Origin: an uncultured Candidatus Saccharibacteria bacterium
Lineage (GTDB): Bacteria > Patescibacteriota > Minisyncoccia > Phycocordibacterales > G965230995
Assembly: GCA_965230995.1 (NCBI GenBank)
Contig: OZ246398.1
Coordinates: forward strand, 144,227 to 208,226
Length of the DNA: 64,000 bases
Direction of reading: 5' to 3'
In this document: piece after piece, positions 1 through 64,000 of the stretch
Position numbering within the stretch: position 1 is the stretch's first letter
Layout of the letters: each line of letters opens with the position of its first letter
The notes under the pieces: generated by a model
The model's input: the letters and a program-made list of their open reading frames with translations, nothing else
What the model was told of the DNA's origin: nothing
Database searches by the model: none
Program-made: the position numbers and the translations under genes

Positions 1-201
1 AAAGTCCCATGGAAAACTCCGTAAGTCCGACCAGACACTTTGTCCTGGTCTGAACCCTGTGTTTTCCAGAACTTTCCTGGCTCTTTCCTTGATTTCGTTC
101 TTGCTCATCGAACCTGCCCCTGTTGGGTTGTGAAGTGAAGACACAGAATTTACATCTTCTGTTCCTTATATATTATAACATATAATTGCAATAATAGCAA
201 T

Positions 202-1068
202 TTACAACTCATACTTCCCCACCAAACCCTTGGGGCGGTAGAGCATAAATAGAATAAGCAAAACTCCGTATGTAAACTGACGCATTTGGGCAGCGATGTC
301 GGATGGAAAGCCGACAAAACGTAAAATCTCTGGAAGCAAAATCATAAACAAAGCACCGACAAACGCCCCTTCATGGTTAGCAAGCCCACCAACAATAATT
401 AAAGCCAAAATAAATATCGATTCGCCAAGGGCAAAAGATGAAGGATCTATGTATGTGATATATGTTGCATAGAGTGCCCCCGCAACAGATGCCATCATTG
501 CGCTTATGACAAAAATCGCCAACTTGTAAATAACAGTATTGTAACCAAAGACTCTTATGGCTTCTTCGTCTTCGCGGATAGCACGGAGAACCCTACCGAA
601 TGGTGATGTGGTTATAAAATTTGAAACAAACCAAACTACGGCGAGAAAAATCGCACATAAAATTAGAAAAGCGATATTAGAAGAAAATTCAAAACCAAAC
701 ATTTCTGGTCTGCCGATAGCTGGTATTCCAAGAGGTCCTCTCGTCACATCCTGCCAATTCAAAAATATACTGAAAACAATAGTCGCAAAACCCATTGAAA
801 CTAAAGCGTAAAAATCATCTCTGAATCGTGAGAGAACTATACCAAATAGAAATGCGAGCACTGCAGTCAAAACAATGGCAAGCATCACTGCTGGAAAAAA
901 CCCAACGCCGTAACCAACAAGCAATATCGCGACAACATACGCACCAATACCATAAAAAGCCGCATGTGCAACAGAAAGAAGCCCAGTAAAACCGACAACA
1001 AGATCAAGCGATAGCCCAAGTATCCCGTATATGCCGACTAATATTCCAATGTGAACTAAATATTCCAT
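202..1068 (-). CDS. livM: branched-chain amino acid ABC transporter permease (LivM-like)
   Basis: 288 aa polytopic protein; LivM-type permease motifs; immediately downstream of a LivH-like gene in the same orientation. Confidence 0.8.
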   Translation of the reverse strand: MEYLVHIGILVGIYGILGLSLDLVVGFTGLLSVAHAAFYGIGAYVVAILLVGYGVGFFPAVMLAIVLTAVLAFLFGIVLSRFRDDFYALVSMGFATIVFSIFLNWQDVTRGPLGIPAIGRPEMFGFEFSSNIAFLILCAIFLAVVWFVSNFITTSPFGRVLRAIREDEEAIRVFGYNTVIYKLAIFVISAMMASVAGALYATYITYIDPSSFALGESIFILALIIVGGLANHEGAFVGALFMILLPEILRFVGFPSDIAAQMRQFTYGVLLILFMLYRPKGLVGKYEL

Positions 1069-1070
1069 TT

Positions 1071-1931
1071 CTATTTTTTAAATAATCCTTGTGGACGCAC
1101 CAATAGAAAGATAATGAGCAAACCGAAAGCAATAGCGTCTTTCCATTCGCCAGATATTTTCCAAATACCAAAGTTTTCAACAAAGCCAAGGATCAAACCC
1201 CCAGCTACCGCACCATATACATTACCAATACCACCAATTATTGAAGCGATAACACCTTTCATCAAAAGCGAAAGGCCCATTGTTGGTTCAAGTCCAACAT
1301 CATAACCAATGAGAACACCCGCAAGGCCTGCTATTGCTGAACCGATAAAGAAAACTTGTCTAATAATTTTTTTTGTATTGATACCAACAATTGTAGAAAC
1401 TTCTTCATCGTCCCCTATCGCTCTCACTGCTTTTCCAAACATTGTGAATTTAAGAAGAAGCACGAGAAAAATAGTAATGAGCAAAACCGAAAGCATAACC
1501 ATCAATTGCACGTCGGTAAAAACAGCACCAAATATTTCAAATACTCGTGATTGCCCAACAGAGAGCGTCTGAAATTGGCTTGTAAATATCATCGCTATTA
1601 CTGCTTGCATTGCCGTGAAAGCGCCCAGAGAAGCAATAAGAAGCACCATACCAGAGGCTTTTTTCTTTCTAAGGGGCGCATAGATAAAACGATCCAAAAG
1701 ATATCCTAAAAGTCCTGCGCCAAGAATAGAAATAACCACAGCAAACCAAGTCGGGCTCGCAGTTGCTTTGAGAACATAGAGCATAATATATCCGCCAGCC
1801 ACTGCTACTGTGCCGTGCGCAAGATTAAAAAATCTTGTCGTGCCATAAATGAGATTGAAGCCAAGAGCAAGAAGAGCGTAAATAGAACCCGCTATCAAAC
1901 TGTTTGCTACAAGCTGAGGAAATATTCCCAT
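1071..1931 (-). CDS. livH: branched-chain amino acid ABC transporter permease (LivH-like)
   Basis: 286 aa multi-TM protein with LivH-like conserved blocks; 3-nt gap to livM. Confidence 0.8.
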   Translation of the reverse strand: MGIFPQLVANSLIAGSIYALLALGFNLIYGTTRFFNLAHGTVAVAGGYIMLYVLKATASPTWFAVVISILGAGLLGYLLDRFIYAPLRKKKASGMVLLIASLGAFTAMQAVIAMIFTSQFQTLSVGQSRVFEIFGAVFTDVQLMVMLSVLLITIFLVLLLKFTMFGKAVRAIGDDEEVSTIVGINTKKIIRQVFFIGSAIAGLAGVLIGYDVGLEPTMGLSLLMKGVIASIIGGIGNVYGAVAGGLILGFVENFGIWKISGEWKDAIAFGLLIIFLLVRPQGLFKK

Positions 1932-2064
1932 AGTGATTAAGTATATAGCAATAGCGAGAAAGGATAAAGGAAAATAGCATTAGAAACTATCTTGATAAGA
2001 GATTAATTATCAATTTATTTGTTCTATAACCAACTGACAATATAACATCGAGATTGTAATACTC

Positions 2065-2261
2065 TACATGCATGTCTTGTCATCTTTATCAGTTGTTGCA
2101 TTTTTTGCACATACTGAATCAGCATCTAATTCTCTATCTTTTAGAACATTCCTTATGTGTTTTGTGACAACGGAACGCTCAATTTGAAATAAATCGGCAA
2201 TTTGCTCCTGCATAGCCCAAATCGTGTCGTGCTTTAGATCCCCTTTAAATTCAATCGTACC
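2065..2261 (-). pseudogene. N-terminal fragment of a RhuM-family (virulence RhuM-like) gene, truncated
   Basis: minus-strand translation GDLKHDTIWAMQEQIADLFQIERSVVTKHIRNVLKDRELDADSVCAKNATTDKDDKTCM then stop; resembles the conserved N-terminal block of RhuM-family proteins but is only about 65 codons. Confidence 0.35.
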
Positions 2262-2280
2262 TTACAAGAATTTGATTTTA

Positions 2281-2835
2281 TTAATCAAAGAAATAGGCAA
2301 CAGAATAAAATACAGTAATAGCGATAGGAACAATACTTAGAGTTTTTAGTACCTTTATATATGCAGTGCTTTTTATCTTTAAAAACAAGGCAATTACACT
2401 AAACAAAAGAGAAATAATTGAATAAGAACAAATTAAAACTAAAATGAAAAACAAAACAAACACGGTCGTATTATTATAATTTTCATACATATAAGCGAGG
2501 GTCTGGAATATGGCAAGAGTGCTAAACATTGATATATATGCAAAAAATAAAACACCCAAAGACTTGAATTGCAACACTAACAAACCATCAGTATCCGCAA
2601 TTCTCGTCTTATTTTTAAATATAAAATACAAACCAACTGAAAAAAGGACCAAAAAAATAATCAGAGGCAGCAAAAATGTATTCAGTATTGCAAATGGAGG
2701 TAAACTTGAAAGATATTTTAATTCCTTTGGTAAAGAAATAAATAAACTAAATGACAACAGAAAACTAAAGACTACACTTATCCAACCATAGATTATGTTT
2801 TTCATAAGTGAACTATAACATAATATTCTAATCAT
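2281..2835 (-). CDS. hypothetical polytopic membrane protein
   Basis: 184 aa, 5-6 hydrophobic helices; terminator hairpin immediately downstream. Confidence 0.5.
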   Translation of the reverse strand: MIRILCYSSLMKNIIYGWISVVFSFLLSFSLFISLPKELKYLSSLPPFAILNTFLLPLIIFLVLFSVGLYFIFKNKTRIADTDGLLVLQFKSLGVLFFAYISMFSTLAIFQTLAYMYENYNNTTVFVLFFILVLICSYSIISLLFSVIALFLKIKSTAYIKVLKTLSIVPIAITVFYSVAYFFD

Positions 2836-2837
2836 AA

Positions 2838-2868
2838 AAAAACCGCCCTTACGGGCGGTTTTTTGGTG
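2838..2868. terminator. bidirectional rho-independent terminator
   Basis: aaaaaaaccgccctt acgg gcggttttttgg: GC stem flanked by A and T runs. Confidence 0.6.
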
Positions 2869-2887
2869 GTTTGCTCCTTATTTGCCT

Positions 2888-3604
2888 TTATTTTGCCACT
2901 GATCCTCCTTCTATACTTTTTGCTAATTCATTAAATTCAGCAAACAGTTTAGATATTTTTTCATTATCTGGATTATCTAACCTAAGTTCTTGCATTATTT
3001 TTAATGATAATTCTTGTAATTTATCAGTTTTTGTTTTAATTTCTTGCTGTTTAATTTGTCCTTCAACTGCATTGTTAGCCTTATCTATAGCGTCAGAAAA
3101 GGCTTCGTCGGATTTAATAGCGATTTCATTCATCTTATTACCCGCTTCAAGTAATATTTGCATATATTCTTCTAATGTTATGCTTTCTTGTTCTTTCTCC
3201 TCTAAATTCACTCCGGATGTTTCTGGTTTTGGTTGTTCAGGAGCTTTCGCCGTTGACTCTGGCGTCTTTTGAGTATTTTTTTCCTCCGTTTTTGCAATCT
3301 TATTTTGGCTAATATCCTTTAATGCCTCTACTCCATCCTTAAATTCAGCCACTTTTTGTTCTCTTGTTTTTTCTGGAGCTCTTTCTGTTTGTTTTTTTGC
3401 TTCTGCATCTTTCAAAATCTGAACAAAACCTTTTACATCATTAATTGCGGGTTCTCGGTCTTTTTCTTTTGCTTCTGTGTCTTGGTTCATAATAAAAGCT
3501 GCCGAAAGAGCGAGGAGAGCTCTAACAACAGGCCTTCTTAAATTTTCAAAAACATTTCTTTTTGCTTCAGTATTTTCAACAGGTTTTCTTGGAATTTCAA
3601 ACAT
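2888..3604 (-). CDS. hypothetical K/E-rich helical protein with N-terminal hydrophobic segment
   Basis: 238 aa; first gene (3' end) of a 4-gene minus-strand operon of unknown proteins. Confidence 0.55.
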   Translation of the reverse strand: MFEIPRKPVENTEAKRNVFENLRRPVVRALLALSAAFIMNQDTEAKEKDREPAINDVKGFVQILKDAEAKKQTERAPEKTREQKVAEFKDGVEALKDISQNKIAKTEEKNTQKTPESTAKAPEQPKPETSGVNLEEKEQESITLEEYMQILLEAGNKMNEIAIKSDEAFSDAIDKANNAVEGQIKQQEIKTKTDKLQELSLKIMQELRLDNPDNEKISKLFAEFNELAKSIEGGSVAK

Positions 3605-3608
3605 AAAA

Positions 3609-3878
3609 TTATTTTTTTATCATATCTTTAATAACTGATAATCTGTCATCGGCTGTCATAATTCTGCCATTAGCCTTGTTTTCCGCCTCAAATTTTAAAT
3701 AGTTAGTCAAAAGAGAAATGTCTTCATAACTTCCAGCGAGGCCGTTTTTTATATCTTCTAATAGTAAGTCATTTATTTCTTTTGAAAGAAATTCTTGCCA
3801 GATTGCTCTATCTGTTTCTGGGATTTTTTGATTGATAAGACTAGTAATTTCTGCTTTTAGGTCTTGTGTATTAGACAT
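3609..3878 (-). CDS. hypothetical protein
   Basis: 89 aa ORF, 4-nt spacing to neighbours, same operon. Confidence 0.5.
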   Translation of the reverse strand: MSNTQDLKAEITSLINQKIPETDRAIWQEFLSKEINDLLLEDIKNGLAGSYEDISLLTNYLKFEAENKANGRIMTADDRLSVIKDMIKK

Positions 3879-3897
3879 TGGTATATTATACCACTTT

Positions 3898-4194
3898 TTA
3901 GTTTTGTTTTAATCGAAGTCTAGCCGAGGCGATTGCCAGTTCTTCTTCTACTCTTCTTTCGGAATTTTCTATTTCCTTTAATTTGGCTAAAAGCTCGTCC
4001 ATTAAAGCTATTTTTTCCTCATCAACAACATTTTGTAATTGAACAGAAATGAAAGCCAATTCGGTATAAAAAGCACCTTTTTCTTGTTCGGATAATTCTT
4101 CGACTGCTATATCAGAAATAATTCTCTGAGCTTCTTCATATTCACCCAAATCAAGCAAATTTTTTATCTCTTCAAATTTATTTGTGTCGGTCAT
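3898..4194 (-). CDS. hypothetical helical protein
   Basis: 98 aa, acidic, coiled-coil-like; same operon. Confidence 0.5.
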   Translation of the reverse strand: MTDTNKFEEIKNLLDLGEYEEAQRIISDIAVEELSEQEKGAFYTELAFISVQLQNVVDEEKIALMDELLAKLKEIENSERRVEEELAIASARLRLKQN

Positions 4195-4198
4195 AGAT

Positions 4199-5458
4199 TT
4201 ATTTGAATTTGTTTAATCTATTAGAAGCTAAAAATTGTCCTATAAGGAGCTTGTTTGCGCCAGATATTCTTTTATCAGCCAAAGTTTTTCTCAGTATTTT
4301 TTCCAAAGCCTCTCGTGCACGATCTCCCTTTTCTGTGCCAATTACAGCATTTTCTGCTAAATACACTGATAATTCCTCCTGTATCTTTCCAATATTAGTT
4401 GTGCTTGTACCAATCTTTTCTACAACCGCACCAATTATGAGCTTGCTTGCTTTTTCGTTTATTTCATTTTTCAAAGCCTCTGCGTCAACGCCAAAATAAC
4501 CAGAGCCTTCCTCTGCTATGTTTTCTACTATTTTAGTTGCATTTGCCAAATCTTCTGGTTTTTTTGAACCTGCAATTAATTCTGAGACTTTTTCTCTAAT
4601 TGCCTTAGAAACCATATTAGAAACAGCGACCTCACCTGCAAAACCCGCTACAGCTTCCCTTTTAGCCTGTTTATAGATATCTCTCTGAGTTAATCTCTCG
4701 GCTTCGAGTCCTTGTATGCTTCTTATTCCTTCGACTTTCTTTTTTGTCTCTGCAATCTTTGCGTCTAGATCACCACGTTTTAGTCTGACACCCATTTCTT
4801 TTGCCTGAGCTCGAGCTTTTCTCTTTTCACCAAACAAAGTAAGTCTTCCTGCTCCGGTCCAGAAATTGAGGCTCTCTCTTGCTTTTTCTAGTATCTCTGC
4901 TTTCTTTTCGCCATCCTGTTTCTCGGCATCTATATCATCAGATATTCCCAATTCTGCTTTTTTGTCGGCAATCAATTTTTCACGAAGCAACATATCGGCT
5001 TTGTTGGTCGTCATCTTTTGGTATTCTGCAAGCATTTGCAACACTCTCTCTGGATTAGAATAGGCAAGACTAGTTATATATGTGTCTACTGAAGGCGACA
5101 CATCTGTGCTAGTAGGACCTGCTTTTTCTTGCATTTCACCCAAAACAAAAAATTTTACATTTTCTGCTAGCTCTTTTGTTTGTTTGAATAATTCAAAAAA
5201 TCTGTTTGTTTCTCTTATATCTTCAGCATCAAAATTGGTATCTGGGTTTGCTTGCAAAAAATCTGAAAAACCATCTGTATTAATTGCTGTATCGAATGTT
5301 TGTCTCTCTTCGTCTGATATTAATTCCAAAGCATTTCCAGTCTTATCTGGTACCGGCACAGACTCAGCCGGTGGAACTTGGTTTTGAATATGTTCTGGTC
5401 CAGTATCACCTTCATTTGGCACTCCATATGGAAATTCTTTTAGTGGTCCTTCACCCAT
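4199..5458 (-). CDS. hypothetical protein, no TM, predicted helical
   Basis: 419 aa ORF; first gene of operon; no recognisable catalytic motifs. Confidence 0.55.
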   Translation of the reverse strand: MGEGPLKEFPYGVPNEGDTGPEHIQNQVPPAESVPVPDKTGNALELISDEERQTFDTAINTDGFSDFLQANPDTNFDAEDIRETNRFFELFKQTKELAENVKFFVLGEMQEKAGPTSTDVSPSVDTYITSLAYSNPERVLQMLAEYQKMTTNKADMLLREKLIADKKAELGISDDIDAEKQDGEKKAEILEKARESLNFWTGAGRLTLFGEKRKARAQAKEMGVRLKRGDLDAKIAETKKKVEGIRSIQGLEAERLTQRDIYKQAKREAVAGFAGEVAVSNMVSKAIREKVSELIAGSKKPEDLANATKIVENIAEEGSGYFGVDAEALKNEINEKASKLIIGAVVEKIGTSTTNIGKIQEELSVYLAENAVIGTEKGDRAREALEKILRKTLADKRISGANKLLIGQFLASNRLNKFK

Positions 5459-5542
5459 AGTAGTTAATTAATTATATACAGTGAATTATACAGCACGAGA
5501 GAGCTGAAACAAAATTATATAGATAGAAAATATCTTAAAAAA

Positions 5543-6652
5543 TTATTCGAGAGCTTTTATGCCAGGCAAAGTTCCGTTTGCGAGAAAATCGAGCATAGCA
5601 CCGCCTCCGGTTGATATATGATCAAAAGCAGATAGAAGTCCGAGCTCGGCTACCATAGCAACAGTATCACCCCCACCAATTACTGATCTGGAATTTGAAC
5701 TTGCAATTGCTTTTGCAATGATATTTGTTGGTTCTTTAAAGCCTTTTTCGTAAAATCCTAGCGGACCGTTCCATAGGATAAAATCTGCTTTTGAAATTCT
5801 TTCAACCAAATCTTTGATAGTTTTTGTACCAGCATCAAAAATCGTGTCGTTTTTTTGTATATCCTGAACAAGTTTTTCGCATACTTCGTCGTTATTTTGA
5901 ACAACAACGTCAACAGGGATTACAAATTCTCCAAAATCTTTTTTCGGAAGAGAAAACTTGCCTTTATCATAGCTTGATTTGCCTATTTCGATATCTCTGC
6001 TTTTGAAAACAGTGTTTGCGAGAGCACCACCGATGAAAATATCTTTGTATATTGGTGCAAATTTTTCTACCAAAGGCATTTTTGTATCGAATTTTGCACC
6101 ACCTAATATAAAGAGAGAATTCTCACCCGGTTTAAATGCTCGAGACAGTTCTCGTAGCTCAGATTCAAAAACTAGCCCAATGTAACCAGGTAAATATTTT
6201 GGTACACCTACAATAGAAGCGTGTTCTCTATGTGAAGAAGAAAATGCTTCGTTTACATAAATATCCGCTAGAGAAGCCAATTTTTTAGCAAAAGAATCTG
6301 AATTGGCTTTTTCGCCTTTGTTGTCTCTCAAATTTGATAACAAAACTATTCCTGACGGACTGTCGTCTAATTTCTTTAATACATCCTCTTTTTCGTATGA
6401 TTCGCAATATGAAATTGGCATAGATTGCATTACCCTTTCAGCGACAATACGGAAATCAGAATTTTCTTCATTTTCAAAATGAGAAACAATTATTATTTTT
6501 GCTCCCTTTGAATGTAATTCTCTGATTGTTGGTAATGTTTTTACAATTCGAAAGTCATCGGTGACCTTACCCCCCGAAACAGGGACATTAAAATCCACCC
6601 TGAGAAGAACTGTTTTTCCGGAAATATCGTTTAGATCATTGATGGTTTTCAT
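5543..6652 (-). CDS. pgk: phosphoglycerate kinase
   Basis: 369 aa; N-terminal LLRVDFNVP and overall PGK signature blocks. Confidence 0.9.
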   Translation of the reverse strand: MKTINDLNDISGKTVLLRVDFNVPVSGGKVTDDFRIVKTLPTIRELHSKGAKIIIVSHFENEENSDFRIVAERVMQSMPISYCESYEKEDVLKKLDDSPSGIVLLSNLRDNKGEKANSDSFAKKLASLADIYVNEAFSSSHREHASIVGVPKYLPGYIGLVFESELRELSRAFKPGENSLFILGGAKFDTKMPLVEKFAPIYKDIFIGGALANTVFKSRDIEIGKSSYDKGKFSLPKKDFGEFVIPVDVVVQNNDEVCEKLVQDIQKNDTIFDAGTKTIKDLVERISKADFILWNGPLGFYEKGFKEPTNIIAKAIASSNSRSVIGGGDTVAMVAELGLLSAFDHISTGGGAMLDFLANGTLPGIKALE

Positions 6653-7422
6653 ATACGAGATTCGTTTGCAATTTTTATTATCTCTCCAAAACTATCTGGA
6701 TAAAGACTCTGTCTGCCGACCAAAAATCCGTCGACTTTTCCATTTTCAAGAATATCACCTGCGTTTACCGGCGAAACTGAACCTCCATATAGTATCTTTA
6801 ATTTTTTTACAGATTCTTTTCCGAATGCATCATTAAAAATTCTTTGTATAAAAATAGTCATTTCGTGCATATCAACACCTTTCATAGCTTCAAGCTCGCT
6901 TTTGCCGATTGCCCAAACAGGTTCATAAGCAATGATAATGTTAGAAATATCTTTTTTTGTGACATCTCCAAGACTGTGCCTCAGCTGATCATGAACAAAA
7001 GCCAAATAATTACCGTCCACGTCTCTTTCTTGTTCTCCAATGCACAAAATAACCTTCATTTTGTTATCCAAAACCGCCCTGAGCTTCTTTGCGACATCTT
7101 GTTCTGTTTCGCCCATTGCTCTTCTTTCAGAATGGCCAACAATCACATAATCTGTGCCAATTTCTCGGATCATATCAACTGTTACTTCCCCTGTATGTGC
7201 TCCTGTATTATCAGAAAAAGCATCTTGCGCCCCTATCGCGACTGTTTTTTCCATTTGCATTTTTGATATCTCTTCGATATGTAAATGTGAAGGACACAAA
7301 ACAACATCTACATTTTTATATTTCTTTGAATTTTTGATAATTCCTTTTGCGATGTTTTTTGCTTCTTTAAGAGTAAGTGGATTTGCTTTCCAATTGGCGA
7401 CAATAAGTTTTTGTTTAGACAT
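6649..7422 (-). CDS. tpiA: triosephosphate isomerase
   Basis: LIVANWKAN and VGHSERR motifs; start taken at internal MSKQKL; 4-nt overlap with pgk. Confidence 0.9.
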   Translation of the reverse strand: MSKQKLIVANWKANPLTLKEAKNIAKGIIKNSKKYKNVDVVLCPSHLHIEEISKMQMEKTVAIGAQDAFSDNTGAHTGEVTVDMIREIGTDYVIVGHSERRAMGETEQDVAKKLRAVLDNKMKVILCIGEQERDVDGNYLAFVHDQLRHSLGDVTKKDISNIIIAYEPVWAIGKSELEAMKGVDMHEMTIFIQRIFNDAFGKESVKKLKILYGGSVSPVNAGDILENGKVDGFLVGRQSLYPDSFGEIIKIANESRI

Positions 7423-7483
7423 AATGATAAGTATATGAAAAAAGACACAATGTGTCACCCGTATTTTGTGTTAGAATATTAAA

Positions 7484-7933
7484 ATGAATAGAGCATTCAC
7501 TTTAATTGAAATACTTGTTGTGATAGCAATCATCGCAATCCTTGCTGTGGTTGCAACTGTCGGATTTGCTAATACTCGTATTAATAAAACGATAGATATT
7601 ACGACTAAAAACATACTGTTTTCGCTCGAAGAAGCAAAAAGCAACTCCCTATCCGGAAAAGGCGGAACATCACACGGCATTTATTTTTCATCCAGCTCTT
7701 ACACAGTCTTCAGCGGGACTTCTTATGTAGAAAATAATCCTGACAACAAAATCACGACAATAGATTCTGCAATTGAAATCACAACAACAATTCCAAACGG
7801 CTATGTAATTTTCTCTAGACTAAATGGAAACGTAACAAACACAGGGACAATTACTGTGAGAGAAAAAGCTGACACATCCAATAGCAAAACAATTTCTATC
7901 GGCTCACTTGGTGATATCAATATGGTACAATAG
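7484..7933 (+). CDS. type IV pilus minor pilin (GspH/FimT-like), prepilin-type N-terminal methylation domain
   Basis: N-terminus MNRAFTLIEILVVIAIIAILA = prepilin cleavage/methylation motif. Confidence 0.7.
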   Translation: MNRAFTLIEILVVIAIIAILAVVATVGFANTRINKTIDITTKNILFSLEEAKSNSLSGKGGTSHGIYFSSSSYTVFSGTSYVENNPDNKITTIDSAIEITTTIPNGYVIFSRLNGNVTNTGTITVREKADTSNSKTISIGSLGDINMVQ

Positions 7934-7937
7934 ATAT

Positions 7938-8408
7938 ATGCGATCGAACGGATTTAGTATTATTGAAATAATAATATCCGCATCAATCATTATGGCGACA
8001 GTTGTTGCCACAATGACGGTTTTTGAATCATATCTAAAAATTGCTTTTAAAAGCTCTGAAAAAACATACAGCGCCCTACTTGCCGAAGAAGGAGCTGAAA
8101 TAATACAAGTTCTAAGAGACAACGGTTTCGGACAAAACATAGCACCTCTCGCTGTTTCTACTGCATACTATTTGTATTGGAATGGTACATCATTTGGAGC
8201 AACTACAACTCCGCAAATAATAAACGAGCAGTATCTACGAACAATTCAGTTCGAAAATATTTATCGTGATGCAAACAGCGATATTGCGGAAACAGGCACA
8301 CTCGATGAAAATACAAAGAAAGTTTCAATTACGGTATCCAAAACATCTGCAACAAACACTCCGATATTCTATACAGAAAGCTTAATTCACAATACATATG
8401 AAAATTAA
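7938..8408 (+). CDS. type IV pilus minor pilin (PilV-like)
   Basis: MRSNGFSIIEIIISASIIMA prepilin motif; start moved to internal Met. Confidence 0.65.
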   Translation: MRSNGFSIIEIIISASIIMATVVATMTVFESYLKIAFKSSEKTYSALLAEEGAEIIQVLRDNGFGQNIAPLAVSTAYYLYWNGTSFGATTTPQIINEQYLRTIQFENIYRDANSDIAETGTLDENTKKVSITVSKTSATNTPIFYTESLIHNTYEN

Positions 8409-8910
8409 CACCGAAAAAGGTTTTACAATGGTGGAATTGGTTATGTATATAGCCGGGATGACTGTTCTTTTGATTGCAATCGGTACTTTGATTTATAGTA
8501 TGTATGACTTTTACAAAGACGCAACAATCGGCCCTCGAGTAGACCGCGTTGGCCTTTCTGTGATAGACAGAATAACAAAAGACGTTCGAACCGGTGTTTC
8601 TATTAATACAGAACAAAGCAAATTCGGTGTTCCGACCGGTGCAATATCTCTAAATGCTCAGAACGATACGACACTTCTCACAAAATATTTTGAATTAAAA
8701 GACGGCAGAATTATCTACAATGAAAATGGTTCTGGCGAACAGTTCCTAACCCCCGACGACCTTTCTGTTTCAAATTTTGAAATAACACAAATAAACACAC
8801 CAATTTCTATCGCTCTCAAATACACAATAGGTATTAATTACACAAATGACGGAGAAGAAAAATTAAAAAGCTACAGTGGAGTTGCAATATTAAGACATTC
8901 TTATGAATAA
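8398..8910 (+). CDS. type IV pilus minor pilin (PilW-like)
   Basis: MKINTEKGFTMVELVMYIAG prepilin motif; overlaps previous gene by 11 nt. Confidence 0.65.
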   Translation: MKINTEKGFTMVELVMYIAGMTVLLIAIGTLIYSMYDFYKDATIGPRVDRVGLSVIDRITKDVRTGVSINTEQSKFGVPTGAISLNAQNDTTLLTKYFELKDGRIIYNENGSGEQFLTPDDLSVSNFEITQINTPISIALKYTIGINYTNDGEEKLKSYSGVAILRHSYE

Positions 8911-10675
8911 AAAGAATACACAAGGCGGTTATGTTGTGATAATAAATACTTTGTTTTTCCTTGTCCTAACTGGATTGCTAACTTTTGGTGTTATCAAACC
9001 AACTATATCAAGTTTTAATTCTGCCAATGCATTTTCACATTCGAAACAATCTTTTCTTTTAGCAAACAGTGCTCTCGAAGAAGGCTTGTATCGATTAAAA
9101 AACAGTATTCCTATTTCTTCTTCGGAAAATATATCGCTCAATTCTCAAAATGCAACCATTGCTGTTTCTGACACAAATGACGGAAAAATATTATCTGTAA
9201 ACGCAGACGTTAATGATTTTCAAAGAGATTTGGAGGTTTCTATAATCCAAGGTGTCGGTGTAAGTTTTAATTATGGTTTACAAGCCGGCCAAGGAGGATT
9301 TGATTTGAGCGGTGGTGCCTACATAATTGGAAATGTCTACTCAAATGGTGATGTAACGGGCAGTGGTGGCCCATATATTACCGGATCTGCAACAGTTGCA
9401 AACGCAACAGACCCAAGCGCAATAATATCCCACATGGGAACTATCCCTCCTCCGTACGCAATTGGTTTTGCAGAAGATACTTGGCCAGCTAACGACGCTC
9501 GAGATTTTGCACAAAGCTTTACCTACCCAAGTGACACAACAATAAACAGTGTAAAGTTTTATATGAAGAAAACTGCGAATATTTCGATGGAAAATTTAAC
9601 TTTCTATATAACAAACAATTCTAACGGCTCACCAGGGAAAAATATTCTTGCAACAGGATTCCTCAGCGCATCACAAGTAACCACTTCTTATAATTATTTA
9701 ACAATTCAACTATCTAGCCCAGCCTCCATATCCGCTGGAACTACATACTGGATGGTTTTTACAAATGTAAAAAGAACCTGGGGTTCACAATATGTAATAG
9801 GGGCAAGCCAAAACACATATCCAGGAGGATTTGCAAAAACTGGGGCTTGGTCAAATTCAAACGGAGGAAATTGGTCTTCAACATCACCTGCTGGACTGGA
9901 TGCATATTTTGAAATATTTACAGGCGGTGACTCTGGTAGTATATCTGGAATGGCAATACACGGTGATGCTTGGGCTCATGAAATAAACAGCTCTAATATA
10001 TCTGGCTCTGCCTATTGTCAGGCATCAAACAGCAATAACAAACCTTGCGATTCAACGAGACCCGACCCAGCTACAGTAGCAATGCCAATATCTGATGGAA
10101 ATATAGAGGAATGGAAAGCCGCAGCAGAAGCTGGCGGTGTGATAACAGGTGATCTTTCATACGGAAGCCAGGACACAGAATATATTGGACCTAAAAAAAT
10201 TATCGGCAATCTAGATGTCGGAGCTGGAGCAACTCTTTATGTCACTGGCACACTATATGTAACTGGTAATGTTTCTGTATCAGGTGGAGGAAAAATTATG
10301 CTCTCGACCAGTTATGGAAACAATAGCGGAATAATAGTAACAGATGGAAAGATTTATGCCGGCGGAGGAGGATTCTTTGAGGGAAATGGTTTTACTGGAA
10401 GTTATATATTACTAGTCACGACAAGCACCTGCCCAACAAATTGTGGAAATAACGATTACGCTGTAGACATAAGTGGTGGGGCCGGTGCTGTAATCGTCAA
10501 TGCGCAAAAAGGAACAATTGTATTTACTGGAAGCGGACAGGCAAAACAAGCTACAGGTTACAGAATTGTTTTGAGTGGTGGAGCAAGTGTTCGCTACGAA
10601 ACTGGAATTGCGGATATGTCATTTAATAGCGGTCCATCGGGAACTTGGAATATCTCAAAATGGGACGAAAAATAA
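8903..10675 (+). CDS. large pilus-associated protein (PilX/PilY1-like tip or adhesin candidate) with Gly-rich repeats
   Basis: 590 aa, N-terminal hydrophobic pilin-like anchor (degenerate prepilin, no Glu5), Gly/Ser/Thr-rich repetitive C-terminal half; last gene of minor-pilin operon. Confidence 0.5.
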   Translation: MNKKNTQGGYVVIINTLFFLVLTGLLTFGVIKPTISSFNSANAFSHSKQSFLLANSALEEGLYRLKNSIPISSSENISLNSQNATIAVSDTNDGKILSVNADVNDFQRDLEVSIIQGVGVSFNYGLQAGQGGFDLSGGAYIIGNVYSNGDVTGSGGPYITGSATVANATDPSAIISHMGTIPPPYAIGFAEDTWPANDARDFAQSFTYPSDTTINSVKFYMKKTANISMENLTFYITNNSNGSPGKNILATGFLSASQVTTSYNYLTIQLSSPASISAGTTYWMVFTNVKRTWGSQYVIGASQNTYPGGFAKTGAWSNSNGGNWSSTSPAGLDAYFEIFTGGDSGSISGMAIHGDAWAHEINSSNISGSAYCQASNSNNKPCDSTRPDPATVAMPISDGNIEEWKAAAEAGGVITGDLSYGSQDTEYIGPKKIIGNLDVGAGATLYVTGTLYVTGNVSVSGGGKIMLSTSYGNNSGIIVTDGKIYAGGGGFFEGNGFTGSYILLVTTSTCPTNCGNNDYAVDISGGAGAVIVNAQKGTIVFTGSGQAKQATGYRIVLSGGASVRYETGIADMSFNSGPSGTWNISKWDEK

Positions 10676-10694
10676 AAGCCCCTTCGGGGCTTTT
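10674..10694. terminator. bidirectional terminator between convergent pilus operons
   Basis: aaaagcccc ttcg gggcttttatttttc. Confidence 0.6.
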
Positions 10695-10703
10695 ATTTTT
10701 CTT

Positions 10704-11915
10704 TTATATTTTATCTGCGAGTGAATACATAGGAGACATCATCGACAAAGCAAAGAACCCCACCGCCCCACCGATAAGTATCATTAGAAATGGTTCGATT
10801 ACAGTAGACATATCTTTTGTTTTTTGCTCGACTTCTTCTTCGTAAAATTTTGCAACCTCAAGCAACATTTCAGATAATTTTCCTGTTTCCTCGCCTACCT
10901 TTGCCATTTCTGAAACATACAATGGGTACAAATTTACCCTGGAAGAAAATATTTCAGAGATGCTTCCACCTTTTACTATCACCTCTCCCGCTTCTTTGAG
11001 AACACTTTTATAATATGAATTTTGCAAAACATCTTCTGTTATTCCAACCGCAATAGTATATTCAACCCCTGAAGAAAGTAGTGAAGAAAGTGTTCTGGCA
11101 GTCCTTGCAGAATTAACTTTTTTTGTGATATCACCTATTAATGGGGTCTTTAAAAAAACATAATCTAAAACTCTCTTTCCATTTTTAGTTCTAAAGTACA
11201 TTCCACCCAAAACAACGACACAAATTACAGCAAATAATGTGAGCAAAAGATTGTTATTTATAAATTCGCTCACATAAATAATTATTTTTGTACTCATCGG
11301 AAGATCAACGCCCAGACCTTTAAATGTTGCAGTAAGAGTTGGCACCACAAAAATAAGCATAAGAGTAGCAATAAGTATCATTGCAAAAAGGATTATGCCA
11401 GGATACATCATCGCGCCTTTGATTTTTTTCTTTAGAATATATGTCCTTTCCATCTGGCCAGAAACAATCTCTAGAGATTCGCTCAAATTACCGCTTTCCT
11501 CGCCTGCTCTAACCATCGAAACAAAAAGCGTAGAAAATACTTCTTTATGTTCAGACAAACATTCGCTTATTGTTTTACCTTTACTCACTCCGTCGTTTAT
11601 ATCAACCAAAACCTTTTTAAATTTACCTTCTTTTGCCTGCTTTTCCATTATTTCCAGAGCTCTGACAACGGGCAAACCAGAGGCAATCATTTTGCCCAAG
11701 TTTCTCGCAAATACAATCAAATCTTGTTCTTTTACTCTACCAAAAGAGAAAGAAATATTAGAAAAAAGTTTTCTACCTGTCTTTTCTTCGACATATATTG
11801 CGGTTAAACCCTGAGATGCAATTTCTGTCGAGATAGCTTCTTTGCTTTCGCCTGTTTTTTCGCCTTCGACTATTTCGCCTTGCTTATTTACAGCCTTATA
11901 AAAATAAGTTTTCAT
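10704..11915 (-). CDS. pilC: type IV pilus assembly platform protein PilC (GspF family)
   Basis: 403 aa, three TM segments, duplicated GspF-type cytoplasmic domains. Confidence 0.85.
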   Translation of the reverse strand: MKTYFYKAVNKQGEIVEGEKTGESKEAISTEIASQGLTAIYVEEKTGRKLFSNISFSFGRVKEQDLIVFARNLGKMIASGLPVVRALEIMEKQAKEGKFKKVLVDINDGVSKGKTISECLSEHKEVFSTLFVSMVRAGEESGNLSESLEIVSGQMERTYILKKKIKGAMMYPGIILFAMILIATLMLIFVVPTLTATFKGLGVDLPMSTKIIIYVSEFINNNLLLTLFAVICVVVLGGMYFRTKNGKRVLDYVFLKTPLIGDITKKVNSARTARTLSSLLSSGVEYTIAVGITEDVLQNSYYKSVLKEAGEVIVKGGSISEIFSSRVNLYPLYVSEMAKVGEETGKLSEMLLEVAKFYEEEVEQKTKDMSTVIEPFLMILIGGAVGFFALSMMSPMYSLADKI

Positions 11916-11942
11916 TACTATAATTGTAGCACAATAAAAATA

Positions 11943-13694
11943 TTATTCTGAAACGACTCGCAAAACTTCTTCTATTGTTGTAACACCAAGGACGGATTTG
12001 AATATTCCGTCTTCAAGCATAGTGAGCATTCCTTCTTTTTTAGCTTGAGCTTCTATTTCTTTTTCTTGAGCACCCTTTATTATCAAATCTTTTATGGATG
12101 GAGTAACTTTTAGAACTTCGTGTATTCCAAGTCTTCCGCTATATCCGTCTTCGGATGTGGCTGTTGGTTTTGGTTTGTAAAAAGTAACTTTCTCCCAAGG
12201 AGTCCCTTCTTTCACGACTTTTTCTTTTACCAAAAACGACATTATTCTATCCAAATCTACTTTTTTCGAAAGTTCGGCAAGCTCGTCTTTTGAAAGAAAA
12301 TATTTATCTTTTCCTTCAAGCCTTCTGATGAGCCTCTGTCCGATTACAATATCTAATGTAGAGACGAGTAAAAAAGGTTCGACTTTCATATCAAGAAGTC
12401 TTGGTATCGCACCAGCAGCTGAATTTGTGTGTAATGTAGATAACACCAAGTGACCTGTGAGAGAAGCGTTTATCGCAAGCGATGCTGTTTCGTTGTCTCG
12501 GATTTCACCAACCATAATTATATCTGGGTCTTGTCTAACTAATGTTCGGAGCCCAGATACAAAAGTAAGCCCAATTTCTGGTCTAACCTGTGTTTGGTTC
12601 ACACGTTTTAATTGATATTCAACAGGATCTTCAATAGTAGAAATATTTACATCGGGTGTATTTAAAATATCGAGCACTGTATAAAGAGTAGTTGTTTTAC
12701 CAGAACCTGTTGGTCCGGTTGTAAGTATCATTCCAGTTGTGGCTTTTGTGGCTTCGTGGATTCTTTCGAGGCTCTCCCCGTGAAAACCAAGAGTTTCTAG
12801 CGTGAGAACGCTAATATTTTCTCGCAAAAGTCTCATCACGATTTTTTCTCCGTAATATGTCGGCAAAGTAGAAACACGGAATGCTACCCTTTCGTTGTTT
12901 AATTCTATTTTGAAACGTCCGTCTTGTGGTAATCTTTTCTCATCGAGCTTTAGGCTAGAAAGCACTTTAATTCTGGCACTGATGCTGGGTCCGGTATTTT
13001 TTGGCAAAACCATCGCATCGTGCAAAAGACCATCAATCCTGTATCTCACCAAAACCTGTTCTTCCATTGGTTCTATATGGATATCTGATGCGTCTTGTAA
13101 AATGGCGTGCTTGAGGAGCGTATCAACAATACGGACAACCGGAACATCATCGGCAAGTTTTTTTAAATCTTTTTCTGATATTTCTTCGTCGTCTGTCTTT
13201 TCAAGAATTGTCTTTATCGCTCCTGCTTCTTTTTGGATAATATCTCCGAATTCAGCTTTTAGGCTCTTTTGATATTGGAGTAAAACGCTTTTCATTGATT
13301 CGCTATCAGTAAGCCTAGGCAAAATCCTGAGACCTGTTTTTTTCTTTACGAAATCAATGGCTGTGAGGTCTTCTGTTTCGAGCATTGCAACTTCTAGCCC
13401 TTTGTCTGTCTTTTTGAAAGCCACAATATTGTGGTTTCTGGCAATTGGTTCTGGTATCAAAGAAAGAATTTCAAAACCGATTTTTTGTGTCTTTAAATCA
13501 ACAAAAGGTATACCTAGAATATAGGCTTGCATTCGTCTCAAGTCGTCTTCGGATATTTTTCCTTGGCTTACGAGTACATCACCAAGTTTTTGTTTTTTGC
13601 TTTCAGCGGTCTTCTTTGCATTTTCAAGATCTAATCTTGAAACAAGTCCAGAGTCATTAATAAAATCTACTAATTGAGTTTCATCTATGTGCAT
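11943..13694 (-). CDS. pilB: type IV pilus assembly ATPase PilB (GspE family)
   Basis: 583 aa; Walker A GPTGSGKTTT; GspE N-terminal domain; Walker B and His boxes present. Confidence 0.9.
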   Translation of the reverse strand: MHIDETQLVDFINDSGLVSRLDLENAKKTAESKKQKLGDVLVSQGKISEDDLRRMQAYILGIPFVDLKTQKIGFEILSLIPEPIARNHNIVAFKKTDKGLEVAMLETEDLTAIDFVKKKTGLRILPRLTDSESMKSVLLQYQKSLKAEFGDIIQKEAGAIKTILEKTDDEEISEKDLKKLADDVPVVRIVDTLLKHAILQDASDIHIEPMEEQVLVRYRIDGLLHDAMVLPKNTGPSISARIKVLSSLKLDEKRLPQDGRFKIELNNERVAFRVSTLPTYYGEKIVMRLLRENISVLTLETLGFHGESLERIHEATKATTGMILTTGPTGSGKTTTLYTVLDILNTPDVNISTIEDPVEYQLKRVNQTQVRPEIGLTFVSGLRTLVRQDPDIIMVGEIRDNETASLAINASLTGHLVLSTLHTNSAAGAIPRLLDMKVEPFLLVSTLDIVIGQRLIRRLEGKDKYFLSKDELAELSKKVDLDRIMSFLVKEKVVKEGTPWEKVTFYKPKPTATSEDGYSGRLGIHEVLKVTPSIKDLIIKGAQEKEIEAQAKKEGMLTMLEDGIFKSVLGVTTIEEVLRVVSE

Positions 13695-13732
13695 ATCATA
13701 AATATTATATCACAATACAAAATACAGACACA

Positions 13733-13765
13733 AAAAAACCGACACTTGCGTGTCGGTTTTTTTGT
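13733..13765. terminator. rho-independent terminator
   Basis: aaaaaaaccgacac ttgc gtgtcggtttttttg. Confidence 0.6.
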
Positions 13766-13766
13766 T

Positions 13767-14501
13767 TTATTTTCTATATCCGTGAATCTTAATGGTTGTA
13801 TACTGAACCGCCGTGTTAGAGAAATCTTCGGCTATAATACCTGAACAATTTTGTGAACTTACACCTGATCCATCTGTGTTACATTTGACTATCCTAATCT
13901 CCAAGCGTCCATTACTATCGAGAGGTAGCCATGTTGTATCTGACATACCATAATAAGCGTTCCCAACAAATATATTCTTCCAACTGCTCTGGCTAGGCCA
14001 CTTATACTGAATCGCATACCTAGTAGCGCTACCGTCAAAGCTACTTTCTATTAATAGTGCCTTTGCACCAGATGGAACCGAATTCAAACCTGAACCGACT
14101 GTAAACCTTGCAGGATATGTTATTCCATCAGTAGTTTCAATGATAACACTTGGTGTACTAAATAATGTTTCAGTAAAAATAGAATCCTGCCAAGTAGCAT
14201 TCCCTTCTGCATCAGAAGTGAGAACCTTGCCATTACCTGCGTTTGTAGGGATTTTTAATAGTCCATTAAATATTGAACCACCATTTACAAGCAGAGAACC
14301 AAGGGAAAGGCCACCTTCTTTTACTTGGGAAGATGGGCCAACATTAATTGGTGCAAATGTATTTGAATTCGGAGCCTCTGCAATTGGTCCTTGCCATACA
14401 CTATCTTCGTCATATATGTCTTCAGCTTGAAGATAAGAAACTCCAATAACAGAAAGAACGGAAAGTGTGATTATGGATAAATAATGAAGTGTTTTTTTCA
14501 T
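13767..14501 (-). CDS. secreted protein, paralog A of a tandem pair
   Basis: signal peptide MKKTLHYLSIITLSVLSVIGVSYLQA identical to neighbour; shared block GGLSLGSLLVNGGSIFNGLLKIPTNAGxGKVLTSDAEGNATWQ. Confidence 0.6.
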   Translation of the reverse strand: MKKTLHYLSIITLSVLSVIGVSYLQAEDIYDEDSVWQGPIAEAPNSNTFAPINVGPSSQVKEGGLSLGSLLVNGGSIFNGLLKIPTNAGNGKVLTSDAEGNATWQDSIFTETLFSTPSVIIETTDGITYPARFTVGSGLNSVPSGAKALLIESSFDGSATRYAIQYKWPSQSSWKNIFVGNAYYGMSDTTWLPLDSNGRLEIRIVKCNTDGSGVSSQNCSGIIAEDFSNTAVQYTTIKIHGYRK

Positions 14502-14520
14502 ATTGCTAATATTTTTTAAA

Positions 14521-15306
14521 CTACATAGCCGGACAAATTGTCATTGTCCAAACATAATCAAAGTTATCTGCTCTAATAGTCCATTCGTTTTCAGAATTTT
14601 CTGAATAGCTACCTTCGGAATAGTCGTCGTAGACATAAAAATTATTTCCATAATTTACAAAGTATTTTGCAACACCATCTCCATTTATTCCACGTTGTGA
14701 CCCAGTATCGTCTGTCCAATCTTCACTTGTCGCAATACTTTTTAATTGCCTATAGAAATAGTTTGTACTTCCGTACATTGACTGAGTGGTGATTGCCTCA
14801 TATAGATCTGATTTTAATCGCCACACAGTATAACTACATCCTGAGTTAAGATAAGGACCAGAAGTTGAACCTACACAGATATTTCTTCCAGCAGAGTTTA
14901 TAAGACTAACTCTCCAAAAACGCTTTCCACTGTCGTTCATATAGTCTTCTCGTCTATTATTTCGGTTGGTGGAAGCAACAACACATTGGCTCGCCAAGAC
15001 ATCTGAACTTGATGACTCCTGCCAGGTAGCATTTCCTTCTGCATCAGAAGTGAGAACTTTTCCGTCTCCTGCGTTTGTAGGGATTTTTAATAGTCCATTA
15101 AATATTGAACCACCATTTACAAGCAAAGAACCAAGGGAAAGACCACCTTCTTTTACCTGAGAGGCGTCGCTCACATTTATAGGAGCTGGTGTATTTCCAT
15201 CGGGTGGTGTGGCACTTGGACCATCCCAGGCTTGGAGATACGAGACCCCGATGACAGAAAGAACAGATAGTGTGATTATGGATAAATAATGAAGTGTTTT
15301 TTTCAT
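14521..15306 (-). CDS. secreted protein, paralog B of a tandem pair
   Basis: same signal peptide and about 45-aa conserved block as 13767..14501 (nucleotides near-identical), divergent C-terminus. Confidence 0.6.
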   Translation of the reverse strand: MKKTLHYLSIITLSVLSVIGVSYLQAWDGPSATPPDGNTPAPINVSDASQVKEGGLSLGSLLVNGGSIFNGLLKIPTNAGDGKVLTSDAEGNATWQESSSSDVLASQCVVASTNRNNRREDYMNDSGKRFWRVSLINSAGRNICVGSTSGPYLNSGCSYTVWRLKSDLYEAITTQSMYGSTNYFYRQLKSIATSEDWTDDTGSQRGINGDGVAKYFVNYGNNFYVYDDYSEGSYSENSENEWTIRADNFDYVWTMTICPAM

Positions 15307-15307
15307 G

Positions 15308-15577
15308 CTATTTTTGTTCTTTAAGTTGCTCCAATAAATTTATCTGTTCTTCTTTTGATATATTCTCTGGGCTATTTTTCTTAAGTGAATCGAGCATTTT
15401 TTTTCTTTCTTCAACTGATGGGGTGTTCGTGGAGGTAGAAAGTAATTCTTGCAATATTTCTCTGTCGGTTTTTTTCTGCTCTGTGATTTTATTTTTTTCT
15501 GGAAGCAAGAAATAAGAAACGACACCTAGCACAATCAGGAGCAAAACAACAATAATTATTTTTTTAGAATTCAACAT
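15308..15577 (-). CDS. small membrane-anchored protein
   Basis: start taken at MLNSKKIIIVVLLLIVLG; single TM then charged helical tail. Confidence 0.4.
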   Translation of the reverse strand: MLNSKKIIIVVLLLIVLGVVSYFLLPEKNKITEQKKTDREILQELLSTSTNTPSVEERKKMLDSLKKNSPENISKEEQINLLEQLKEQK

Positions 15578-16760
15578 AGTTTGGATTCTTTTGAATAGTA
15601 ATTGAACATGTAGCTGTTTTTTCGCTTTCTGCAACAGAAACTAGCATATTTCTTGTTCCAACAGTGCTGTATGTTCTTTCTATAGACGAACCGCTACCGA
15701 CGTCTGTTCCGTTTTCCTGCCAATTAACAGTGTAAGAACCTACTGGCGAAATATTTGCAGCCCAGGTTACTACTTCCCCAGTTTTAGCTGATGTTGGATT
15801 AGCAGAACAAGTTATTGAATTAACAGCATCTGAAACAGGTATACTGACAGTAAATGGATGCTTTTTTACTTCTCCTGAGGCACTAGTACCGACAAGGAAA
15901 ACATCATAACCCTTTCCCTCTTCTACCAGATTTGTAGTTTTTACCCGAAATCCTTTTGTGCAATCATCTGCCGATGTGGGCGTGCATTTTGTACCATTAG
16001 GAAATCCAGCTGATTTTATCCAATCAGTTTCCTCGATCGAAAATGTTATTTCTTCAGGAGTACCAGCGAGCCATACTGCGGTAGCATCTAGAGGATCAGA
16101 AGAGTCATCCTTACCGAGACTAATTTCTGTTGGTCCTTCAACCGCAAACTCAAAACCATCTCCTATTTGCACACCACCAAATTCTGGTTTCCACTCGCTC
16201 CAACCCACAACTGTACTACCCCATATATAACCTTGAATAATAGAATAATATCCATCATCTGAATCTGAAACGGTTCCGCTTAGACTGACCCAGCCATCCC
16301 AACCATCTGGATGGTTAGTCATTGAAGTACAGTCACCATTTATTGTACCAGCACAAAAACGAGCCCAGCCTTCTATGTTGTTTCCAGAAAGTTTAGCGTT
16401 AGATTGAACAGAGCCACCAGATGGAAAACTGGATAGGCCGCCGAATTTTAACCAACCAACATTATCAGACCAAGCGAAGCCAGTTAGGTTATTTGAACCG
16501 TCTATATAAACACCATAATCAACAGAACCACAACTGTTCGTATCTTCACAGCTGAAACTAACCCATCCAATATTATCAGACCAGGCCCAACCTGTTATTG
16601 ATCTTTCTGGAGATTGTGCATTTACACTTTCATTTTTAATAAACGGGAATTCAATCCCAACTATTCCATATAGAAATAGAAACATAGTCATTGAACCGGC
16701 AAGAAGCAACTTGCGGAGTTTTTTATGACCGTGCATTGAAAAATCTTTTACGTGTACCAT
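15564..16760 (-). CDS. secreted protein with Trp-rich tandem repeats and C-terminal PKD-like domain
   Basis: 398 aa; signal anchor; repeats GWAWSDNIGWVSF / GFAWSDNVGWLKF / GYIWGSTVVGWSEW; C-terminal Ig-like (PKD-type) segment. Confidence 0.55.
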   Translation of the reverse strand: MVHVKDFSMHGHKKLRKLLLAGSMTMFLFLYGIVGIEFPFIKNESVNAQSPERSITGWAWSDNIGWVSFSCEDTNSCGSVDYGVYIDGSNNLTGFAWSDNVGWLKFGGLSSFPSGGSVQSNAKLSGNNIEGWARFCAGTINGDCTSMTNHPDGWDGWVSLSGTVSDSDDGYYSIIQGYIWGSTVVGWSEWKPEFGGVQIGDGFEFAVEGPTEISLGKDDSSDPLDATAVWLAGTPEEITFSIEETDWIKSAGFPNGTKCTPTSADDCTKGFRVKTTNLVEEGKGYDVFLVGTSASGEVKKHPFTVSIPVSDAVNSITCSANPTSAKTGEVVTWAANISPVGSYTVNWQENGTDVGSGSSIERTYSTVGTRNMLVSVAESEKTATCSITIQKNPNYVEF

Positions 16761-16859
16761 TTGTTGTAATTATACAACAATTTTCATTATATTTTTTTCA
16801 AAAAATGTGTTTATCGCAATAACTGTGGATAAATCGATTTTTGTGTTATTTTTAATCTA

Positions 16860-16913
16860 GTCACCCTGCTTCCCATTACTGGGAAATGGCATGCGGTAGG
16901 GTGACTTTTTTAT
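16860..16913 (+). promoter_or_regulatory. terminator-like compound hairpin in the nusA leader (attenuator or small-RNA 3' end candidate)
   Basis: GTCACCCT gc TTCCCA ttac TGGGAA atggcatgcggt AGGGTGAC then TTTTTT; a second small hairpin plus T-run follows at 16970-16995. Confidence 0.4.
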
Positions 16914-17033
16914 ATTTTTACAAATTTGACCTTTTATGTGGAAATGCTATAATAGCTAGATACAGGAATTCGCCACTCGGCGGATTTATTTTTTTAAAAA
17001 GTAGATTATTAACAAAAAATTAAGCAAAATACA

Positions 17034-18224
17034 ATGTTTGATCTGAAAGTCATCCATTCCGTACTTGACCAATTGGAACAAGAACGCGGAATTCCAAAAG
17101 AAAAGATTCTCGAAGCCATAGAAATGGCTCTTGCAACTGCATACAAAAAAGAATACGGCAAAAAAGGCCAGATTTTAAGGGCTAAATTCGACCTAAATTC
17201 AGGTGGAGTCTCCTTTTCACAGGTAAAAATAGTGGTAGATACTGATTCTGTGATAATGCCAGAGGATAGAAAAGAAGAAAATACTGAAAAAAGGCCAGAA
17301 AGGCACGAAAACAACGAGTCTGTACAAGAAAAAGTCGGAGAAAAGGTATATTTTAACCCAGAACATCACATTTTCATCGAGGATGCCAAAAGAATGAAAA
17401 AAGACGTTGTTTTAGGCGAAGAAATCATCTTTCCTCTCGAAGACAAGGCTGATTTTGGGCGAATTGCCGCTCAAACCGCAAAACAAGTTGTTATCCAAAA
17501 GATCAGAGAAGCAGAAAAGGTCTCTGTTTTGGGAGAATATGGCAAAAAAGAAGGCGATATTGTCAGTGGAATCGTCCAGAGGGTAGAAAGAGGTACTATT
17601 TTCATTGATATGGGACGAGCTACTGGCGTAATTCCATTCGAAGAACAGATTCCGGGTGAAAAATACCGACCCGCAGAGAGAATAAGAGCTTTGCTTTTCA
17701 AGGTAGAAGAAAGCCCAAGAGGAGTTTTCCTAAAACTTTCAAGATCACATCCAAAATTCCTTGCAAAATTGTTTGAACAAGAAGCTCCAGAAATTGCGAG
17801 CGGGGTTGTAGAAATAAAATCAGTAGCCAGAGAAGCCGGCGGTAGATCAAAAATCGCTGTACAGTCACACGATGAACACATTGATCCTGTTGGTTCTCTT
17901 GTTGGACAGAGAGGTGTCCGTGTAAATACTGTTATGAGCGAGCTCGGTGGAGAAAAAATAGATATTATAGAATGGTCTTCCGATGTAAAATTGTTTATCG
18001 AAGACGCACTTTCTCCTGCAAAAATACTTTCAGTTGAAATTAAAAATGAAGAAGAAAAAGAAGCTGTGGTTACAGTAGCAGAAGATCAGCAATCTCTTGC
18101 AATCGGAAAAGGCGGACAGAACGTTAGACTTGCAGCAAAATTAACTGGCTGGAGAATTGATATCAAATCAACCGCTTCAGAAAAAGAAACAGAGGAAACA
18201 GAGGATGAAGAAATAGCAGAGTAA
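17034..18224 (+). CDS. nusA: transcription termination/antitermination factor NusA
   Basis: 396 aa; NusA N-terminal domain, S1 and tandem KH regions recognisable. Confidence 0.9.
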   Translation: MFDLKVIHSVLDQLEQERGIPKEKILEAIEMALATAYKKEYGKKGQILRAKFDLNSGGVSFSQVKIVVDTDSVIMPEDRKEENTEKRPERHENNESVQEKVGEKVYFNPEHHIFIEDAKRMKKDVVLGEEIIFPLEDKADFGRIAAQTAKQVVIQKIREAEKVSVLGEYGKKEGDIVSGIVQRVERGTIFIDMGRATGVIPFEEQIPGEKYRPAERIRALLFKVEESPRGVFLKLSRSHPKFLAKLFEQEAPEIASGVVEIKSVAREAGGRSKIAVQSHDEHIDPVGSLVGQRGVRVNTVMSELGGEKIDIIEWSSDVKLFIEDALSPAKILSVEIKNEEEKEAVVTVAEDQQSLAIGKGGQNVRLAAKLTGWRIDIKSTASEKETEETEDEEIAE

Positions 18225-18260
18225 CAAGGAATTATATAAATTAAAATTAATAAAATATAT

Positions 18261-18785
18261 ATGAACTATTTACACGAAGTTGCTCCTGGAGAAGAAACAA
18301 AAATGAACGTTATCATCGAGATTCCTCGAGGTTCAAAAAACAAATACGAGATCGACAAAGAAACAGGACTCATTGCTCTCGACCGTGTATATCACACAAC
18401 ACAGGATATGCCTTTTGATTATGGTTTTGTGCCACAGACCCTTTGGGATGATGGTGACGCTCTTGATGTTATTGTTCTCACAACACATCCTTTGCACCCT
18501 GGAATCCTTGCAAGAGTAAGACCAGTTGGAATAATGGATATGATTGATTCTGGAGACTCTGATTCAAAGGTCATCGCAGTTCCAACAGACGATGCAAGAT
18601 GGGAAGATGTCAAAGACATTTCTGATGTAAACAAACACACAATAAAGGAAATGGAACACTATTTCTCTACTTACAAGAAAATCCAGAATAAAGTAGTAGA
18701 AGTAAAGGGTTTTGCAGGAAAAGACAAAGCAATAGAAGCCTTTAGACGATCAAGGGAAATGTACATACAGAAACATTCAAAATAA
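18261..18785 (+). CDS. ppa: inorganic pyrophosphatase (family I)
   Basis: NVIIEIPRGSKNKYEIDKETG and DGDALDVIVL motifs. Confidence 0.9.
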   Translation: MNYLHEVAPGEETKMNVIIEIPRGSKNKYEIDKETGLIALDRVYHTTQDMPFDYGFVPQTLWDDGDALDVIVLTTHPLHPGILARVRPVGIMDMIDSGDSDSKVIAVPTDDARWEDVKDISDVNKHTIKEMEHYFSTYKKIQNKVVEVKGFAGKDKAIEAFRRSREMYIQKHSK

Positions 18786-18788
18786 AAC

Positions 18789-18820
18789 AAAAACCGCCGA
18801 TAAATCGGCGGTTTTTGTTT
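18789..18820. terminator. rho-independent terminator
   Basis: aaaaccgccga taaa tcggcggtttttg. Confidence 0.6.
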
Positions 18821-18884
18821 TATCAAAAGATGATATAATTGATATGTAATAGAAACGACGCACATGCGTCTTAATAAAAACAAT

Positions 18885-19472
18885 ATGAAAAAAACTAGCA
18901 TTTCATTAATCATTGTACTCAGTTTATTGGCTACTCCAGTATTTGTAGGAGCAGAGTCGAGAGAAAATCCAGAAAGAAAAACCGAGATGGAGAGAGAAAG
19001 AGAAGAAGTACAAGAACGATTGCAAGAAAAAAGAACCGAGAAACAAGAAAAAATTGAGGAAAGAAAAGAAAAAAAAGAAACTAAACTGAAAGAAAAAACA
19101 AAAGAGAACGTAGAAAGGATACTGGGCAAATCAAAAGAGAACCTTGAAAAAACAGTCGCTAGATTGGAAAAGCTAGCAGACAAAGTAGAGTCCAGAATAG
19201 AAAAATTTAATGAAAATGGATCAAACGTAGAAGATTCATTAGCTCTCCTTGCGACAGCAAGAGCAGAAATAGAGAAAGCTAAAACAGCCGTAACAGGAAT
19301 AAACCCTGACAACATTGTTTACGGAGAGATTCCAAAAGATGCATATATAGAAATAAAAAAAGAAATCGCTGATGCAAAACTTGCAATAAAAAATTCAAAA
19401 ACAGCACTGACAGAAGTGGTAAAAAGCCTAAAAGCAAATGACGAGGAGGAAAAAACAGAAGAAAACAATTAA
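18885..19472 (+). CDS. secreted K/E-rich coiled-coil protein
   Basis: signal peptide MKKTSISLIIVLSLLATPVFVGA then charged heptad-like sequence. Confidence 0.5.
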   Translation: MKKTSISLIIVLSLLATPVFVGAESRENPERKTEMEREREEVQERLQEKRTEKQEKIEERKEKKETKLKEKTKENVERILGKSKENLEKTVARLEKLADKVESRIEKFNENGSNVEDSLALLATARAEIEKAKTAVTGINPDNIVYGEIPKDAYIEIKKEIADAKLAIKNSKTALTEVVKSLKANDEEEKTEENN

Positions 19473-19489
19473 GAACATAATCTAAAAAA

Positions 19490-19723
19490 ATGGAAAGCGA
19501 AAAATCATATGGACCAATAATAGGACTAGTCATAATCATCCTCGTTATTGCTCTTGGAAGTGTATATTTCCTACAAAAAAGAGAAGAAGCTCCTACTCCA
19601 AAAATACAGGACACAGAGCAGGTATCTGAAAATGACGACATAGAAACCCTAGAATCAGAAATTGACGCCACTGTTACCGAAGATCTAGATGCAGAAATAG
19701 ACGGACTTGAAGCGCAGTTATAG
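19490..19723 (+). CDS. small single-TM protein with acidic tail
   Basis: 77 aa; followed directly by a GC hairpin terminator. Confidence 0.4.
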   Translation: MESEKSYGPIIGLVIIILVIALGSVYFLQKREEAPTPKIQDTEQVSENDDIETLESEIDATVTEDLDAEIDGLEAQL

Positions 19724-19730
19724 AAGATAG

Positions 19731-19761
19731 AAAGCGGGCGCCCGCTGGGCGCCCGTTTTTC
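19731..19761. terminator. rho-independent terminator
   Basis: aaagcgggcgcccgctgggcgcccgtttttc. Confidence 0.55.
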
Positions 19762-19813
19762 TTTTCTTGCCATTTTCTCTGTTTTTGTTAGTCTTCGTGT
19801 ATAAAATAAAACT

Positions 19814-20950
19814 ATGACAAACAAAGACACAACAAAGAAAGACGACAAAAAGCATTATCAGAACATCAAGGTTACAAAGCTTCCAAAATCAAAAGTAGAG
19901 ATAGAGGGAGAAATCAGCTCTGAAAAAATGGATTCGGTTTGGAAAAAGGCTGTAGCCAAAGTGAGCGAAAATATAGAATTGCCAGGTTTCCGAAAAGGAA
20001 AAGCACCAGAAAATGTCCTAATCCAAAAAGTCGGAGAAATGCCGATTCTAGAAGAAGCAGGAGAAATTGCTCTCTCCGAAGTTTATGCTGACATATTGAT
20101 TGATCACAGTGTCGATGCAATCGGACGACCACAAGTCTCTATTACAAAACTTGCAAAAGGAAATCCTCTTGGTTTCAAAATTATTACTTCAATCGTACCT
20201 ACAGTAACTCTCAAGGACTACAAAAAAGAAGTCGAAAAAATTGCAAAAGAAAAAGATGATGTAAATGCAACCGACGAGGACGTAAACAAAGTCATAGACA
20301 GTATTCAAAACAACAGAAAGCAAATCGAAAGACAAAAATTAGAAAAAGAAGCAAAGGAAAAAGGAGATAGTGCAGAAATAAAAGACGAGGATATTACCGT
20401 TCCGGCTTTTGATGATGACTTTGTAAAAACACTTGGCGACTTTAAAGACGTTGCTGATTTCAGAGAAAAAATTCTTGCAAACATAAAAAAAGAAAAAGAA
20501 CGCGAAGCAAAAGATAAAAAGCGATCAAAAATAATAGACGTTCTCGTCGAAAAAACAGAAGTCGATATGCCAGATATTCTAATTGAAAGTGAAATGGAAA
20601 AAATGATGGCGCAATTTTCTGACGACCTTGCTAGAGCGAGAATTACAATGGAAGATTATCTAAAACAAATCGGCAAGACAATTGAAGACATCAAAAAGGA
20701 ATGGCTTCCAAGCGCAGAGAAAAGAGTCAAAGTCCAGCTCGCACTAAACAAAGTAGCCGAAGAAGAAAAAATAAAACCAACAGAAGAAGACATCAAAAAA
20801 GAAGTCGCTCATCTAACATCACATTACAAAGATGCAGATCCAATAAGGGCAAGAATGTATATTGAATCTGTGCTCGTAAATGAAATGGTATTGCGAAATC
20901 TTGCCGGAGAATCAATGGAAGATATCAAAACTCACGATCACGATCATTAA
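19814..20950 (+). CDS. tig: trigger factor
   Basis: 378 aa; ribosome-binding signature GFRKGKAP; PPIase-like middle region. Confidence 0.85.
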   Translation: MTNKDTTKKDDKKHYQNIKVTKLPKSKVEIEGEISSEKMDSVWKKAVAKVSENIELPGFRKGKAPENVLIQKVGEMPILEEAGEIALSEVYADILIDHSVDAIGRPQVSITKLAKGNPLGFKIITSIVPTVTLKDYKKEVEKIAKEKDDVNATDEDVNKVIDSIQNNRKQIERQKLEKEAKEKGDSAEIKDEDITVPAFDDDFVKTLGDFKDVADFREKILANIKKEKEREAKDKKRSKIIDVLVEKTEVDMPDILIESEMEKMMAQFSDDLARARITMEDYLKQIGKTIEDIKKEWLPSAEKRVKVQLALNKVAEEEKIKPTEEDIKKEVAHLTSHYKDADPIRARMYIESVLVNEMVLRNLAGESMEDIKTHDHDH

Positions 20951-20951
20951 G

Positions 20952-20975
20952 AAAGCGGGCCCTTTGGCCCGCCTC
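20952..20975. terminator. terminator hairpin
   Basis: aaagcgggccc tttg ggcccgcctct. Confidence 0.5.
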
Positions 20976-20977
20976 TG

Positions 20978-21337
20978 CTACCCCCTTCCTGCCCATTTGT
21001 TGTTTAAAGTGATTACGTACCACTCCTCGAAACGATCGAGGGCAACTTTCAGCATAGGGAACTGTTCTCCATGCCTCAGGCATTGCTGGTACCGCACCCA
21101 AACTTCTGAAAGATCAATCTCTCCTCTAGTGTATTCCCCGATGGAGCTACACAGACTGGAGATTTCTTTCCTCAGGTCTTTCCTCTTGTCGATAAGCCTC
21201 CCGTGGCTCCGCTCCAGTTCGTCCATTGCATTCCAAAAATGACGCTGAGCTTCAGATTGGAAGAACTTCACCATTGCAAAAACAATCACAATGACCATGA
21301 GAAATAGCGTGGCTTTTTCAAACAAAAAGGCAACCAT
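20978..21337 (-). CDS. hypothetical N-terminally anchored protein (moderately GC-enriched ORF)
   Basis: 119 aa; N-terminal TM; local GC near 48% against about 35% background. Confidence 0.4.
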   Translation of the reverse strand: MVAFLFEKATLFLMVIVIVFAMVKFFQSEAQRHFWNAMDELERSHGRLIDKRKDLRKEISSLCSSIGEYTRGEIDLSEVWVRYQQCLRHGEQFPMLKVALDRFEEWYVITLNNKWAGRG

Positions 21338-21357
21338 ATGCCACCTCGCTTTCTCGG

Positions 21358-22044
21358 CTAGTCTAACAGAAGAACAGACGAAATTGCAATAGACGCTGTT
21401 TCGGCACGCAAAACTTGTTTGCCCAAAGAAACTATTTTTATATTTTTTCTTTTCAAGATATTTAAATCATTTTGATCAAACCCCCCTTCTGGTCCTATTA
21501 TCACCGAAACATCTTTTTGGTTTTTTATTTCTGTTTTTTGTATTTCTTCACCATTCATATCCAAAGCAAAAATATTTTCTGGCACTTCTTCGATTGAAAT
21601 TGTTTCTCCGAGCAAAAGCAAATTCCCCCGCTCTGATTGTTCAGAAGCTTCTTTGATTATTTTTTCCAATCTTTCTTTTTTGAAATTTTGTTTTTCTGTT
21701 CTGTTTGAAATAACAGGGACGATTTTTGTCACACCCAATTCAGTTGCTTTTTCACAAACTGTTTCAAATTTATCTTTCTTTGGAATACACACAAACAAAG
21801 TGACTTTTTTTGTTGGCAAGAAAACAGAAACAGGAACGGCAGAAACGTCAAAAGAAACTTCGTCTTTTCCGAAACTTGCGACTGTAGCCTCGAGAGCCTG
21901 ACCATTTTTATCGAGCAAACCAACTTTATCGCCTGCTTTCATGCGAAAAACTTTCCTTATCTGATGCGTTAGTTCTTTATCTGAAACATTCAAACTTTCA
22001 CCTGCTACTATTTTTTCATTTATAAAAAATCTTTGTAATTTCAT
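21358..22044 (-). CDS. rsmE: 16S rRNA (uracil1498-N3)-methyltransferase RsmE
   Basis: 228 aa; RsmE N-terminal PUA-like and C-terminal SPOUT-like blocks. Confidence 0.8.
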   Translation of the reverse strand: MKLQRFFINEKIVAGESLNVSDKELTHQIRKVFRMKAGDKVGLLDKNGQALEATVASFGKDEVSFDVSAVPVSVFLPTKKVTLFVCIPKKDKFETVCEKATELGVTKIVPVISNRTEKQNFKKERLEKIIKEASEQSERGNLLLLGETISIEEVPENIFALDMNGEEIQKTEIKNQKDVSVIIGPEGGFDQNDLNILKRKNIKIVSLGKQVLRAETASIAISSVLLLD

Positions 22045-22097
22045 ACTTCAAATATATAGAGCGAAGCCACTGCACGCAAGCGCGCAGTGGCTCGTCC

Positions 22098-22292
22098 CTA
22101 GAAACATGATGAGACTGCCTTCTCCAAGCCGGCAATCATCTTTGTTATGCGTCCGGGGATACGAACTCTATATGTGACGAGAACCTTGTGGGCATTAATC
22201 AAGTCCTGTTCGAGCGTTTCTGTGTACACAGGGATACTGACCCCGTATGTTTCCGCAGTTGAGCGAAAGTACTTCCACAATTCTTGATCCAT
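22098..22292 (-). CDS. hypothetical small protein (uncertain)
   Basis: 64 aa ORF in a GC-elevated patch; overlapping alternative-frame ORF 22199..22414 makes a frameshifted longer gene possible. Confidence 0.25.
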   Translation of the reverse strand: MDQELWKYFRSTAETYGVSIPVYTETLEQDLINAHKVLVTYRVRIPGRITKMIAGLEKAVSSCF

Positions 22293-22471
22293 AAGGTCTC
22301 CGAAGAGGTGAGAATGTTCAAAAAAGAGCCCAAAGCCTCTAATATTTTATCTTTTATCATTATCTTTTTCACCATTGCCATATCCCCAAAAATACGTACA
22401 ATGTTTGGAGCCACAAAACGTGGCGTGGTCGATCTTTAACAGAAAAAGCCTTTATTTGGCTTGTTAATTAC

Positions 22472-22810
22472 GTGAACATCATGCTTATATTTTTTATAGG
22501 CATGGCCGAAATGATGGTAACTACACTGTGGACAAAATACGTTTCAGAGAGAAAGATTGTCGCGAGCACTTTTGTGACGATGATCAATATCTTTATGTGG
22601 TATTTCGTTCTTAGCGTTATTATCAAAGACATTAACAACACAGCGATTATCTTTTTGTACGCTCTAGGATGCGGAGCAGGAACAATGGTTTCCCTCGCCC
22701 TCCCAGAACTCACAAAGCGATTTCGCAAGGTCATGCGAACAAGAAAAAAAGTCGCGACTCGGAACACGCCGATAACCCGCGCAACCCACATATATGCAAT
22801 ACACAAGTGA
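22472..22810 (+). CDS. hypothetical small membrane protein
   Basis: 112 aa with 3 hydrophobic helices; long inverted-repeat terminator downstream; competing antisense ORF exists. Confidence 0.35.
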   Translation: MNIMLIFFIGMAEMMVTTLWTKYVSERKIVASTFVTMINIFMWYFVLSVIIKDINNTAIIFLYALGCGAGTMVSLALPELTKRFRKVMRTRKKVATRNTPITRATHIYAIHK

Positions 22811-22837
22811 AGATCCACTGAGTATCAACTGAAAACC

Positions 22838-22880
22838 GCCTCGTTTTACAAAAAACTTAGGCGGTTTTCAGTTGGTATCT
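22838..22880. terminator. long inverted repeat / bidirectional terminator
   Basis: ctgaaaaccgcc ...20 nt... ggcggttttcag. Confidence 0.5.
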
Positions 22881-22900
22881 TTCACAAATTATTATTAAAA

Positions 22901-23416
22901 TCACAGAAATCTTAAATAATAATATAGCGCCACTACAGCAATAACCATCAACAAAACTAAGAGATTATCTCTTATTCTTTTATTTTTTTCTGTTTCAGTT
23001 GGTAAAATAGCATTATCTATAATTTGAGGCTTTCCAAACAAAAGCCCGCCGACGGCAGACAAAAGAACGATAACATATGGTACAGAGAATAAGACCAGAC
23101 CAAATATATCACCAAATGATTCAGAATGTGGTATTTCATAATTGAACATATTTTTTACCGCAGAAAAAGCAAACCAGATAATTATAAATTGTGCAAAAGA
23201 TGAAACGGTAAAATAATTTGAACCCAAAACTTTTTTCTTTTTGGCTATAAATTTTATTATTACAAACAACATCACCACAAAAATACTAAACACCAAACCA
23301 AAAACAGAAAAATCCTTATCTCCTATCACGAAAGCAAGACCGTGCGCAATAGCTAAAACAAAATAAGAGACGACAGTAATAAATATTATTAACTCATTAA
23401 AACTAGATTTTTTCAT
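22901..23416 (-). CDS. hypothetical polytopic membrane protein
   Basis: 171 aa, 4-5 TM helices. Confidence 0.5.
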   Translation of the reverse strand: MKKSSFNELIIFITVVSYFVLAIAHGLAFVIGDKDFSVFGLVFSIFVVMLFVIIKFIAKKKKVLGSNYFTVSSFAQFIIIWFAFSAVKNMFNYEIPHSESFGDIFGLVLFSVPYVIVLLSAVGGLLFGKPQIIDNAILPTETEKNKRIRDNLLVLLMVIAVVALYYYLRFL

Positions 23417-23500
23417 AAAAGATATTATAGCATAGCATTTTTTCTTTACATCTCCCCTTTTTATCTATATCGTATAGTCATTAATCTTTAAAAGAAAACA

Positions 23501-24085
23501 ATGTTAATTCCAACAGTAATAGAAAAATCACAATTTGGTGAAAGAGCCTATGATATCTATTCGAGACTCCTACGAGAGCGAATAGTTTTTCTCGGCGGAC
23601 CAATCAATGACGACGTTGCGAATATTATAATCGCACAGCTTCTCTTTCTCACATCCGAGGATCCAAAGAAAGACATTTCTCTGTACATAAATTCACCGGG
23701 CGGATCAGTTTCTGCTGGGCTTGCGATAGTAGACACAATGAATCACATCAAGCCAAAAGTTTCGACAGTATGTGTCGGTATTGCCGCTTCGATGGGTGCA
23801 GTCATTCTTTCAGCCGGAGAAAAAGGTATGCGATTTGCACTACCTAATTCCGAAGTTATGATTCACCAACCGCTCGGTGGTGTCGAAGGTCAAGCAACTG
23901 ACATTGAGATCACAGCGAAACATATTATAAAAACAAGAGAGAGATTAAATAAAATACTTGCAAAAAATACCGGCAAGACCCTACCGCAAATTGACAAAGA
24001 TGTAGACCGAGACTTTTTTATGGATGCAGAAGAAGCAAAAAAATACGGCATCATCGACAAAGTCCTCAGCGGAAAAGAAAAATAA
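23501..24085 (+). CDS. clpP: ATP-dependent Clp protease proteolytic subunit
   Basis: 194 aa; catalytic Ser context GxASMGA, His-Gln-Pro and Asp blocks typical of ClpP. Confidence 0.9.
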
Positions 24086-24103
24086 AAAAAGCCCCACAAA
24101 TAG

Positions 24104-24135
24104 CCCCGCCTCTGGCGGGGCTTTAACATTTTTGT
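24104..24135. terminator. rho-independent terminator
   Basis: gccccgcc tct ggcggggc then tttaacattttt. Confidence 0.55.
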
Positions 24136-24356
24136 GAAAAAAATCTGTAAGCTTTACAAATGGCGAGTTTTCTTATACTATGCGTATATTAGCCATTTTA
24201 CATTTAGTGTCGCTTTTTGACTCTCCGCACGACAGAAACTTCAGCCACTACCGAGGCTAATTGCACCAAATTATGTTTTCTATAAAAACTCAAACGTCTA
24301 ATAGATCACCCTATTTTGGCGCTTAAAAAAGCCAAAAAGCGATTTTATTCGCACAT

Positions 24357-25886
24357 ATGTCAATAAAGATAGTATTACTGCTTGCTGGTTTTGCCGGCCT
24401 AGTGGGTACTGCCTTTGGTTATTTCTTGCGATGGATCATTTCACTCGGACAAAAAGGTTCGATGGAACTCGAGATCAAGCAAATGATGCTCGAAGCAAAA
24501 GACGAAGCAAAGAAAATAATTGATGGAGCAGAAGCCAAAGCAGAAGAAACATTAAAAGAAGCTAGAAAAGAAGCCAAAGAGAAGGATGAACAGAACAAGA
24601 AGAACGAAGATCGTTTAATTAAAAGAGAGGAATTTCTCGACGAACGACAGCGAGATATAGATCGTGATGCCGAAGAATTAAAGAAAAAGATTGTCGAAGT
24701 AAAGACAATAAAAGAAAAGGTAGACAAAATGGAGGCGGACAAAAAATCCGAACTCGAAAAAATTGCTGGTCTATCTAGCGAAGACGCAAAGAATATCCTC
24801 GTAAAGAAAATCGAAGAAGAATCCGAGGAAGATTTGATGGTTAGATTGCAAAAACTGGATATTGCAGGCGAAGAAAGAGTTGAAAAGAAAGCTCAAGAAA
24901 TTCTCGCTCTCTCAATCCAAAGACTTGCAAACTCTGTTGCATCCGATGCTATGTCTACTATCGTGTCTATTCCTTCTGACGAAATAAAGGGAAAGATTAT
25001 CGGAAAGGAAGGACGAAATATCAAAGCATTTGAACGTGCAACTGGAGTCGAAGTCATTGTCGATGATACTCCAGGTACAATTACAATCTCTTCTTTTGAT
25101 CCTGTACGAAGGCAGGTCGCAAAAACAGCTCTCGAAGAATTAATCCGAGACGGCAGAATACAGCCAGTTAGAATCGAAGAAATTGCAGAAAAAGCAAAAC
25201 AAGAAATAAATAAGATTATAAAAGAGAAAGGAGAAGCTGCTGTTTATGAATGTGGAATACTCAATCTCGATCCTCGCATAATCTCAATACTTGGACGATT
25301 ACATTTCAGAACAAGCTACGGACAAAATGTTTTGCAACACTCTATCGAGATGTCACACATAGCCGGAATGATTGCAACAGAAATCGGCGCAAACGTAATG
25401 GTGGCAAAAGCTGGTGCCCTGCTTCACGATATAGGTAAAGCCCTAGACCACGAAGTAACAGGAACACACGTTGAAATCGGAAGAAGAATACTTCAAAAAT
25501 TCGGTGCAAAAGAAGAAATCATAAGGGCAATGGAAGCACACCACGAAGAATACCCATATAGCACAATTGAATCTAGAATCGTTCAGGCAGCTGATGCAAT
25601 ATCTGGTTCAAGACCAGGAGCGCGAAGGGACAGTGTAGAAAATTATCTAAAGAGACTCGAAGAATTGGAAGCGGTTGCTACATCATTTAAAGGAGTCGAT
25701 AAAGCATACGCTTTGCAAGCAGGTCGTGAGATACGAATATTCGTAACTCCAAGCGAATTAAATGACATTGAATCAAGAAAACTCGCACGAGAGATCGCTC
25801 TCAGAATTGAAGCAGAATTAAAATATCCTGGTGAAATAAAAGTAAACGTCATAAGAGAAACAAGATCAATAGAATACGCGAGATAA
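24357..25886 (+). CDS. rny: ribonuclease Y
   Basis: 509 aa; N-terminal TM, coiled-coil, KH domain and HD domain (HDIGK). Confidence 0.9.
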   Translation: MSIKIVLLLAGFAGLVGTAFGYFLRWIISLGQKGSMELEIKQMMLEAKDEAKKIIDGAEAKAEETLKEARKEAKEKDEQNKKNEDRLIKREEFLDERQRDIDRDAEELKKKIVEVKTIKEKVDKMEADKKSELEKIAGLSSEDAKNILVKKIEEESEEDLMVRLQKLDIAGEERVEKKAQEILALSIQRLANSVASDAMSTIVSIPSDEIKGKIIGKEGRNIKAFERATGVEVIVDDTPGTITISSFDPVRRQVAKTALEELIRDGRIQPVRIEEIAEKAKQEINKIIKEKGEAAVYECGILNLDPRIISILGRLHFRTSYGQNVLQHSIEMSHIAGMIATEIGANVMVAKAGALLHDIGKALDHEVTGTHVEIGRRILQKFGAKEEIIRAMEAHHEEYPYSTIESRIVQAADAISGSRPGARRDSVENYLKRLEELEAVATSFKGVDKAYALQAGREIRIFVTPSELNDIESRKLAREIALRIEAELKYPGEIKVNVIRETRSIEYAR

Positions 25887-25894
25887 TAAAAACA

Positions 25895-25919
25895 AAAAAT
25901 GCCGAAAGGCATTTTTTGT
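25895..25919. terminator. rho-independent terminator
   Basis: aaaaaatgcc gaaa ggcattttttg. Confidence 0.6.
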
Positions 25920-26108
25920 TTTAACGGCTTTATAGAGCCATCAGAAAATATGACACATTTATTTTTTTTGTAAAATACATATCGTTATTTAAAGCCCTAT
26001 TTTGCCCTTGCACCAAAAAAGCGTTGATATATAATGGTATAAGGACGAAAAAGACAGAAGCATATCTATGCGGAAGTCAAAATTATTAAGTAATAGATAA
26101 CTATTCAT

Positions 26109-26381
26109 ATGAATAAGGTAGCATTAGTTGAGGCAGTGCACGAAGTAGTAGGCGGAACAAAAGTTCAAGCTGAGCAAGTAGTGGACAAAGTTATCGACTC
26201 AATAGTCGCAACTCTAAAGAAAGGAGAGGAAGTTTCAATCGCAGGTCTTGGAATCTTTTCAGTAAAGACAAGAGCAGCAAGAACAGCTCGAAACCCACGA
26301 ACAGGAGAAATGGTTCAAGTTCCTTCAATGAAAGTTCCAAAGTTCCGAGCAGCAAAAGCTCTAAAGGATGCCGTAAAATAG
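26109..26381 (+). CDS. hup: DNA-binding protein HU
   Basis: 90 aa; RNPRTGE arm motif. Confidence 0.9.
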   Translation: MNKVALVEAVHEVVGGTKVQAEQVVDKVIDSIVATLKKGEEVSIAGLGIFSVKTRAARTARNPRTGEMVQVPSMKVPKFRAAKALKDAVK

Positions 26382-26402
26382 TATTCCAACCACTATTTAA
26401 AA

Positions 26403-26430
26403 CAAAAAAACCGCGTTAGCGGTTTTTTTG
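26403..26430. terminator. bidirectional terminator
   Basis: aaaaaaaccgcg tta gcggtttttttg. Confidence 0.6.
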
Positions 26431-26436
26431 TTTTAG

Positions 26437-26540
26437 TGCGGGTGGGGAGAATCGACCCTCACAGGGTCAGTACCCCGATTGGATTTTTCTGTTCGTTTCA
26501 CTCCAGAAAAATGCTCAATCGGGCTTCGATTCTCCCACAC
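26437..26540. repeat. tRNA-linked repeat element copy 1: duplicated 3' end of tRNA-Gly + 62-nt conserved hairpin + inverted T-arm copy
   Basis: 26437-26455 repeats the last 19 nt of tRNA-Gly(TCC) (antisense on the plus strand); 26468-26529 is 62/62 identical to 28978-29039; 26521-26536 is an inverted near-copy of the tRNA-Gly T-arm. Confidence 0.6.
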
Positions 26541-26580
26541 AAGGTCTCCCAGACCTTGCTCATACCCGTATAGACATAAA

Positions 26581-26612
26581 CAAAAGCCGTCCAAGAAGAG
26601 GACGGCTTTTGT
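26581..26612 (-). terminator. terminator of tRNA-Gly(TCC)
   Basis: aaaagccgtcc aagaaga ggacggcttttgttt. Confidence 0.5.
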
Positions 26613-26620
26613 TTATGTTG

Positions 26621-26691
26621 TGCGGGTGGGGAGAATCGAACTCCCGTTTACACATTGGAAGTGTGTCATTCTACCACTAAACTACACCCGC
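26621..26691 (-). tRNA. tRNA-Gly (anticodon TCC)
   Basis: minus-strand gcgggtgtagtttagtggtagaatgacacacttccaatgtgtaaacgggagttcgattctccccacccgca; cloverleaf with acaca/tgtgt anticodon stem and loop cttccaa. Confidence 0.85.
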
Positions 26692-26735
26692 AGACTCAAA
26701 TAATATATCACAAAACTATATTTTGCCAAGCAGTT

Positions 26736-27050
26736 TTATTTATCTTTAATTGGCAATTTGCTCACTTTTATTACTTCACTAAAATCGTCTTTTTCAGAGA
26801 CACCGTTCTTTATTCGATAACCACATTTAATGCATTCGTGCAAAATTACATCTTTGCCTTTTTGTTTTAAAACTCCAATTGGTTTCATTGCTCCTTTGCA
26901 TGGCTCGAGTCTATCTCCCGGAAAAATATCGACATGCTTGCTCCACAAACATTTTGGACAATGATTAGTAAAACCATCACCAACAACGGATGTCTGACAT
27001 TGATCACAAATAAAATCTTCTTTTCTTTTTTGAAACTTTTTTACGTTCAT
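26736..27050 (-). CDS. RNHCP-domain zinc-ribbon protein
   Basis: CDQC...NHCPKC...HECIKCGY Cys clusters typical of the RNHCP domain; start taken at MNVKKF. Confidence 0.5.
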   Translation of the reverse strand: MNVKKFQKRKEDFICDQCQTSVVGDGFTNHCPKCLWSKHVDIFPGDRLEPCKGAMKPIGVLKQKGKDVILHECIKCGYRIKNGVSEKDDFSEVIKVSKLPIKDK

Positions 27051-27063
27051 TAGGTATGTGTAA

Positions 27064-28077
27064 TTAGAGAACTTTGACAATAACGTCCTTCAAATATCCA
27101 TTTTGAAAATTTGTTTTTTCTCCTATCTTTGCAACTCCATCCGAGACAAATCTTACAGAAAGAGGCTTGCTGTATTTATTACTAAGCTGTTGTATTAGTT
27201 TCAATATTTCAACTACCCTCTTTTTATCTTGATCAATTGCAATAGGATAAGTATCAATACCTAACCCTGAATGTAAACTCAAAAATATGTTTCTTTCAAT
27301 ACTAAAGTTTCCTTTTTCATATTCATCGGCTAATTCAAAATCTTCGAGACACGGAAACATAAGCCCGCAGAGGCCAACGGGGTTTGGGTTTTCACTCTTG
27401 ATAAATTTAGAAATAGTTGTATATGTATCTGTTGTAACAGAGTGATTAAAATCTAGCCCAATTCTTTTTATAAAATTAACTAAACTGCTTGAACCACTAA
27501 AAAGCGGAGCAATTGAAGAGTCTATTCCTAGATAACCATCTATATTTTTTAACAACAAATCAAGTTCTATCCAAACTTTTTTCATTTCCTCCAACCACTC
27601 ATTTAGATTTTTGCTTTCTTCTGATAAATCAGTCGGCTGTAAACCAACAGAAAAACCTTTCTGTTTAAATTTAGCAGATGGAAAATATGGACTTGAAAAT
27701 GGAGTATTGAATCCATAGGTAAAACGAAAAGTATTCTCAGGCTTTTTGTTTATAATTTTAAAAAGGACGTCAACATGTTTTTCAGAAATTTCCTCCTTTG
27801 TTAAATCAAGACTAATCGATTTGTTGTCAGATACTAAAAAGTCTGCAAGATTTTTATCTATCTTATCAAAACTTTGCTCTCCTAGGGACAACAAGATATT
27901 TTTATCTGTAAGCTCATTCTTATCAAAAACAGTATTGTATTCTGGCAGGCAAATTCTTCTAGTTTGTAAAGTAAAACCGTTATCTCTAAGGACACTGGAG
28001 ATCATCTCAATTTTTTTAATTTCATCTGGAGTAACCCTATCCGAGAAAAGACAAACTGTGCGAACTATTTTTTTCAT
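27064..28077 (-). CDS. hypothetical protein
   Basis: 337 aa soluble ORF; overlaps the RNHCP gene by a few codons, so probably co-transcribed. Confidence 0.5.
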   Translation of the reverse strand: MKKIVRTVCLFSDRVTPDEIKKIEMISSVLRDNGFTLQTRRICLPEYNTVFDKNELTDKNILLSLGEQSFDKIDKNLADFLVSDNKSISLDLTKEEISEKHVDVLFKIINKKPENTFRFTYGFNTPFSSPYFPSAKFKQKGFSVGLQPTDLSEESKNLNEWLEEMKKVWIELDLLLKNIDGYLGIDSSIAPLFSGSSSLVNFIKRIGLDFNHSVTTDTYTTISKFIKSENPNPVGLCGLMFPCLEDFELADEYEKGNFSIERNIFLSLHSGLGIDTYPIAIDQDKKRVVEILKLIQQLSNKYSKPLSVRFVSDGVAKIGEKTNFQNGYLKDVIVKVL

Positions 28078-28125
28078 ATTTAGTTGATTTAGTTATGAAT
28101 ACTTGAAGCAATATAAAACCACTAT

Positions 28126-28447
28126 TACTCACAGCTTAACACTTCCCTAATCATTTCCTCAAGTAACTCTTGATTATCTATAAGCTCGTCCGGAACCTGC
28201 CAATAGTTCATATGCACAGTCTTCCCATTAGACTTTTTATAATCGAATTTTCTCCAGCCAAGTGACGTGAGTTTTTTGCCACCTTTCCTTTTGCTTTTAA
28301 ATACAGTTGATTACCAATAATTGCCGAAAATGGAATTTTGTTCGAATAAATACACCAACCACTCATCATCGGCCTAGAAGAAATATCTGGGAGCCTGTTC
28401 ATGAGATCATAGACAATAAAATCGTGGTAGGAAGTGTCTTTTTTCAT
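28126..28447 (-). pseudogene. TfoX N-terminal-domain protein interrupted by a 1-nt frameshift in an A6/T6 homopolymer
   Basis: frame A gives ...PMMSGWCIYSNKIPFSAIIGNQLYLKAKGK; frame B continues ...KFDYKKSNGKTVHMNYWQVPDELIDNQELLEEMIREVL; together a full TfoX_N-like domain; junction at T6 run 28271-28276. Confidence 0.5.
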
Positions 28448-28453
28448 ACTAGA

Positions 28454-28915
28454 TTATTTTGATATATTCTTCTCCCATTCAGAAACAATTTCTAGCGAAG
28501 CATTTTCAAATTCTGGTATCTGAACAATTTCAATTTTTCTCAAAAAAGTATCTACCACATCAGAAGTCTTGTAATTTCCTCCATAATATTCTGCGGACAC
28601 TTTTTCTTTACCGCATGCATAAACTATTTTTGAAACACTTGCCCACATTGATGCTGTTAAACACATCATACATGGCTCGAGCGAAGAGTATATGATTGCC
28701 CCTTCCAAAATTTTACTATTAGTGTTTTTACACGCCCCACGTATTGCGTCTACCTCTCCATGGCTTGTTGGGTCGTGAATAATATTTCCAATACTTACAC
28801 CTTTTGAGATAATTTTCCCTTCTTTAACAATTATTGTTCCAGCAGGAAAACCTCCCTGGCTAACAGATTCTTTTGCTTGATTTATTGCCTGAATGAGAAA
28901 ATCTTTGTCATCCAT
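28454..28915 (-). CDS. CMP/dCMP-type nucleoside deaminase (TadA/guanine-deaminase-like)
   Basis: zinc motifs HGEVDAI and EPCMMC. Confidence 0.75.
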   Translation of the reverse strand: MDDKDFLIQAINQAKESVSQGGFPAGTIIVKEGKIISKGVSIGNIIHDPTSHGEVDAIRGACKNTNSKILEGAIIYSSLEPCMMCLTASMWASVSKIVYACGKEKVSAEYYGGNYKTSDVVDTFLRKIEIVQIPEFENASLEIVSEWEKNISK

Positions 28916-28930
28916 AACGAATGTTTTAAT

Positions 28931-29047
28931 CTAAAAGGAATTTTTGCCTTAGTGCCGGGATTCGAACATTACATGTTCAGTACCCCGATTGGATTTTTCT
29001 GTTCGTTTCACTCCAGAAAAATGCTCAATCGGGCTTCGAATCCCTGA
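28931..29047. repeat. tRNA-linked repeat element copy 2: duplicated 3' end of tRNA-Pro plus flank + 62-nt conserved hairpin + inverted T-arm copy
   Basis: 28931-28967 is a direct imperfect repeat of 29091-29127 (terminator flank plus last 16 nt of tRNA-Pro); 28978-29039 identical to copy 1; 29031-29046 is an inverted near-copy of the tRNA-Pro T-arm. Confidence 0.6.
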
Positions 29048-29105
29048 CAAACAGTATGTTTATACTGTTTGTCCACTCCTCCAAAATTTCCTAAAGGAAT
29101 TTTTG

Positions 29106-29178
29106 TCGGAGTGCCGGGATTCGAACCCGGAGTCGCTCGCTCCCAAAGCGAGAATGTTAGCCGTTACACCACACTCCG
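29106..29178 (-). tRNA. tRNA-Pro (anticodon TGG)
   Basis: minus-strand cggagtgtggtgtaacggctaacattctcgctttgggagcgagcgactccgggttcgaatcccggcactccga; anticodon loop tttggga. Confidence 0.8.
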
Positions 29179-29225
29179 ATATAACGTGGCTATCATAGCA
29201 TAAAAAAATGATATGTACACCCTCG

Positions 29226-29600
29226 CTAGGAATTAATAACGGGAATCATTTCTACTTTTGCTTTTTTCTGAACTGATGAGTATTTTACTGTCACAAGAAA
29301 TACTCCCCACTCCCCTTTTATGTTTCTTTGAGAAATATAAATATCTATTATCCTATAGAACTTTCGTAATTTATCACTATGCAAATTTTCTTCCGGTCTG
29401 AAACCAAAATCAGAATCAATATTTGTCCGAGAAACACTTTTTACCTCACAAAAATAGATTTTGCCATTTTTTTCAGCAACGATGTCTATTTCACCTAAAA
29501 AATGTCTAAAATTTCTTTCGATAATCTTAAAGCTATTCTTCTCTAAATATCTTCCAGCAATTTCCTCCCCTATTTTTCCAATTTCATTATGTCTGGCCAT
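29226..29600 (-). CDS. YraN-family (UPF0102) endonuclease
   Basis: 124 aa; GEIDIVA ... FCEVK motif typical of YraN. Confidence 0.75.
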   Translation of the reverse strand: MARHNEIGKIGEEIAGRYLEKNSFKIIERNFRHFLGEIDIVAEKNGKIYFCEVKSVSRTNIDSDFGFRPEENLHSDKLRKFYRIIDIYISQRNIKGEWGVFLVTVKYSSVQKKAKVEMIPVINS

Positions 29601-29661
29601 TTTTACTAATTATACGCCAAAAAGACACTTTTTGTCCTTGTTATACACACTATCCCCATAG

Positions 29662-29702
29662 TTATCCACAGTTTGGGGACAAAAGTCCTATATTATCCAC
29701 AC
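29662..29702 (+). promoter_or_regulatory. pair of perfect DnaA boxes (TTATCCACA x2, same orientation, 32 bp apart) in the yraN upstream region
   Basis: exact 9-mers at 29662-29670 and 29694-29702; a 2-mismatch variant tgttatacaca lies about 20 nt upstream. Confidence 0.45.
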
Positions 29703-29892
29703 CTTTGTCCAGTCTTTAATATAAAAAACAATACCTGTAACATCTTTTATGAGCCAAAATTAATATTGCCCGTTAGGTAAAGTAGTCTCTGGTGTTTATA
29801 AAAAAGTCTTTTGGCTTTTAATGCTCTACCTACAGCAAGTCTGAAAACAAAGAACCTCGATACACATTTGTGTCGAGGTTCTTTGTTTCTTG

Positions 29893-29963
29893 TGCGGATA
29901 GGGAGAATCGAACTCCCATCTGCCCCATGGCAAGGGGCCATTTTACCACTAAACTATATCCGC
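29893..29963 (-). tRNA. tRNA-Gly (anticodon GCC)
   Basis: minus-strand gcggatatagtttagtggtaaaatggccccttgccatggggcagatgggagttcgattctccctatccgca; strong hairpin terminator at 29850-29885. Confidence 0.85.
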
Positions 29964-30065
29964 GATTTGCCTAATTGTATATGAATGTTCATTAAAATCA
30001 AGTTTATCAATCTGTTCGTTGATTAATTGTAAAAATAATGTATTATTACGTCACATAGCCATAAT

Positions 30066-30140
30066 GCTCCCGTGGTGAAATGGATATCACATCGGTCTTC
30101 GGAACCGCTGTTCTGGGTTCGAGTCCTGGCGGGAGCACCA
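30066..30140 (+). tRNA. tRNA-Arg (anticodon TCG), CCA encoded
   Basis: gctcccgtggtgaaatggatatcacatcggtcttcggaaccgctgttctgggttcgagtcctggcgggagcacca; acceptor gctcccg/cgggagc; one U-C mismatch at the top of the anticodon stem. Confidence 0.65.
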
Positions 30141-30305
30141 GAAAGGAAATTGCAAGTCGGAGCTCGCCGCCTAAAACCACAAAAGAGCCCGGGGGAATAT
30201 CGGTGCGAACAATGTTTTGAATTGAGGGGGAAAAAAAATTTTTAATCCAATACGGAAACTCAGAAAAGACCCTAAAATATCGGCTTTTTTTGTTTGCCGC
30301 TTACA

Positions 30306-30334
30306 CTTGACTTCAAGGTATATATATGATATGC
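30306..30334 (+). promoter_or_regulatory. sigma70-like promoter for the GC-rich small ORF
   Basis: TTGACT - 17 nt - TATGCT. Confidence 0.45.
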
Positions 30335-30423
30335 TATTGGTGTCGTCGGAATTCCAAAAACCCGCTGACCTTGACGGTATCGTGCCGTCTAGAACATCAC
30401 ATCCCGAAGAAGGAGCGTTATTC

Positions 30424-30576
30424 ATGAAAAAAAATCTGGTGCTCGTCGGCAAGGCCGTCGCGCTCATCTGTTCGGTCGCGGGTCTGTATTTCACCGCGAT
30501 GGGGCAGCACGAGGCCTCATCGATCGCGTGGAACAGTGCCGCTATCGCACTATGGGCCGTTTCGTTCGCCGCGTAG
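30424..30576 (+). CDS. small two-helix membrane peptide (50 aa) in a ~60% GC islet
   Basis: RBS GAAGGAG 8 nt upstream; MKKNLVLVGKAVALICSVAGLYFTAMGQHEASSIAWNSAAIALWAVSFAA; composition sharply different from flanks. Confidence 0.4.
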   Translation: MKKNLVLVGKAVALICSVAGLYFTAMGQHEASSIAWNSAAIALWAVSFAA

Positions 30577-30655
30577 CGTCGCTCGTCACACGGCCCCATC
30601 ACCGCGCTATTCTCCGGAGTAGTGCGGCTTTTCTTTTTTATTTAGGATTAAAAAA

Positions 30656-31669
30656 TCATCTCTCCATTTTCTTTAGCAGTTCCAAATATAGGTCTTCTAC
30701 TATTTTTTTCTGCTCCTCCCCTGATTTTGCATAGTGATCTAATCCAGGAGAAGAATTAATCTCCAACACATAATATTCATTGGGTTTTTCTGTAATATCT
30801 CCATTTACCATAATATCTACACCGCAAATTCTGAGACCCATCCCCTTTGTAATATTAATCGCTATATCCTTGAAATCTTGGTTGATTTCACGTGTAACAT
30901 CGACGCTCTCCCCTCCTGTCGATAGATTTGCATTGTCCAAAAGAAAGACTTTCTCACCAGATCGCAAAACATCTGACATTTTTAAACCAAGTCTATTTAA
31001 TTTGTTTGATATTCTAATATCATTCAAATCAATAATATTTCCTTTGCCCTGCTTTTTAAAAAACTCCTTTTTATTCTTTACTAGGCTTTCTATATCAAAA
31101 ACACCATCTCCGATAACAGAAAAAGGTTCTCTGGTATAGGCGGAAATGACTTTGTCGTCGAGAACAACAATTCTGCAATCCACGCCAGAAACAACGCTTT
31201 GGACTAATATTATCCTGTCATATTGAAATATTTCCTCCCCTGCTTTGTAGAATTCGTCTTTATTCGAAACAAAAAACACACCCTTGCCCTGACTTCCACT
31301 ATTTGGCTTCACAATTACTGGAAATCCTATTGATTCTGCATATTTATAGGCATTATCTAATTTTCTATCATACACCCCTATTATTTCCGACCATTCGTCC
31401 GAGAAAAAAGTCTTGCTATTTGGGACAACAGGAAAACCAAGCTGTTTTAAAAAGAAATTTGTGTAATCTTTGTCGACAGCAATTTTTACCGAGCCCGCGT
31501 GGTTTAGATCAAAAGAATTATATTTAAAATATGAAAAAAGACCGCTTTTCCATTTTATTCTTCCGCAAACTCCCCACTCTGGTTCAATCAAAACCTCTGC
31601 CCCTATTTTGGAAGCAAGTTTTTTAATCAGATCTCGCGAAGTTAGTGGATAGTATTCTTTTTCGTTCAT
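30656..31669 (-). CDS. ATP-grasp domain protein (RimK/cyanophycin-synthetase-like ligase)
   Basis: ATP-grasp blocks FPVIVKPNSGSQGKGV and EINSSPGL; start ambiguous (MNEKEY chosen; the longer N-terminus is encoded by a palindromic motif). Confidence 0.6.
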   Translation of the reverse strand: MNEKEYYPLTSRDLIKKLASKIGAEVLIEPEWGVCGRIKWKSGLFSYFKYNSFDLNHAGSVKIAVDKDYTNFFLKQLGFPVVPNSKTFFSDEWSEIIGVYDRKLDNAYKYAESIGFPVIVKPNSGSQGKGVFFVSNKDEFYKAGEEIFQYDRIILVQSVVSGVDCRIVVLDDKVISAYTREPFSVIGDGVFDIESLVKNKKEFFKKQGKGNIIDLNDIRISNKLNRLGLKMSDVLRSGEKVFLLDNANLSTGGESVDVTREINQDFKDIAINITKGMGLRICGVDIMVNGDITEKPNEYYVLEINSSPGLDHYAKSGEEQKKIVEDLYLELLKKMER

Positions 31670-31742
31670 TTGCGTATTATACACATAATCAAAGAAAATG
31701 TTTCGCGTGTAACATTCCATAAAATGATATATAATTATCAAA

Positions 31743-33230
31743 ATGAAAAAAGCCTCAATTGACCCAAAAACCTTTAATATTCCGGAGGTTGTTTCGCGTG
31801 TAACATCTGTTTTACAAGATAATGGCTATGAAGCCTATATTGTCGGCGGTTGTGTTCGTGACCTTTTCCTTGGAAAAACGCCTAAAGATTGGGATATAAC
31901 AACAAATGCCACTCCTGAACAGATTATTTCCCTATATCCAGAAACATTTTACGAAAATTCTTTTGGAACGGTTGGTGTCGTGACAGAATCAGAAGAGCCT
32001 ACACTAAAGGTTATCGAAATAACCACATATCGAATAGAATCGGGCTACAGCGACAAAAGAAGACCTGACAATGTATCTTTTAGTGTAAACATACACGACG
32101 ACCTAATGAGACGCGATTTTACGATAAACGCAATGGCTTTTGATCCGAAGTCCGGGACTCTCATTGATTCCTTTGGCGGAATTGAAGATTTACACAAAAA
32201 ACAAATAAAAACAGTTGGAAATCCCGAGGATAGGTTCAACGAAGATGGTCTACGGATATTGCGTGCGATACGACTTAGCTCTGAACTTGGTTTTGATATC
32301 GAAGAAAAAACAGAAAAAGCCATAAAGGACAATTCTTCCCTACTCAATCATATTTCTGCAGAAAGAATCCGCGATGAATTCATAAAAGTCATTTCTTCAC
32401 AGAACGCTCTGCAAGGTATTGTAAACAGTCACAGATTAGGTGTTCTGTCCTTTATAATCCCAGAATTAGAAGAAGGAATTGGTGTGGAACAAACTGCTAC
32501 ACACGCTTATGATGTATGGACACACCTATTAAAAAGCCTAGAACATTCAATAAACAAAGAATATCCGTTACACGTGAAACTGGCTGCCTTGTTACACGAT
32601 ATAGGAAAGCCACGTTCAAGGAGATTTTCAACAGGTAAAGAAAAATATACCTTCTACGGTCACGAAGTTTCAGGGGCTAAAATAGCCAAAAGCATACTAG
32701 AAAGGCTTAAATTTCCAAAAGAAACGGTAGAAAAAGTAACAAAATTGGTTAGATGGCATATGTTTTTCTCGGATACCGAACAAATTACATTGTCTGCAGT
32801 AAGAAGAATGATAGTAAATGTAGGAAGTGATCTAGTCTGGGATTTAATGAACGTTAGAATATGTGACAGAATTGGAACAGGAAGACCAAAGGAAAACCCT
32901 TACAGATTAAGAAAATACAAAGCAATGGTTGAAGAAGCTCTACGAGACCCTATTTCTGTCCAGATGTTAAATATCGATGGTAAAAGGATTATGGATGTTA
33001 CACGTGAAAACCCTGGACCAAAGATTGGCTATATTTTAAATGCCCTACTTGAAGAGGTTTTGGACAATCCAACCCTAAATACAGCCGAATATCTAGAAAA
33101 AAGAACACTGGAGCTGTCAAAATTAGATGAAAAAGAGCTTAGAAAGATTTCAGATAAAGGAAAAGAAAAGAAAGACGAAGAAGAAAAGAAAGAACTAAAA
33201 AAGATTCACGCGAAACATAAAGTAGATTAG
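31743..33230 (+). CDS. cca: CCA-adding tRNA nucleotidyltransferase with C-terminal HD domain
   Basis: GGCVRDLFLGKTPKDWDITT Pol-beta NTase motif; HD domain LLHDIGK. Confidence 0.85.
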   Translation: MKKASIDPKTFNIPEVVSRVTSVLQDNGYEAYIVGGCVRDLFLGKTPKDWDITTNATPEQIISLYPETFYENSFGTVGVVTESEEPTLKVIEITTYRIESGYSDKRRPDNVSFSVNIHDDLMRRDFTINAMAFDPKSGTLIDSFGGIEDLHKKQIKTVGNPEDRFNEDGLRILRAIRLSSELGFDIEEKTEKAIKDNSSLLNHISAERIRDEFIKVISSQNALQGIVNSHRLGVLSFIIPELEEGIGVEQTATHAYDVWTHLLKSLEHSINKEYPLHVKLAALLHDIGKPRSRRFSTGKEKYTFYGHEVSGAKIAKSILERLKFPKETVEKVTKLVRWHMFFSDTEQITLSAVRRMIVNVGSDLVWDLMNVRICDRIGTGRPKENPYRLRKYKAMVEEALRDPISVQMLNIDGKRIMDVTRENPGPKIGYILNALLEEVLDNPTLNTAEYLEKRTLELSKLDEKELRKISDKGKEKKDEEEKKELKKIHAKHKVD

Positions 33231-33261
33231 TTACACGCGAAACATAGATAATACTACAAAA

Positions 33262-33292
33262 CACAAAAACGGCTTTATAAAGCCGTTTTTGT
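33262..33292. terminator. bidirectional terminator
   Basis: aaaaacggcttt ataa agccgtttttgtg. Confidence 0.55.
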
Positions 33293-33355
33293 GTTTTTGT
33301 TCCACGTGTAACACTGTATTTTGTTTCTTGTGAAACATTTTATTGTATAAAAAGG

Positions 33356-33555
33356 TAGGGGCGGAGAGTAAACGGTACTCTACTACGCCCCTTTCTGTGG
33401 TTGGGTGGTACGAGGTGGCATTACTGCCGGTACCCACCATTTCGAAGCCTGGAAAGACGACAGCCAATCGCCCGCCGGATCGCTTCGAGGTTAGGTTATT
33501 TGACACTGGTTGTCAAAATTAACCTTCGCAAGGAACTAAGTCCACAAACACAGAG
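33356..33555 (+). ncRNA. GC-rich structured RNA-like segment of unknown identity (possible upstream part of an ssrA precursor)
   Basis: TATAAA -10-like box at 33346; nested GC helices (aggggcg...cgcccct; ttcgaagc...gcttcga); contains ...ggtacccACCA at 33430-33440; no credible ORF. Confidence 0.3.
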
Positions 33556-33840
33556 GGGGTATGATTCAGTTCGATACGGACAACGAGTGGAGAGTCTGTG
33601 TAGTGGACGAGAATAAAATATCATAATGTATCATTTATGTCAACAAAAAACCGCGCCTCACAAATTGGTACGCTGGTCGGACGAAAACTAGCGAAACAAT
33701 GCGATTTGACGCGGTGTATATCATTCTGCTGTTGCTGTGGAGTATATGCAACAGACAGAAAGACAGCGTATGTAAGAACCTGGCCAGGCCCTCTATGCTA
33801 AGGAACTAATTCTTTGAACATTCAGCCGGTTTTTGTCTTT
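33556..33840 (+). ncRNA. ssrA: tmRNA-like RNA (ssrA candidate): canonical 5' tRNA-like domain, 3' boundary and tag unresolved
   Basis: GGGGGTATGATTCAGTTCGATACGGAC matches the tmRNA 5' consensus GGGGnnGATTCnGGATTCGAnnGG; downstream GTCGGACGAAAACTAGCG resembles the resume region; no TTCGA T-loop or CCA acceptor found downstream. Confidence 0.4.
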
Positions 33841-33945
33841 TATCTTCTCGACTACCACCAACTGATCTGTTGTCCATTATAGCAACATATAAAGGACACG
33901 CAAATAAAAGTTGTGGATAAGTGTCCTTTAAGGTGTAAAGGACAA

Positions 33946-34716
33946 TTATAAATTAATATCGAGCGAAATAGGGCAGTGGTCGGATCCTGTTATATCTGTG
34001 TGTATTTCAGCGCTTTTTACTTTTGGAATAATCTCTTTGTTTATAAAAAAATAGTCAATTCTCCAGCCAACATTTCTCTCTCTTGCACTGGTTTTTGTAT
34101 CCCAATATGAATAAACATTTTTCTTTTCTGTATTTAAAAATCTCCAAATATCTACATAACCATTTGAAATGACCTCGTCGATCCATGCCCTCTCGATAGG
34201 GAGAAAACCTGTACTTTCCATATTTTCTTTTGGTCTTGCAAGGTCAATTTCTGTATGTGCAGTATTTACATCACCACAAAATATGACGTTTTTGCCTTGT
34301 TTCTTGAAAAAATTCATTTTTTCAAGAAATGCCTTATAAAATCTAAGTTTGTAATCTAACCTGACAGGACCACCGCCCCCGTTTGGAAAATAGGCGTTAA
34401 CTACAATGTATTTTCCAAAATCGACAATTAGAGTACGGCCTTCCTTATCAAATTCTTCAATTCCGAGACCTTCATATACCTTTTCTGGCTTGATTTTTGT
34501 ATAGATAGCGACACCACTGTAGCCTTTTTTCTCTTTAGAATGGTCAAAATATGCAAAAAAACCGAGGGGATTACGCACTTCTTCGGGCATTTGATCTGGA
34601 TGTGCCTTTGTTTCTTGTAAACAAAAAATGTCTGGCGAATCGCTTATTAGCCAGTTCCAGGCCCCTTTTTTGTAATTAGCTCTCACTCCGTTTACATTCC
34701 AAGAAACAATTCTCAT
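33946..34716 (-). CDS. xth: exodeoxyribonuclease III
   Basis: 256 aa; MRIVSWNVNG start and EEP-family catalytic blocks. Confidence 0.9.
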   Translation of the reverse strand: MRIVSWNVNGVRANYKKGAWNWLISDSPDIFCLQETKAHPDQMPEEVRNPLGFFAYFDHSKEKKGYSGVAIYTKIKPEKVYEGLGIEEFDKEGRTLIVDFGKYIVVNAYFPNGGGGPVRLDYKLRFYKAFLEKMNFFKKQGKNVIFCGDVNTAHTEIDLARPKENMESTGFLPIERAWIDEVISNGYVDIWRFLNTEKKNVYSYWDTKTSARERNVGWRIDYFFINKEIIPKVKSAEIHTDITGSDHCPISLDINL

Positions 34717-34774
34717 ATTATTATCATAGCATAAATGGTGCGGGGGCCGGATTTGTTAGATCTCGGCCCCCAAA

Positions 34775-35035
34775 TCACCTGCAAAGAGCCAGCGCCCGAG
34801 TCACGAGCGAATCATCTTGCTTGCCGAGAGGTCGAGGCAAACTCAAGAGTTCCTGCCTTCGGGCCAAAATCGTTTCTCTGGCCCTGCTCTGAAAACCCTT
34901 GAAATATCGTCCGCCCCTGTTCTCGGCGTACAAAAGGAGTCTTTCTAGCTTGGAGAGCAAATCACCCTCTTCGGCAAGAATCGCATCGATTGGGTTATCC
35001 ATATGACCTCCTTGTGTGGAAGTGAAAGAACCCAC
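34775..35035 (-). CDS. hypothetical small protein (75-86 aa) in a ~60% GC islet
   Basis: strong AAGGAGGT site just upstream of the internal Met at 35002; GC-rich hairpin gggggccg...cggccccc downstream; start ambiguous. Confidence 0.35.
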   Translation of the reverse strand: MGSFTSTQGGHMDNPIDAILAEEGDLLSKLERLLLYAENRGGRYFKGFQSRARETILARRQELLSLPRPLGKQDDSLVTRALALCR

Positions 35036-35094
35036 TTACATTTATTGTACCATATATATTTGAAACATCTTCTTTCTGGTGTACTATTCATATT

Positions 35095-36045
35095 ATGGAA
35101 TTTTTTAAAAAAACTATCGAAACAATAAAGGAAGGGGAGAGACAAAGTAAAATAATCGTTCTACTTTGTCTAATGATATTTGTGATTTCTGGTCTTTCTG
35201 TAAATAATGAAATCCGTGCAAGAAGAGTTATTTCGGAACTAGAAAAACAAAATCTATCACTCGGAGAAATAAAATCTGATTTATCTTCAACTACTACAAA
35301 ACTTGGACTTGCAATATCAAATTCTCATCTTTCACTTTCTGAAGAATTAACAAAAGAAAAAGAAAAGGCAAGTGTTCTAGAAAACAAATTGGGAACATTC
35401 GAGGAAAAAGTAGGGACTATATCTGGTACTGTTACAACTTTGGAAAAATTGAGCAAAACAGATCCAGAACTTTTGCAAAAATATTCAAAAGTATTTTTTC
35501 TAAACGAACATTACGCACCTGAAAGACTTGTACAAATTGAAGAGCAATACGAATATTCTAAAACCAAGACAAATAAAATTCACGCTGGAGTTTGGCCTAA
35601 TCTACTCAGACTACTCGTACAATCAAAAATCGATGGAGTAGATATTTTTATTCTCTCAGCATTTAGATCTTTTGAAGAACAAAAGAGTCTCAAGGGACAA
35701 TATTCTGTTACATACGGAGCGGGAACTGCAAATCAATTTTCTGCTGATCAAGGATATTCTGAACACCAGCTAGGGACTGCTGTAGATTTTATGACAACTG
35801 GAATAGGTGGTTCTCTAACGACTGCTTTCGACAAAACAAAAGCATACGAGTGGCTGACAAATAATGCATATCGATATGGTTTTACACTTTCATATCCAAA
35901 AGGTAATTCATACTATGTTTACGAACCATGGCACTGGAGATTTGTCGGAGTGTCTCTTGCAACATATCTGCATAATAACCAAAAGAATTTTTACGATATG
36001 GACCAAAGAGATATCGATACATATTTAGTTAGTATGTTTGATTAA
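35095..36045 (+). CDS. peptidase M15B (VanY-like D,D-carboxypeptidase) with N-terminal anchor and coiled coil
   Basis: SEHQLGTAVD and EPWHWRF zinc-binding motifs. Confidence 0.75.
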   Translation: MEFFKKTIETIKEGERQSKIIVLLCLMIFVISGLSVNNEIRARRVISELEKQNLSLGEIKSDLSSTTTKLGLAISNSHLSLSEELTKEKEKASVLENKLGTFEEKVGTISGTVTTLEKLSKTDPELLQKYSKVFFLNEHYAPERLVQIEEQYEYSKTKTNKIHAGVWPNLLRLLVQSKIDGVDIFILSAFRSFEEQKSLKGQYSVTYGAGTANQFSADQGYSEHQLGTAVDFMTTGIGGSLTTAFDKTKAYEWLTNNAYRYGFTLSYPKGNSYYVYEPWHWRFVGVSLATYLHNNQKNFYDMDQRDIDTYLVSMFD

Positions 36046-36049
36046 ATAA

Positions 36050-36085
36050 CAAAACAGCCCCGCGCGAAGCGCGGGGCTGTTTTTG
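36050..36085. terminator. bidirectional terminator
   Basis: aaaacagccccgcgc gaa gcgcggggctgtttttg. Confidence 0.6.
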
Positions 36086-36088
36086 TAA

Positions 36089-36985
36089 TTATCTTTTGTT
36101 GTGAAAGTTTTTGTGAACATCACGAAGATGTTTATCTGTAACGTGAGTATATATCTGTGTAGTGCCAATATTGGCATGGCCAAGCAGAGCTTGGACGGAA
36201 CGGAGATCGGCCCCGTTCGATAAAAGGTCGGTTGCAAAGGAGTGTCTGATTACATGTGGCGTCACTTTTTTTGTAATTCCTGCTTTGATTGCGTAATGTT
36301 TGATTATTCTCTGTACTGCTCTTGACACCAAACCAGAAACATCTTTGTCTTTTTTAAAGATCTGAACAAACAGAGGTTCTGCCATATCTTTTCTTACTTT
36401 TAAATATTTTTCAACTGCATCTTTTGCTTCGTCAGACACAAAGACTACTCGGACTTTTTCTCCTTTTCCACGTACTGATAATTCTTTTGCTTTTAGATTT
36501 ACATCACGTGAGAGAGAACACAATTCAGAGACTCGAAGGCCGGTTGAAAATAGCATCTCTAAAATTGCCCTGTCGCGAAGCGATCTTTCGCTATCACCTG
36601 TTGGAGCATTAAGAAGTCTGATTAATTCATCGTGGGTTATCAAATCAAGACTTCGCTCGGCAACTTTTGCGAGTTCTATCTTGTCTGGAGGTAGGGAAGT
36701 CACACCTCTTTTCATTGCATATTTAAGAAGCGATCTCAGAGCGATTAGATAATAATTCTGTGTTTTTCTCTTTAGAGTATCGTTGCCTTTGCCACTAGAC
36801 TGTCTATTTAACCACAATCTGAATTCTCTGATTGTTTCATCGGAAATATCCTTCGGATCTTTGATTTTTGTATGTTCGATAAAGCGAGAAATATACCTAT
36901 CGTAGTTTTCTACAGTTTTTAGACTGCGTCCTTTTTCAATTTCTACATATTCTAGAAACTGCCTCTTTAGGGTTTGCATATCCAT
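36089..36985 (-). CDS. xerC: tyrosine recombinase XerC/XerD family
   Basis: 298 aa; phage-integrase fold with R...HxxR...Y (HVIRHSFAT, GHANIGTTQIYTH). Confidence 0.8.
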   Translation of the reverse strand: MDMQTLKRQFLEYVEIEKGRSLKTVENYDRYISRFIEHTKIKDPKDISDETIREFRLWLNRQSSGKGNDTLKRKTQNYYLIALRSLLKYAMKRGVTSLPPDKIELAKVAERSLDLITHDELIRLLNAPTGDSERSLRDRAILEMLFSTGLRVSELCSLSRDVNLKAKELSVRGKGEKVRVVFVSDEAKDAVEKYLKVRKDMAEPLFVQIFKKDKDVSGLVSRAVQRIIKHYAIKAGITKKVTPHVIRHSFATDLLSNGADLRSVQALLGHANIGTTQIYTHVTDKHLRDVHKNFHNKR

Positions 36986-37105
36986 ACCTCTAATTTTAGC
37001 ATATATTTTGCGACATAAGCTATGGAAAAGTATCTATTTGGTCTTTAGATTGAGCCATATAAAGCACTTGCATTTTTGCGGTATATGTGATACCATATCG
37101 GAACC

Positions 37106-37378
37106 ATGTTAACAAAGGCAAAAACGAAAAAGGTAATAAAAGATGCCCAGACACACGACAAAGACACAGGTTCTGCGCATGTTCAGATCGCCCTCCTCAC
37201 AAAACAGATAGAGGAACTTGCCGATCACCTAAAGAAAAACGCAAAAGACAAGCATTCTCGAAGAGGTCTTTTACAGAAAGTTGCAACCAGACAAAAGCAT
37301 ATGCGATACCTAAAAAAGACTGACCCTAGAGGTTTCAATTCTCTTGCAAAGAAACTAGGAATGAAAAAAACAGCTTAA
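37106..37378 (+). CDS. rpsO: 30S ribosomal protein S15
   Basis: 90 aa; GSAHVQIALLTKQI and HSRRGLL motifs. Confidence 0.9.
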   Translation: MLTKAKTKKVIKDAQTHDKDTGSAHVQIALLTKQIEELADHLKKNAKDKHSRRGLLQKVATRQKHMRYLKKTDPRGFNSLAKKLGMKKTA

Positions 37379-37410
37379 CAAAAAATCCCTTACGGGATTT
37401 TTTGTTTGTA
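37379..37410. terminator. rho-independent terminator
   Basis: aaaaaatccctt acgg gattttttg. Confidence 0.6.
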
Positions 37411-37441
37411 TTTAAACTTTAACGTACTATAATTAAAATAT

Positions 37442-37972
37442 ATGGCAGTAATAAAACATAAAGAACAAAGAGTTGCAGTTTTTATAGATACACAAAATCT
37501 TTACCACACAGCAAAGCATCTTTACAAAGCTAAAGTTAATTTTGGTAAAGTAGTAGAAGACGCAGTGGGCGACAGAGCCCTCATTCGTGCGATTGCTTAT
37601 GTTATCACGACTGAATCTGGAGATGAGCAAGGTTTTTTTGAAGCACTAGAAAAATCAGGAATAGAAACAAAAACAAAGGATTTACAGGTTTTTGAAGGAG
37701 GTTCAAAAAAAGCCGATTGGGATGTCGGTCTTGCTGTTGACGCCATAAAAATGGCACCTAAATTGGATACCGTTATTTTAATTTCTGGAGACGGAGATTT
37801 TGCTCCGCTTGTACAATATTTACAAATAAATGAAGGTTGCCAGGTCGAAGTCGTATCATTTGGAAAATCTACATCTGGCAAATTGAGAGAAGTCGCCGAC
37901 GAATTTTTTGATCTTGATTTGACTCCTAAAAACTATTTGATTACGAACAACAAATTCTGGAATAGGGAATAA
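37442..37972 (+). CDS. NYN-domain (LabA-like) protein
   Basis: VAVFIDTQNLYH and ILISGDGDFAPLV motifs. Confidence 0.75.
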   Translation: MAVIKHKEQRVAVFIDTQNLYHTAKHLYKAKVNFGKVVEDAVGDRALIRAIAYVITTESGDEQGFFEALEKSGIETKTKDLQVFEGGSKKADWDVGLAVDAIKMAPKLDTVILISGDGDFAPLVQYLQINEGCQVEVVSFGKSTSGKLREVADEFFDLDLTPKNYLITNNKFWNRE

Positions 37973-38144
37973 ACGAACTGGCCCCGCGCTTCGCGCGGGC
38001 CTAAACGGAATCAAAAATAACATCCGTCAAGCTATGAATTTGACATATTTTGTGATATATTGGCTGTATTAATAGTTAATTTCGCCTCTGCATAGGAAGA
38101 TTTGAATTTTTTTCAAGTCTTAAATGCAGAGGGGATACAAAAAT

Positions 38145-40259
38145 ATGAAGAAGAAAGAATATTCTGTCGAACTTGCTGGTAAAACTCTTACCGCGCAATT
38201 TAGTGACCTCGCAGAACAAGCCGATGGTTCTGTGATTATCACTTATGGAAACACCAGCGTCCTCGCGACTGCTGTGATGGGTAAAAATGCAGAAGGAGGG
38301 GACTGGTTCCCTTTGACTGTCGATTACGAAGAAAGATTCTATGCGGCAGGACAAATTTTGGGTAGCCAATACACAAGGAGAGAAGGCAAGCCAAGCGACG
38401 ACGCAATTTTGTCTGGAAGAATAGTCGACCGAACAATTCGTCCTTTGTTTGATCAAAGAATTAGAAATTCTGTACAGGTAATCATAACTGTACTTTCAAT
38501 CGAAGAAGACGACCCAGATGTTCTGTCAGTTCTCGCAGCATCTCTTGCACTTGGAACATCAGACATTCCATGGAACGGACCAGTTTCTGCCGTTCGAATT
38601 GGAAAACAAAAAAATGATGGCTTTGTTGTAAACCCAACATATCTTTTTAGAGATGATGAAAACTTTGAGACAGACATCGTTGCTTGCGGAAAAGATGGAA
38701 AGATAAATATGATTGAAGTGGGAGCCGAAGAAACAAAAGAGGAAGACCTTATGAACGGTCTTTCTCTTGCTGTAGAAGAAATAGAAAAATTGCAGGCTTT
38801 CCAAAATAAAATAATTGCTGAAATTGGCAAACCAAAAAGAGCAGTTGAAATAAAAGAGACAGATGAAGCAACGATAGAACTTTTCAAAAAAGAAATCGAA
38901 TCAAAACTTCCTGAATACGTAATGAGCGGACAGCCAGGAAAAGAAAAAATAGAAACATTAAAAGACGAATGGAAAAATATTTTTGTAAATACTTTTCCAG
39001 AAGGAAATGTGTCGCTTGCAATGGATTATTACGAACACAGAGTTGATGAGATAATCCACCGAGAAGCAATCGAAAATAACAAGAGACCAGATGGTAGGGG
39101 AATGGACGAAGTGAGACCTCTGTATGCACAGGCAGGTGGTATCTCAAATATTTTGCACGGATCAGGAATATTTTATCGAGGAGGAACACATATTCTTTCT
39201 GTTTTGACTTTAGGAGGGCCGGGTGACGCACAGACAATAGAAGGTATGGAAAACAAAGAAGACAAAAGATATATGCACCATTACAACTTTCCACCTTTCT
39301 CGGTTGGAGAAACAGGAAGACTTGGTGGATTAAACAGAAGAATGATCGGGCACGGAGCCCTAGCTGAAAAAGCACTGATACCTGTTTTGCCAACAAAAGA
39401 AAATTTTCCATACACAATCAGAATTGTTTCAGAATCTATGGCATCGAACGGATCGACATCGATGGGTTCTGTTTGTGGTTCTACTATTGCTCTTATGGAT
39501 GCCGGAGTTCCAATCAAAGCGCCAGTTGCAGGTATTGCATCTGGCCTTATGATAAAAGACGACAAGACCTATAAAGTCCTAACTGATATCCAAGGACCAG
39601 AAGATCATCACGGAGATATGGATTTCAAGGTTGCCGGAACAAAAGACGGTGTAACCGCAGTTCAAATGGATGTAAAAGTTTCTGGAATTCCACTACATAT
39701 CTTGAAAGAGGCTTTCGAGAAAGCAAAAAATGCTCGTATGCATATTATGCAAACAATTCTTTCTGCAATTCCGGCTCCAAGAGAAAACATTTCTCCAAGG
39801 GCACCAAAAATTGTGATTGTAAAAATTGAACAAGATCAAATAGGAATGGTTATTGGTTCTGGTGGAAAGACTATTAAAGAAATAAAAGAAAAGACAGGGG
39901 CTGAAATTGACATCGAAGATGATGGCTCCGTCTTTATAACAGGAAAAGAAGGCTCGGCAGAAAAAGCAGCAGAAATTATCAAAGCTATGACAAAGATATT
40001 CATAAAGGGTGAAAAAGTTATGGATGCAGAGGTCGTCAAAGTCACAGACTTTGGAGCTTTTGTGAGATTAAATTCAAGCACAGAGGGATTGGTTCATATT
40101 TCTGAACTTGCTCCATTTAGAGTAGAGAACATAAATTCATTTATAAAAGTAGGAGACAAAGTACCGGTAGTTGTAAAAGATATTGATGAAATGAAGAGAT
40201 TGAAACTCTCAATCAAAGATATCGATCCTACTAGATTTAAGAAACCAGAGGTTAAATAA
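38145..40259 (+). CDS. pnp: polynucleotide phosphorylase
   Basis: two RNase PH domains, KH and S1 domains; start taken at MKKKEY, which has a GAGGGGA RBS. Confidence 0.9.
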   Translation: MKKKEYSVELAGKTLTAQFSDLAEQADGSVIITYGNTSVLATAVMGKNAEGGDWFPLTVDYEERFYAAGQILGSQYTRREGKPSDDAILSGRIVDRTIRPLFDQRIRNSVQVIITVLSIEEDDPDVLSVLAASLALGTSDIPWNGPVSAVRIGKQKNDGFVVNPTYLFRDDENFETDIVACGKDGKINMIEVGAEETKEEDLMNGLSLAVEEIEKLQAFQNKIIAEIGKPKRAVEIKETDEATIELFKKEIESKLPEYVMSGQPGKEKIETLKDEWKNIFVNTFPEGNVSLAMDYYEHRVDEIIHREAIENNKRPDGRGMDEVRPLYAQAGGISNILHGSGIFYRGGTHILSVLTLGGPGDAQTIEGMENKEDKRYMHHYNFPPFSVGETGRLGGLNRRMIGHGALAEKALIPVLPTKENFPYTIRIVSESMASNGSTSMGSVCGSTIALMDAGVPIKAPVAGIASGLMIKDDKTYKVLTDIQGPEDHHGDMDFKVAGTKDGVTAVQMDVKVSGIPLHILKEAFEKAKNARMHIMQTILSAIPAPRENISPRAPKIVIVKIEQDQIGMVIGSGGKTIKEIKEKTGAEIDIEDDGSVFITGKEGSAEKAAEIIKAMTKIFIKGEKVMDAEVVKVTDFGAFVRLNSSTEGLVHISELAPFRVENINSFIKVGDKVPVVVKDIDEMKRLKLSIKDIDPTRFKKPEVK

Positions 40260-40263
40260 AGGA

Positions 40264-40293
40264 AAAAGCCCCGCCTACGGCGGGGCTTTTTTA
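40264..40293. terminator. rho-independent terminator
   Basis: aaaaagccccgcc tacg gcggggcttttttatg. Confidence 0.6.
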
Positions 40294-40308
40294 TGCTACA
40301 ATAAAAAA

Positions 40309-41163
40309 ATGGAGTCCCCTATAAAAAACATAAAAGACTTGGATCGACTAATTGCCGAAGCAAGAGAAAAGGCAAAAAATGAAGCTGTAATAAAAAAAGC
40401 TTCTTCGATTGAACTTGCTGTAAAACCAGAAAATGACACCGCGAAACTTTCTGCAATCAGAACATATTCTTATGATGCAAACGAAGCAATAAAAAGAGAA
40501 AACGCTTCTATCGCTCGTATAAAATTAGCCGAAGAAAAAAGCGGGCGAATAAAAAATTACGCCACCACAAATTCATATTTCTGGATTATTCTAATTTTAT
40601 TTCTTTTGATTGGTGTCGGCGCTGGAACGTATTTTCTTATTTCAAAAAGAGAACCAAAAACAGAAGCAGAGCCGGTATTTGTAAAACCAACTACTATTAT
40701 TTCTTATGACAATTACGTTTCATCGCAGATAGAAAATCTTGAACAAAACATAATTGAAGTCAGAGCGGGAATATCTTTCATAGATTTAAAAGCTTCACAA
40801 GGCAATATAATCAAAAGACTAGTTCCTGAAATTATTTCTACTATGCCAAACGTACTCGAAAGAAACCTTTCTTCTGATTTTATGATTGGAACAATAGAAA
40901 AAAACGCAATTTCTAATCCTTTCATTATTTTGAAAGCCCCATATTCATATGCTTTTGTTGGAATGACACAGTGGGAAGCGACATTGCAAGATTCAGTCAC
41001 AAATATTTTTGGTAATACCACAAAAGAAACATTCAAGGATATCTGGACAGAAAAGGGGACATCCAGAGGAAATGATGAAATTTCTTATCTAATCACAAAG
41101 GAAGGCTATATTATAATCTCGACAGACATATCAATTTCCGAAGAAATTTACTCTAAAATATAG
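40309..41163 (+). CDS. hypothetical single-TM protein
   Basis: 284 aa; TM YFWIILILFLLIGVGAGTYFLI. Confidence 0.5.
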   Translation: MESPIKNIKDLDRLIAEAREKAKNEAVIKKASSIELAVKPENDTAKLSAIRTYSYDANEAIKRENASIARIKLAEEKSGRIKNYATTNSYFWIILILFLLIGVGAGTYFLISKREPKTEAEPVFVKPTTIISYDNYVSSQIENLEQNIIEVRAGISFIDLKASQGNIIKRLVPEIISTMPNVLERNLSSDFMIGTIEKNAISNPFIILKAPYSYAFVGMTQWEATLQDSVTNIFGNTTKETFKDIWTEKGTSRGNDEISYLITKEGYIIISTDISISEEIYSKI

Positions 41164-41199
41164 CTTTGATAGGTTACCTAAATCTGATAATATATAGTT

Positions 41200-41556
41200 A
41201 TGAAAAATACAGAAAAATACAAAGCACAGCTTGAAGCAGAATATGCTGACATTATCGAACAGCTAAAAACTATTGGTAGGGTAAACCCCGACAACCCAAT
41301 AGACTGGGAAGCCTTGGAACCAGAACATCCCGAAACACAGGCTGATGATAACGAAGTAGCAGATAATATCGAGGAATACGAAAATAACACTGCCGTTTTG
41401 AAACAACTTGAAATTCGTTTCAACGAAATTAAAAATGCTCTCGAAAAAATTAAAAATGCTAGCTATGGCCTCTGTGATGTTTGCAAAAAGGAGATAGAGT
41501 CTGAAAGACTCGAAGCCAATCCAGCAAGCACAACTTGCAAAGAGCATATGAATTAA
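41200..41556 (+). CDS. DksA/TraR-family C4 zinc-finger protein
   Basis: C-terminal CDVCKKEI...TTCKEH zinc finger. Confidence 0.7.
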   Translation: MKNTEKYKAQLEAEYADIIEQLKTIGRVNPDNPIDWEALEPEHPETQADDNEVADNIEEYENNTAVLKQLEIRFNEIKNALEKIKNASYGLCDVCKKEIESERLEANPASTTCKEHMN

Positions 41557-41557
41557 T

Positions 41558-43096
41558 ATGTCATTTGCAAAAGTTCACAGTGCACAAAATTACTTGCTTA
41601 GATCACATATAGTCGACATTGAAGTAGACCTCTCTCGAGGTCTATATTCATTTTCTATTGTCGGCCTACCAGATAAATCCGTAGAAGAATCTCGCGACAG
41701 AATTTCATCTGCAATAAAAAACTCTGGCTTTGAATCTCCAAAACAAAAAAATGAAAAGGTTGTTATTTCTCTTGCGCCGGCTCATATAAAAAAAGAAGGG
41801 GCCCATTTTGATCTTGCGGTCGCAATTGCATATTTAATTGCGTCGGGAGAACTTGTTTTAAGAGAGCAAACAAAATCTGTTTTTATCGGCGAACTTTCTC
41901 TCGACGGTACTGTTCGTCCTGTTTCAGGAATACTGCCTCTCGTTTGTGAAGCAAAAAAATCAGGTTTTGATTGTGTTTTTGTACCAAAAGAAAATGCAAA
42001 CGAAGCGGGTATAGCAAGAGGAATAAAAATATATCCGGTAGGGAGCCTACGAGAATTATTTGAGCACCTTTCACAAAATGGAAAATTAAAAATAGTAGAA
42101 TCTCCAGAAACAGAATTACCGGACCAAGAACAAAACAATGCAATAGACCTTTCTTTTATAAAAGGGCAGGAGACTGCAAAGAGAGCTTTAATAATTGCAT
42201 GCGCAGGAGGTCATAATTTGAATTTTTACGGACCGCCAGGTACAGGAAAAAGTATGCTTGCAAAAGCGTGTTGTGGTATTTTGCCAAAATTATCTTATGA
42301 AGAAGTCCTAGAAGTGACAGGCATACATTCAGCTTCGGGTGTTCTCGAAAGTAATTTCATAACAACGCCACCCGTTAGATCTCCGCATCATACTTCGTCT
42401 TATGTTTCTTTGGTTGGCGGTGGAGCAAATCTAAAACCCGGTGAAATAACTTTGGCACACAGAGGAATACTTTTCCTCGATGAGTTTCCGGAATTCGACA
42501 GGAAAGTTCTCGAGGCCTTGCGTGAACCGCTCGAAGAAAAAACTGTCAGAATATCCAGGGCAAAGGGAAGTGTAATCTTTCCCGCGGATATAATGCTCAT
42601 ATCTGCAATGAACCCATGCCAATGTGGATATTTTGGATCAGAGCACAGACAATGTACTTGTTTACCGCATATGAGAGAAAAATATCTCAAAAAAATATCT
42701 GGACCGATTATGGATAGAATAGATATATGGACATCAGTTGAAAATATTCCGCACGAAAAGTTAATGTCTAAATCAACAGAAGGAATAACAAGTGCCGAAG
42801 CAAGAGAGATGATAAAGTCTGCTAGAAAAAAACAAAAAGAAAGATTTGAATCTCTAAATATTAAAATAGACAAAAACAGTAGGATACCATCGAATGAAAT
42901 TGAAAGGGCAGTAAGATACACAAAAGGAGCGTTGGATACATTAAATATAGCAAGTGGAAAATTGGGACTATCGCCTCGTTCATACCACAGAATGTTACGG
43001 CTGGCTCGAACGATTGCTGATTTAGATGAAAAGACAGAAGTCGAGACCCCTCATATCTTGGAAGCTCTACAATATAGACCAAAACTTGAAGTATAA
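41558..43096 (+). CDS. comM: YifB/ComM family Mg-chelatase-like AAA+ ATPase
   Basis: 512 aa; Lon-like N-domain, Walker A GPPGTGKS, Mg-chelatase ChlI blocks. Confidence 0.85.
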   Translation: MSFAKVHSAQNYLLRSHIVDIEVDLSRGLYSFSIVGLPDKSVEESRDRISSAIKNSGFESPKQKNEKVVISLAPAHIKKEGAHFDLAVAIAYLIASGELVLREQTKSVFIGELSLDGTVRPVSGILPLVCEAKKSGFDCVFVPKENANEAGIARGIKIYPVGSLRELFEHLSQNGKLKIVESPETELPDQEQNNAIDLSFIKGQETAKRALIIACAGGHNLNFYGPPGTGKSMLAKACCGILPKLSYEEVLEVTGIHSASGVLESNFITTPPVRSPHHTSSYVSLVGGGANLKPGEITLAHRGILFLDEFPEFDRKVLEALREPLEEKTVRISRAKGSVIFPADIMLISAMNPCQCGYFGSEHRQCTCLPHMREKYLKKISGPIMDRIDIWTSVENIPHEKLMSKSTEGITSAEAREMIKSARKKQKERFESLNIKIDKNSRIPSNEIERAVRYTKGALDTLNIASGKLGLSPRSYHRMLRLARTIADLDEKTEVETPHILEALQYRPKLEV

Positions 43097-43097
43097 A

Positions 43098-43125
43098 CAA
43101 AAAATGCCTTTCGGCATTTTTTGTT
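43098..43125. terminator. bidirectional terminator
   Basis: aaaaaatgcc tttc ggcattttttg. Confidence 0.6.
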
Positions 43126-43144
43126 TGGGAGCAAAAAACGACTC

Positions 43145-44116
43145 TTAAAATGGATTTACAGCACCTCGAATTTCAAAATGTAGATGTGGGCCAGTAGAGT
43201 TTCCTGTGTTTCCAGAATATCCGATTATCTGTCCTTGCAAAACTTCTTCGCCAGCATTGACTGCTGTTTTATCCAAATGAGCGTAAAGAGTTTGAGAATT
43301 ATTTCCGTGTTTTATAACAACATATTTTGCATAACCTCCATTCCAACCTTCTTCTCGACTAACCGCAACAATTCCCGAAGCAGATGCATAGACAGGTGTT
43401 CCGATTGGGGCAGCAAGGTCAATTGCATTATATCCGTGTATGCCTTGTGTCTTTCGATATTTTGCCATTGGCGGTATGTAATATCCCAAAGATTCTTTAG
43501 ATGAACCTTTTATGTTTATGACTCTTGTTGAAGAATCCTTTGAAGGTTTTGCATCACCATCCGGAATTATTATTGTTTCACCAACAGAAAGTATGGCTTT
43601 GTTTGAAATATTATTATAATCCATTATTTCTTTAACATCTGCATGGTATGTTGTAGCAACAGAATCAACAGTGTCTCCTTTTTTTACTATATGTTTTACT
43701 CCTGAAATAGGGAGAATAACCAAAGTCTGACCTGGTCTTATTTTACTTCCAGAAATATCATTACCCCACAAAATAGTATTCACGCTAACTTTAAACATTT
43801 CTGCAATTCCTGAAATAGTGTCACCTTCGCGAACTACATAAACGCTAATTTGGTCTGTTTCAATGTTATGAGAAACAGAGGAAAGGGAGGATGGCCCTGA
43901 TTCAGACAGAAGAGCGCTTCCGTCTATTACTGTTATATCCCCACCGCCAATATCATTTCTAGGATTTAGAGACGCACTAAGCAAAGCCATATTCTGAGCA
44001 TTTTCATATACTATAGGCTTTGTCTGTTCTGATTTTCCCGAAATCAAATCAGCAACAAAAGAAAATATGCTCGCCTCGGCTTTAGCAGGCATTGATATTG
44101 AAAATATGGCAATCAA
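43145..44116 (-). CDS. M23 family metallopeptidase with two LysM domains
   Basis: LysM repeats (YVVREGDTISGIAEMF; HIVKKGDTVDSVAT) and M23 motifs HGYNAIDLAAP ... GPHLHFEIR. Confidence 0.8.
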   Translation of the reverse strand: MIAIFSISMPAKAEASIFSFVADLISGKSEQTKPIVYENAQNMALLSASLNPRNDIGGGDITVIDGSALLSESGPSSLSSVSHNIETDQISVYVVREGDTISGIAEMFKVSVNTILWGNDISGSKIRPGQTLVILPISGVKHIVKKGDTVDSVATTYHADVKEIMDYNNISNKAILSVGETIIIPDGDAKPSKDSSTRVINIKGSSKESLGYYIPPMAKYRKTQGIHGYNAIDLAAPIGTPVYASASGIVAVSREEGWNGGYAKYVVIKHGNNSQTLYAHLDKTAVNAGEEVLQGQIIGYSGNTGNSTGPHLHFEIRGAVNPF

Positions 44117-44375
44117 TATTATCGATAGAGAAGACAGTCTCTTTCGAAAATCTCGTATGTCATTTAAGGATTCTTTTGATCCATTGTCCTTAAAATCACG
44201 TGGTTTTCTTAAAATAGCTTTTTTGTTATTTTGTAACTCTTTCGCTCGGAAATGGCTTTATTTAGCCATATTTATGTGGTATTCCATACAGAATATCCGT
44301 CTATTATACGCTGGGGCACCCCCTAGTCAATCGACAAAATATAGCATTTGTGGTTTAAAAATTTAGCAAAAAATA

Positions 44376-44404
44376 TTGCTTTGCCATTCAATATGTGTTA
44401 TTAT
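44376..44404 (+). promoter_or_regulatory. sigma70-like promoter for the GC-rich ORF
   Basis: TTGCTT - 17 nt - TATTAT. Confidence 0.45.
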
Positions 44405-44452
44405 ATTAAAAGGTACGAAACATTGTTCTAACAGCAACTTGGGAGAGACACA

Positions 44453-44776
44453 ATGATTGACTTTGCCAACGAGGCACAGATCCTTCTTAGTGGGATGAAG
44501 AAGGGAGTTCCCATGATGATCGACCACGACCTCATGGCTGAACTGACACGGACGAACGGCAAGATGACGGCGAAGGCATGGCTGTCCCGCGCCTTCGCCG
44601 CCTACAAGGACGGCAGGATCAAGGACTCCCTCCTGTGCCTGCAAGGCGCCGTGGGCAAGGAGAAATTCCCCGAGAAGGAATTTCGGCGCCTGCGGGCGCT
44701 CCGCATCCTCTGTGCGAAGGACCTCGAGCCGGCGTCGGTGCATTCCGAGGGTGGAATGACGACGGCCAAGGACTAA
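44453..44776 (+). CDS. hypothetical soluble protein (107 aa) in a ~60% GC islet
   Basis: own promoter and a GC-rich terminator (cccggcgcgcgcgtagcgtgtgccggg + T7); codon composition unlike flanking genes. Confidence 0.35.
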   Translation: MIDFANEAQILLSGMKKGVPMMIDHDLMAELTRTNGKMTAKAWLSRAFAAYKDGRIKDSLLCLQGAVGKEKFPEKEFRRLRALRILCAKDLEPASVHSEGGMTTAKD

Positions 44777-44800
44777 CCCGACCGAGGGGACAAACTCGGT

Positions 44801-44838
44801 GCCCGGCGCGCGCGTAGCGTGTGCCGGGCTGGTTTTTT
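44801..44838 (+). terminator. rho-independent terminator
   Basis: gtgcccggcgcgcgcgtagcgtgtgccgggctggttttttta. Confidence 0.55.
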
Positions 44839-44893
44839 TATATCCCCAAAAAACAAATTTTGATAATACAGAAAGACAAGCTAATATTGGACG

Positions 44894-46867
44894 ATGCCAG
44901 AACCAATTTCATATTTAGAAACTCTAAACCAAGAACAAAAAGATGCAGTGCTCTATACTGATGGGCCGTTACTAATTCTCGCCGGTGCAGGAGCAGGAAA
45001 AACAAAAACAATTACTCATCGAATATTACATTTAATACACAAAGGTATCGCCCCACATAGAATCCTCGCTATAACTTTTACAAACAAAGCCGGCAATGAA
45101 ATGAAAGAGAGGGTAGAAAAATTGATCAGAGAAGATAAAACTTTGAATCTACCCGTCGAAATGAATGAACATCCTTTCGTGAGCACTTTTCACTCTCTCG
45201 GTGTACATATTTTAAGAGAACAAGCAGGAAGAATCGGACTTCCAAAACATTTTTCAATTTTTGATAGAGATGATTCAAAAAAAGCAGTGAAAGAAGCCAT
45301 CGCAAAAGCCGGCCTCGATCCAAAACAATTTGAACCAGGAAAAATATTATCTGCCATATCAAAACAAAAAGGGAATATGGTCACAGCAAAGAGCTTCGCG
45401 CGGAGCGCTAATCAAAGCTATTTTGCCGACATAATAGGAAAAGTTTGGATGGAATATGAAAAAATTCTTGAGAGAGAAAAGGCTCTTGATTTTGATGATT
45501 TGATTTTAAAGACGGCTCTTTTATTAAAAGAAAATGCCGAAGCAAGAGAATATTACCAAAATATTTGGACTCATATACATATCGACGAATATCAAGATAC
45601 AAACAAGGTTCAGTACGAAATAGCAAAACATCTCGCAGACAAAACAAAAAATATTTGTGTCGTCGGCGATATCGATCAAAACATTTACAGCTGGAGAGGT
45701 GCGGATATAAAAAATATTTTAAATTTTGAAAAAGATTATCCTCAAGCAAAAACAATTTTACTCGAAAGAAATTACAGATCAACCCAAACAATACTCACCG
45801 CTGCCAATAGAATTATAGAAAAAAATATTCATCGAAAAGAAAAAAATCTTTACACAGAAAATAATGAAGGAGAGAAAATTTCTCTCTTTGATGCGTACAA
45901 TGAAAATAGTGAAGCGAGATTTGTCGCAAACAAAGCAAAAGAACTTCTCGCAAATAACGTCCCGGGTGAAGAAATTGCAATTTTGTATAGGACAAACTTT
46001 CAATCGAGAGCACTCGAAGAAGCTTGTATCTCTATGCAAGTTCCATATCAGATGCTCGGAGTGAAATTCTTTGAGAGAAAAGAAGTAAAAGATGTTTTGT
46101 CTTATATAAGAGCGAGTCTCAATCCAGATTCTATTTCTGATATAAAAAGAATTATCAATAGCCCGAAGAGGGGAATTGGAAAAACAACTATTTTAAAAAT
46201 ATTTGAAGGAAAAAAAGAAGAGCTTCCTTCTGCTACAAAAAAGAAAGTTGATTCATTCTTTTTGCTACTTTCAAAAATACAAAAAGTTGCTACGACTTCA
46301 AAACCAAGCGATACAGTAAAATATGTAATCAAAGAGACAGGTATTGAAACAGAACTTTCAACAGGTAGCGAAGAAGATATGGAAAGACTTGGAAACGTAA
46401 AAGAGCTCGCAACAATTGCAAGCAACTATGATTTACTTTCTCCCGAAGAGGGAATAGAAAAGCTCTTGTCTGAAAGCGCTCTTGCGACCGATCAAGACAG
46501 TTTGGACACGGAAAAGACAAACAAAGGCATCAAAATGATGACAATCCACGCCTCGAAGGGTCTAGAATTTGATTATGTTTTTATAACCGGTCTTGAAGAC
46601 GGGCTTTTTCCTTCACATAAAGACAATATTCCAAAAGATAGCGAAGAGGGGGAGGAAGAACGAAGACTATTTTATGTTGCTCTCACAAGAGCGAGAAAAA
46701 AGATTTTTCTTTCTTATGCCCAAATGCGGACAATATATGGCTCAAAACAAATGAATATTCCGTCTGAATTCGTATATGATATAGATGATGATTTGGTAGA
46801 AAGAGAAGAAACAGACAGAGAAACACACTATTTGGATGATAAACCGCTATTTAGAATAGATTTTTAG
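44894..46867 (+). CDS. pcrA: ATP-dependent DNA helicase PcrA/UvrD
   Basis: 657 aa; Walker A AGAGAGKTKT and SF1 helicase motifs (TFHSLG, VVGDIDQNIYSWRGA). Confidence 0.9.
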   Translation: MPEPISYLETLNQEQKDAVLYTDGPLLILAGAGAGKTKTITHRILHLIHKGIAPHRILAITFTNKAGNEMKERVEKLIREDKTLNLPVEMNEHPFVSTFHSLGVHILREQAGRIGLPKHFSIFDRDDSKKAVKEAIAKAGLDPKQFEPGKILSAISKQKGNMVTAKSFARSANQSYFADIIGKVWMEYEKILEREKALDFDDLILKTALLLKENAEAREYYQNIWTHIHIDEYQDTNKVQYEIAKHLADKTKNICVVGDIDQNIYSWRGADIKNILNFEKDYPQAKTILLERNYRSTQTILTAANRIIEKNIHRKEKNLYTENNEGEKISLFDAYNENSEARFVANKAKELLANNVPGEEIAILYRTNFQSRALEEACISMQVPYQMLGVKFFERKEVKDVLSYIRASLNPDSISDIKRIINSPKRGIGKTTILKIFEGKKEELPSATKKKVDSFFLLLSKIQKVATTSKPSDTVKYVIKETGIETELSTGSEEDMERLGNVKELATIASNYDLLSPEEGIEKLLSESALATDQDSLDTEKTNKGIKMMTIHASKGLEFDYVFITGLEDGLFPSHKDNIPKDSEEGEEERRLFYVALTRARKKIFLSYAQMRTIYGSKQMNIPSEFVYDIDDDLVEREETDRETHYLDDKPLFRIDF

Positions 46868-46902
46868 GTGATTTTTTGGTTAAACTGCTGTACTATTATT
46901 AT

Positions 46903-47691
46903 ATGTTTCAAAAGAAATCACTCGGACAGAATTTTCTGAATAATCCTGTTATTTTGGACAAAATTGTAACAGCAGGAGAAACTCAAAAAGGCGATATTAT
47001 CTTGGAAATAGGCCCTGGAAAGGGAACTCTAACAGAAAAACTCTTGGAAAAGGGGGCAATTGTCTATGCTGTAGAAAAAGATGACCGTTTAATACCATTT
47101 CTAGAGGAAAAATTCAAAAAATATGCTGATAATAAACACTTTTTTCTAATAAGTGGGGATATCGCAGAAATGGATATTGATGATATTGGTATAAAAACAG
47201 ATTATAAAATAATCGCAAATATTCCGTATTACATTACAGGTCTAATAATCAGAAAATTCCTCGAAAGCCAAAAACAGCAAAAAACAATGGTTATTTTGGT
47301 TCAAAAAGAAGTAGCCGACAGAATTTGTGCCAAAGACGGCAAGGAAAGTCTTCTTTCTGTTTCAATAAAGGCTTATGGCGAACCTTTTTCTCTTGGAACA
47401 GTCAAAAAAGGCAATTTTTCACCAGCACCAAAGGTTGATTCGGCAATTCTTGCCATAAAAAACATATCGAGAGACTTCTTTACACGGGAAAATATCTCCG
47501 AAGAAGATTTTTTTAGTGTAATTAAGACTTGTTTTGCCGGAAAAAGAAAAATGCTCCGCGGAAAAATAAAAGACTTTTCGAAAGAAAAAAATGCGGAGGA
47601 AATTCTCCAAAAAATAAATATCAAAAGTGACGCTAGGGCAGAGGATCTGTCTCTTTTAGATTGGGCAAATCTCACAAAAAATTTGCTTTAA
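46903..47691 (+). CDS. rsmA: 16S rRNA (adenine1518/1519-N6)-dimethyltransferase
   Basis: SLGQNFL and LEIGPGKGTLT motifs; start taken at MFQKKSLGQNFL. Confidence 0.85.
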   Translation: MFQKKSLGQNFLNNPVILDKIVTAGETQKGDIILEIGPGKGTLTEKLLEKGAIVYAVEKDDRLIPFLEEKFKKYADNKHFFLISGDIAEMDIDDIGIKTDYKIIANIPYYITGLIIRKFLESQKQQKTMVILVQKEVADRICAKDGKESLLSVSIKAYGEPFSLGTVKKGNFSPAPKVDSAILAIKNISRDFFTRENISEEDFFSVIKTCFAGKRKMLRGKIKDFSKEKNAEEILQKINIKSDARAEDLSLLDWANLTKNLL

Positions 47692-47729
47692 TTTTGTAGG
47701 ACAGAGTTTGGGGTGATATAATTGTATTT

Positions 47730-48653
47730 GTGAAATATCTAAAATACACAATCTATATTTTGATAATCTGTGCAATAATTTTTGGCGGATGGTTTCTATA
47801 TGGAAGAAAGCAACAAGAAAATATTTACAAATCAAACTTTATTGCAATAGACACAAAAACTCTCACTACAGAAACAGACACTGATAGCGATGGACTCAAA
47901 GATTGGGAAGAGATTCTTTGGAAAACAAACCCATCTATTGCCGACACAGATGAAGACGGAACAGACGACGGGACAGAAATCAAAGACGGCAGGGACCCAA
48001 CAATAAAAGGCCCAGCTGATACATTAAAGAGAGCAGTTAGTTCTCAAACCAGTGATCTTGCAGAAAATCTTTTCGGTTTCTATCTAAACGAAAGAAAAAC
48101 AGCGGGGGATATTTTACCTGGAACAAGTGAAAAATTGGTAGCAGAAGCCCTCGCAAAAGCCTCAAAACCCAATGAATATAGCCTTATTTCAGAAAAGAAC
48201 ATTAAAACAAATTCTGATAACACAGTAGCAGGGTATAAAGAATACGGAAAAAATATAGCTACGATTATGTCCGAAGTCTCAGCCCAACCAAACGAAGTCC
48301 TAATATTAGCAAAGGCGCTAGAAATGAAAGATGAAAATGTTCTTGCCGAATTGGATCCTTCGATAAAAATGTACAGAAAAATACTTGGGGAAATAACAAA
48401 TACACCAGTACCGAGCAAACTCGCATCAAAACATTTAGATCTCATAAATACAACTATAAAAGTAGTCACTGATATCGAAGGGATAAGAGGTGTTTTCTCT
48501 GATTCTCTTTTGGCATTTTCATCAATCACTTCATATTCACAAAATATTATAAGTCTTGAAAGTTCTCTAAGGGTAATTGGATCTGCTCTAAAACAAAAAG
48601 GTGTCGAGTATTCCACAGATGAAATTGGTTATGGTCTTGTAAATGTTCTATAA
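47730..48653 (+). CDS. membrane-anchored protein with thrombospondin-type-3-like calcium-binding repeats (first gene of T4SS-like operon)
   Basis: N-terminal TM; DTDSDGLKDWEE and DTDEDGTDDGTE repeats. Confidence 0.5.
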   Translation: MKYLKYTIYILIICAIIFGGWFLYGRKQQENIYKSNFIAIDTKTLTTETDTDSDGLKDWEEILWKTNPSIADTDEDGTDDGTEIKDGRDPTIKGPADTLKRAVSSQTSDLAENLFGFYLNERKTAGDILPGTSEKLVAEALAKASKPNEYSLISEKNIKTNSDNTVAGYKEYGKNIATIMSEVSAQPNEVLILAKALEMKDENVLAELDPSIKMYRKILGEITNTPVPSKLASKHLDLINTTIKVVTDIEGIRGVFSDSLLAFSSITSYSQNIISLESSLRVIGSALKQKGVEYSTDEIGYGLVNVL

Positions 48654-48663
48654 TAGATAAAGG

Positions 48664-50013
48664 ATGTCAGGACGAAATCCTTACGCGTTTGGTTTTGCAA
48701 AAGCCAGCATTATTGTTGGAGTTTTCTGTTTGGTTTTTTCTCCACTTTTTCCTATGCCCGAGAAAAAAGCCGAGGCACAAATTGCATCTGCAGTTGGGAG
48801 CATAGCTGCTTGTTTCGGAATCAGTGCTCTTTTTAATATCGCAAGTGGTGCCGCTACTGTTGCTAACGCTGTTCTAGCTGTTCCCGTCAGCGATGCAGTA
48901 ACACAAATGAACACAAACCTCACACAGGGCAACACTGCAAGCTCTCTCAACAAGGAATGTTCTCTAGACACAATCGGTTTTGCTATTGCAAAAGTCATAT
49001 TGGAAGATATGGCGAATAATTTTATAAACTACATAAACAACGGCTTCGAAGGTGATCCTTTCTTTATCTCTTCACCTGGCGAATATTTCAAAGGGTTGGC
49101 TGACGAAATAGTAGGGGAATTTCTTTCACAGGCAGGTCTAGATTTTCTCTGTAAACCATTCCAACTGCAATTACGAAATGCTCTCAAAATACAATATGGT
49201 GGCGGAGGTAAAGCAAAATACAGAGAAAAAGGTTGTACTCTTACAGATATTGTCGGCAACGTCGATGGCTTTATCGAAGGTAATTTTGAAGATGGAAACT
49301 GGCTCGGCTTTATCGAAATAACACAAAATCCAAACAACAACCCCGTCGGAGCATTCCTTTCAATCCAAGGTGAAATCGACGATAGAATCGCTGCTAAATT
49401 GGGAGTTGAAAACAAATTGCTCGATTGGAATATGGGATTCTTTTCACAAAAGGTAAAGGGACCAGACGGCGTCGAGAGAATTGTCACACCAGGAAGCCAG
49501 ATAGAGAATCAGCTCGCACTGCATCTCGGAAGTGGGGTAAGACAACTTGAACTCGCAGACGAATTCAACGAAATATTGAGCGCCCTTTTCACTCAGCTTC
49601 TAAAACAGGCTTTCTCAAAAGAAGGTATAGCAGGTTATGTTAAACCAGCAGACGACACAGCGACATACGAAGAAGATATGGCTGAACTAAAAATCGAAGG
49701 TGAAGGATTGATCGAAGAAGCAAGATTCCTCGTTACAGATAATCCGGGTAGACTTTCTACAGTAGATATCGCTAACCTCGATTACTATTCAAGAGCAATA
49801 AACGACGCAATTGCAAAAAACAATAGAATCGACCTAAGCAATGCAAATGTGTTTATGGCACAAAAGATCAAAGAAATAAAAGACAGAATCGCAGAGGAAG
49901 ACGGAACACCTCCTCCACCAGAAGACAATCCTGATGATCCGCCCGAAGAAGAAGATGACCCAGGAGACATTGGTGACGCCCCAGAACAAAACCCATTTGG
50001 TGACGATGAATAA
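48664..50013 (+). CDS. membrane-anchored protein with acidic Pro-rich C-terminus (T4SS-like operon)
   Basis: 449 aa; N-terminal hydrophobic helices; tail EDGTPPPPEDNPDDPPEEEDDPGD. Confidence 0.5.
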   Translation: MSGRNPYAFGFAKASIIVGVFCLVFSPLFPMPEKKAEAQIASAVGSIAACFGISALFNIASGAATVANAVLAVPVSDAVTQMNTNLTQGNTASSLNKECSLDTIGFAIAKVILEDMANNFINYINNGFEGDPFFISSPGEYFKGLADEIVGEFLSQAGLDFLCKPFQLQLRNALKIQYGGGGKAKYREKGCTLTDIVGNVDGFIEGNFEDGNWLGFIEITQNPNNNPVGAFLSIQGEIDDRIAAKLGVENKLLDWNMGFFSQKVKGPDGVERIVTPGSQIENQLALHLGSGVRQLELADEFNEILSALFTQLLKQAFSKEGIAGYVKPADDTATYEEDMAELKIEGEGLIEEARFLVTDNPGRLSTVDIANLDYYSRAINDAIAKNNRIDLSNANVFMAQKIKEIKDRIAEEDGTPPPPEDNPDDPPEEEDDPGDIGDAPEQNPFGDDE

Positions 50014-50016
50014 AAA

Positions 50017-52329
50017 ATGAAAAAAATATTATCCGCATTTGTAATATCAATAGTAACAGCAGTTTCATTGCTTTTGCCTTTTAGTGCAAATATTTCCGGA
50101 CACAATCTAAGCATCGGAATCGGATATCAGAGCGCTTCTGCACAAGATACAACCAATCAACCTGAACCGAGTTTTGCAGAATCAGTTGCATCATACATTA
50201 CAAAAGGATTGTCAGTATGGCTCACACAACAATTGTATGTTTTATATGCAATCTGCGCACTGCTTATGTTTATTGCTGGTTTTATATTAAACCTCGTAAT
50301 TGAACTTACAATTGTAGACCCAGAATTATTATTACCGAGAACTGTTATATCGAGCCTGTGGGTAATATTCCGCGATATTGCAAATGCTACTTTCCTTTTT
50401 GTGCTCCTTTACGGTGCCATTCAAACAATGCTTGGCCTTGCTGGTGCGGGTGTTAAAAAATTAATACTAAATGTCGTTATCGTTGCTATTGTTGTGAACT
50501 TTTCTCTCTTTGCTACCCGAGTTGCCATAGATTTTTCAAATATTTTGACTTTGGCTGTTTACAATCAAATAATGGGAAAAACAGAAAAAGCTCCATCTAA
50601 AGGTTTAAATCCTCTTACTGGTGACTTCAGTTTGAAGAACGCAGAATCAAAAATGGCAGAGATGGCACAGGAGCTCGGTGGTGGACTCTCAGGAAAATTT
50701 ATAAGTGCAACTGGTCTCCTAAAATCATTAACACTATCTGTGGATCTCAAAGCAGATATTGCGAACTTCGTTACAATACCAGTAAAAATCGTGGTTTACA
50801 GTATCTTCCTCCTTATCTCTGCAGCAATGCTGTTTTCAGTGTCGGTAGTATTTTTGATTAGATTCGTGGTAGTTGTATTTTTGATGGTCTTATCACCGAT
50901 AGCGTTTGTCGGTTTTATACTGCCTTCGCTCAGAAGTAAACTGACCAGCAAATGGACGGATTATCTAATGAACGCAATGTTCTTTCCGCCTTTGTTTTTC
51001 CTTTTAACGTATTTGTCGCTAAAGATAATTGATGGTCTGAACAAAAGCTGGACTGTAGGTTCAAGTAATAATTTTGCAATAGAAATTGTTTCTATCGGTT
51101 TTTCACTATTTATATCAGGATTCTTTTTGATGACACCCCTACTAGCGGCTACTATATTTAGCGCAAAGGGAACCGAATTTATGAGTAGCTTTACAAAAGG
51201 AGTGAGTGGAAAGATAAAAGGTTTTGCAGGACAAGGAGCAAATATTGCTTCAAGGAATACTCTTGGAAGAGGTGGAAGATGGATGGAATCTAAATTTAAA
51301 GATTCAAAGTTTATGAATCTAGCCCCAATGAGAGACCTACGTGCTGCCACAACACAAAGATTAGAGGGTATAAAATTTGGCGGTGGAAGATCTCTTGAAG
51401 AAGCTGAAAAAGAAAGCCGAACGACTGCAAAATTACAATCAGAAATTAACGACAGAAGCAAATTTGCAAGCAATCAAGCAAATTATGCTAATGCGAAGGC
51501 AGAATACGATAGAATCGACAGAATGCCAGATAAGACAGACGCAGAAAAAGCAGCAAAAGAAAGCGCATTTGAGACGTTCAGAGGTACGGACAACGCAAAA
51601 ATTCTACGAGAGACAAGAGAATATGTTGAAGGTTGGGGAGCAAATGATATCAAGGATAACAAAGATGATATTAAAAGAAATAGCGCCGACGAAGCCATTC
51701 ACATTAAAGACTCCGCTCTCGAGGCTTACGCCAAAACAGACGACCCAGAAGCAAAAAGTTTTGTTGACGAAATTTACAAAAAGAAACTACAGAATCTACG
51801 GACCGTCCTTGGTACTCCAGGGGTTACTTCGGACAACATAAAGAAAGCAGTCTCTGGTTTGTCAAACGAAGCATTAAAACGTTTGGAATTCAATGAATTG
51901 CGTACGATAATGACAAAAGCAGGAGGGGCAATCAAAGGGGAAAAACTAAAAGATATAACGAAGTCACTCCCTCCTGAAGACAAAAAATTACTCCAGGCAG
52001 ATCGTGAAAAACATTTTAAAGAAGAGGCGGTAAAGGCCAACGGAAAGGCGGTAGCTTCTGGAATTGATGTTAGTGAGATTGAAAATTTTAGTGATAACTT
52101 CTTGGAAAGTAACGAGATTGTTCCGTACCTTTCACCCGCAATGCTTCAGAGGCTCGTTAATGAAAAAAACACAACTAACTTTCTAGAAATTGGTAAAATA
52201 CTAGTAGGCATTGACAGCGGGACAATACCACCAACTCCGATGGATACAGCTGGGGCAGCAAAAGCTGGGGCAGCAAAACTTCTTAAGTTTTTGAGAGGTA
52301 AACCGGTAGGTGGAACATTTGGATTATAA
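50017..52329 (+). CDS. VirB6/TrbL-like polytopic membrane protein with long charged C-terminal extension
   Basis: 770 aa; signal peptide; about 7 TM helices across residues 60-390, then a 380-aa K/E-rich helical tail. Confidence 0.55.
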   Translation: MKKILSAFVISIVTAVSLLLPFSANISGHNLSIGIGYQSASAQDTTNQPEPSFAESVASYITKGLSVWLTQQLYVLYAICALLMFIAGFILNLVIELTIVDPELLLPRTVISSLWVIFRDIANATFLFVLLYGAIQTMLGLAGAGVKKLILNVVIVAIVVNFSLFATRVAIDFSNILTLAVYNQIMGKTEKAPSKGLNPLTGDFSLKNAESKMAEMAQELGGGLSGKFISATGLLKSLTLSVDLKADIANFVTIPVKIVVYSIFLLISAAMLFSVSVVFLIRFVVVVFLMVLSPIAFVGFILPSLRSKLTSKWTDYLMNAMFFPPLFFLLTYLSLKIIDGLNKSWTVGSSNNFAIEIVSIGFSLFISGFFLMTPLLAATIFSAKGTEFMSSFTKGVSGKIKGFAGQGANIASRNTLGRGGRWMESKFKDSKFMNLAPMRDLRAATTQRLEGIKFGGGRSLEEAEKESRTTAKLQSEINDRSKFASNQANYANAKAEYDRIDRMPDKTDAEKAAKESAFETFRGTDNAKILRETREYVEGWGANDIKDNKDDIKRNSADEAIHIKDSALEAYAKTDDPEAKSFVDEIYKKKLQNLRTVLGTPGVTSDNIKKAVSGLSNEALKRLEFNELRTIMTKAGGAIKGEKLKDITKSLPPEDKKLLQADREKHFKEEAVKANGKAVASGIDVSEIENFSDNFLESNEIVPYLSPAMLQRLVNEKNTTNFLEIGKILVGIDSGTIPPTPMDTAGAAKAGAAKLLKFLRGKPVGGTFGL

Positions 52330-52331
52330 AA

Positions 52332-53165
52332 ATGAAAAACATTCCAAAAGATTTATTGAAAAAAATTACGTCCGATGAAACAAATTCATTTATAGATGAA
52401 ATGATAGTTTCAAATGGCTTTACCGAAGAGCAAGGATCTGCTCTCGGTAATGAAACTGGTAGATACATGTTAGGAAAAACAAAATCTGATCGTTTTGTTC
52501 CTAATTTGATGTATAGAATGGATATAAACAGAACTACGGCAGAAGCAATAAAAGAAAAAATAGATCAGGAGCTTGTCGCGCCAGTACGGGCTTCATTTGA
52601 ATTTGCTCAAGCAAATGATTTATTTTCTGAAAACACCAATGAAGTCAAAGTGTCTGTTTCAAATCAAAATACAGAAGAAGACAATGGGGGAGTCGATATA
52701 ATGAAAGAATCTCCAGAAAAACAAGAGAGCACTGAAACTAATCCTAAAAAGGAACAGATAGTAAGCGATATAGAAAACCCTCTACACAAACAAGAATCTG
52801 CCACAGCAAAAGAAAATGATTCATATTCTAACTACACACCACTTAATGTAATTAAGGACGATGTCTTGAAGGGAATAGAAGACCCTGTAAAAGAGACCCC
52901 GCCAGCACCAGAAGAAAGCGAGGCAACAGAACTTGATTTGGAACTGGATGCCATATTAAAAAAACCTAGAGTATCAAGCCAAATCGAGCCAGATTTACCA
53001 ACAGAAAACCCTCGGGATATTCCAAAATTTACTGAAAGCCACACACAAACACCGCCCGTAACAGCATCAAAAAATCCTGAACAAAAAAGACCAGCAATTG
53101 ATATTAGACCATCGTCTGGTTCAGCTTATAAAAGTGGGGACCCGTACAGAGAACCAATAGAATAG
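52332..53165 (+). CDS. hypothetical acidic soluble protein (T4SS-like operon)
   Basis: 277 aa ORF, 3-nt spacing. Confidence 0.5.
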   Translation: MKNIPKDLLKKITSDETNSFIDEMIVSNGFTEEQGSALGNETGRYMLGKTKSDRFVPNLMYRMDINRTTAEAIKEKIDQELVAPVRASFEFAQANDLFSENTNEVKVSVSNQNTEEDNGGVDIMKESPEKQESTETNPKKEQIVSDIENPLHKQESATAKENDSYSNYTPLNVIKDDVLKGIEDPVKETPPAPEESEATELDLELDAILKKPRVSSQIEPDLPTENPRDIPKFTESHTQTPPVTASKNPEQKRPAIDIRPSSGSAYKSGDPYREPIE

Positions 53166-53202
53166 ATTTCGTGTTTTTTGATTTAGGTTCTATACTATAT
53201 GT

Positions 53203-53631
53203 ATGCAATTTCAAGTTCCTCAATATATAGAAGAAGATGACAAAATATTTTGGATGCTTTCTTTCAAACAAGCAATTTATATTGCCGGCGGTTTGGGTAT
53301 ATCTTTTGTAATCTACTACTTTTTAGGTTCACTATTATTTTCAATTCCTTTTATTGTACCGGTTCTTGTATTATCAGGATTACTAGCTTTCTACAGACAT
53401 AACAATAGACCCTTTATTTTCCTACTGGAAGCAATGTTCTACTATATGCTTAGCGACAAATTGTTCATCTGGAAAAAGATTCCAAAATATAATAATGAAA
53501 AAAGTACAGAAAAAGTAGAAAAAACAACAGACGAATTATCTATACCACGAGTAACCCAAGGTAACATCCATAATCTTTCTTGGAAACTGGATATGAATAT
53601 CGATGAAAAAAATGTGGATAAGCGAATATGA
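53203..53631 (+). CDS. small two-TM protein (PrgI/VirB3-like candidate)
   Basis: 142 aa; two adjacent TM helices; immediately upstream of the VirB4 ATPase, as VirB3-type proteins usually are. Confidence 0.45.
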   Translation: MQFQVPQYIEEDDKIFWMLSFKQAIYIAGGLGISFVIYYFLGSLLFSIPFIVPVLVLSGLLAFYRHNNRPFIFLLEAMFYYMLSDKLFIWKKIPKYNNEKSTEKVEKTTDELSIPRVTQGNIHNLSWKLDMNIDEKNVDKRI

Positions 53632-53643
53632 TATAATTAACTC

Positions 53644-54273
53644 ATGGCAATATCTTCAAAAACAGCACAAGAATTTGTACCGATAAAAGAAATCCGAAAC
53701 GAAACTGTCATAATGAAAGACGGATCTCTTCGTGGCGTTGTTTTGTGTTCTTCAATAAACTTTGCCCTCAAATCCGAGGATGAAAGAATGGCTGTTTTGG
53801 CGCAGTTTCAAAACTTTCTGAACTCACTCGATTTTGAAGTCCAGATATCAGTACAATCGAGAAAACTTGATATAAAATCATATCTTTCATTACTTGAAAC
53901 AAGAGAGGGGCAACAGATTAATGACCTGATGAGGATACAATTGAAAGAATATGTTGCTTTCATAAAGGATCTCACCGAAAAGATAAACATAATGACAAAG
54001 AATTTCTTTATTGTCGTTACATACAAACCATCAATCACAAGCGGGGAATCGGGGGTAGGAATACTAAAATTCGGTAAAAAACAAAGCGCCGAAGAAAAAA
54101 ATCAAACATTCGGAGAATCAAAATCACAGCTCGACGAAAGAATATCATTCGTGATGCAGGGTATTACCAGAACTGGAGTACGTGCAGAAAGACTTGGAAC
54201 CGAAGAGTTAATAGAATTGTATTATAGAACATTTAACCCAGGGGATACACAAGACCCTGCCAGAGCAATGTAA
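53644..54273 (+). pseudogene. VirB4/TraE-type conjugation ATPase, N-terminal portion (split from the C-terminal portion by a frame change)
   Basis: 209 aa resembling Gram-positive VirB4 N-domains; the next ORF starts 2 nt later in a different frame; 209 + 601 aa equals typical VirB4 length. Confidence 0.5.
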
Positions 54274-54274
54274 T

Positions 54275-56080
54275 ATGTCTTTATTAGATTTTTTCAAAAA
54301 AAATAAAACGACAACAGAACCCGTTTTGCCACAGGATATTTATGATGCGTCTGTTTTGGAATTGCAGGATGTCATTGCCCCAAGCGCACTCAAAATAAAT
54401 TCAAAAGAGACAATGATTTCTGGGATGATGGTTAGATCATATTTTGTCGTTTCATATCCTAGATTTGTTGGGGAAGACTGGCTTTCTCCTATTGTAAACC
54501 TAGACAAAGTATTTGATATTTCAATTTTTGTACATCCAATAGATACTTCTGTTATTCTAAAAAAATTCCAGAAAAAAGTAGCTGAAGTAGAAAGCCAAAT
54601 AAATGAACGCCAAGAAAAAGGACTCGTTAGAGATCCAAAACTAGAAATTGCATATCAAGACCTCGAAAATCTTAGAGATCAATTACAGCAAGCATCAGAA
54701 AAAATGTTTGATGTTGGTTTGTACATTTCTTTGTACGGAAAAGACGAAGCAGAAATAGATAAAGTAGAATTGGAAATAAAATCAATTTTGGAATCAAAAC
54801 TTATCTATGTTAAACCTGCTCTATTCCAACAAAAAGAGGGTTTTCTTTCTATGATTCCAACTGCTGACGATGCCTTGATGGTGCATACAAAAATGAATTC
54901 CTCTCCACTCTCGAGCACCTTTCCTTTTGTATCGTTTGACCTCACGTCTGATAGGGGAATATTGTATGGACTAAACAGACATAATTCAGGTCTTATACTT
55001 TTTGATAGATACTCGCTTGAAAACTACAATTCTATTACTTTTGCAAAATCTGGTTCAGGAAAATCTTATGCAACAAAACTAGAAATCCTTCGAACTTTGA
55101 TGTTTGATACCGAGGTTATAGTAGTTGACCCAGAAAAAGAATATCAGTACCTCGCCGAAGCAGTGGGGGGCAGATTCTTTAATATTTCTCTTAACTCTGA
55201 ACACCACATAAATCCATTTGAATTACCAACTCCAGGAGAAGACGAATCGGCAGAAAGCGTTCTTCGTTCAAACATCATAAACCTTGTTGGTTTGTTTAGA
55301 ATTATGCTTGGTGGTCTTTCTCCAGAAGAAGACGCAATAATCGACCAAGCCATAATGCAAACTTATGCATTAAAAGACATTACACCTGATTCAGATTTCA
55401 GAAATATCGAACCTCCACTTATGTCAGACTTTGAATTGGTGCTCTCTGGTATGCAAGGCGGAGAATCTCTCGCACAGAGACTCACAAAATATACAAAGGG
55501 TACTTGGGCTGGGTTCATAAACCAACCATCAAATATTGATATGAACAAAAAGCTTGTTGTATTTTCACTTCGAGATATGGAGGACGAGCTAAAGCCTATT
55601 GCAATGTATATTATTATGCATTACATCTGGAACACAGTCAGAAAGGATATCAAAAAGAGACTTCTTGTTATTGATGAAGCGTGGTGGATGATGAAATCCG
55701 AAGACACCGCATCATTTTTGATGGGACTTGTTAAAAGAGGGCGAAAATATTATCTTGGTGTATCTACAATCACACAAGACGTCGAAGACTTTTTGCGATC
55801 ACCATATGGAAAACCTATTATCACAAACTCTTCAATACAAGTCTTACTCAAACAATCTCCGTCAGCTGCCGACGTTCTACAAAATGTTTTTAATCTAACA
55901 GATGAAGAAAAATACACATTGCTTGAATCTGGAGTAGGAGAGGGGATTTTCTTTGCTGGAATAAAACACGCAGCTATAAAAGTCTATGCTTCTTATACAG
56001 AAGACCAGATTATTACATCTGACCCATCACAGTTACTTGCTATAAAAAAAGCAAAAGAAGAATTAAGAAATAGCCTTTAA
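54275..56080 (+). CDS. VirB4/TraE-type type IV secretion ATPase (C-terminal ATPase portion)
   Basis: Walker A FAKSGSGKSY; Walker B RLLVIDEAWWMM; motif GRKYYLGVSTITQDVEDF. Confidence 0.8.
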   Translation: MSLLDFFKKNKTTTEPVLPQDIYDASVLELQDVIAPSALKINSKETMISGMMVRSYFVVSYPRFVGEDWLSPIVNLDKVFDISIFVHPIDTSVILKKFQKKVAEVESQINERQEKGLVRDPKLEIAYQDLENLRDQLQQASEKMFDVGLYISLYGKDEAEIDKVELEIKSILESKLIYVKPALFQQKEGFLSMIPTADDALMVHTKMNSSPLSSTFPFVSFDLTSDRGILYGLNRHNSGLILFDRYSLENYNSITFAKSGSGKSYATKLEILRTLMFDTEVIVVDPEKEYQYLAEAVGGRFFNISLNSEHHINPFELPTPGEDESAESVLRSNIINLVGLFRIMLGGLSPEEDAIIDQAIMQTYALKDITPDSDFRNIEPPLMSDFELVLSGMQGGESLAQRLTKYTKGTWAGFINQPSNIDMNKKLVVFSLRDMEDELKPIAMYIIMHYIWNTVRKDIKKRLLVIDEAWWMMKSEDTASFLMGLVKRGRKYYLGVSTITQDVEDFLRSPYGKPIITNSSIQVLLKQSPSAADVLQNVFNLTDEEKYTLLESGVGEGIFFAGIKHAAIKVYASYTEDQIITSDPSQLLAIKKAKEELRNSL

Positions 56081-56082
56081 TT

Positions 56083-56694
56083 ATGGCTGAAAATACAGAC
56101 ATCGAGGTAATACCAAAAAGGTCTGAGCAAGAACCAGGCATAGAAAGAGTTCCTAAAAGACCGCCGAGAATAAAGACTTGGGTTTTTTGTGCAATGCTCA
56201 TTGTCGCAATCATACTTGATTTAGTTAGCCTCATTCCAGCAGCAAATGACATTACGCTCGTAATTGCCGGTATTCTTTTTGGATTATGGTGGTGGAAACT
56301 CGGACTTGGTTTCCTTAATTTAAAGAAAATAATCACATACTCTCTTTCTGTAATAGTCGAAGCTGTCCCTATTTTGGCCGTTTTGCCCGCTGTTACACTG
56401 GCTGTTGTCGTAACCTTTGTTATTTCTAGGGGAGAAGATAAATTGGGCATTAGCATTATGCCTGGAAAATTTGGCATAGACGCAGGAAAAAATCCAAAAA
56501 GAATTGGCTTAAAAGAGAGATTCAACTCACTTAAAAAAGAAACTAAATGGACCGAGGACGAGAAAAAAATCTTTAAAAGAAAAGATGATACAGCAAGAAA
56601 AGATAAGAACCCACTAGCCTTTGTACCAGGGGAGTATTCAAAAGAAACTGGTTCGCTCGAGGACACAGACAAAGAATACGATATTGACGAATAG
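56083..56694 (+). CDS. polytopic membrane protein (T4SS-like operon)
   Basis: 203 aa, 3-4 TM helices then K/E-rich tail; preferred over the antisense ORF 56040..56705 because it continues the plus-strand operon with 3-nt spacing. Confidence 0.5.
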   Translation: MAENTDIEVIPKRSEQEPGIERVPKRPPRIKTWVFCAMLIVAIILDLVSLIPAANDITLVIAGILFGLWWWKLGLGFLNLKKIITYSLSVIVEAVPILAVLPAVTLAVVVTFVISRGEDKLGISIMPGKFGIDAGKNPKRIGLKERFNSLKKETKWTEDEKKIFKRKDDTARKDKNPLAFVPGEYSKETGSLEDTDKEYDIDE

Positions 56695-56747
56695 TTTTTA
56701 TTCACACCCCGCTTTAATAATTAGTACTAAAAGGCTATAATGTAGTT

Positions 56748-57734
56748 ATGCAAAGAATCTTTTTCTTTTTATCCTTGTTCTTGTTATTTTTTGTTTTTGC
56801 ATCTAATACAAAAGCTCAGAGCAATGCTGTCACTCCTTTTGATATTAAAAACGAAACTAACATTTATGTTTCTCCACAAAACCCTCAGAAAGGCCAAGAT
56901 TTTGAAGTATCCATTGAAAGCTATTCGCTCAACTTGGACGCCTCGACAATATCTTTTTATGCAAATGATGTTTTAATCCAAAAAGAACTTGGAAATAAAA
57001 AGGCTATAATACCAAACAAAAGCACAGTAACTGTTGTGAGGATTTTGATTGAAACATCGCAAGGAAATTTTATAGAAAAAGAAAAAATAGTTTATTCAAA
57101 TTCACTTTCATTAGTCTGGAATGCACAGACAACTGTACCGCCTTTTTACAAAGGCAAAGCTCTTCTTTCAGACGGATCAGAAGTCATAATATCAGCAATT
57201 ACAGAAATCACAGACGAAAACAACAAACAAATTCCACAGGAGCTTTTGATTTTTACATGGAAAGTCAACGGAAAAACAAAATTGGATTTATCGGGAATAG
57301 GAAAGAGTGAAATCGTGATAAGTGATGTTGTGGTAGATGATAAATACAAAATATTTGTAACTGCTGAATCTCGAGATCAAAAATATACTGCCACAAATTA
57401 TCTTGAAATTTCTTTTAGCAACCCAAAGGTTTTGCTTTACGAAACAGACCCTCTCTTTGGACCCTCAAGCTATGCTCTGTCTAATTCTAAAACTACAAAA
57501 AACGAATTGGGAGTAGTTGCTGTCCCTTTCTTTTTCAAAAAAGGAGCGCAAGATAATGTTGTATCTTTTACATGGAGAGTCAACGGCGAAACAGCAAAGA
57601 CAAAGTCGAACCGAATATCGCTACGAAACGAAAAGGGAGGGGAGGGCTATATTGAAATATCAATCCTAGCCGAGAGTCTTCTCGATAAATTTCAAAGATT
57701 CAGTAAAAAAATAACGCTCGAAGCAATAAAATGA
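56748..57734 (+). CDS. secreted protein (T4SS-like operon)
   Basis: signal peptide MQRIFFFLSLFLLFFVFASNTKA; beta-rich. Confidence 0.5.
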   Translation: MQRIFFFLSLFLLFFVFASNTKAQSNAVTPFDIKNETNIYVSPQNPQKGQDFEVSIESYSLNLDASTISFYANDVLIQKELGNKKAIIPNKSTVTVVRILIETSQGNFIEKEKIVYSNSLSLVWNAQTTVPPFYKGKALLSDGSEVIISAITEITDENNKQIPQELLIFTWKVNGKTKLDLSGIGKSEIVISDVVVDDKYKIFVTAESRDQKYTATNYLEISFSNPKVLLYETDPLFGPSSYALSNSKTTKNELGVVAVPFFFKKGAQDNVVSFTWRVNGETAKTKSNRISLRNEKGGEGYIEISILAESLLDKFQRFSKKITLEAIK

Positions 57735-58984
57735 TAAGAAAGAATTTTAAAATAATCTTGTTGTCTATCATAATAGTTTTATGTTTTGCTTTTGTAAAAA
57801 TTACTTTTGCAGCAGACGATAGCGGACTACTCACCTATACACCAATGGAAGTGATAGACGGCCTTACACCGGAAAAAATGCCAGTTAATCTGTCAGATTA
57901 CCTCAATCGGCTTTATGTATTTCTAATTGCATTTTCTTCTGTTATCGCCGTTGTAATGATAACAATTGGTGGTTTTACTTATATTCTATCTGCAAGTTCC
58001 GGTGGAAAAGAAGACGGCAAGGGGATGATAAAAAATGCAATTTTTGGTCTTTTGTTAATGTTTCTTAGCTATCTAATCGTAAATACAGTTAACCCAAGCG
58101 CTCTGGATTTTAATATTTTCAAAAATGCAACTCCTATAAAACCGGTAAGTTTGGAAATTAATACTTCAGGAGAAGGTCAAACCGCTCTAGAAGGGCTCGA
58201 CCCGACCAAAAAAGGACAGTGGGCACTTAGAGTTGTCTCACCAGAAAATTCAGAAATTAGATATTATGATACACAAGTTAAATGTTTATCTGAAAAAGAA
58301 TCGCTTTCTGAAGCAACAACTGCAAAATACAAGATGCCGGCAACAAGTCAATGCACAGCAAAGACTATGAATGTAGATAAAGTATATTATTTTACTTATG
58401 ACTATAAGGATTGGCCGGATAGAAATGTCGTCGAGACGACCAGCTGGTCTGCAACTGGAAAAACAAATTCTATTGCTACAACAGAGATTTCAGAGACAAC
58501 AATGGAAGCCTGTAAACAAAAAAAAGAAGAGGTTATCGCAAAAGCATTAGACAGAAAACCTTATCGTCCAACAACTGCCTGTACATCTCTCCATAATTCT
58601 GAAAATACAAATCAATTTAATTTTAGTTTTATATATCCTTACGGAGAAACGGAAGCAAGAGAATTTGCTACAAAATCATACTCAACAAAAGAATGTGTAC
58701 AAAAATATAAGTTTATCTCAACATACTATGAACCTTATAAGAACATATCGGAATGTAAGGAAAAAAAACCTACCAATTCGACTCAGAAAGCAACCTACTA
58801 TTGCCAAGAGGGGATAGAAATGTATTTGGACGGAAATAATGTGGGGGAACAATCTAAAGGAACAAATAAAACTTCTGGTAATGATTGTTTCAGGACAAAA
58901 TCAGAATGTGAACAAAACTTCAACGAAAAAAAGGTTCAATTAATGCCAAGATATAATTTATCATCATGCATACTGGTAAAATAA
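57731..58984 (+). CDS. VirB2/TrbC-like pilin domain fused to a 270-aa Cys-rich extracellular domain
   Basis: signal peptide then two hydrophobic helices LYVFLIAFSSVIAVVMITIGGFTYILSA and GMIKNAIFGLLLMFLSYLIVNTVNP (T4SS pilin topology), then a C-terminal region with at least 12 Cys. Confidence 0.5.
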   Translation: MIRKNFKIILLSIIIVLCFAFVKITFAADDSGLLTYTPMEVIDGLTPEKMPVNLSDYLNRLYVFLIAFSSVIAVVMITIGGFTYILSASSGGKEDGKGMIKNAIFGLLLMFLSYLIVNTVNPSALDFNIFKNATPIKPVSLEINTSGEGQTALEGLDPTKKGQWALRVVSPENSEIRYYDTQVKCLSEKESLSEATTAKYKMPATSQCTAKTMNVDKVYYFTYDYKDWPDRNVVETTSWSATGKTNSIATTEISETTMEACKQKKEEVIAKALDRKPYRPTTACTSLHNSENTNQFNFSFIYPYGETEAREFATKSYSTKECVQKYKFISTYYEPYKNISECKEKKPTNSTQKATYYCQEGIEMYLDGNNVGEQSKGTNKTSGNDCFRTKSECEQNFNEKKVQLMPRYNLSSCILVK

Positions 58985-60165
58985 AATTAATACTACTTAC
59001 TCTCGGAGCAATATTGGTAATTGCAATTATTGCTTTGTTCACGTATGGTTATTTTGAATCAAAAAATAATGGTAAAACGCTAACACAAACAGTTGTAGAT
59101 ATTTTTCCAAGATCTTCTAAAACAGAAAATACTCCAAATACAGAAGAACCAGCGGAACAACCCCCAGTAGAAATTCCAACAAACACCACCGATATTTACA
59201 CTAAAAAAATTAGAAAAATAGCTAGCGGTCCTATTTCTGGTTCATTTTTTACTGGTACATCAACAGTAAGATACGTAGATAAAGGAACAGGAAATGTGTA
59301 TGAATATTCCTATTACACTAACACAACAAAAAAATTAACATCAACTGTCATCCCGGGAATAAACGATACATTTTGGGTAAACAACAATACTTTTTTTGGT
59401 AGATATGCAGATACAGACTCTGAAATAATTCGTACATTTTTAGGAACAATATCAAATCCCGGAGAGTCTGGCGTTCTTTCAATTGAATTCTTTGAACAAA
59501 ATATAAAAGCAATGACTGTTTCTCCAAAAGGGGATAGAGTCGCTTATCTAGTGGAAAGCGGTCAATACGGAGTTGTTGCAATATATGACATAAAGAAAAA
59601 AACGATTGCTAGAATATCTACAATACCAGGAAGCGAATATTCATTACACTGGAACGAAAATGGATTATACGCTCAAAGCAATGCATCATTTAATCTACCA
59701 GGGTATCTCTTAAAACTATCCCTGACTGGAGAACAGCCAAAAATTGTTATACCTTCTGTTCTAGGTTTACTTTCAAAACCAATCAAAGCAGGTTTCATCG
59801 TATCGTCTTTTAGTACCACACAAGGATATTCTTATATAATGACAAATTCACAAAAGGTAAGTCTGGAAAATCTTGTTATCCCTGAAAAATGCGTAGAAGC
59901 AAAAGAAAATATCTATTGTGCAGTATCTTCTTTAAACAATGAATCTGGTATGCCAGACTCATGGTACAGCGGGGAAACTAGATTGATAGACCGATTAGAA
60001 AAAATAAATATCAAAAATCCACTTGAAAAAGAAGTCGTTTATACATCAGCACTTGGAGAAGACGGCTCGTTTGATATGATCAATCTTCAGATTTCTCAAG
60101 ATTACGAAACACTTATATTTACAGAAAAGGGAACAGGCGATCTCTGGAGTATAGACATAAGATAA
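58966..60165 (+). CDS. membrane-anchored secreted protein (last gene of T4SS-like operon)
   Basis: 399 aa; N-terminal TM; overlaps previous gene; terminator follows. Confidence 0.5.
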   Translation: MHTGKIKLILLTLGAILVIAIIALFTYGYFESKNNGKTLTQTVVDIFPRSSKTENTPNTEEPAEQPPVEIPTNTTDIYTKKIRKIASGPISGSFFTGTSTVRYVDKGTGNVYEYSYYTNTTKKLTSTVIPGINDTFWVNNNTFFGRYADTDSEIIRTFLGTISNPGESGVLSIEFFEQNIKAMTVSPKGDRVAYLVESGQYGVVAIYDIKKKTIARISTIPGSEYSLHWNENGLYAQSNASFNLPGYLLKLSLTGEQPKIVIPSVLGLLSKPIKAGFIVSSFSTTQGYSYIMTNSQKVSLENLVIPEKCVEAKENIYCAVSSLNNESGMPDSWYSGETRLIDRLEKINIKNPLEKEVVYTSALGEDGSFDMINLQISQDYETLIFTEKGTGDLWSIDIR

Positions 60166-60170
60166 TAAAA

Positions 60171-60198
60171 CAAAAAAACCGCTTTGGCGGTTTTTTTG
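60171..60198. terminator. bidirectional terminator
   Basis: aaaaaaaccgc tttg gcggtttttttg. Confidence 0.6.
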
Positions 60199-60199
60199 T

Positions 60200-60652
60200 T
60201 TATATCTGAGAATATTTTATCACCACTCTTCTTTCTTTACCCTCACCAATAGACGATGTTTCGATTCTAATATCGTCACCGAACATATTGTGTATGAGTA
60301 GTCTCTCGTAAGAATTCATCGGCCTTAGCTCTATTGTTTTTTTGGTTTTTACAACTTCTTCGACTGTCTTTCTGACTTCTGCTATAAGCTGATTCATCTC
60401 GTCTTGTTTGTAACCATTTATATCTATATTGAATTTTGCTTCGCTCTTTGTCTTTTGTTTGATTATGAGGCTGAGCAAATGGTGATATGCGTCTATATGT
60501 TCTCCTCTTTTTCCAATAGCCCTTCCAGAATCGTTCGTTCTCACGTTATAAACGATAATATCGCCCTGTTTTACAATTTCTACGTCTATTACATGGACGT
60601 CTAATTTTGCAAAAAAATCTTTTATTAAGGCTATAGTTTCTTCTTGTGTCAT
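60200..60652 (-). CDS. jag: Jag/KhpB RNA-binding protein (KH + R3H domains)
   Basis: 150 aa; GRAIGKRGEHIDAYHHL KH block; R3H-like C-terminus; downstream of yidC as usual. Confidence 0.8.
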   Translation of the reverse strand: MTQEETIALIKDFFAKLDVHVIDVEIVKQGDIIVYNVRTNDSGRAIGKRGEHIDAYHHLLSLIIKQKTKSEAKFNIDINGYKQDEMNQLIAEVRKTVEEVVKTKKTIELRPMNSYERLLIHNMFGDDIRIETSSIGEGKERRVVIKYSQI

Positions 60653-60653
60653 A

Positions 60654-61370
60654 CTATTTCTTTAGGTGTTTCCTGATATAAAGCTCCTGACCTATAGTAA
60701 ATAGATTACTCGTTATCCAATAAAGTGCAATAACCCCAGAAATACTGTAAGCAATGAAATATACGATGACTGGAAAGACATATCTCATCTGAATATTCAT
60801 ACTTCGAGCAAGGTCGTCCTTGAAAGATTCGCCCGGTTTGCCTTTTGGTGTATGTGGTGGTATAGAATATCGCATTTGAAAGAAACTTGAAACAGCAGCT
60901 AGGATGGCTAGAATGTGACTTTTATTTGAAATACTTTCAATCCAAAAGAAGCTCATATTTAAATTTTCTGGCATCTTAACAAAAGAATACAAGAAGCCAG
61001 CATCAATAGAAGGAAATCCTTTTAGAAAAACATAGTAGAGGCTTATGATGATTGGAATCTGGATGATAGTAAGGAGCAGAGTAGAGAAGGGGTTGATATC
61101 ATTTTCTTTGTACAACTCTAATATCTTGCGAGCATATTCTTGTTGATTGTCTTTATATTTTTCTTTTAGCTCGTCCATTTTAGGCTGGAGAGCCTTCATT
61201 CCGATCTGTGTCTTTACAGCCTTTTTAGAAAGAGGGAAGAGGAGTAGCTTGATTATTACCGTAAAAACGATTACCGCAAAGCCAGCATTCATAAAAGGAA
61301 AACTATCTATGAGAAAAACCAGTCCATTGTACAGAGGTTTATAAATCGTTATTTTAAAAAATGAAAACAT
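60654..61370 (-). CDS. yidC: membrane protein insertase YidC (short form)
   Basis: 238 aa; 5 TM; YidC/Oxa1 conserved hydrophilic groove residues. Confidence 0.85.
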   Translation of the reverse strand: MFSFFKITIYKPLYNGLVFLIDSFPFMNAGFAVIVFTVIIKLLLFPLSKKAVKTQIGMKALQPKMDELKEKYKDNQQEYARKILELYKENDINPFSTLLLTIIQIPIIISLYYVFLKGFPSIDAGFLYSFVKMPENLNMSFFWIESISNKSHILAILAAVSSFFQMRYSIPPHTPKGKPGESFKDDLARSMNIQMRYVFPVIVYFIAYSISGVIALYWITSNLFTIGQELYIRKHLKK

Positions 61371-61379
61371 TTATGAATT

Positions 61380-61712
61380 TTAGCTTATTTTTTTGTGTAT
61401 CTCAACCATAACTTGAGCTACATCGTTTTTAATTAATTCTTTATCTGCATTTTTAATTGTTGGTTTAACAAAAAAAATAACATCACAAACACTATCTAGT
61501 ATGTGATTTTCGATTGCATCAAAAACCTGCCTTCGTATTCTATTTCTATCGTGGGCAAGCTTATAAACCTTTTTTGGGACAACAACGGCAAAACGAGGCT
61601 TTTCTTCCGCCTTTTTTGCCCTTATGGCAAAAAGATTAGTGCTAAAAACCTTTGAGCCCTTGAAAACAAGATCAAATTTATCCTTTTGAAGTCTTCTTTG
61701 CTTTGAAAGCAT
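61380..61712 (-). CDS. rnpA: ribonuclease P protein component
   Basis: 110 aa; RNR motif NRIRRQ; positioned between rpmH and yidC. Confidence 0.85.
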   Translation of the reverse strand: MLSKQRRLQKDKFDLVFKGSKVFSTNLFAIRAKKAEEKPRFAVVVPKKVYKLAHDRNRIRRQVFDAIENHILDSVCDVIFFVKPTIKNADKELIKNDVAQVMVEIHKKIS

Positions 61713-61764
61713 ATAAAGACACTACACCTAAAAAACAAAAAAGAACAGCTTTTGGCTGTTCTTT

Positions 61765-61902
61765 TTAGACTGTTGTTATTCTCTTTCTTCCTTTTTGTCT
61801 CCTTCGCTTTAGAGTGTTTTGTCCAGTTTTTGTTTTGCTTCTTACGAGAAAACCGTGTGTCTTTGCTCGTTTTTTCTTTTTTGGTTGATATGTAATCGAC
61901 AT
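61765..61902 (-). CDS. rpmH: 50S ribosomal protein L34
   Basis: minus-strand translation [45 protein letters not shown]; not in the supplied ORF track (under 60 aa); hairpin 61735-61768 downstream. Confidence 0.8.
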
Positions 61903-62125
61903 ACTGTTTGTTTACGTTTATAGATAGAGGAACTTTACATTAAAAAAATAAAAAGCGCAATAGGGGAGAGTAGCCAAAAACTTACTCCACACTTTATGCA
62001 CAGCTTATCAACATATAAGCTGTTTTTCCGCAAGTTCACGAACACACTACAGAGTATATAATGGATTTACTACAGAGAGCGATTGGGACAATTTTTTTTG
62101 AAACTTTAGTAATAAACATTGGAGT

Positions 62126-63472
62126 ATGGACTACAAACAACTTTGGGATGGAGTGTTGGTGGAAGTAGAGATGACGGTCTCAAAGGCAAGTTTTAATACT
62201 TGGTTCAAAGACACTTTTATTTCAGGTTGGAGCGACGGGGCAATAATCCTCAGTGTTCCTAATACATTCGTAAAAGAATGGCTCTCAAACAAATACCACA
62301 ACGTAATTCTCAAATCTCTACGAAAAATAAACCCTGAAATCCGTGCTCTCGAATACACAATATCCAAAGACGGAGCAAAGAAAGCCCCAGACAAGCCCCA
62401 AAACAAAATGGGGGACACAGGTATTTTGCCACTTGTTGAACAACACATAAACAAAGAAGATAATCTAAACCCAAAATACACTTTCGATACATTTGTCGTC
62501 GGACCTTTCAACGAATTAGCCCACGCAGCATCTCAAGCTGTCATAAATAGGCCAGGTCTTGCATACAACCCATTGTTTATCTATGGAAACACAGGACACG
62601 GAAAGACTCATCTAATCCAAGCAATCGGAAATCAAATAAAAAAACTATATCCTCAAAAATTAGTCTACTATGTTACCTCTGAAAAATTTGCTCAGGACTT
62701 GATTAATTCCATAACAAGCCAAAAAGTAAATGCCTTCAAGGAAAAGTATCGAAGATATGATGTCATCATAATGGACGACATTCAGTTTCTTTCAAACAAA
62801 GAAAAAACCCAAGAGGAATTGTTCCATATTTTTAATTCTCTGTATGAAAACAACAAACAAATAGTATTTTCTTCTGATACACACCCTCATTACATACCAA
62901 ATCTCGAGGACAGACTAAAATCACGCTTTGCTGCTGGTATGACAGTGGATATTCCAGCGCCCGATCACGAATCCCGAACCGCGATTTTGAACGCAAAAGC
63001 AAGACAACTAGGGCTTGATGTAACACCAGAGATCATAAATTTCCTCGCCACAACTATTCCGGGTAACATTAGGGAACTAGAAGGTGTCTTAAACACAGTT
63101 CTATGCCAAGTTCAGCTAAAAAAGAGACCTCTTTCTCTAAACGAAATTAGAGATCTTATAAAAAATGCTTCTAAACCAAAAAAACTTATCTCTACAAAAG
63201 AAGTAATAAAGATTGTTGCTGATTTTTATGGAATAGAAGAATCAAGCATATATGAAAAAACCCGCAGAAAGGACATTATAAGGCCAAGACAAGTCTTGAT
63301 GTATATTTTGCGTGAAGATTTTAATATCTCTTTCCCTTCAATCGGACAAAAGATTGGGGGCAGGGATCACACAACCGTAATTCACTCTTGTGAAAAGATA
63401 AAAGGGGACATAAAAGAAGATAACGCCTTAAACCAAGAGATAAACCAGCTCCGAGCACTGCTTGGAAGCTAG
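62126..63472 (+). CDS. dnaA: chromosomal replication initiator DnaA
   Basis: 448 aa; AAA+ Walker A GNTGHGKTHL; C-terminal DnaA-box-binding helix-turn-helix. Confidence 0.9.
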   Translation: MDYKQLWDGVLVEVEMTVSKASFNTWFKDTFISGWSDGAIILSVPNTFVKEWLSNKYHNVILKSLRKINPEIRALEYTISKDGAKKAPDKPQNKMGDTGILPLVEQHINKEDNLNPKYTFDTFVVGPFNELAHAASQAVINRPGLAYNPLFIYGNTGHGKTHLIQAIGNQIKKLYPQKLVYYVTSEKFAQDLINSITSQKVNAFKEKYRRYDVIIMDDIQFLSNKEKTQEELFHIFNSLYENNKQIVFSSDTHPHYIPNLEDRLKSRFAAGMTVDIPAPDHESRTAILNAKARQLGLDVTPEIINFLATTIPGNIRELEGVLNTVLCQVQLKKRPLSLNEIRDLIKNASKPKKLISTKEVIKIVADFYGIEESSIYEKTRRKDIIRPRQVLMYILREDFNISFPSIGQKIGGRDHTTVIHSCEKIKGDIKEDNALNQEINQLRALLGS

Positions 63473-63704
63473 TGTGGATAAATTGTTAATAACTGTCTTA
63501 AAACCAGTTAAAAAGTAATAACAAATAGTGAATAAAATAAGGTTATAGACAAGAAAAAAGAAAACAAAATCAGATATCCACAGAATATAAAAAATGAAAA
63601 ACCAGAAAAAACCATTACAGACAAACATATTTCATTTCTAATCCACATATCCACCATCCTAATAAGTAATAACAATAATATATTAAAAGAATAAGTAATC
63701 TATA
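63473..63704. promoter_or_regulatory. candidate oriC: DnaA-box cluster and AT-rich unwinding region between dnaA and dnaN
   Basis: perfect box tgtggataa at 63474-63482; 1-mismatch boxes at 63574-63582 and 63639-63647; AT-rich 63660-63700. Confidence 0.5.
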
Positions 63705-64000
63705 TGAAATTTGAAATCCTCAAAGAGAATATATCGAGAGAACTTTCCAAAGCAGAAAAGATGACAGGAAAGAATCTAAGTCTTCCTGTTCTTTCTGCTG
63801 TTTTTCTTGAGGCAGATAAAAACTCTCTCTGCATCAGAGCAACCAATCTTGATTTAGGAATCGAGATTAGACTACCCGCTGTTGTTTCAAAAGAAGGCAA
63901 GGTTGCTGTTTCAGCTCGGGTCATACTGTCTTTCTTGAATAATGTAAAAGACGGCGAGAAGCTCAAATTTGAGCTAAAGGAAGGAGTACTGAATATTAGT
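63705..64000 (+). CDS. dnaN: DNA polymerase III beta sliding clamp (5' part; runs off window end)
   Basis: MKFEILKENISRELSKAEKMTGKNLSLPVLSAVFLEADKNSLCIRATNLDLGIEI typical DnaN N-terminus. Confidence 0.85.

Follow-up and report, generated by a model that had tools for sequence, protein, structure and literature searches.

The described systems that come closest to the locus considered here are tmRNA (Rfam RF00023, with RF01849-RF01851 for permuted genes), promoters under the control of DnaA boxes, the RsaE/RoxS RNAs of Firmicutes, and the 6S, RNase P and SRP RNAs. A tmRNA gene is recognised by a 7-bp acceptor stem with a G3·U pair, a discriminator and CCA, by a GUUCRA-type T-loop and T-arm beside the 3' acceptor strand, by pseudoknots and by a tag frame with its resume codon after PK1. 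In the permuted ssrA genes of alpha-proteobacteria and cyanobacteria, a 3'-like piece stands before a 5'-like piece. DnaA boxes control the promoters of dnaA, nrdAB and mioC in E. coli and of sda in B. subtilis. The genomes of CPR/Patescibacteria are tiny and, to our knowledge, almost none of their regulatory RNAs have been characterised; a search of the literature found no relevant descriptions of tmRNAs or other ncRNAs from CPR bacteria.

The DNA analyzed here (the window, 64,000 nucleotides in full) contains a 715-nt intergenic gap between the stop codon of cca (33230) and that of xth (Table 1). The best database relatives of the CCA-adding enzyme are found in MAGs of Paceibacterota, Zambryskibacteria and Taylorbacteria, and the host genome, of which the contig at hand measures 742 kb, is of the Paceibacteria (Parcubacteria) type within CPR/Patescibacteria. 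Seven parS-like sites lie between 30885 and 33312, where 0.08 would be expected, and are called so on the basis of the parS consensus TGTTNCACGTGAAACA; the region, rich in parS and DnaA boxes, is probably close to the replication origin. The inverted repeat of the cca terminator is bordered by A- and T-runs. On the far side of xth, the gap at 34717-35094 was considered as a further RNA gene and rejected, as its GC-rich patch (34775-35005) belongs to a small ORF (76 aa) that has the ribosome-binding site AAGGAGG.

The first-pass annotation had left two options for the cca/xth gap, namely an ssrA that is divergent or permuted, and a pair of distinct ncRNAs. The analysis favors the second option, and it is probable that the gap holds two independent, convergent ncRNA genes, neither of which is a tmRNA: RNA-P on the plus strand and RNA-M on the minus strand. 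Three details of the earlier proposal had to be revised, in that the boundary between the two RNAs lies near 33640 and not at 33555, the downstream RNA is read from the minus strand, and the tmRNA-like 27-mer belongs to the upstream RNA. The promoters, ends and strands given for both genes are predictions from the DNA sequence. None of the four small ORFs in the gap has a Pfam match. A duplex between RNA-P and RNA-M was considered and rejected, since the energy of the global duplex is no better than that of shuffled sequence.

Table 1. Features of the cca/xth gap and its flanks (positions in the window).
Feature	Position	Strand	Description
cca	31743-33230	+	CCA-adding enzyme, 495 aa; gene 5' of the gap
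cca terminator	33258-33297		perfect 20+20 nt inverted repeat, 100% complementary, directly after the cca stop
parS-like palindrome	33298-33313		TGTTCCACGTGTAACA; also kept in L001
Putative RNA-P -10	33346-33351	+	TATAAA (TAATAA in L001); predicted promoter role
RNA-P	33357-33640	+	candidate GC-rich structured ncRNA; G+C, fold, helices common to L001
RNA-P helix H1	33358-33391	+	GGGGCG/CGCCCC enclosing hairpin AGAGUA/UACUCU
RNA-P helix H2	33404-33438	+	GGUGGUAC/GUA-C-CCACC; inner hairpin GGCA-UUAC-UGCC
RNA-P helix H3	33442-33488	+	UCGAAGC/GCUUCGA plus CUGG/CCGG
RNA-P helix H4	33493-33525	+	loop CUGGU
tmRNA-like 27-mer	33555-33581	+	in the 3' part of RNA-P, after H4; probable local hairpin
Last predicted RNA-P hairpin	33576-33599	+	ACGGAC-N12-GUCUGU
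RNA-M	33644-33875 (about)	-	232-nt ncRNA gene; R2 model, profile, covarying helices, fold
RNA-M 3' domain	33644-33715	-	terminator stem S6 (33715-33708/33659-33650), then U-run ending at 33644
RNA-M hairpin S7	33693-33671	-	inside S6; 7-nt loop UUCGUCC (33685-33679), YUCGUCC across species
RNA-M helix S4	33729-33754	-	CUGUUGC/GCAACAG; 12-nt C/U-rich loop AUAUACUCCACA
RNA-M helix S3	33774-33793	-	8-bp stem, tetraloop GGCC (U-GGCC-A)
RNA-M helix S1	33822-33865	-	UCAGUUGGU/ACCGGCUGA, 9 bp including 2 G·U
RNA-M -10	33881-33876	-	TATAAT, within the extended -10 TGcTATAAT; promoter span 33876-33903
RNA-M -35	33903-33898	-	TTGCGT; 16-nt spacer; register kept in L002, L003, L086, L087
AAAGGACA box	33929-33922	-	upstream of the RNA-M promoter
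Perfect DnaA box	33920-33912	-	TTATCCACA; follows the AAAGGACA box
xth	33946-34716	-	gene 3' of the gap

Comparison with tmRNA

The likeness to tmRNA lies in the 27-mer GGGGGTATGATTCAGTTCGATACGGAC, which has GGGG, GAUUC and UUCGA in roughly the order of a tmRNA 5' end and lies within non-coding DNA that is GC-rich and structured, whereas the genome is AT-rich. The 27-mer is present as reported, at 33555-33581 and thus one base to the left of its earlier placement, but its alleged match to the tmRNA consensus "almost base for base" does not hold, as the core occurs at chance level and no tmRNA model aligns to it. The pattern GGGG-N8-11-TTCGA was found three times in the window against 0.83 expected; one of these matches is a tRNA and the other two are the 33555 site counted twice. 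In L001, the closest relative, the near-invariant letters (G1-G3 and UUCGA) are not kept and the corresponding stretch reads GGAGGUCGUGAUUCGGUGGGAUCGC, so that the letters which define the 5' end of a tmRNA are unconserved. The likeness of the 27-mer to a tmRNA 5' end is coincidental.

The searches for tmRNA models were negative throughout. ARAGORN, with permuted genes included in the search, reported no tmRNA either in the window, where it placed four tRNAs, or in 84 related loci. The scan of the window with Rfam 15 at gathering thresholds returned the four tRNAs only, with no match at the locus for RF00023, the permuted models, RNase P or SRP. At E<=10, Rfam gave weak matches on 33150-34050 (901 nt) solely on the cca terminator hairpin, which are explained by its inverted repeat, and none on either 33352-33645 (294 nt) or 33556-33880 (325 nt), with RF00023, the three permuted tmRNA models, RNase P, SRP and 6S among the models covered.

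As a one-piece gene, a divergent tmRNA would span 306 nt of the plus strand (33555 to about 33860), with the acceptor GGGGGUA/UACCACC, an encoded discriminator A and a CCA supplied by the neighboring CCA-adding enzyme. The resemblance of its 5' 27-mer to GGGG...GAUUC...UUCGA would suit such a gene, and GACGAAAACUA is shared with the tag region of E. coli. It had also been stated that no complementary acceptor strand follows downstream; the best partner, TACCACCA at 33853-33860, supplies six of the seven acceptor pairs, but it places an A, rather than a U, opposite G3, and the near-complementarity is explained by its position inside helix S1 of RNA-M on the opposite strand. The other absences reported earlier were confirmed: there is no GUUCRA-type T-loop or T-arm before 33853, the sole TTCGA is the one inside the 27-mer itself, and ARAGORN reports no tag frame with a resume codon after PK1. 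Open frames within 33637-33809 have no Shine-Dalgarno or resume context and overlap RNA-M helices whose sequence varies between species. The segment 33705-33722, formerly taken for the region just upstream of a tag frame, is the 5' strand of the RNA-M terminator stem S6 read on the wrong strand. Beyond this, 33644-33875 is taken up by a gene of the minus strand, which has a conserved promoter, a terminator and helices with G·U pairs of its own, and the flanks of L002, L003, L086 and L087, inspected by eye, contain neither an RNA-P-like segment nor the 27-mer. The one-piece reading is hardly credible and can be regarded as effectively refuted already.

The order of the two halves had suggested a circularly permuted, two-piece tmRNA in which an acceptor piece ends in ...GGUACCCACCA (33439) and a coding piece begins at 33555. 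Such a gene would share the alpha-proteobacterial and cyanobacterial order given above, and an ACCA end is indeed present in GGTACCCACCA, located at 33429-33439 and again one base to the left of where it had been put. However, this end is the 3' strand of helix H2 of RNA-P, in which GUACCCACC pairs locally with 33404-33411, and the same strand in L001 is UCAUGCGUU, which has no CCA. The absence of a T-loop and the silence of ARAGORN and of the permuted Rfam models also count against this arrangement, and a coding piece could extend for at most about 85 nt before it meets the RNA-M terminator. A permuted gene is extremely improbable. The locus has no ARAGORN or Rfam match, T-arm, G·U acceptor stem, pseudoknots or tag frame, and what follows downstream of the 27-mer belongs to an oppositely oriented gene. 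The reading as a tmRNA is thereby refuted.

RNA-M and its relatives in Paceibacteria

The minus-strand gene is delimited by a near-consensus promoter of the sigma-70 type, with the DnaA box, which is perfectly conserved, about 30 nt upstream of the -10 element, and by a terminator stem that ends in a U-run. The predicted RNA folds with z = -3.1. Since its G·U pairs, promoter and U-run fit the minus strand only, RNA-M is assigned to that strand. Close relatives were identified on contigs with cca homologs of 69-73% identity (L002, L003 = L004, L086 and L087). Across the window and these relatives, the promoter register is exact in five species and consists of AAAGGACA, a C or G directly before TTATCCACA, about 8 nt, TTGCNN, 16-18 nt, TATAAT and GGACAACAGA; the -10 element of L003 reads TATACT, with TATAAT in the rest of the alignment. 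All five species form helices S1, S3, S4, S6 and S7 from different sequences, with S3 closing a U-GGCC-A tetraloop. For S1, 8-9 bp are formed across the five species with all stems different, and in the window the helix has an inner GUC/GAC and an apex with GAUAAA. For S4, the relatives have perfect stems of 5-7 bp with no common sequence and loops of 11-12 nt such as UUUUCUCCU; in the window, the loop AUAUACUCCACA resembles an anti-Shine-Dalgarno sequence. The possibility of a protein gene was rejected, as no ATG or ORF shared among the relatives was seen by eye. A covariance model built from the four close relatives with the window excluded (R2) matches the window at 33772-33875 on the minus strand over its full model length, with 42.5 bits and E=1e-6.

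On a wider scale, most of 85 Paceibacteria loci have a perfect TTATCCACA on the strand opposite to cca, at a distance of 270-670 nt beyond its stop codon, and in about ten further loci the box is on the cca strand, no more than about 250 nt from the stop. In this family, the promoter that follows the DnaA box has a -35 region of the TGTCCTTTACA type and, as its -10 element, (TG)nTAYAAT. The RNA begins with 5' CAGA. A first hairpin, frequently with the apex GUCC-GAUAAACCCC-GGAC, is joined by the invariant linker GUUCUUU to a palindromic hairpin with a self-complementary loop (GGCC, GCGC, UGCA or ACGU). Further 3' come a domain of several helices, a stretch similar to CUUCUCCCC and the terminator AACCGC...GCGGUUUU, which frequently lies directly against the stop codon of cca. 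Conserved single-stranded blocks are GUUCUUU, CUGGUU, AUAUCCUCAAC and CUUCUCCCC, and in the consensus fold a series of local hairpins is accompanied by a single multi-helix domain. A 118-position model of the family 5' part (R1), built from 21 sequences, finds 34 loci at E<0.01. Covariation in the family helices is strong: 86.7% of the alignment cells are paired, compared to 41-57% with the partners slid, and the 78 cells with double changes were reached by none of 500 shuffles. For nine family loci, no Rfam match was obtained at E<=0.5.

The connection between the window and this family was examined with several models. R1 aligns RNA-M of the window end to end, with a score of just 9.9 bits, and R2 has no match among the distant loci, so that the close group is not bridged to the wide family from this side. 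An nhmmer profile of 61 distant loci, from which the window and its four close relatives were left out, matches the window from 33920 to 33775 with E=7e-9, a span that covers the promoter and the 5' half of RNA-M. The aligned elements are the DnaA box, the -10 element, CAGAUCAG, GAUAAA, GUUCCUUA and the S3 hairpin; with the same profile, the remaining TTATCCACA sites of the window obtain E values of 0.3 or more. As the R1 score is weak and R2 does not reach the distant loci, the family link rests on the profile that includes the promoter, on synteny and on the order of motifs. In the window, the promoter elements of the family lie at 33920-33876, beside the 3' end of cca, and its RNA elements follow in the order CAGA, S1 with GAUAAA, GUUCYUU, S3, the hairpin with a C/U-rich loop, the ACCGC...GCGGU terminator and the U-run. 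We conclude that RNA-M of the window belongs to an uncatalogued RNA family of Paceibacteria, in which it is a divergent and shortened representative.

The strict motif CTGGCCAG...TCGTCCG occurs in the close group only. Matches to T[TC]TCGTCC elsewhere fall mostly in an apparent tRNA gene on the opposite strand and in cca coding sequence.

The GC-rich segment RNA-P

Upstream of RNA-M, the GC-rich segment described in the first-pass annotation was confirmed in its composition, structure and non-coding character. The G+C content reaches 55-57% at 33350-33500 compared to a background of about 36% (55% for RNA-P as a whole and about 49% at 33650-33800), and the plus strand of 33357-33640 folds with z = -2.3 against shuffles. 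No protein-family match was found for the segment, and a comparison of 33340-33660 with L001 in six frames revealed no conserved peptide. The TATAAA that had been noted in front of the segment is in place as well and would serve as the -10 box from which a 5' end at about 33357 is predicted. The 3' end is uncertain; it lies at 33599 or beyond and before the RNA-M terminator, perhaps at about 33600-33640, and no intrinsic terminator is recognisable for RNA-P.

L001 (ENA ERZ27247358) is the only RNA-P homolog found; its cca is 87% identical and its contig ends within the element, so that covariation for RNA-P rests on two sequences, one of them truncated, and its statistics are weak. By BLAST, the body of RNA-P shows almost no primary similarity to L001. 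Nevertheless, helices H1-H4 are co-linear in the two species and maintained through compensatory changes, the landmarks are similarly spaced, the G·U pairs fit the plus strand, and the L001 counterpart folds with z = -3.2. In L001, H1 is formed by GGGCUCGCAA/UUGCGAGCCC and encloses a hairpin of its own, H2 by GGCGCAUGA/UCAUGCGUU with two G·U pairs, and H4 by CUAU-CGCG/CGCG-U-AUAG with the loop UGGUG; at the position of the 27-mer, L001 has the 7-bp hairpin GUGAUUC-GGUG-GGAUCGC. H3 encloses a 22-nt motif, GGAAAGACGA-N7-UCGCC (33451-33472), which is identical in L001. Helices shared by two sequences that have almost no primary similarity and no conserved reading frame are what a plus-strand structured RNA would be expected to show, and RNA-P is best viewed as a candidate lineage-restricted structured RNA.

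A different explanation holds that the segment is no RNA gene, and is instead a remnant of GC-rich DNA or a DNA-level element near a centromere or origin, for example acquired DNA between parS sites, with the likeness to L001 due to recent common ancestry. The restriction of RNA-P to two species, with metagenome scans and looser viral motif scans yielding matches that their contexts mark as chance, would agree with such an element, as would the missing terminator and the second GC-rich patch nearby, which proved to be a small ORF. The conserved blocks 5' of RNA-P, moreover, are parS-like, and the palindrome kept in L001 means that conservation there may reflect ParB binding and does not prove a promoter. 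These points are weighed against stems whose sequences differ almost wholly between the two species while their pairing and approximate spacing are retained and their G·U pairs fit one strand, against the 22-nt motif that remained identical amid diverged surroundings, and against the lack of any conserved reading frame. A DNA-level element is accordingly considered unlikely, and the reading as a structured RNA is preferred.

The GC-rich segment could also be transcribed from the minus strand, starting from TTGACA-17-TATTTT (33643-33615) and ending at a bidirectional cca terminator (33297-33258). This is the sole promoter-like site that the scan reported, downstream of it the same strand can form a strong hairpin with a U-run, and the fold energies of the two strands are similar. 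The site carries less weight when it is considered that promoter-like sites are fewer here than in shuffled sequence (1 compared to 3.1), and on the minus strand the G·U pairs of H2, H3 and the L001 hairpin turn into A·C mismatches. This orientation is quite improbable, and the plus strand is retained for RNA-P.

Further searches for RNA-P homologs returned four matches with GGAAAGACGANNGCCANTCGCC in a metagenome collection, all of them in high-GC coding DNA, 38 chance matches with a looser pattern among viral contigs, and no match in phage and plasmid collections; a search with xth found no relative closer than 70% identity. Several known identities were tried and discarded. GGAAAGACGA was rejected as an RNase P CR-I motif because it forms a hairpin apex and does not stand in a P4 context, and the by-eye likenesses of GGGUGGUAC to a T-box motif and of CCUGGAAAG to SRP failed a check of structural context. 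For RNA-P and RNA-M alike, identity as RNase P, SRP, 6S or a riboswitch was rejected for want of an Rfam match.

Candidate functions and significance

For RNA-M, the position of a perfect consensus box just 5' of the -35 element, conserved in many species, parallels the known DnaA-box-controlled promoters, and it is probable that DnaA modulates the RNA-M promoter; binding of DnaA to the box would then tune RNA-M transcription. Unlike those promoters, the one described here precedes a structured ncRNA and not a protein gene, and control by DnaA is putative. The RNA itself can be compared to RsaE/RoxS of Firmicutes, which are base-pairing sRNAs with a number of unpaired C-rich motifs, and with which RNA-M shares a stand-alone gene, a strong promoter, an intrinsic terminator and hairpins that present conserved C/U-rich loops (CUCC, CGUCC) for putative Shine-Dalgarno pairing. 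In contrast to RsaE/RoxS, RNA-M is two to three times longer (230-390 nt), has a different architecture, is restricted to Paceibacteria and shows no similarity in sequence or model, Rfam being silent. If the exposed loops pair with purine-rich, Shine-Dalgarno-like targets, RNA-M would be a trans-acting regulatory RNA. The orientation of RNA-M relative to cca flips between lineages and the downstream neighbor varies, which argues against a cis-regulatory role. We infer that RNA-M is a putative trans-acting, base-pairing regulator.

With 6S, RNase P and SRP RNAs, RNA-M has in common that it is widely conserved, syntenic and probably highly expressed. It differs from all three in having no Rfam match at permissive thresholds, from 6S RNA in that the family does not fold into a rod-like structure with its central bubble, from RNase P RNA in that the P4/CR-I motif (P4 GGAAAGUCC) is missing, and from SRP RNA in that a GNAR/AGCA domain IV is missing. 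A more far-reaching reading, which is put forward tentatively and appears less likely than not to be correct in full, is that RNA-M represents an undescribed class of structured RNA, conserved across Paceibacteria and always beside cca in a region rich in parS and DnaA boxes and probably close to the origin, with its level wired to DnaA, and that RNA-P is an orphan. Within this reading, the invariant DnaA box in the promoter would couple the level of RNA-M to DnaA and hence to the initiation of replication, RNA-M would possibly be a lineage-specific housekeeping RNA, and RNA-P would have been inserted beside it as another structured RNA.

The analysis removes a false lead, namely that of an aberrant or permuted ssrA at this locus of a CPR genome, and replaces it with two concrete ncRNA candidates that are unmatched in Rfam. 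RNA-M and RNA-P are ordinary kinds of feature; the RNA-M family is broad and uncatalogued, and its promoter signature is unusual. The nearby parS cluster, together with the cluster of DnaA boxes, helps to locate the replication origin in a poorly studied lineage. The RNA-M family is a ready candidate for a new Rfam entry and, with representatives in dozens of species-level genomes, offers a testable entry to the coupling of gene regulation and replication in these bacteria.

Palindromes and complementarity in the cca/xth gap

Hairpin S3 of RNA-M, the candidate minus-strand non-coding RNA of a Paceibacteria family found beside cca, is nearly always a perfect palindrome across the family, including its 4-nt loop (GGCC, GCGC, UGCA, ACGU or CGCG). 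Full palindromy that extends through the loop is not required for an RNA hairpin; its presence hints at loop-loop dimerisation or, alternatively, at a symmetric binding site at the DNA level. Complementarity is also found between RNA-M and RNA-P, the candidate GC-rich plus-strand RNA of the same gap: AAGGAACUAA of RNA-P (33530-33539) is a perfect complement of the conserved RNA-M linker UUAGUUCCUU (33809-33800), and GGACGAGAA on the RNA-P side (33604-33612) is complementary to the loop UUUUCGUCC of hairpin S7, which the RNA-M terminator stem encloses. As the global duplex energy of the two RNAs showed no gain over shuffled sequence, these stretches may be complementary by chance.

Five related loci (L022, L028, L031, L070 and L076) carry additional elements of ~130-330 nt in the stretch that separates the RNA-M terminator from the cca stop codon. 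These bear terminal inverted repeats (e.g. ...CAAATTTGG ... CCAAATT...) and are similar to miniature inverted-repeat elements.

Other features of the window

The 76-aa ORF of the second GC-rich patch is preceded by an AAGGAGG ribosome-binding site and followed by a GC-rich hairpin, a likely terminator; it has no Pfam match, and its composition looks foreign to this genome. The top sub-threshold Rfam match in the window, RmaA (42.4 bits, below its gathering score of 57; E=5.7e-4), is probably due to chance or driven by a terminator. No evidence was found that ties the nearby XerC/D-type tyrosine recombinase gene to RNA-P or RNA-M.

Coordinates of features in the window
Feature	Position	Strand	Remarks
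RmaA match	19716-19832	+	
UPF0102/NERD gene	29226-29600	-	
DnaA-box cluster	29640-29710		2 perfect boxes, one TATCCCCA variant; GGACA/TGTCC motifs interleaved
GTTACACGTGTAAC palindromes	30885-33312		
S3 palindrome	33774-33793		family alignment A4 columns 118-135 (e.g. L018:4634-4747, L034, L078)
Second GC-rich patch (~55%), 76-aa ORF	34775-35005	-	between xth and VanY gene
XerC/D-type tyrosine recombinase gene	36089-36985	-	2 kb from cca/xth gap
dnaA	62126-63472		

Origin- and centromere-like motifs

The DnaA-box cluster adjoins the UPF0102/NERD gene and tRNA genes, an arrangement shared by the related loci L003 and L085. The window as a whole has 6 copies of TTATCCACA (0.64 expected). The cluster may be oriC, although dnaA itself lies 32 kb away. 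Separately, L003:2273-3473 and L085:1-1524 are gene-free stretches of 1.2-1.5 kb in which tRNA genes occur along with duplicated 3' halves of tRNAs and unusual structured inserts; they may represent attachment-site remnants or intervening sequences.

Allowing up to 2 mismatches, the palindrome GTTACACGTGTAAC is present in seven copies (0.08 expected), all grouped inside and around cca. It fits the parS (ParB-binding) consensus TGTTNCACGTGAAACA. Perfect copies also lie in or near cca in the closest relative (L001) and in six further loci (L018, L021, L023, L032, L034 and L082). This clustering, together with the copies at cca in related loci, suggests that the cca neighbourhood is a centromere-like, origin-proximal region.

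Follow-up and report, generated by a model that had tools for sequence, protein, structure and literature searches.

A probable Paceibacteria form of the Patescibacteria-clade chromosomal type IV secretion system beside dnaA

The window, that is, the whole 64-kb stretch of DNA that we analyzed, carries a run of eleven plus-strand ORFs at 47730–60165, all of them intact. Successive ORFs are separated by 10, 3, 2, 37, 12, 1, 2, and 53 nt, and at the last two junctions they overlap by 4 and 19 nt. A preliminary description had recognized this tight, overlapping packing on one strand, which we also found, but its count of ten genes was one short, since two ORFs, one of 209 aa (TrsD-like) and one of 601 aa (ATPase), together make up VirB4. 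As that description had stated, the cluster ends in a single terminator, a bidirectional intrinsic element at 60168–60201 with a 15-bp palindromic stem, a GC core, and A/T runs on both sides, which is shared with the convergent jag gene. At the 5′ side, the co-directional run begins upstream of ORF1 with uvrD (44894–46867) and rsmA (46876–47691), whose stop lies only 38 nt from ORF1, which leaves room for a longer transcription unit, although our reading of this gap gave the extended −10 candidate TGATATAAT at 47714–47722. Together with an upstream TTGTAG and a 17-nt spacer leading to TATAAT with its preceding TG, it forms a candidate plus-strand promoter at 47694–47722, which our consensus scan missed because the −35 element matches at just 3/6 positions. 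The scan returned candidate internal promoters, including one at 56714–56741 ahead of the 328-aa ORF. Antisense ORFs within the cluster (e.g., 56040–56705 on the minus strand) were treated as spurious since they overlap conserved plus-strand genes. The GC content of 0.34–0.40 resembles that of the remaining window, with no compositional break.

The proposed position of the cluster next to the replication origin was supported by its surroundings. The rsmA/ksgA gene lies directly upstream, and directly downstream are jag, yidC, rnpA, and rpmH (61765–61902) on the minus strand and then dnaA at 62126–63472, with DnaA boxes on both sides of dnaA; the same flanks are seen in relatives. GC skew was considered as evidence for the origin and set aside, as it follows the coding strand within the window and is uninformative. 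Elsewhere in the window, the opposite strand encodes a LysM-M23 peptidase at a distance of 3.6 kb upstream of the cluster, and a ComM gene lies 4.6 kb upstream. An Rfam search of the ORF-poor segment at 30100–30700 gave no match.

The membrane translocon set of the cluster comprises a VirB6-fold polytopic protein, a PrgI/VirB3 protein, and the split VirB4, and these are accompanied by one VirB2-like pilin. The 770-aa VirB6/TrbL-like polytopic membrane protein (50017–52329, plus strand, as are all cluster genes below) ends in a helical, hydrophilic C-terminal domain of ∼300 aa, making it an "extended VirB6." This assignment, made earlier from the sequence, survived testing, and the locus thus has a VirB6 homologue near virB4, as the Patescibacteria-clade type IV secretion system (T4SS) does; the family profile gave only chance matches to PDB sequences, and the assignment required fold comparison. 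The 142-aa protein at 53203–53631 has two TM segments and matches PF12666 (8.2e-9, 36.3 bits versus a cut-off of 27), exceeding the Pfam gathering score as expected for a PrgI/VirB3-like protein, and is present in 76/80 related loci. Next comes the 209-aa TrsD-like ORF (53644–54273), which encodes a stand-alone protein homologous to the N-terminal domain of VirB4 and matches NCBIfam VirB4_plasma (1.8e-12), TIGR00929 over positions 4–176, and TrsD NF041427 (1.1e-6). It is separated from virB4 by 1 nt and forms a separate ORF in 77/80 related loci at 54% identity. VirB4 is thus split into TrsD and a catalytic part, which the preliminary description overlooked. The catalytic part, a 601-aa ORF at 54275–56080, corresponds to the C-terminal two thirds of a VirB4 ATPase of the Gram-positive MPF_FATA/CD1110 type. 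Against NCBIfam NF045971 (CD1110-type), it scored 3.4e-107 and 359.6 bits versus a cut-off of 325 over profile positions 181–728, and it also matched P-loop_TraG (PF19044, 1e-27). Its best PDB match was Thermoanaerobacter VirB4 (4AG5, 6e-39), with TrwK at 6e-7. Walker A, AKSGSGKS, is at residue 257, and a Walker B-like stretch, LLVIDEAW, could be read in the translation, in agreement with the earlier call of a VirB4/TraE ATPase.

The pilin gene (57731–58984) encodes 417 aa, of which residues ∼1–125 form a VirB2-like T4SS pilin domain and the rest a 290-aa Cys-rich extension. The match to PF18895 is just above the cut-off (4.3e-6, 27.1 versus 26.6 bits); within the family, 39/40 members match PF18895 and 4/40 match TrbC/VirB2, which upholds the VirB2/TrbC-like call. 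Matches of PrgI, VirB4, and the pilin thus all lie above the Pfam/NCBIfam cut-offs. Conservation of the pilin in related loci is restricted to its N-terminal quarter. Cys pairs in the extension occur at 185/208, 261/284, 322/342, and 386|393/413. We considered internal repeats and rejected them, as the best self-alignment scored 36 versus a shuffle maximum of 41, which is not significant, and only the Cys-pair spacing is suggestive.

Around this core are seven lineage-conserved accessory proteins, mostly anchored or secreted; predicted TM segments and signal features agree with the earlier description of these products as such. ORF1 (47730–48653, 307 aa; 297 aa from a TTG at 47760 according to the gene caller of a public assembly) has an N-terminal membrane anchor, a TSP3-type Ca-binding motif (DxDxDGLxDWEE), and a helical C-domain. 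Its own matches to TSP3, MtsD, and CglD in Pfam and NCBIfam are weak, and the calcium-binding TSP3 call was upheld at family level, where 17/36 members match TSP3_bac (best 2.8e-10). By tblastn, a homologue occupies the same position in 37/80 related loci. ORF2 (48664–50013, 449 aa), present in 54/80 loci, consists of a signal peptide or anchor, a conserved helical domain at residues ∼100–320 with Cys163 and Cys191 conserved in alignments, a 3-helix bundle, and an acidic Pro-rich tail; relatives carry variable, adhesin-like C-terminal domains of Ig-like, F5/8-type-C, or InlB B-repeat type. Its AF2 model is poor (pLDDT 63.5), Foldseek with the confident C-terminal part returned generic 3-helix bundles only, and neither the family profile against the PDB nor the family consensus against Pfam gave a match. 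Since ORF2 lies just upstream of virB6, we considered it as a VirB5-like tip adhesin but found no support for this reading: DUF4141 matches of relatives cover the signal/anchor only (residues 24–58 in L061), and the PDB profile and fold searches are uninformative.

Downstream of virB4, a 203-aa polytopic membrane protein with 3–4 TM (56083–56694) has a sequence homologue in just 10/80 loci, and a 110–300-aa ORF with 2–4 TM occupies the same position in ∼50/68 loci. The 328-aa secreted protein (56748–57734; 76/80 loci) has a signal peptide and three tandem Ig-like/β-sandwich repeats with periodic W70, W171, and W276. In its family, 8/40 members match BiPBP_C and others PKD_3 or Ig_3, and the profile matched T4 Hoc in the PDB (0.002). 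Finally, the 399-aa protein (58966–60165; 66/80 loci) is anchored by an N-terminal TM and tentatively assigned a TolB/PD40-like β-propeller, to which the family profile match to TolB in the PDB (0.01) and weak PD40/DPPIV_N matches of members point.

Between virB6 and the PrgI/VirB3 gene lies an acidic (pI 4.6), Pro-rich, TM-less protein of 277 aa (52332–53165). It is composed of a conserved N-terminal domain of ∼85 aa, a disordered linker, and an invariant C-terminal DPYREPIE. A homologue was found at the same position in 57/59 loci, and the DPYREP motif, which is specific, forms the C-terminal end in 54/56. At E ≤ 1e-3, the family contains 7,714 representatives, and the motif ends 113/121 of the new top representatives. 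Pfam gave chance matches only and no Pfam family, and a literature search for "DPYRE" returned unrelated text matches only.

For the comparison with relatives, we used the best 80 genomic relatives by VirB4, taken at species level, all of which are Parcubacteria/Paceibacterota MAGs. Gene order was identical in all 80 species-level Paceibacteria genomes, with the housekeeping flanks uvrD, rsmA, yidC, rnpA, and dnaA kept. VirB4 was 73–78% identical across the 80 species, which is consistent with strong purifying selection; as a proxy for a tree, this identity to Parcubacteria/Paceibacterota MAGs suggests that the protein may belong to the monophyletic Patescibacteria VirB4 clade. By ORF inspection and a Walker A scan, VirD4, VirB11, and a relaxase were absent among the ORFs of the 64-kb window, whose genuine P-loop ORFs are only PilB, ComM, UvrD, VirB4, and DnaA, leaving no second T4SS ATPase there; nor did any coupling-protein-like (VirD4-like) P-loop ORF lie within 10 kb of virB4 in the 80 relatives. 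A distant VirD4 homologue may nevertheless be encoded outside these 64 kb. The absence of these parts had been noted before, as had that of an integrase in the cluster; the sole tyrosine recombinase of the window is an Xer-like protein encoded 11 kb upstream (36089–36985).

These results bear on whether the locus is a conjugative element, either an ICE or integrated plasmid or a decaying remnant of one, with relaxase, coupling protein, and integrase outside the examined region. Such an origin would fit the closest similarity of VirB4, PrgI, and TrsD to Gram-positive conjugation proteins, the Xer-like recombinase, and the report that the majority of Patescibacteria genomes encode VirD4/T4CP homologues at a distance from virB4 (PMC12102498). 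It is contradicted by the fixed position and order in 80 species, the high VirB4 identity, the even composition, the intact ORFs, the missing relaxase and coupling ATPase in the 64 kb, and the lack of a coupling-protein-like ATPase in the flanks of the 80 relatives; moreover, few relaxases occur in this phylum (109 in 3,035 genomes; PMC12102498). We therefore regard this explanation as highly improbable and close to refuted, in line with the preliminary statement that this is not a conventional conjugative element. The kinship with Gram-positive MPF_FATA systems (pCF10 Prg/Pcf, pGO1 Trs, CTn2 CD1110-type) is nevertheless clear: VirB4 exceeds the NCBIfam CD1110 equivalog cut-off, VirB3 is of the PrgI family, the VirB6 analogue is polytopic, there is no outer-membrane core (VirB7/9/10), and TrsD is present as in the pGO1 subclass. 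Unlike those systems, the locus lacks a relaxase, a T4CP (PcfC/VirD4), and a PrgB-type adhesin, shows no recognizable PrgK/TrsG-type hydrolase or PrgL/VirB8-like protein, possesses a VirB2-like pilin where they have none, and is chromosomal and vertically inherited rather than mobile. Gram-negative MPF_T systems (A. tumefaciens VirB, R388 Trw) differ in having VirB5, VirB7–VirB11, and VirD4, whereas in our locus VirB4 is split, VirB6 has a large hydrophilic C-terminal domain, and the pilin continues into a fused 290-aa domain.

The lack of a relaxase and coupling protein in the window also suits a dedicated DNA-uptake T4SS of the competence type, like Helicobacter ComB or archaeal Ced, which would feed ComEC/ComM for recombination or nucleotide salvage. 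H. pylori ComB and Ced likewise use a VirB4-type ATPase beyond conjugation without those two parts, ComM is encoded nearby, VirB4 has a CedB match (3.6e-10), and import of DNA or other macromolecules has been proposed as the role of Patescibacteria systems (PMC12102498). However, the CedB similarity is partial and short (∼80 residues), and ComM is near the locus in just 2/80 relatives. The ComB-type parts VirB7–VirB10 (ComB7-10) had no Pfam/NCBIfam match among ten ORFs and none by Pfam for the 399-aa ORF. The only patescibacterium tested so far is Ca. Southlakia epibionticum, whose epibiotic growth requires the T4SS and its pilins, whereas comEC deletion abolishes competence and leaves growth unaffected (PMC10633639; PMC12857230). 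In that species, the essential role of the T4SS must therefore be something other than ComEC-coupled uptake, and we consider dedicated DNA uptake an unlikely purpose of the present locus.

An equally doubtful alternative is that the VirB4 machine only builds a surface fibre by which the epibiont stays attached to its host, and that nothing is translocated. The cluster is indeed dominated by the pilin and by several exposed accessory proteins that evolve fast and have adhesin-like domains, and a coupling protein is missing. On the other hand, the window also has all the genes of a type IV pilus (pilins, PilC, and PilB at 7484–13694), and such pili are the system implicated in adhesion in Saccharibacteria (PMC10633639); moreover, a pure fibre has no obvious need of the extended VirB6 or of the cytoplasmic protein with the DPYREP tail, yet both are conserved.

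Taken together, the locus is very probably the form that the Patescibacteria-clade chromosomal T4SS takes in Paceibacteria, descended from monoderm (MPF_FATA) conjugation machinery and repurposed for an episymbiotic lifestyle. Against this reading, no VirB8-, VirB1-, or VirB5-like parts were recognized inside the cluster. Published Paceibacteria systems contain VirB4, TrsD, PrgI/VirB3, VirB6, and a VirB2-like pilin, lack a relaxase, and lie near dnaA/rnpA/ksgA/rpmH (PMC12102498). Our locus shares with the clade (Quinonero-Coronel et al. 2025, PMC12102498; Ca. Southlakia SEML1_0006-0019, Wang et al. 2023, PMC10633639) VirB4 with TrsD as its own ORF, PrgI/VirB3, a divergent VirB6, and a PF18895 pilin, as well as the lack of a relaxase and T4CP at the locus and the chromosomal site. 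This kind of system is already known, having been published in 2023–2025, and the locus is a rediscovery; the earlier interpretation as a chromosomal T4SS of episymbiotic CPR bacteria stands, but it was offered as a hypothesis when it had been published for the phylum (PMC12102498; PMC10633639). Unlike Saccharimonadia/Microgenomatia T4SS, described as having tandem arrays of 2–11 short pilins, it has only one pilin gene, whose product carries a long Cys-rich extension at its C-terminus. As a further difference from the published systems, no peptidase or lysozyme genes directly follow virB4. For the seven conserved accessory genes, including that of the DPYREP-tail protein, we found no description in PMC12102498 or PMC10633639.

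In the Patescibacteria-clade T4SS as we picture it here, VirB4/TrsD hexamers would dock on VirB3/VirB6 and power pilin extraction and polymerization, and the polymer would form a surface fibre or tube with the variable Cys-rich extension on its exterior. Exposed accessory proteins may cross the wall and touch the host cell. The assembly would move macromolecules between epibiont and host, rather than plasmid DNA by relaxase-dependent conjugation; it might export effectors, or it might bring in nucleic acids or other molecules from the host. For a cultivated Minisyncoccota strain, host RNA uptake is reported together with tubular structures, which "may be T4SS pili" (preprint 10.64898/2026.06.21.733656). 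More speculatively, and with the balance of probability against it, the conserved accessory set could be an undescribed Paceibacteria-specific machine part in which the invariant DPYREP[ILV]x of the 277-aa protein acts as a docking or secretion signal, making that protein a dedicated cargo or an adaptor in place of the absent coupling protein; independently of this, the pilin, encoded by one gene and bearing a variable Cys-rich extension, could make a decorated, host-specific fibre.

The locus is a clean, complete Paceibacteria example and not a new kind of system, and the 80-species comparison defines which "hypothetical" neighbours belong to the conserved module. The DPYREP-tail family offers a concrete handle for interaction and secretion assays and could show how a T4SS operates in the absence of a coupling protein. 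Among T4SS, that of the Patescibacteria is the first reported as essential to the survival of its own bacterium, and it is a leading candidate for the exchange of material between these ultra-small, biosynthetically poor bacteria and their hosts.

Eleven ORFs lie on the + strand between 47730 and 60165 in an ORF listing of the window, encoding proteins of 307, 449, 770, 277, 142, 209, 601, 203, 328, 417, and 399 aa. The intergenic gaps are, in order, 10, 3, 2, 37, 12, 1, 2, and 53 nt, and the final two junctions are overlaps of 4 and 19 nt. The preliminary description had proposed a ten-gene operon; its tight, same-strand packing holds but its count does not, because two ORFs together encode VirB4. 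The last ORF is separated from the convergent jag by a palindromic terminator (60168-60201, 15-bp stem). The co-directional run already begins 5′ of the cluster with uvrD/pcrA (44894-46867, +), followed by rsmA/ksgA (46876-47691, +), which ends 38 nt before the 307-aa ORF1. As read from the sequence, this gap plausibly holds an extended −10 promoter (47694-47722; TTGTAG, 17 nt, and TATAAT with TG before it). On the 3′ side, jag (R3H/KH), yidC, rnpA, and rpmH (61765-61902) lie on the − strand, and beyond them dnaA (62126-63472) has DnaA-box matches on either side, so that the placement of the cluster next to the origin is reasonable. The GC skew of the window simply tracks the coding strand. 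Some 32 kb from dnaA, between a YraN-like ORF and tRNA-Gly, three further DnaA-box matches fall within 60 nt (29641-29701), two of them perfect (TTATCCACA); this intergenic trio may reflect chance or may serve regulation or DnaA titration. Nearby, about 500 nt adjoining three tRNA genes (30140-30655) contain as sole ORF an implausible GTG-start frame (30171-30602, −), and an Rfam search of this segment returned no match at E≤1.

Each of the core assignments made earlier (VirB3/PrgI, VirB4 ATPase, VirB2-like pilin, and VirB6/TrbL) is backed by profile matches in the protein itself or in its homologues. With two TM helices, the 142-aa protein belongs to the PrgI family of VirB3 proteins (PF12666, 8.2e-9, exceeding the gathering score). 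The 601-aa protein scores above the NCBIfam cut-off for Gram-positive VirB4 of the CD1110 type (3.4e-107, covering profile positions 181-728 of 752) and has a Walker A motif at residue 257; among solved structures, the C-terminal domain of Thermoanaerobacter VirB4 (4AG5, 6e-39) is the nearest. Directly 5′ of it, the 209-aa protein matches the N-terminal part of VirB4 profiles as well as the TrsD family, and the two ORFs jointly tile one VirB4. This split is real rather than a sequencing artefact: in 77 of 80 relatives a TrsD ORF of its own, 205-272 aa long, comes before virB4. The 417-aa protein carries a T4SS_pilin domain at residues 57-119, marginally over the Pfam threshold; 39 of 40 orthologues match T4SS_pilin, and four also match TrbC/VirB2. 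Current Pfam and NCBIfam scans gave no match for the 770-aa protein. A weak precomputed TrbL_3 (PF19590) match is recorded for this exact protein, and TrbL/VirB6 matches occur in 6 of 46 homologues. The protein is a VirB6 of the "extended" kind, whose helical, hydrophilic C-terminal domain of ∼300 aa is predicted with confidence.

A VirB4 scan of the genome collection found more than 539 relatives, and the best 80, taken for comparison, all come from Parcubacteria/Paceibacterota MAGs, at 73-78% VirB4 identity. Zambryski-, Taylor-, and Campbellbacteria are among the names, and a generic "Saccharibacteria" label is attached to some. When the window proteins were mapped by tblastn, gene order was kept in essentially every long-enough locus: uvrD, rsmA, 307, 449, virB6, prgI, trsD, virB4, 328, pilin, 399, yidC, rnpA, dnaA, with the last three on the expected strands. 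Counterparts of the 277-aa and 203-aa proteins, absent from this order, were recovered by position, as an acidic Pro-rich ORF between virB6 and prgI in 57/59 loci and, in ∼50/68, a small 2-4-TM ORF that follows virB4 and precedes the 328 homologue. Conserved order and positional homologues together indicate that the cluster is handed down vertically on the chromosome as a module whose accessory set is conserved, and is no mobile element.

Reading of all ORFs and a P-loop scan revealed no VirD4-like coupling protein, VirB11, or relaxase in the 64-kb window, where the only real P-loop proteins are PilB, ComM, UvrD, VirB4, and DnaA. No VirD4-like ATPase was found within 10 kb of virB4 in the 80 relatives either. 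The earlier claim that these parts and an integrase are missing is supported; the sole recombinase of the window, a Xer-like tyrosine recombinase, lies 11 kb 5′ of the cluster. Because this view covers the window rather than the whole source genome, a distant coupling protein (T4CP) is possible. That the cluster is a conjugative element is nevertheless highly improbable. In a survey of 3,035 Patescibacteria genomes (Quinonero-Coronel et al. 2025, PMC12102498), VirB4 formed a monophyletic clade inside the monoderm class MPF_FATA, TrsD was its most frequent neighbour, and PrgI/VirB3, divergent VirB6, and VirB2-like pilins (PF18895) were present. Relaxases were rare, T4CP genes were distant from virB4, and the T4SS of Paceibacteria and Microgenomatia lay beside dnaA, dnaN, rnpA, ksgA, and rpmH. 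The window likewise has TrsD, PrgI, VirB6, a PF18895 pilin, no relaxase, and a dnaA/rnpA/ksgA/rpmH context. It is near certain that the cluster belongs to the Patescibacteria T4SS; the match shows that the preliminary interpretation was correct in every element, each already published.

A LysM-LysM-Peptidase_M23 wall hydrolase (43145-44116, −), 3.6 kb 5′ of the cluster, may serve the T4SS, since Paceibacteria virB4 is noted to be accompanied by VirB1-like hydrolases that carry M23/LysM domains (PMC12102498); 7 of 80 relatives have such a gene close to the locus. PNPase (38124-40259) and ComM (41558-43096) lie a few kb 5′ of the cluster, and PNPase and VirB4 have been tied to host-RNA feeding in Patescibacteria (2026 preprint). 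This linkage may be coincidental, because ComM is near the locus in just 2 of 80 relatives. Within 7484-16760, a type IV pilus cluster (7.5-13.7 kb) comprises PilC (10704-11915), PilB (11943-13694), three to four pseudopilin-like ORFs, and a 590-aa pilin-like protein. Tandem paralogues 3′ of PilB (13767-14501 and 14521-15306) have identical signal peptides, a common N-terminal half, and differing C-terminal halves, and are followed by a 398-aa secreted protein.

Several accessory proteins appear to face outward. ORF1 is membrane-anchored and bears the TSP3 calcium-binding motif ascribed to it previously, with TSP3_bac matches in 17 of 36 orthologues. The 449-aa protein (48664-50013) retains a helical domain, including two cysteines, across relatives; no fold could be assigned to the protein from profiles against the PDB, a predicted model, or a fold search. 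Its C-terminal modules differ by species (Bact_surface_Ig-like, F5/8 type C (discoidin), InlB B-repeat, and, in the window, an acidic Pro-rich tail), which suggests a surface-exposed, host-facing, fast-evolving protein. The 328-aa protein is secreted with three Ig-like repeats, and the anchored 399-aa protein probably contains a TolB/PD40-like propeller, a weak assignment. At its C-terminus the pilin (57731-58984) bears a long extension that varies between species (family length 136-555 aa) and that has regularly spaced Cys pairs in the window protein (185/208, 261/284, 322/342, and 386 or 393/413); two relatives have weak Peptidase_M15_4 matches and one a weak CHAP match. An organelle serving adhesion only is an unlikely reading of the cluster.

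The 277-aa protein (52332-53165) is without TM helices. Its first ∼85 aa or so form a conserved domain, which a disordered, acidic, Pro-rich linker that resists alignment joins to a C-terminal DPYREPIE (53139-53165, +). Among its positional homologues, 54 of 56 end in DPYREP[ILV]x. Six-frame translation of the 80 loci gave 69 occurrences of DPY[RK]E, 66 of them within 5 residues of a + strand stop, and permutations of DPYRE occurred at most three times. An index-free HMM search of 1.84 billion representatives returned 7,714 family members at E ≤ 1e-3 and 4,226 at E ≤ 1e-10, and the motif ends 113 of 121 new top representatives. We found no Pfam family, source annotation, or published description for this family. 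This layout of folded head, disordered linker, and invariant end peptide is characteristic of tethered docking motifs; any role proposed for it, be it cargo, adaptor, or regulator, is speculative.

On the basis of Southlakia genetics and of homology with T4SSs studied elsewhere, we infer that a TrsD/VirB4 motor would dock on VirB3/VirB6 and power assembly of a VirB2-like fibre, that the exposed accessory proteins would touch the host, and that the assembly would perform relaxase-independent macromolecule transfer between epibiont and host. In Ca. Southlakia epibionticum, Tn-seq showed that epibiotic growth requires the T4SS and its pilins (Wang et al. 2023, PMC10633639), a possible pilus conduit has been discussed (2025 review, PMC12857230), and host-RNA uptake as well as tubular structures that "may be T4SS pili" was reported in a cultivated relative (2026 preprint, 10.64898/2026.06.21.733656). 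We give little credence to ComEC-coupled DNA uptake as the function of the cluster. The locus is real, well delimited, and correctly interpreted, and its kind is known; tentatively, the accessory genes conserved in it, the DPYREP-tail protein foremost, might form an undescribed functional part of the T4SS machine.

Follow-up and report, generated by a model that had tools for sequence, protein, structure and literature searches.

A PF18895 pilin-family protein with a divergent cysteine-rich C-terminal tail in a Patescibacteria T4SS cluster

Introduction

VirB2-like pilins of the Patescibacteria have been characterized in Southlakia, the one genetically tractable member of the group in which the T4SS and pilins have been shown to be essential (PMC10633639), and where the VirB2-like pilin array together with the T4SS is essential for epibiotic growth (PMC10633639; PMC12857230). 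These pilins, known from Ca. Southlakia epibionticum ML1 and Nanosynbacter lyticus TM7x (PMC10633639, PMC12102498), are small, with those that we retrieved spanning 104-182 aa, and are often encoded in arrays of 2-11 divergent copies. The supplement of PMC12102498 gives PF18895 hits without protein lengths. PrgB-like adhesins were not detected across the Patescibacteria, and their systems usually lack VirB1 (PMC12102498). A separate proposal casts large Cys-rich extracellular proteins of CPR bacteria as attachment mediators (PMC4736985).

Here, we describe a protein encoded in a 64,000-nucleotide stretch of DNA (the window) from an uncultured Candidatus Saccharibacteria bacterium that shares the Pfam family and the signal-peptide-plus-hairpin topology of these pilins. 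Its gene is likewise chromosomal, close to dnaA and beside genes for PrgI/VirB3, TrsD, VirB4 and VirB6. Unlike the arrays, however, only a single pilin gene was found, and its product carries a 290-aa Cys-rich C-terminal domain; no other pilin-like ORF occurs in the window (64 kb) or in the adjoining 5 kb, and further short pilin genes may lie elsewhere in the ~743 kb genome. Sequence variation seems concentrated in the tail of this single gene instead of being distributed among arrayed paralogues.

Three further systems invite comparison. The TrbC/VirB2/TraA pilins (PF04956; F, RP4, Ti) likewise have a signal peptide and two hydrophobic helices with a short basic loop between them, but they belong to diderm systems, whereas the organism studied here is monoderm, and they mature to peptides of about 70 aa, some of which are cyclised head to tail. 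Such cyclisation would be precluded here because of the large C-terminal domain. In the Bartonella Trw T4SS, as summarized in PMC12102498, amplified variants of TrwL (VirB2) and TrwJ (VirB5) serve host-specific adhesion. The likeness is one of idea only, namely that host specificity is set by varying surface-exposed subunits of a T4SS pilus; in Bartonella the variation arises by tandem duplication of small pilin genes and not through an appended domain. Finally, the large Cys-rich proteins of Peribacteria (PMC4736985), which we liken by description, are also secreted, Cys-rich and strain-variable, but they stand alone, with no T4SS pilin attached.

Results

The ORF is a real coding gene. An identical protein is encoded on four independently assembled contigs, the longest of 742,714 bp, and the gene overlaps both neighbours, its start by 4 bp (ATGA) with the upstream stop codon and its final 19 bp with the beginning of the next gene (Table 1). 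An earlier sequence-only reading of this DNA had given the extent of the ORF exactly. It had also considered that two genes might have been merged by a missed stop, which is ruled out by the identical protein on the four contigs and by a continuous ORF in four homologues. In all four of these homologues the two parts are fused rather than encoded separately, and the flanking genes match wherever the contigs reach.

Table 1. Coordinates of the pilin-fusion gene, its predicted parts and neighbouring features, in window positions
Feature	Position	Strand	Remarks
Core T4SS genes upstream of the pilin fusion	50017..56694	+	
VirB6/TrbL_3-like gene	50017-52329	+	TrbL_3 match weak
277-aa protein, between the VirB6-like and PrgI genes		+	
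PrgI/VirB3	53203-53631	+	
TrsD-like	53644-54273	+	TrsD/VirB4-N, NCBIfam
VirB4 ATPase	54275-56080	+	P-loop_TraG/AAA_10
203-aa membrane protein	56083-56694	+	
Upstream partner, secreted 328-aa protein	56748..57734	+	Signal peptide, no Cys
Whole pilin-fusion gene	57731..58984	+	ATG start, 417 aa
Predicted Sec-type signal peptide, aa 1-27	57731..57811	+	MIRKNFKIILLSIIIVLCFAFVKITFA, followed by ADD; hydropathy; leaders in homologues
PF18895 T4SS_pilin domain, aa 57-119	57899..58087	+	Pfam 27.1 bits; hydropathy; AF2; 58-62% identity
Variable Gly/Thr/Ser/Pro-rich linker, aa 125-160	58103..58210	+	Length and sequence differ among homologues
Putative module 1, aa 161-209	58211..58357	+	Cys pair C185/C208
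Putative module 2, aa 216-284	58376..58582	+	Pair C261/C284; long variable hairpin loop; includes AF2 helix 255-273
Putative module 3, aa 294-344	58610..58762	+	Pair C322/C342; includes low-confidence strand-strand-helix model
Putative module 4, aa 353-417	58787..58981	+	C393/C413 and extra pair C358/C386
Downstream partner, 399-aa protein	58966..60165	+	N-terminal TM anchor
Strong hairpin, 15 pairs	60168..60201	.	Flanked on each side by A- and T-runs; lies between jag and the convergent 399-aa gene

The gene is the third after VirB4 and belongs to a cluster, all read in one direction, that includes the PrgI, TrsD-like and TrbL_3/VirB6-like genes; this T4SS setting supports the pilin assignment made by the sequence-only reading. 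This cluster adjoins jag-yidC-rnpA and dnaA (rnpA at 61380-61712, dnaA at 62126), with a ksgA-like ORF at 46876, and both the gene set and its position relative to dnaA, rnpA and ksgA agree with the MPF-FATA-like T4SS of Patescibacteria described in PMC12102498. The operon probably ends at the hairpin that follows the 399-aa gene. Conservation extends to the immediate neighbours: in every homologue the 328-aa gene precedes the pilin gene, and wherever the contig reaches that far the 399-aa gene follows it; searches of NCBIfam and PHROGs returned no family for either partner protein.

Hydropathy analysis of the 417-aa protein revealed three hydrophobic stretches (residues 1-29, about 56-89 and about 96-124), followed by only hydrophilic sequence after residue 125 and no further TM segment. 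This bears out the signal peptide and the two hydrophobic helices with a short loop that had been proposed beforehand. Cleavage of the signal peptide is predicted from a T-F-A motif, and an equivalent hydrophobic leader is present in all homologues. A lipoprotein was ruled out, as C18 is preceded by I-V-L with no lipobox and is not conserved. The Lys-rich loop SSGGKEDGKGMIK, which would be located in the cytoplasm, joins TM helix 1 (about aa 58-89) to TM helix 2 (about aa 100-120), the latter with a conserved NP-x-AL motif at its end. The AF2 model places helices at residues 54-89 and 96-119, with a pLDDT of about 58-70.

The PF18895 match (27.1 bits, E 4.3e-6) covers profile positions 8-70 of 71 and passes the curated gathering cut-off of 26.6 bits marginally. 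Scores against the same cut-off were 41.6 bits for P0002, 29.7 for L011, 24.7 for P0003 and 24.4 for L010, such that the assignment by profile appears marginal but consistent across the homologue group. With PF04956 (TrbC/VirB2; cut-off 27.9 bits) the 417-aa protein gave no match at E values up to 1, and the L011 homologue scored 17.1 bits, below the cut-off. Two proteins retrieved with the N-terminal profile of the 417-aa protein, P0014 and P0013, scored 29.1 and 26.9 bits against PF04956, so that profile comparison suggests a link to this family that is only transitive. A search of PDB sequences with the N-terminal profile yielded nothing below E = 0.18. Of the VirB2/TrbC-like N-terminus originally proposed, the pilin character was therefore upheld by PF18895 and the T4SS cluster, while direct similarity to PF04956 was not.

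Past TM helix 2, the tail comprises about 290 aa, of which the first ~35 form the linker and about 255 follow it. The linker begins at the point where ordinary PF18895 members end, as in the short pilins of L006, which stop right after the NP motif. Eleven Cys are present in the protein, C18 in the signal peptide and ten in the tail (C185, 208, 261, 284, 322, 342, 358, 386, 393 and 413). Consecutive tail Cys are separated by 23, 53, 23, 38, 20, 16, 28, 7 and 20 residues, with a recurrence of 23/23/20/20. Cys thus makes up 10 of the 289 tail residues (3.5%) compared to 0.71% in the 68 gene-like ORFs of the window, an enrichment that is beyond chance. The sequence-only reading had described an extension of ~270 aa with no TM and at least 12 Cys in recurring spacing; hydropathy and the recurring pairs agree with this description, and the length and the Cys counts have been corrected to the values given here.

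The tail may be divided into four tandem modules, each a beta-hairpin plus a helix. This division rests on a pattern: all four align on two invariant Cys and a common strand-strand-helix arrangement. We built HMMs from one module class and ranked the other modules against 2,400 shuffled decoys; the cross-module E-values of about 0.01-1 were non-significant, and the real modules ranked near the top of the decoys. Indels among the homologues fall in hairpin loops and inter-module linkers, and the hairpin loop of module 4 differs in length by up to about 45 aa.

Relatives of this tail are few. A profile search of 1.84 billion representatives recovered only two and a scan of metagenomes two more, bringing the Cys-rich tail family to five sequences in all. 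The four homologues (P0002, P0003, L010 and L011) come from other metagenomes and share the architecture of the 417-aa protein. A full-length word-index search recovered only the 417-aa protein itself, a tail-profile search only P0001 and P0002, and an exhaustive phmmer search P0002, P0003 and one repeat protein, P0004, which was discarded as spurious. All ten tail Cys are invariant in the five sequences, as are 15 of the about 279 other positions; these are mostly Tyr, Lys and Pro, with only two Glu and no His or Asp.

Identity among the homologues is 26-34% in the tail compared to 58-62% in the pilin part. Between the window and L011, VirB4 is 87.5% identical, the pilin N-terminus 60% and the tail 26%, with the other proteins of the cluster ranging from 38 to 88%. 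In the closest homologue pair, dN is 0.254 for the tail and 0.045 for the hairpin. For the tail, dN/dS averages 0.21, a value that points to relaxed purifying selection and not to demonstrated positive selection.

We also searched for known families and folds. The C-terminal 289 aa gave no match in Pfam (E up to 1), NCBIfam or PHROGs, and the best hit of the tail profile among PDB sequences had an E value of 0.18. Across these four resources, no adhesin, lectin or surface-repeat family and no solved structure matched the tail significantly, so that the adhesin-like label attached to it earlier received no homology support. Structure modelling, which had been suggested as a check, reached a pLDDT of 39.9 for the whole protein with AF2 and 56.4 for one module; fold searches on these low-confidence models returned only noise, the models being too poor for a fold to be assigned.

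Nine relatives of the pilin part have lengths of 104-182 aa compared to the 417 aa found here, in support of the view that a pilin with a large extension is unusual. Fusions of a comparable kind were observed in two further genomes. In L005, a more distant syntenic genome (VirB4 72% identical), a pilin located at the same position, between homologues of the 328-aa and 399-aa genes, carries a different C-terminal domain with weak, lysozyme-like similarity to SLT_2 and Rpf; comparison of this tail with that of the window using hhalign gave a probability of 0.1%. In L004, a T4SS_pilin hairpin is fused to NlpC/P60 (27.5 bits, cut-off 23), and the same genome has a pilin with a 12-Cys tail. As in the window protein, these fusions consist of a T4SS_pilin hairpin, a Gly/Ser/Thr linker and then a Cys-containing extracellular domain, but their tails are unrelated to it in sequence and at least one is enzymatic. 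Because of the lysozyme-like tail in L005 and the NlpC/P60 fusion in L004, the hairpin appears to recur as a carrier of extracellular modules, and the architecture is accordingly not unique. The modules seen so far are the putative Cys-rich rod, the lysozyme-like domain and NlpC/P60. Our literature searches turned up no account of VirB2-like pilins with such extensions in CPR bacteria. The fusion represents an uncommon form of an already known pilin.

Discussion

We propose that the protein is a VirB2-like (PF18895) subunit of a chromosomal, origin-proximal Patescibacteria T4SS, extended by a linker and a four-module tail, of which the tail would serve host contact, a proposal to which we give an even chance. 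The protein would be exported by the Sec pathway and its signal peptide cut after Ala27. The two helices would then enter the membrane as a hairpin whose Lys-rich loop stays in the cytoplasm, leaving the C-terminus outside. There, oxidative folding would turn the tail into a rod made of four beta-hairpin/helix modules, and within each of them a disulfide would link the beginning of the helix to the module's end. The hairpin could serve as the membrane anchor of this tail; alternatively, should the T4SS polymerise the subunit in the manner of VirB2/TraA, the tail would be displayed on the filament surface. The variable tail would be the part that touches the surface of the host cell and might supply the specificity or adhesion for which no PrgB-like adhesin was detected in Patescibacteria. 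Since the adhesin-like label has no homology support, we word host attachment by the tail as an inference.

A rather unlikely but substantial alternative is that the subunit does not polymerise and the hairpin is simply an anchor, with the linker and rod forming an envelope-spanning part of the T4SS that bridges the cell wall and S-layer together with the 328-aa and 399-aa neighbours, instead of binding a host. The trio of genes is kept together wherever contigs reach and has overlapping stop and start codons, pili are generally absent from monoderm T4SSs (PMC12102498), and the literature consulted demonstrates no pilus for any PF18895 protein. By a geometric estimate, a 32-kDa appendage on every subunit would also crowd a VirB2-type filament. 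On the other hand, one would hardly expect a structural spacer to evolve faster than any other segment of its cluster (26% identity compared to 38-88%), or to be swapped for an unrelated domain at the L005 locus.

C-terminal processing, by trimming and cyclisation, is known for TrbC and VirB2, the pilins of RP4 and Ti. Cleavage at the linker might similarly free the tail, either to act as a secreted factor or to be lost as the pilin matures, and the flexible, variable linker does start exactly where normal members of the family end. We nevertheless consider this improbable, since no TraF-like protease is recognisable in the T4SS cluster, the linker has no evident conserved cleavage motif in the homologue alignment, and a 290-aa domain with five disulfides would be costly to discard in a genome of ~743 kb.

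It is very unlikely that the tail is itself an enzyme, for example a hydrolase acting on the cell wall of the host or on that of the bacterium. The NlpC/P60 fusion in L004 and the weak SLT_2/Rpf similarity in L005 are in keeping with such an activity, but the window tail matches no family in Pfam, NCBIfam, PHROGs or PDB and, by hhalign, is not related to the L005 tail. In addition, it has no invariant His or Asp, and its ten Cys are even in number and spaced in pairs, leaving none free for a catalytic centre. The chance that the ORF is an artefact (two genes merged through a missed stop or frameshift, an assembly error or a non-coding ORF) is negligible given the identical protein on four independent contigs, the conserved domain order and single continuous ORF (398-458 aa) of four divergent homologues (35-39% identity), and a dN/dS below 1 in both the pilin and tail halves; nothing was found in its favour.

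Returning to the host-contact proposal, a broader form of it would have the T4SS filament or membrane platform subunit itself bear a host-recognition rod on every VirB2-like protomer, with the PF18895 hairpin acting as a portable carrier whose modules are swapped at a fixed T4SS locus. We regard this form as unlikely, though it would, if true, explain both the missing adhesin and the often missing VirB1 hydrolase of these systems.

With five sequences, the family is tiny and its direct reach limited. The question on which the candidate tail bears is that of the host target of the Patescibacteria T4SS. Taken together, the exposed, fast-evolving, disulfide-stabilised end of a pilin-family subunit represents a concrete candidate for a specificity determinant, and its candidacy is stronger because related genomes have hydrolase-like domains in its place.

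A pilin gene within a T4SS cluster near dnaA

The pilin gene appears in the ORF listing of the window as an ATG-initiated frame of 417 aa and is the penultimate member of a run of co-directional genes. Its start codon overlaps the stop codon of the upstream gene (ATGA), and the downstream gene, encoding the 399-aa protein, starts 19 bp within it. Between the cluster and the convergent jag-yidC-rnpA genes, beyond which lies dnaA, is a 15-pair hairpin flanked on either side by A- and T-runs. Patescibacteria T4SS clusters comprise VirB4, TrsD, PrgI/VirB3, VirB6 and VirB2-like genes, often beside dnaA, dnaN, rnpA and ksgA (PMC12102498), and the window cluster has the same arrangement. The T4SS, its near-origin position and VirB2-like pilins were already known. 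VirB4 is split into a TrsD-like protein and an ATPase protein whose genes are one base apart, as is known from monoderm and Patescibacteria systems. An identical pilin protein is also encoded on a 742,714-bp contig, a length that fits a CPR-sized genome. Hairpin HMMs found no second pilin-like ORF across the window and the 5 kb past its end.

The products of the two genes flanking the pilin gene could not be assigned to a family. In the 328-aa protein an F-T/S-W-K/R-V-N-G motif recurs, suggestive of repeated beta-rich domains. The 399-aa protein is membrane-anchored with only faint beta-propeller hints. Wherever contigs are long enough, including L005, a contig from a MAG labelled Saccharibacteria, both genes border the pilin gene and stop codons overlap start codons; the two products are probably extracellular T4SS partners.

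Type IV pilus genes are also present in the window. Adjoining this region, which includes an N_methyl pilin-like gene, are two neighbouring genes without a Pfam match whose products share identical first 26 residues (MKKTLHYLSIITLSVLSVIGVSYLQA) and diverge afterwards. A GC-rich island occupies the gap between an M23/LysM peptidase gene and a UvrD-like helicase gene. It has no Pfam, PHROGs, Rfam or tRNA/tmRNA match, and both of its strands fold well (z ~ -5.7). The island could represent inserted foreign DNA or a small gene that has escaped recognition.

Features of the window, with percentage identity of products to those of L011, a metagenome contig encoding a homologue of the pilin
Feature	Position	Strand	Details	Identity to L011 (%)
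N_methyl pilin-like gene	7484-7933		type IV pilus region	
Gene of N-terminally identical pair	13767-14501	-		
Gene of N-terminally identical pair	14521-15306	-		
GC-rich island	44453-44850	+	61-64% GC at ~44500-44800, ~36% around; 107-aa ORF (44453-44776), then two GC-rich hairpins and T-run	
Secreted 307-aa protein	47730-48653		co-directional with pilin gene	
449-aa protein	48664-50013		co-directional with pilin gene	
VirB6-like, 770-aa polytopic protein	50017-52329		weak TrbL_3 match	
277-aa protein	52332-53165		co-directional with pilin gene	
PrgI/VirB3	53203-53631		PF12666, 36.3 bits	55
TrsD-like, 209 aa	53644-54273	+	matches N-terminal part of VirB4 models, e.g. NF045975 positions 101-236	71
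VirB4 ATPase, 601 aa	54275-56080	+	P-loop_TraG, 97.3 bits	87.5
203-aa membrane protein	56083-56694		co-directional with pilin gene	42.5
Secreted 328-aa protein	56748-57734	+		38
Pilin gene	57731-58984	+		hairpin 60; tail 26
399-aa protein	58966-60165	+	N-terminal anchor	42.5
15-pair hairpin	60168-60201			
Jag				55
YidC				74
RnpA				33
dnaA	62126			

The protein combines a pilin hairpin with a cysteine-rich tail

The sequence-only reading had described a signal peptide and two hydrophobic helices, followed by a tail of ~270 aa lacking a TM segment and carrying at least 12 cysteines in recurring spacing. Two numbers apart, this description stands, since the ORF, hydropathy and cysteine spacing all agree with it. 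Kyte-Doolittle analysis (19-residue window) located hydrophobic stretches at residues 1-29, ~56-89 and ~96-124, and every window past residue 125 was hydrophilic. The tail spans ~290 residues and holds 10 of the protein's 11 cysteines, the other being C18 in the leader. The tail cysteines (positions 185, 208, 261, 284, 322, 342, 358, 386, 393 and 413) are spaced by 23, 53, 23, 38, 20, 16, 28, 7 and 20 residues, and cysteine makes up 3.5% of the tail compared to 0.71% across the 68 gene-like ORFs of the window.

The proposed VirB2/TrbC similarity of the N-terminus held only in part. An hmmscan search of Pfam-A matched residues 57-119 to positions 8-70 of the 71-position profile PF18895 (T4SS_pilin), a marginal pass (27.1 bits, E 4.3e-6, cut-off 26.6), but gave no direct match to PF04956 (TrbC/VirB2). 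Against PF18895, the homologues P0002 and L011 scored 41.6 and 29.7 bits and two others fell slightly under the cut-off (24.4-24.7 bits); L011 reached a sub-threshold 17.1 bits against TrbC. P0013 and P0014, relatives retrieved with a profile of the window protein's N-terminus, match both families (P0014 against PF04956: 29.1 bits, cut-off 27.9), so that the putative tie to classical pilins is transitive.

A single-sequence AF2 model predicts helices at residues 54-89 and 96-119 (pLDDT ~58-70). The leader closes with T-F-A|A, a plausible predicted signal peptidase I site. Because the hairpin loop SSGGKEDGKGMIK has three lysines, the positive-inside rule would place the tail, together with both ends of the mature hairpin, outside the cytoplasm.

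The fusion is conserved in all homologues

With only the tail as query, an exhaustive phmmer search across 1.84 billion representatives recovered P0002 (458 aa, E 6.8e-25) and P0003 (405 aa, E 1.9e-15) as true relatives; a third match, to a repeat protein, was judged spurious. Two more relatives, L010 (403 aa) and L011 (398 aa), came from a metagenome scan. In all four homologues, leader, pilin hairpin, linker and cysteine-rich tail occupy a single unbroken ORF, with a homologue of the 328-aa gene upstream. A homologue of the 399-aa gene follows on L011 and on L007 and L008, the contigs carrying P0002 and P0003, while the L010 contig stops just past the pilin gene. On L008 and L011 jag comes next, and L011 contains the entire cluster from PrgI through rnpA. 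Since the ORF is uninterrupted in every homologue and the flanking genes match where contigs reach, two genes merged through a missed stop can be ruled out, and in none are hairpin and tail encoded separately.

The tail is divergent and may consist of four related modules

A search for a C-terminal family was unsuccessful: the tail matched nothing in Pfam (E up to 1), NCBIfam or PHROGs, its profile found nothing better than E = 0.18 among PDB sequences, and its models returned only noise in Foldseek. As judged by sequence comparison, the tail represents a domain family that is new and very rare, with five sequences: the window protein, the two phmmer relatives and the two from the metagenome scan. 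In the five-sequence alignment all ten tail cysteines are invariant, compared to 15 of ~279 other tail positions, and P0002 has one extra cysteine pair within an insertion. The tail of the window protein is 33-34% identical to those of P0002 and P0003, and its pilin part is 58-62% identical to homologues. Identity to L011 is lowest in the tail, which makes it the cluster's most divergent segment.

In the closest pair of homologues, P0003 and L010 (L008:631-1848 and L010:621-1832), the hairpin is 92.6% identical (dN 0.045, dS 0.48, omega 0.09) and the tail 62% identical (dN 0.254, dS 1.19, omega 0.21), showing that the tail evolves faster and under relaxed constraint, with no indication of net positive selection. 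The dS of the tail is 2.5-fold that of the hairpin, possibly reflecting recombination or a mosaic history of the gene's two halves.

By eye, the tail divides into four modules (aa 161-209, 216-284, 294-344 and 353-417), each with an aromatic-rich strand, a variable loop, a second strand, a helix starting x-E-C-x-x-K, a P/K-Y motif and a final cysteine. The last cysteine lies 20-23 residues beyond the first, and module 4 has an additional pair. Indels among homologues fall in the hairpin loops and inter-module linkers. An AF2 model of module 3 from a 12-row module alignment (strands 3-11 and 15-24, helix 26-39; mean pLDDT 56.4) agrees with this pattern, at a confidence too weak for fold assignment. 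One-class module HMMs placed other modules near the top of 2,400 shuffled decoys; because cross-module E-values reached only ~0.01-1, mutual homology of the modules is plausible rather than proven.

Related hairpins carry other tails

From the VirB6-like gene to dnaA, the genes of L005 follow the order of the window cluster (VirB4 72%, DnaA 56%), with no counterpart of the 203-aa membrane protein by tblastn. A 409-codon ORF with a PF18895 hairpin (L005:9635-10861, +), flanked there by homologues of the 328-aa and 399-aa genes, is the positional orthologue of the pilin gene. Its tail is, by profile comparison, unrelated to that of the window protein (hhalign probability 0.1%) and weakly similar to SLT_2 (18.3 bits, under cut-off) and RpfC (E 0.14). 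This ORF also has a Cys-rich insert, and ETTSG and GHMQV motifs in its weakly lysozyme-like C-terminal domain. The protein could be a VirB2-VirB1 fusion, which, if true, would bear on the report that most Patescibacteria T4SS clusters lack VirB1.

Contig L004 (from a MAG labelled Bdellovibrionales, but with 35% GC) encodes two paralogues (L004:9926-10858, + and L004:12720-13619, +) with near-identical T4SS_pilin hairpin and linker and different tails. One tail is NlpC/P60 (27.5 bits, cut-off 23); the other has 12 cysteines and matches no family. Within 20 kb, no core gene of a T4SS was detected. In Peregrinibacteria, L006:9683-12261 (+) is a tandem array of five PF18895 pilins of 131-233 codons, the longer of which carry added sequence between leader and hairpin, not after the hairpin. 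The C-terminal extension is therefore unusual, as nine nearer hairpin relatives have only 104-182 aa, and not unique. The hairpin appears to serve as a carrier of exchangeable extracellular modules.

A possible host-interacting pilin

The protein architecture, operon context, conservation of the fusion, invariant cysteine pairs, rate gradient and tail swap at the same locus are established, and suggest the following model. The protein would be exported by Sec and its leader cleaved; the hairpin would insert with its loop on the cytoplasmic side, and the tail, once outside the cell, would undergo oxidative folding to form a rod of four disulfide-stapled modules. This rod would be displayed either from the membrane across the wall or, should the subunit be polymerised by the T4SS, on a filament. 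In F- and T-pilus structures, the pilin termini are exposed outside, with ~700 square angstroms of surface per subunit. Such a surface would leave room for a radial chain of 6-8 kDa modules with a 35-aa linker; a compact 32-kDa globule on each subunit would be a tight fit.

Both the rate gradient and the swapping of domains implicate the tail in possible interaction with the host. This fits reports that epibiotic growth requires both the T4SS and its pilins (PMC10633639), that no PrgB-like adhesin was detected across the phylum (PMC12102498), and that Cys-rich extracellular CPR proteins were proposed as attachment mediators (PMC4736985). We give this reading as a whole, a displayed rod on a T4SS pilin with a host-interacting tail, an even chance. 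That the protein is instead a structural stalk that does not polymerise is possible, at about half that likelihood, and a pro-domain that is cleaved off is rather improbable. An enzymatic tail is still less probable, since the invariant residues (Cys, Tyr, Lys, Pro, two Glu, Leu, Phe and Thr) include no His, Asp or unpaired Cys. An artefact is barely conceivable.

Within the searchable literature, whose coverage is incomplete, we found no description of a pilin hairpin that carries large, exchangeable domains outside the cell at one fixed T4SS locus. Taken together, although the family is tiny and its function is one that we infer, the extended pilin is a concrete, testable candidate for host specificity.
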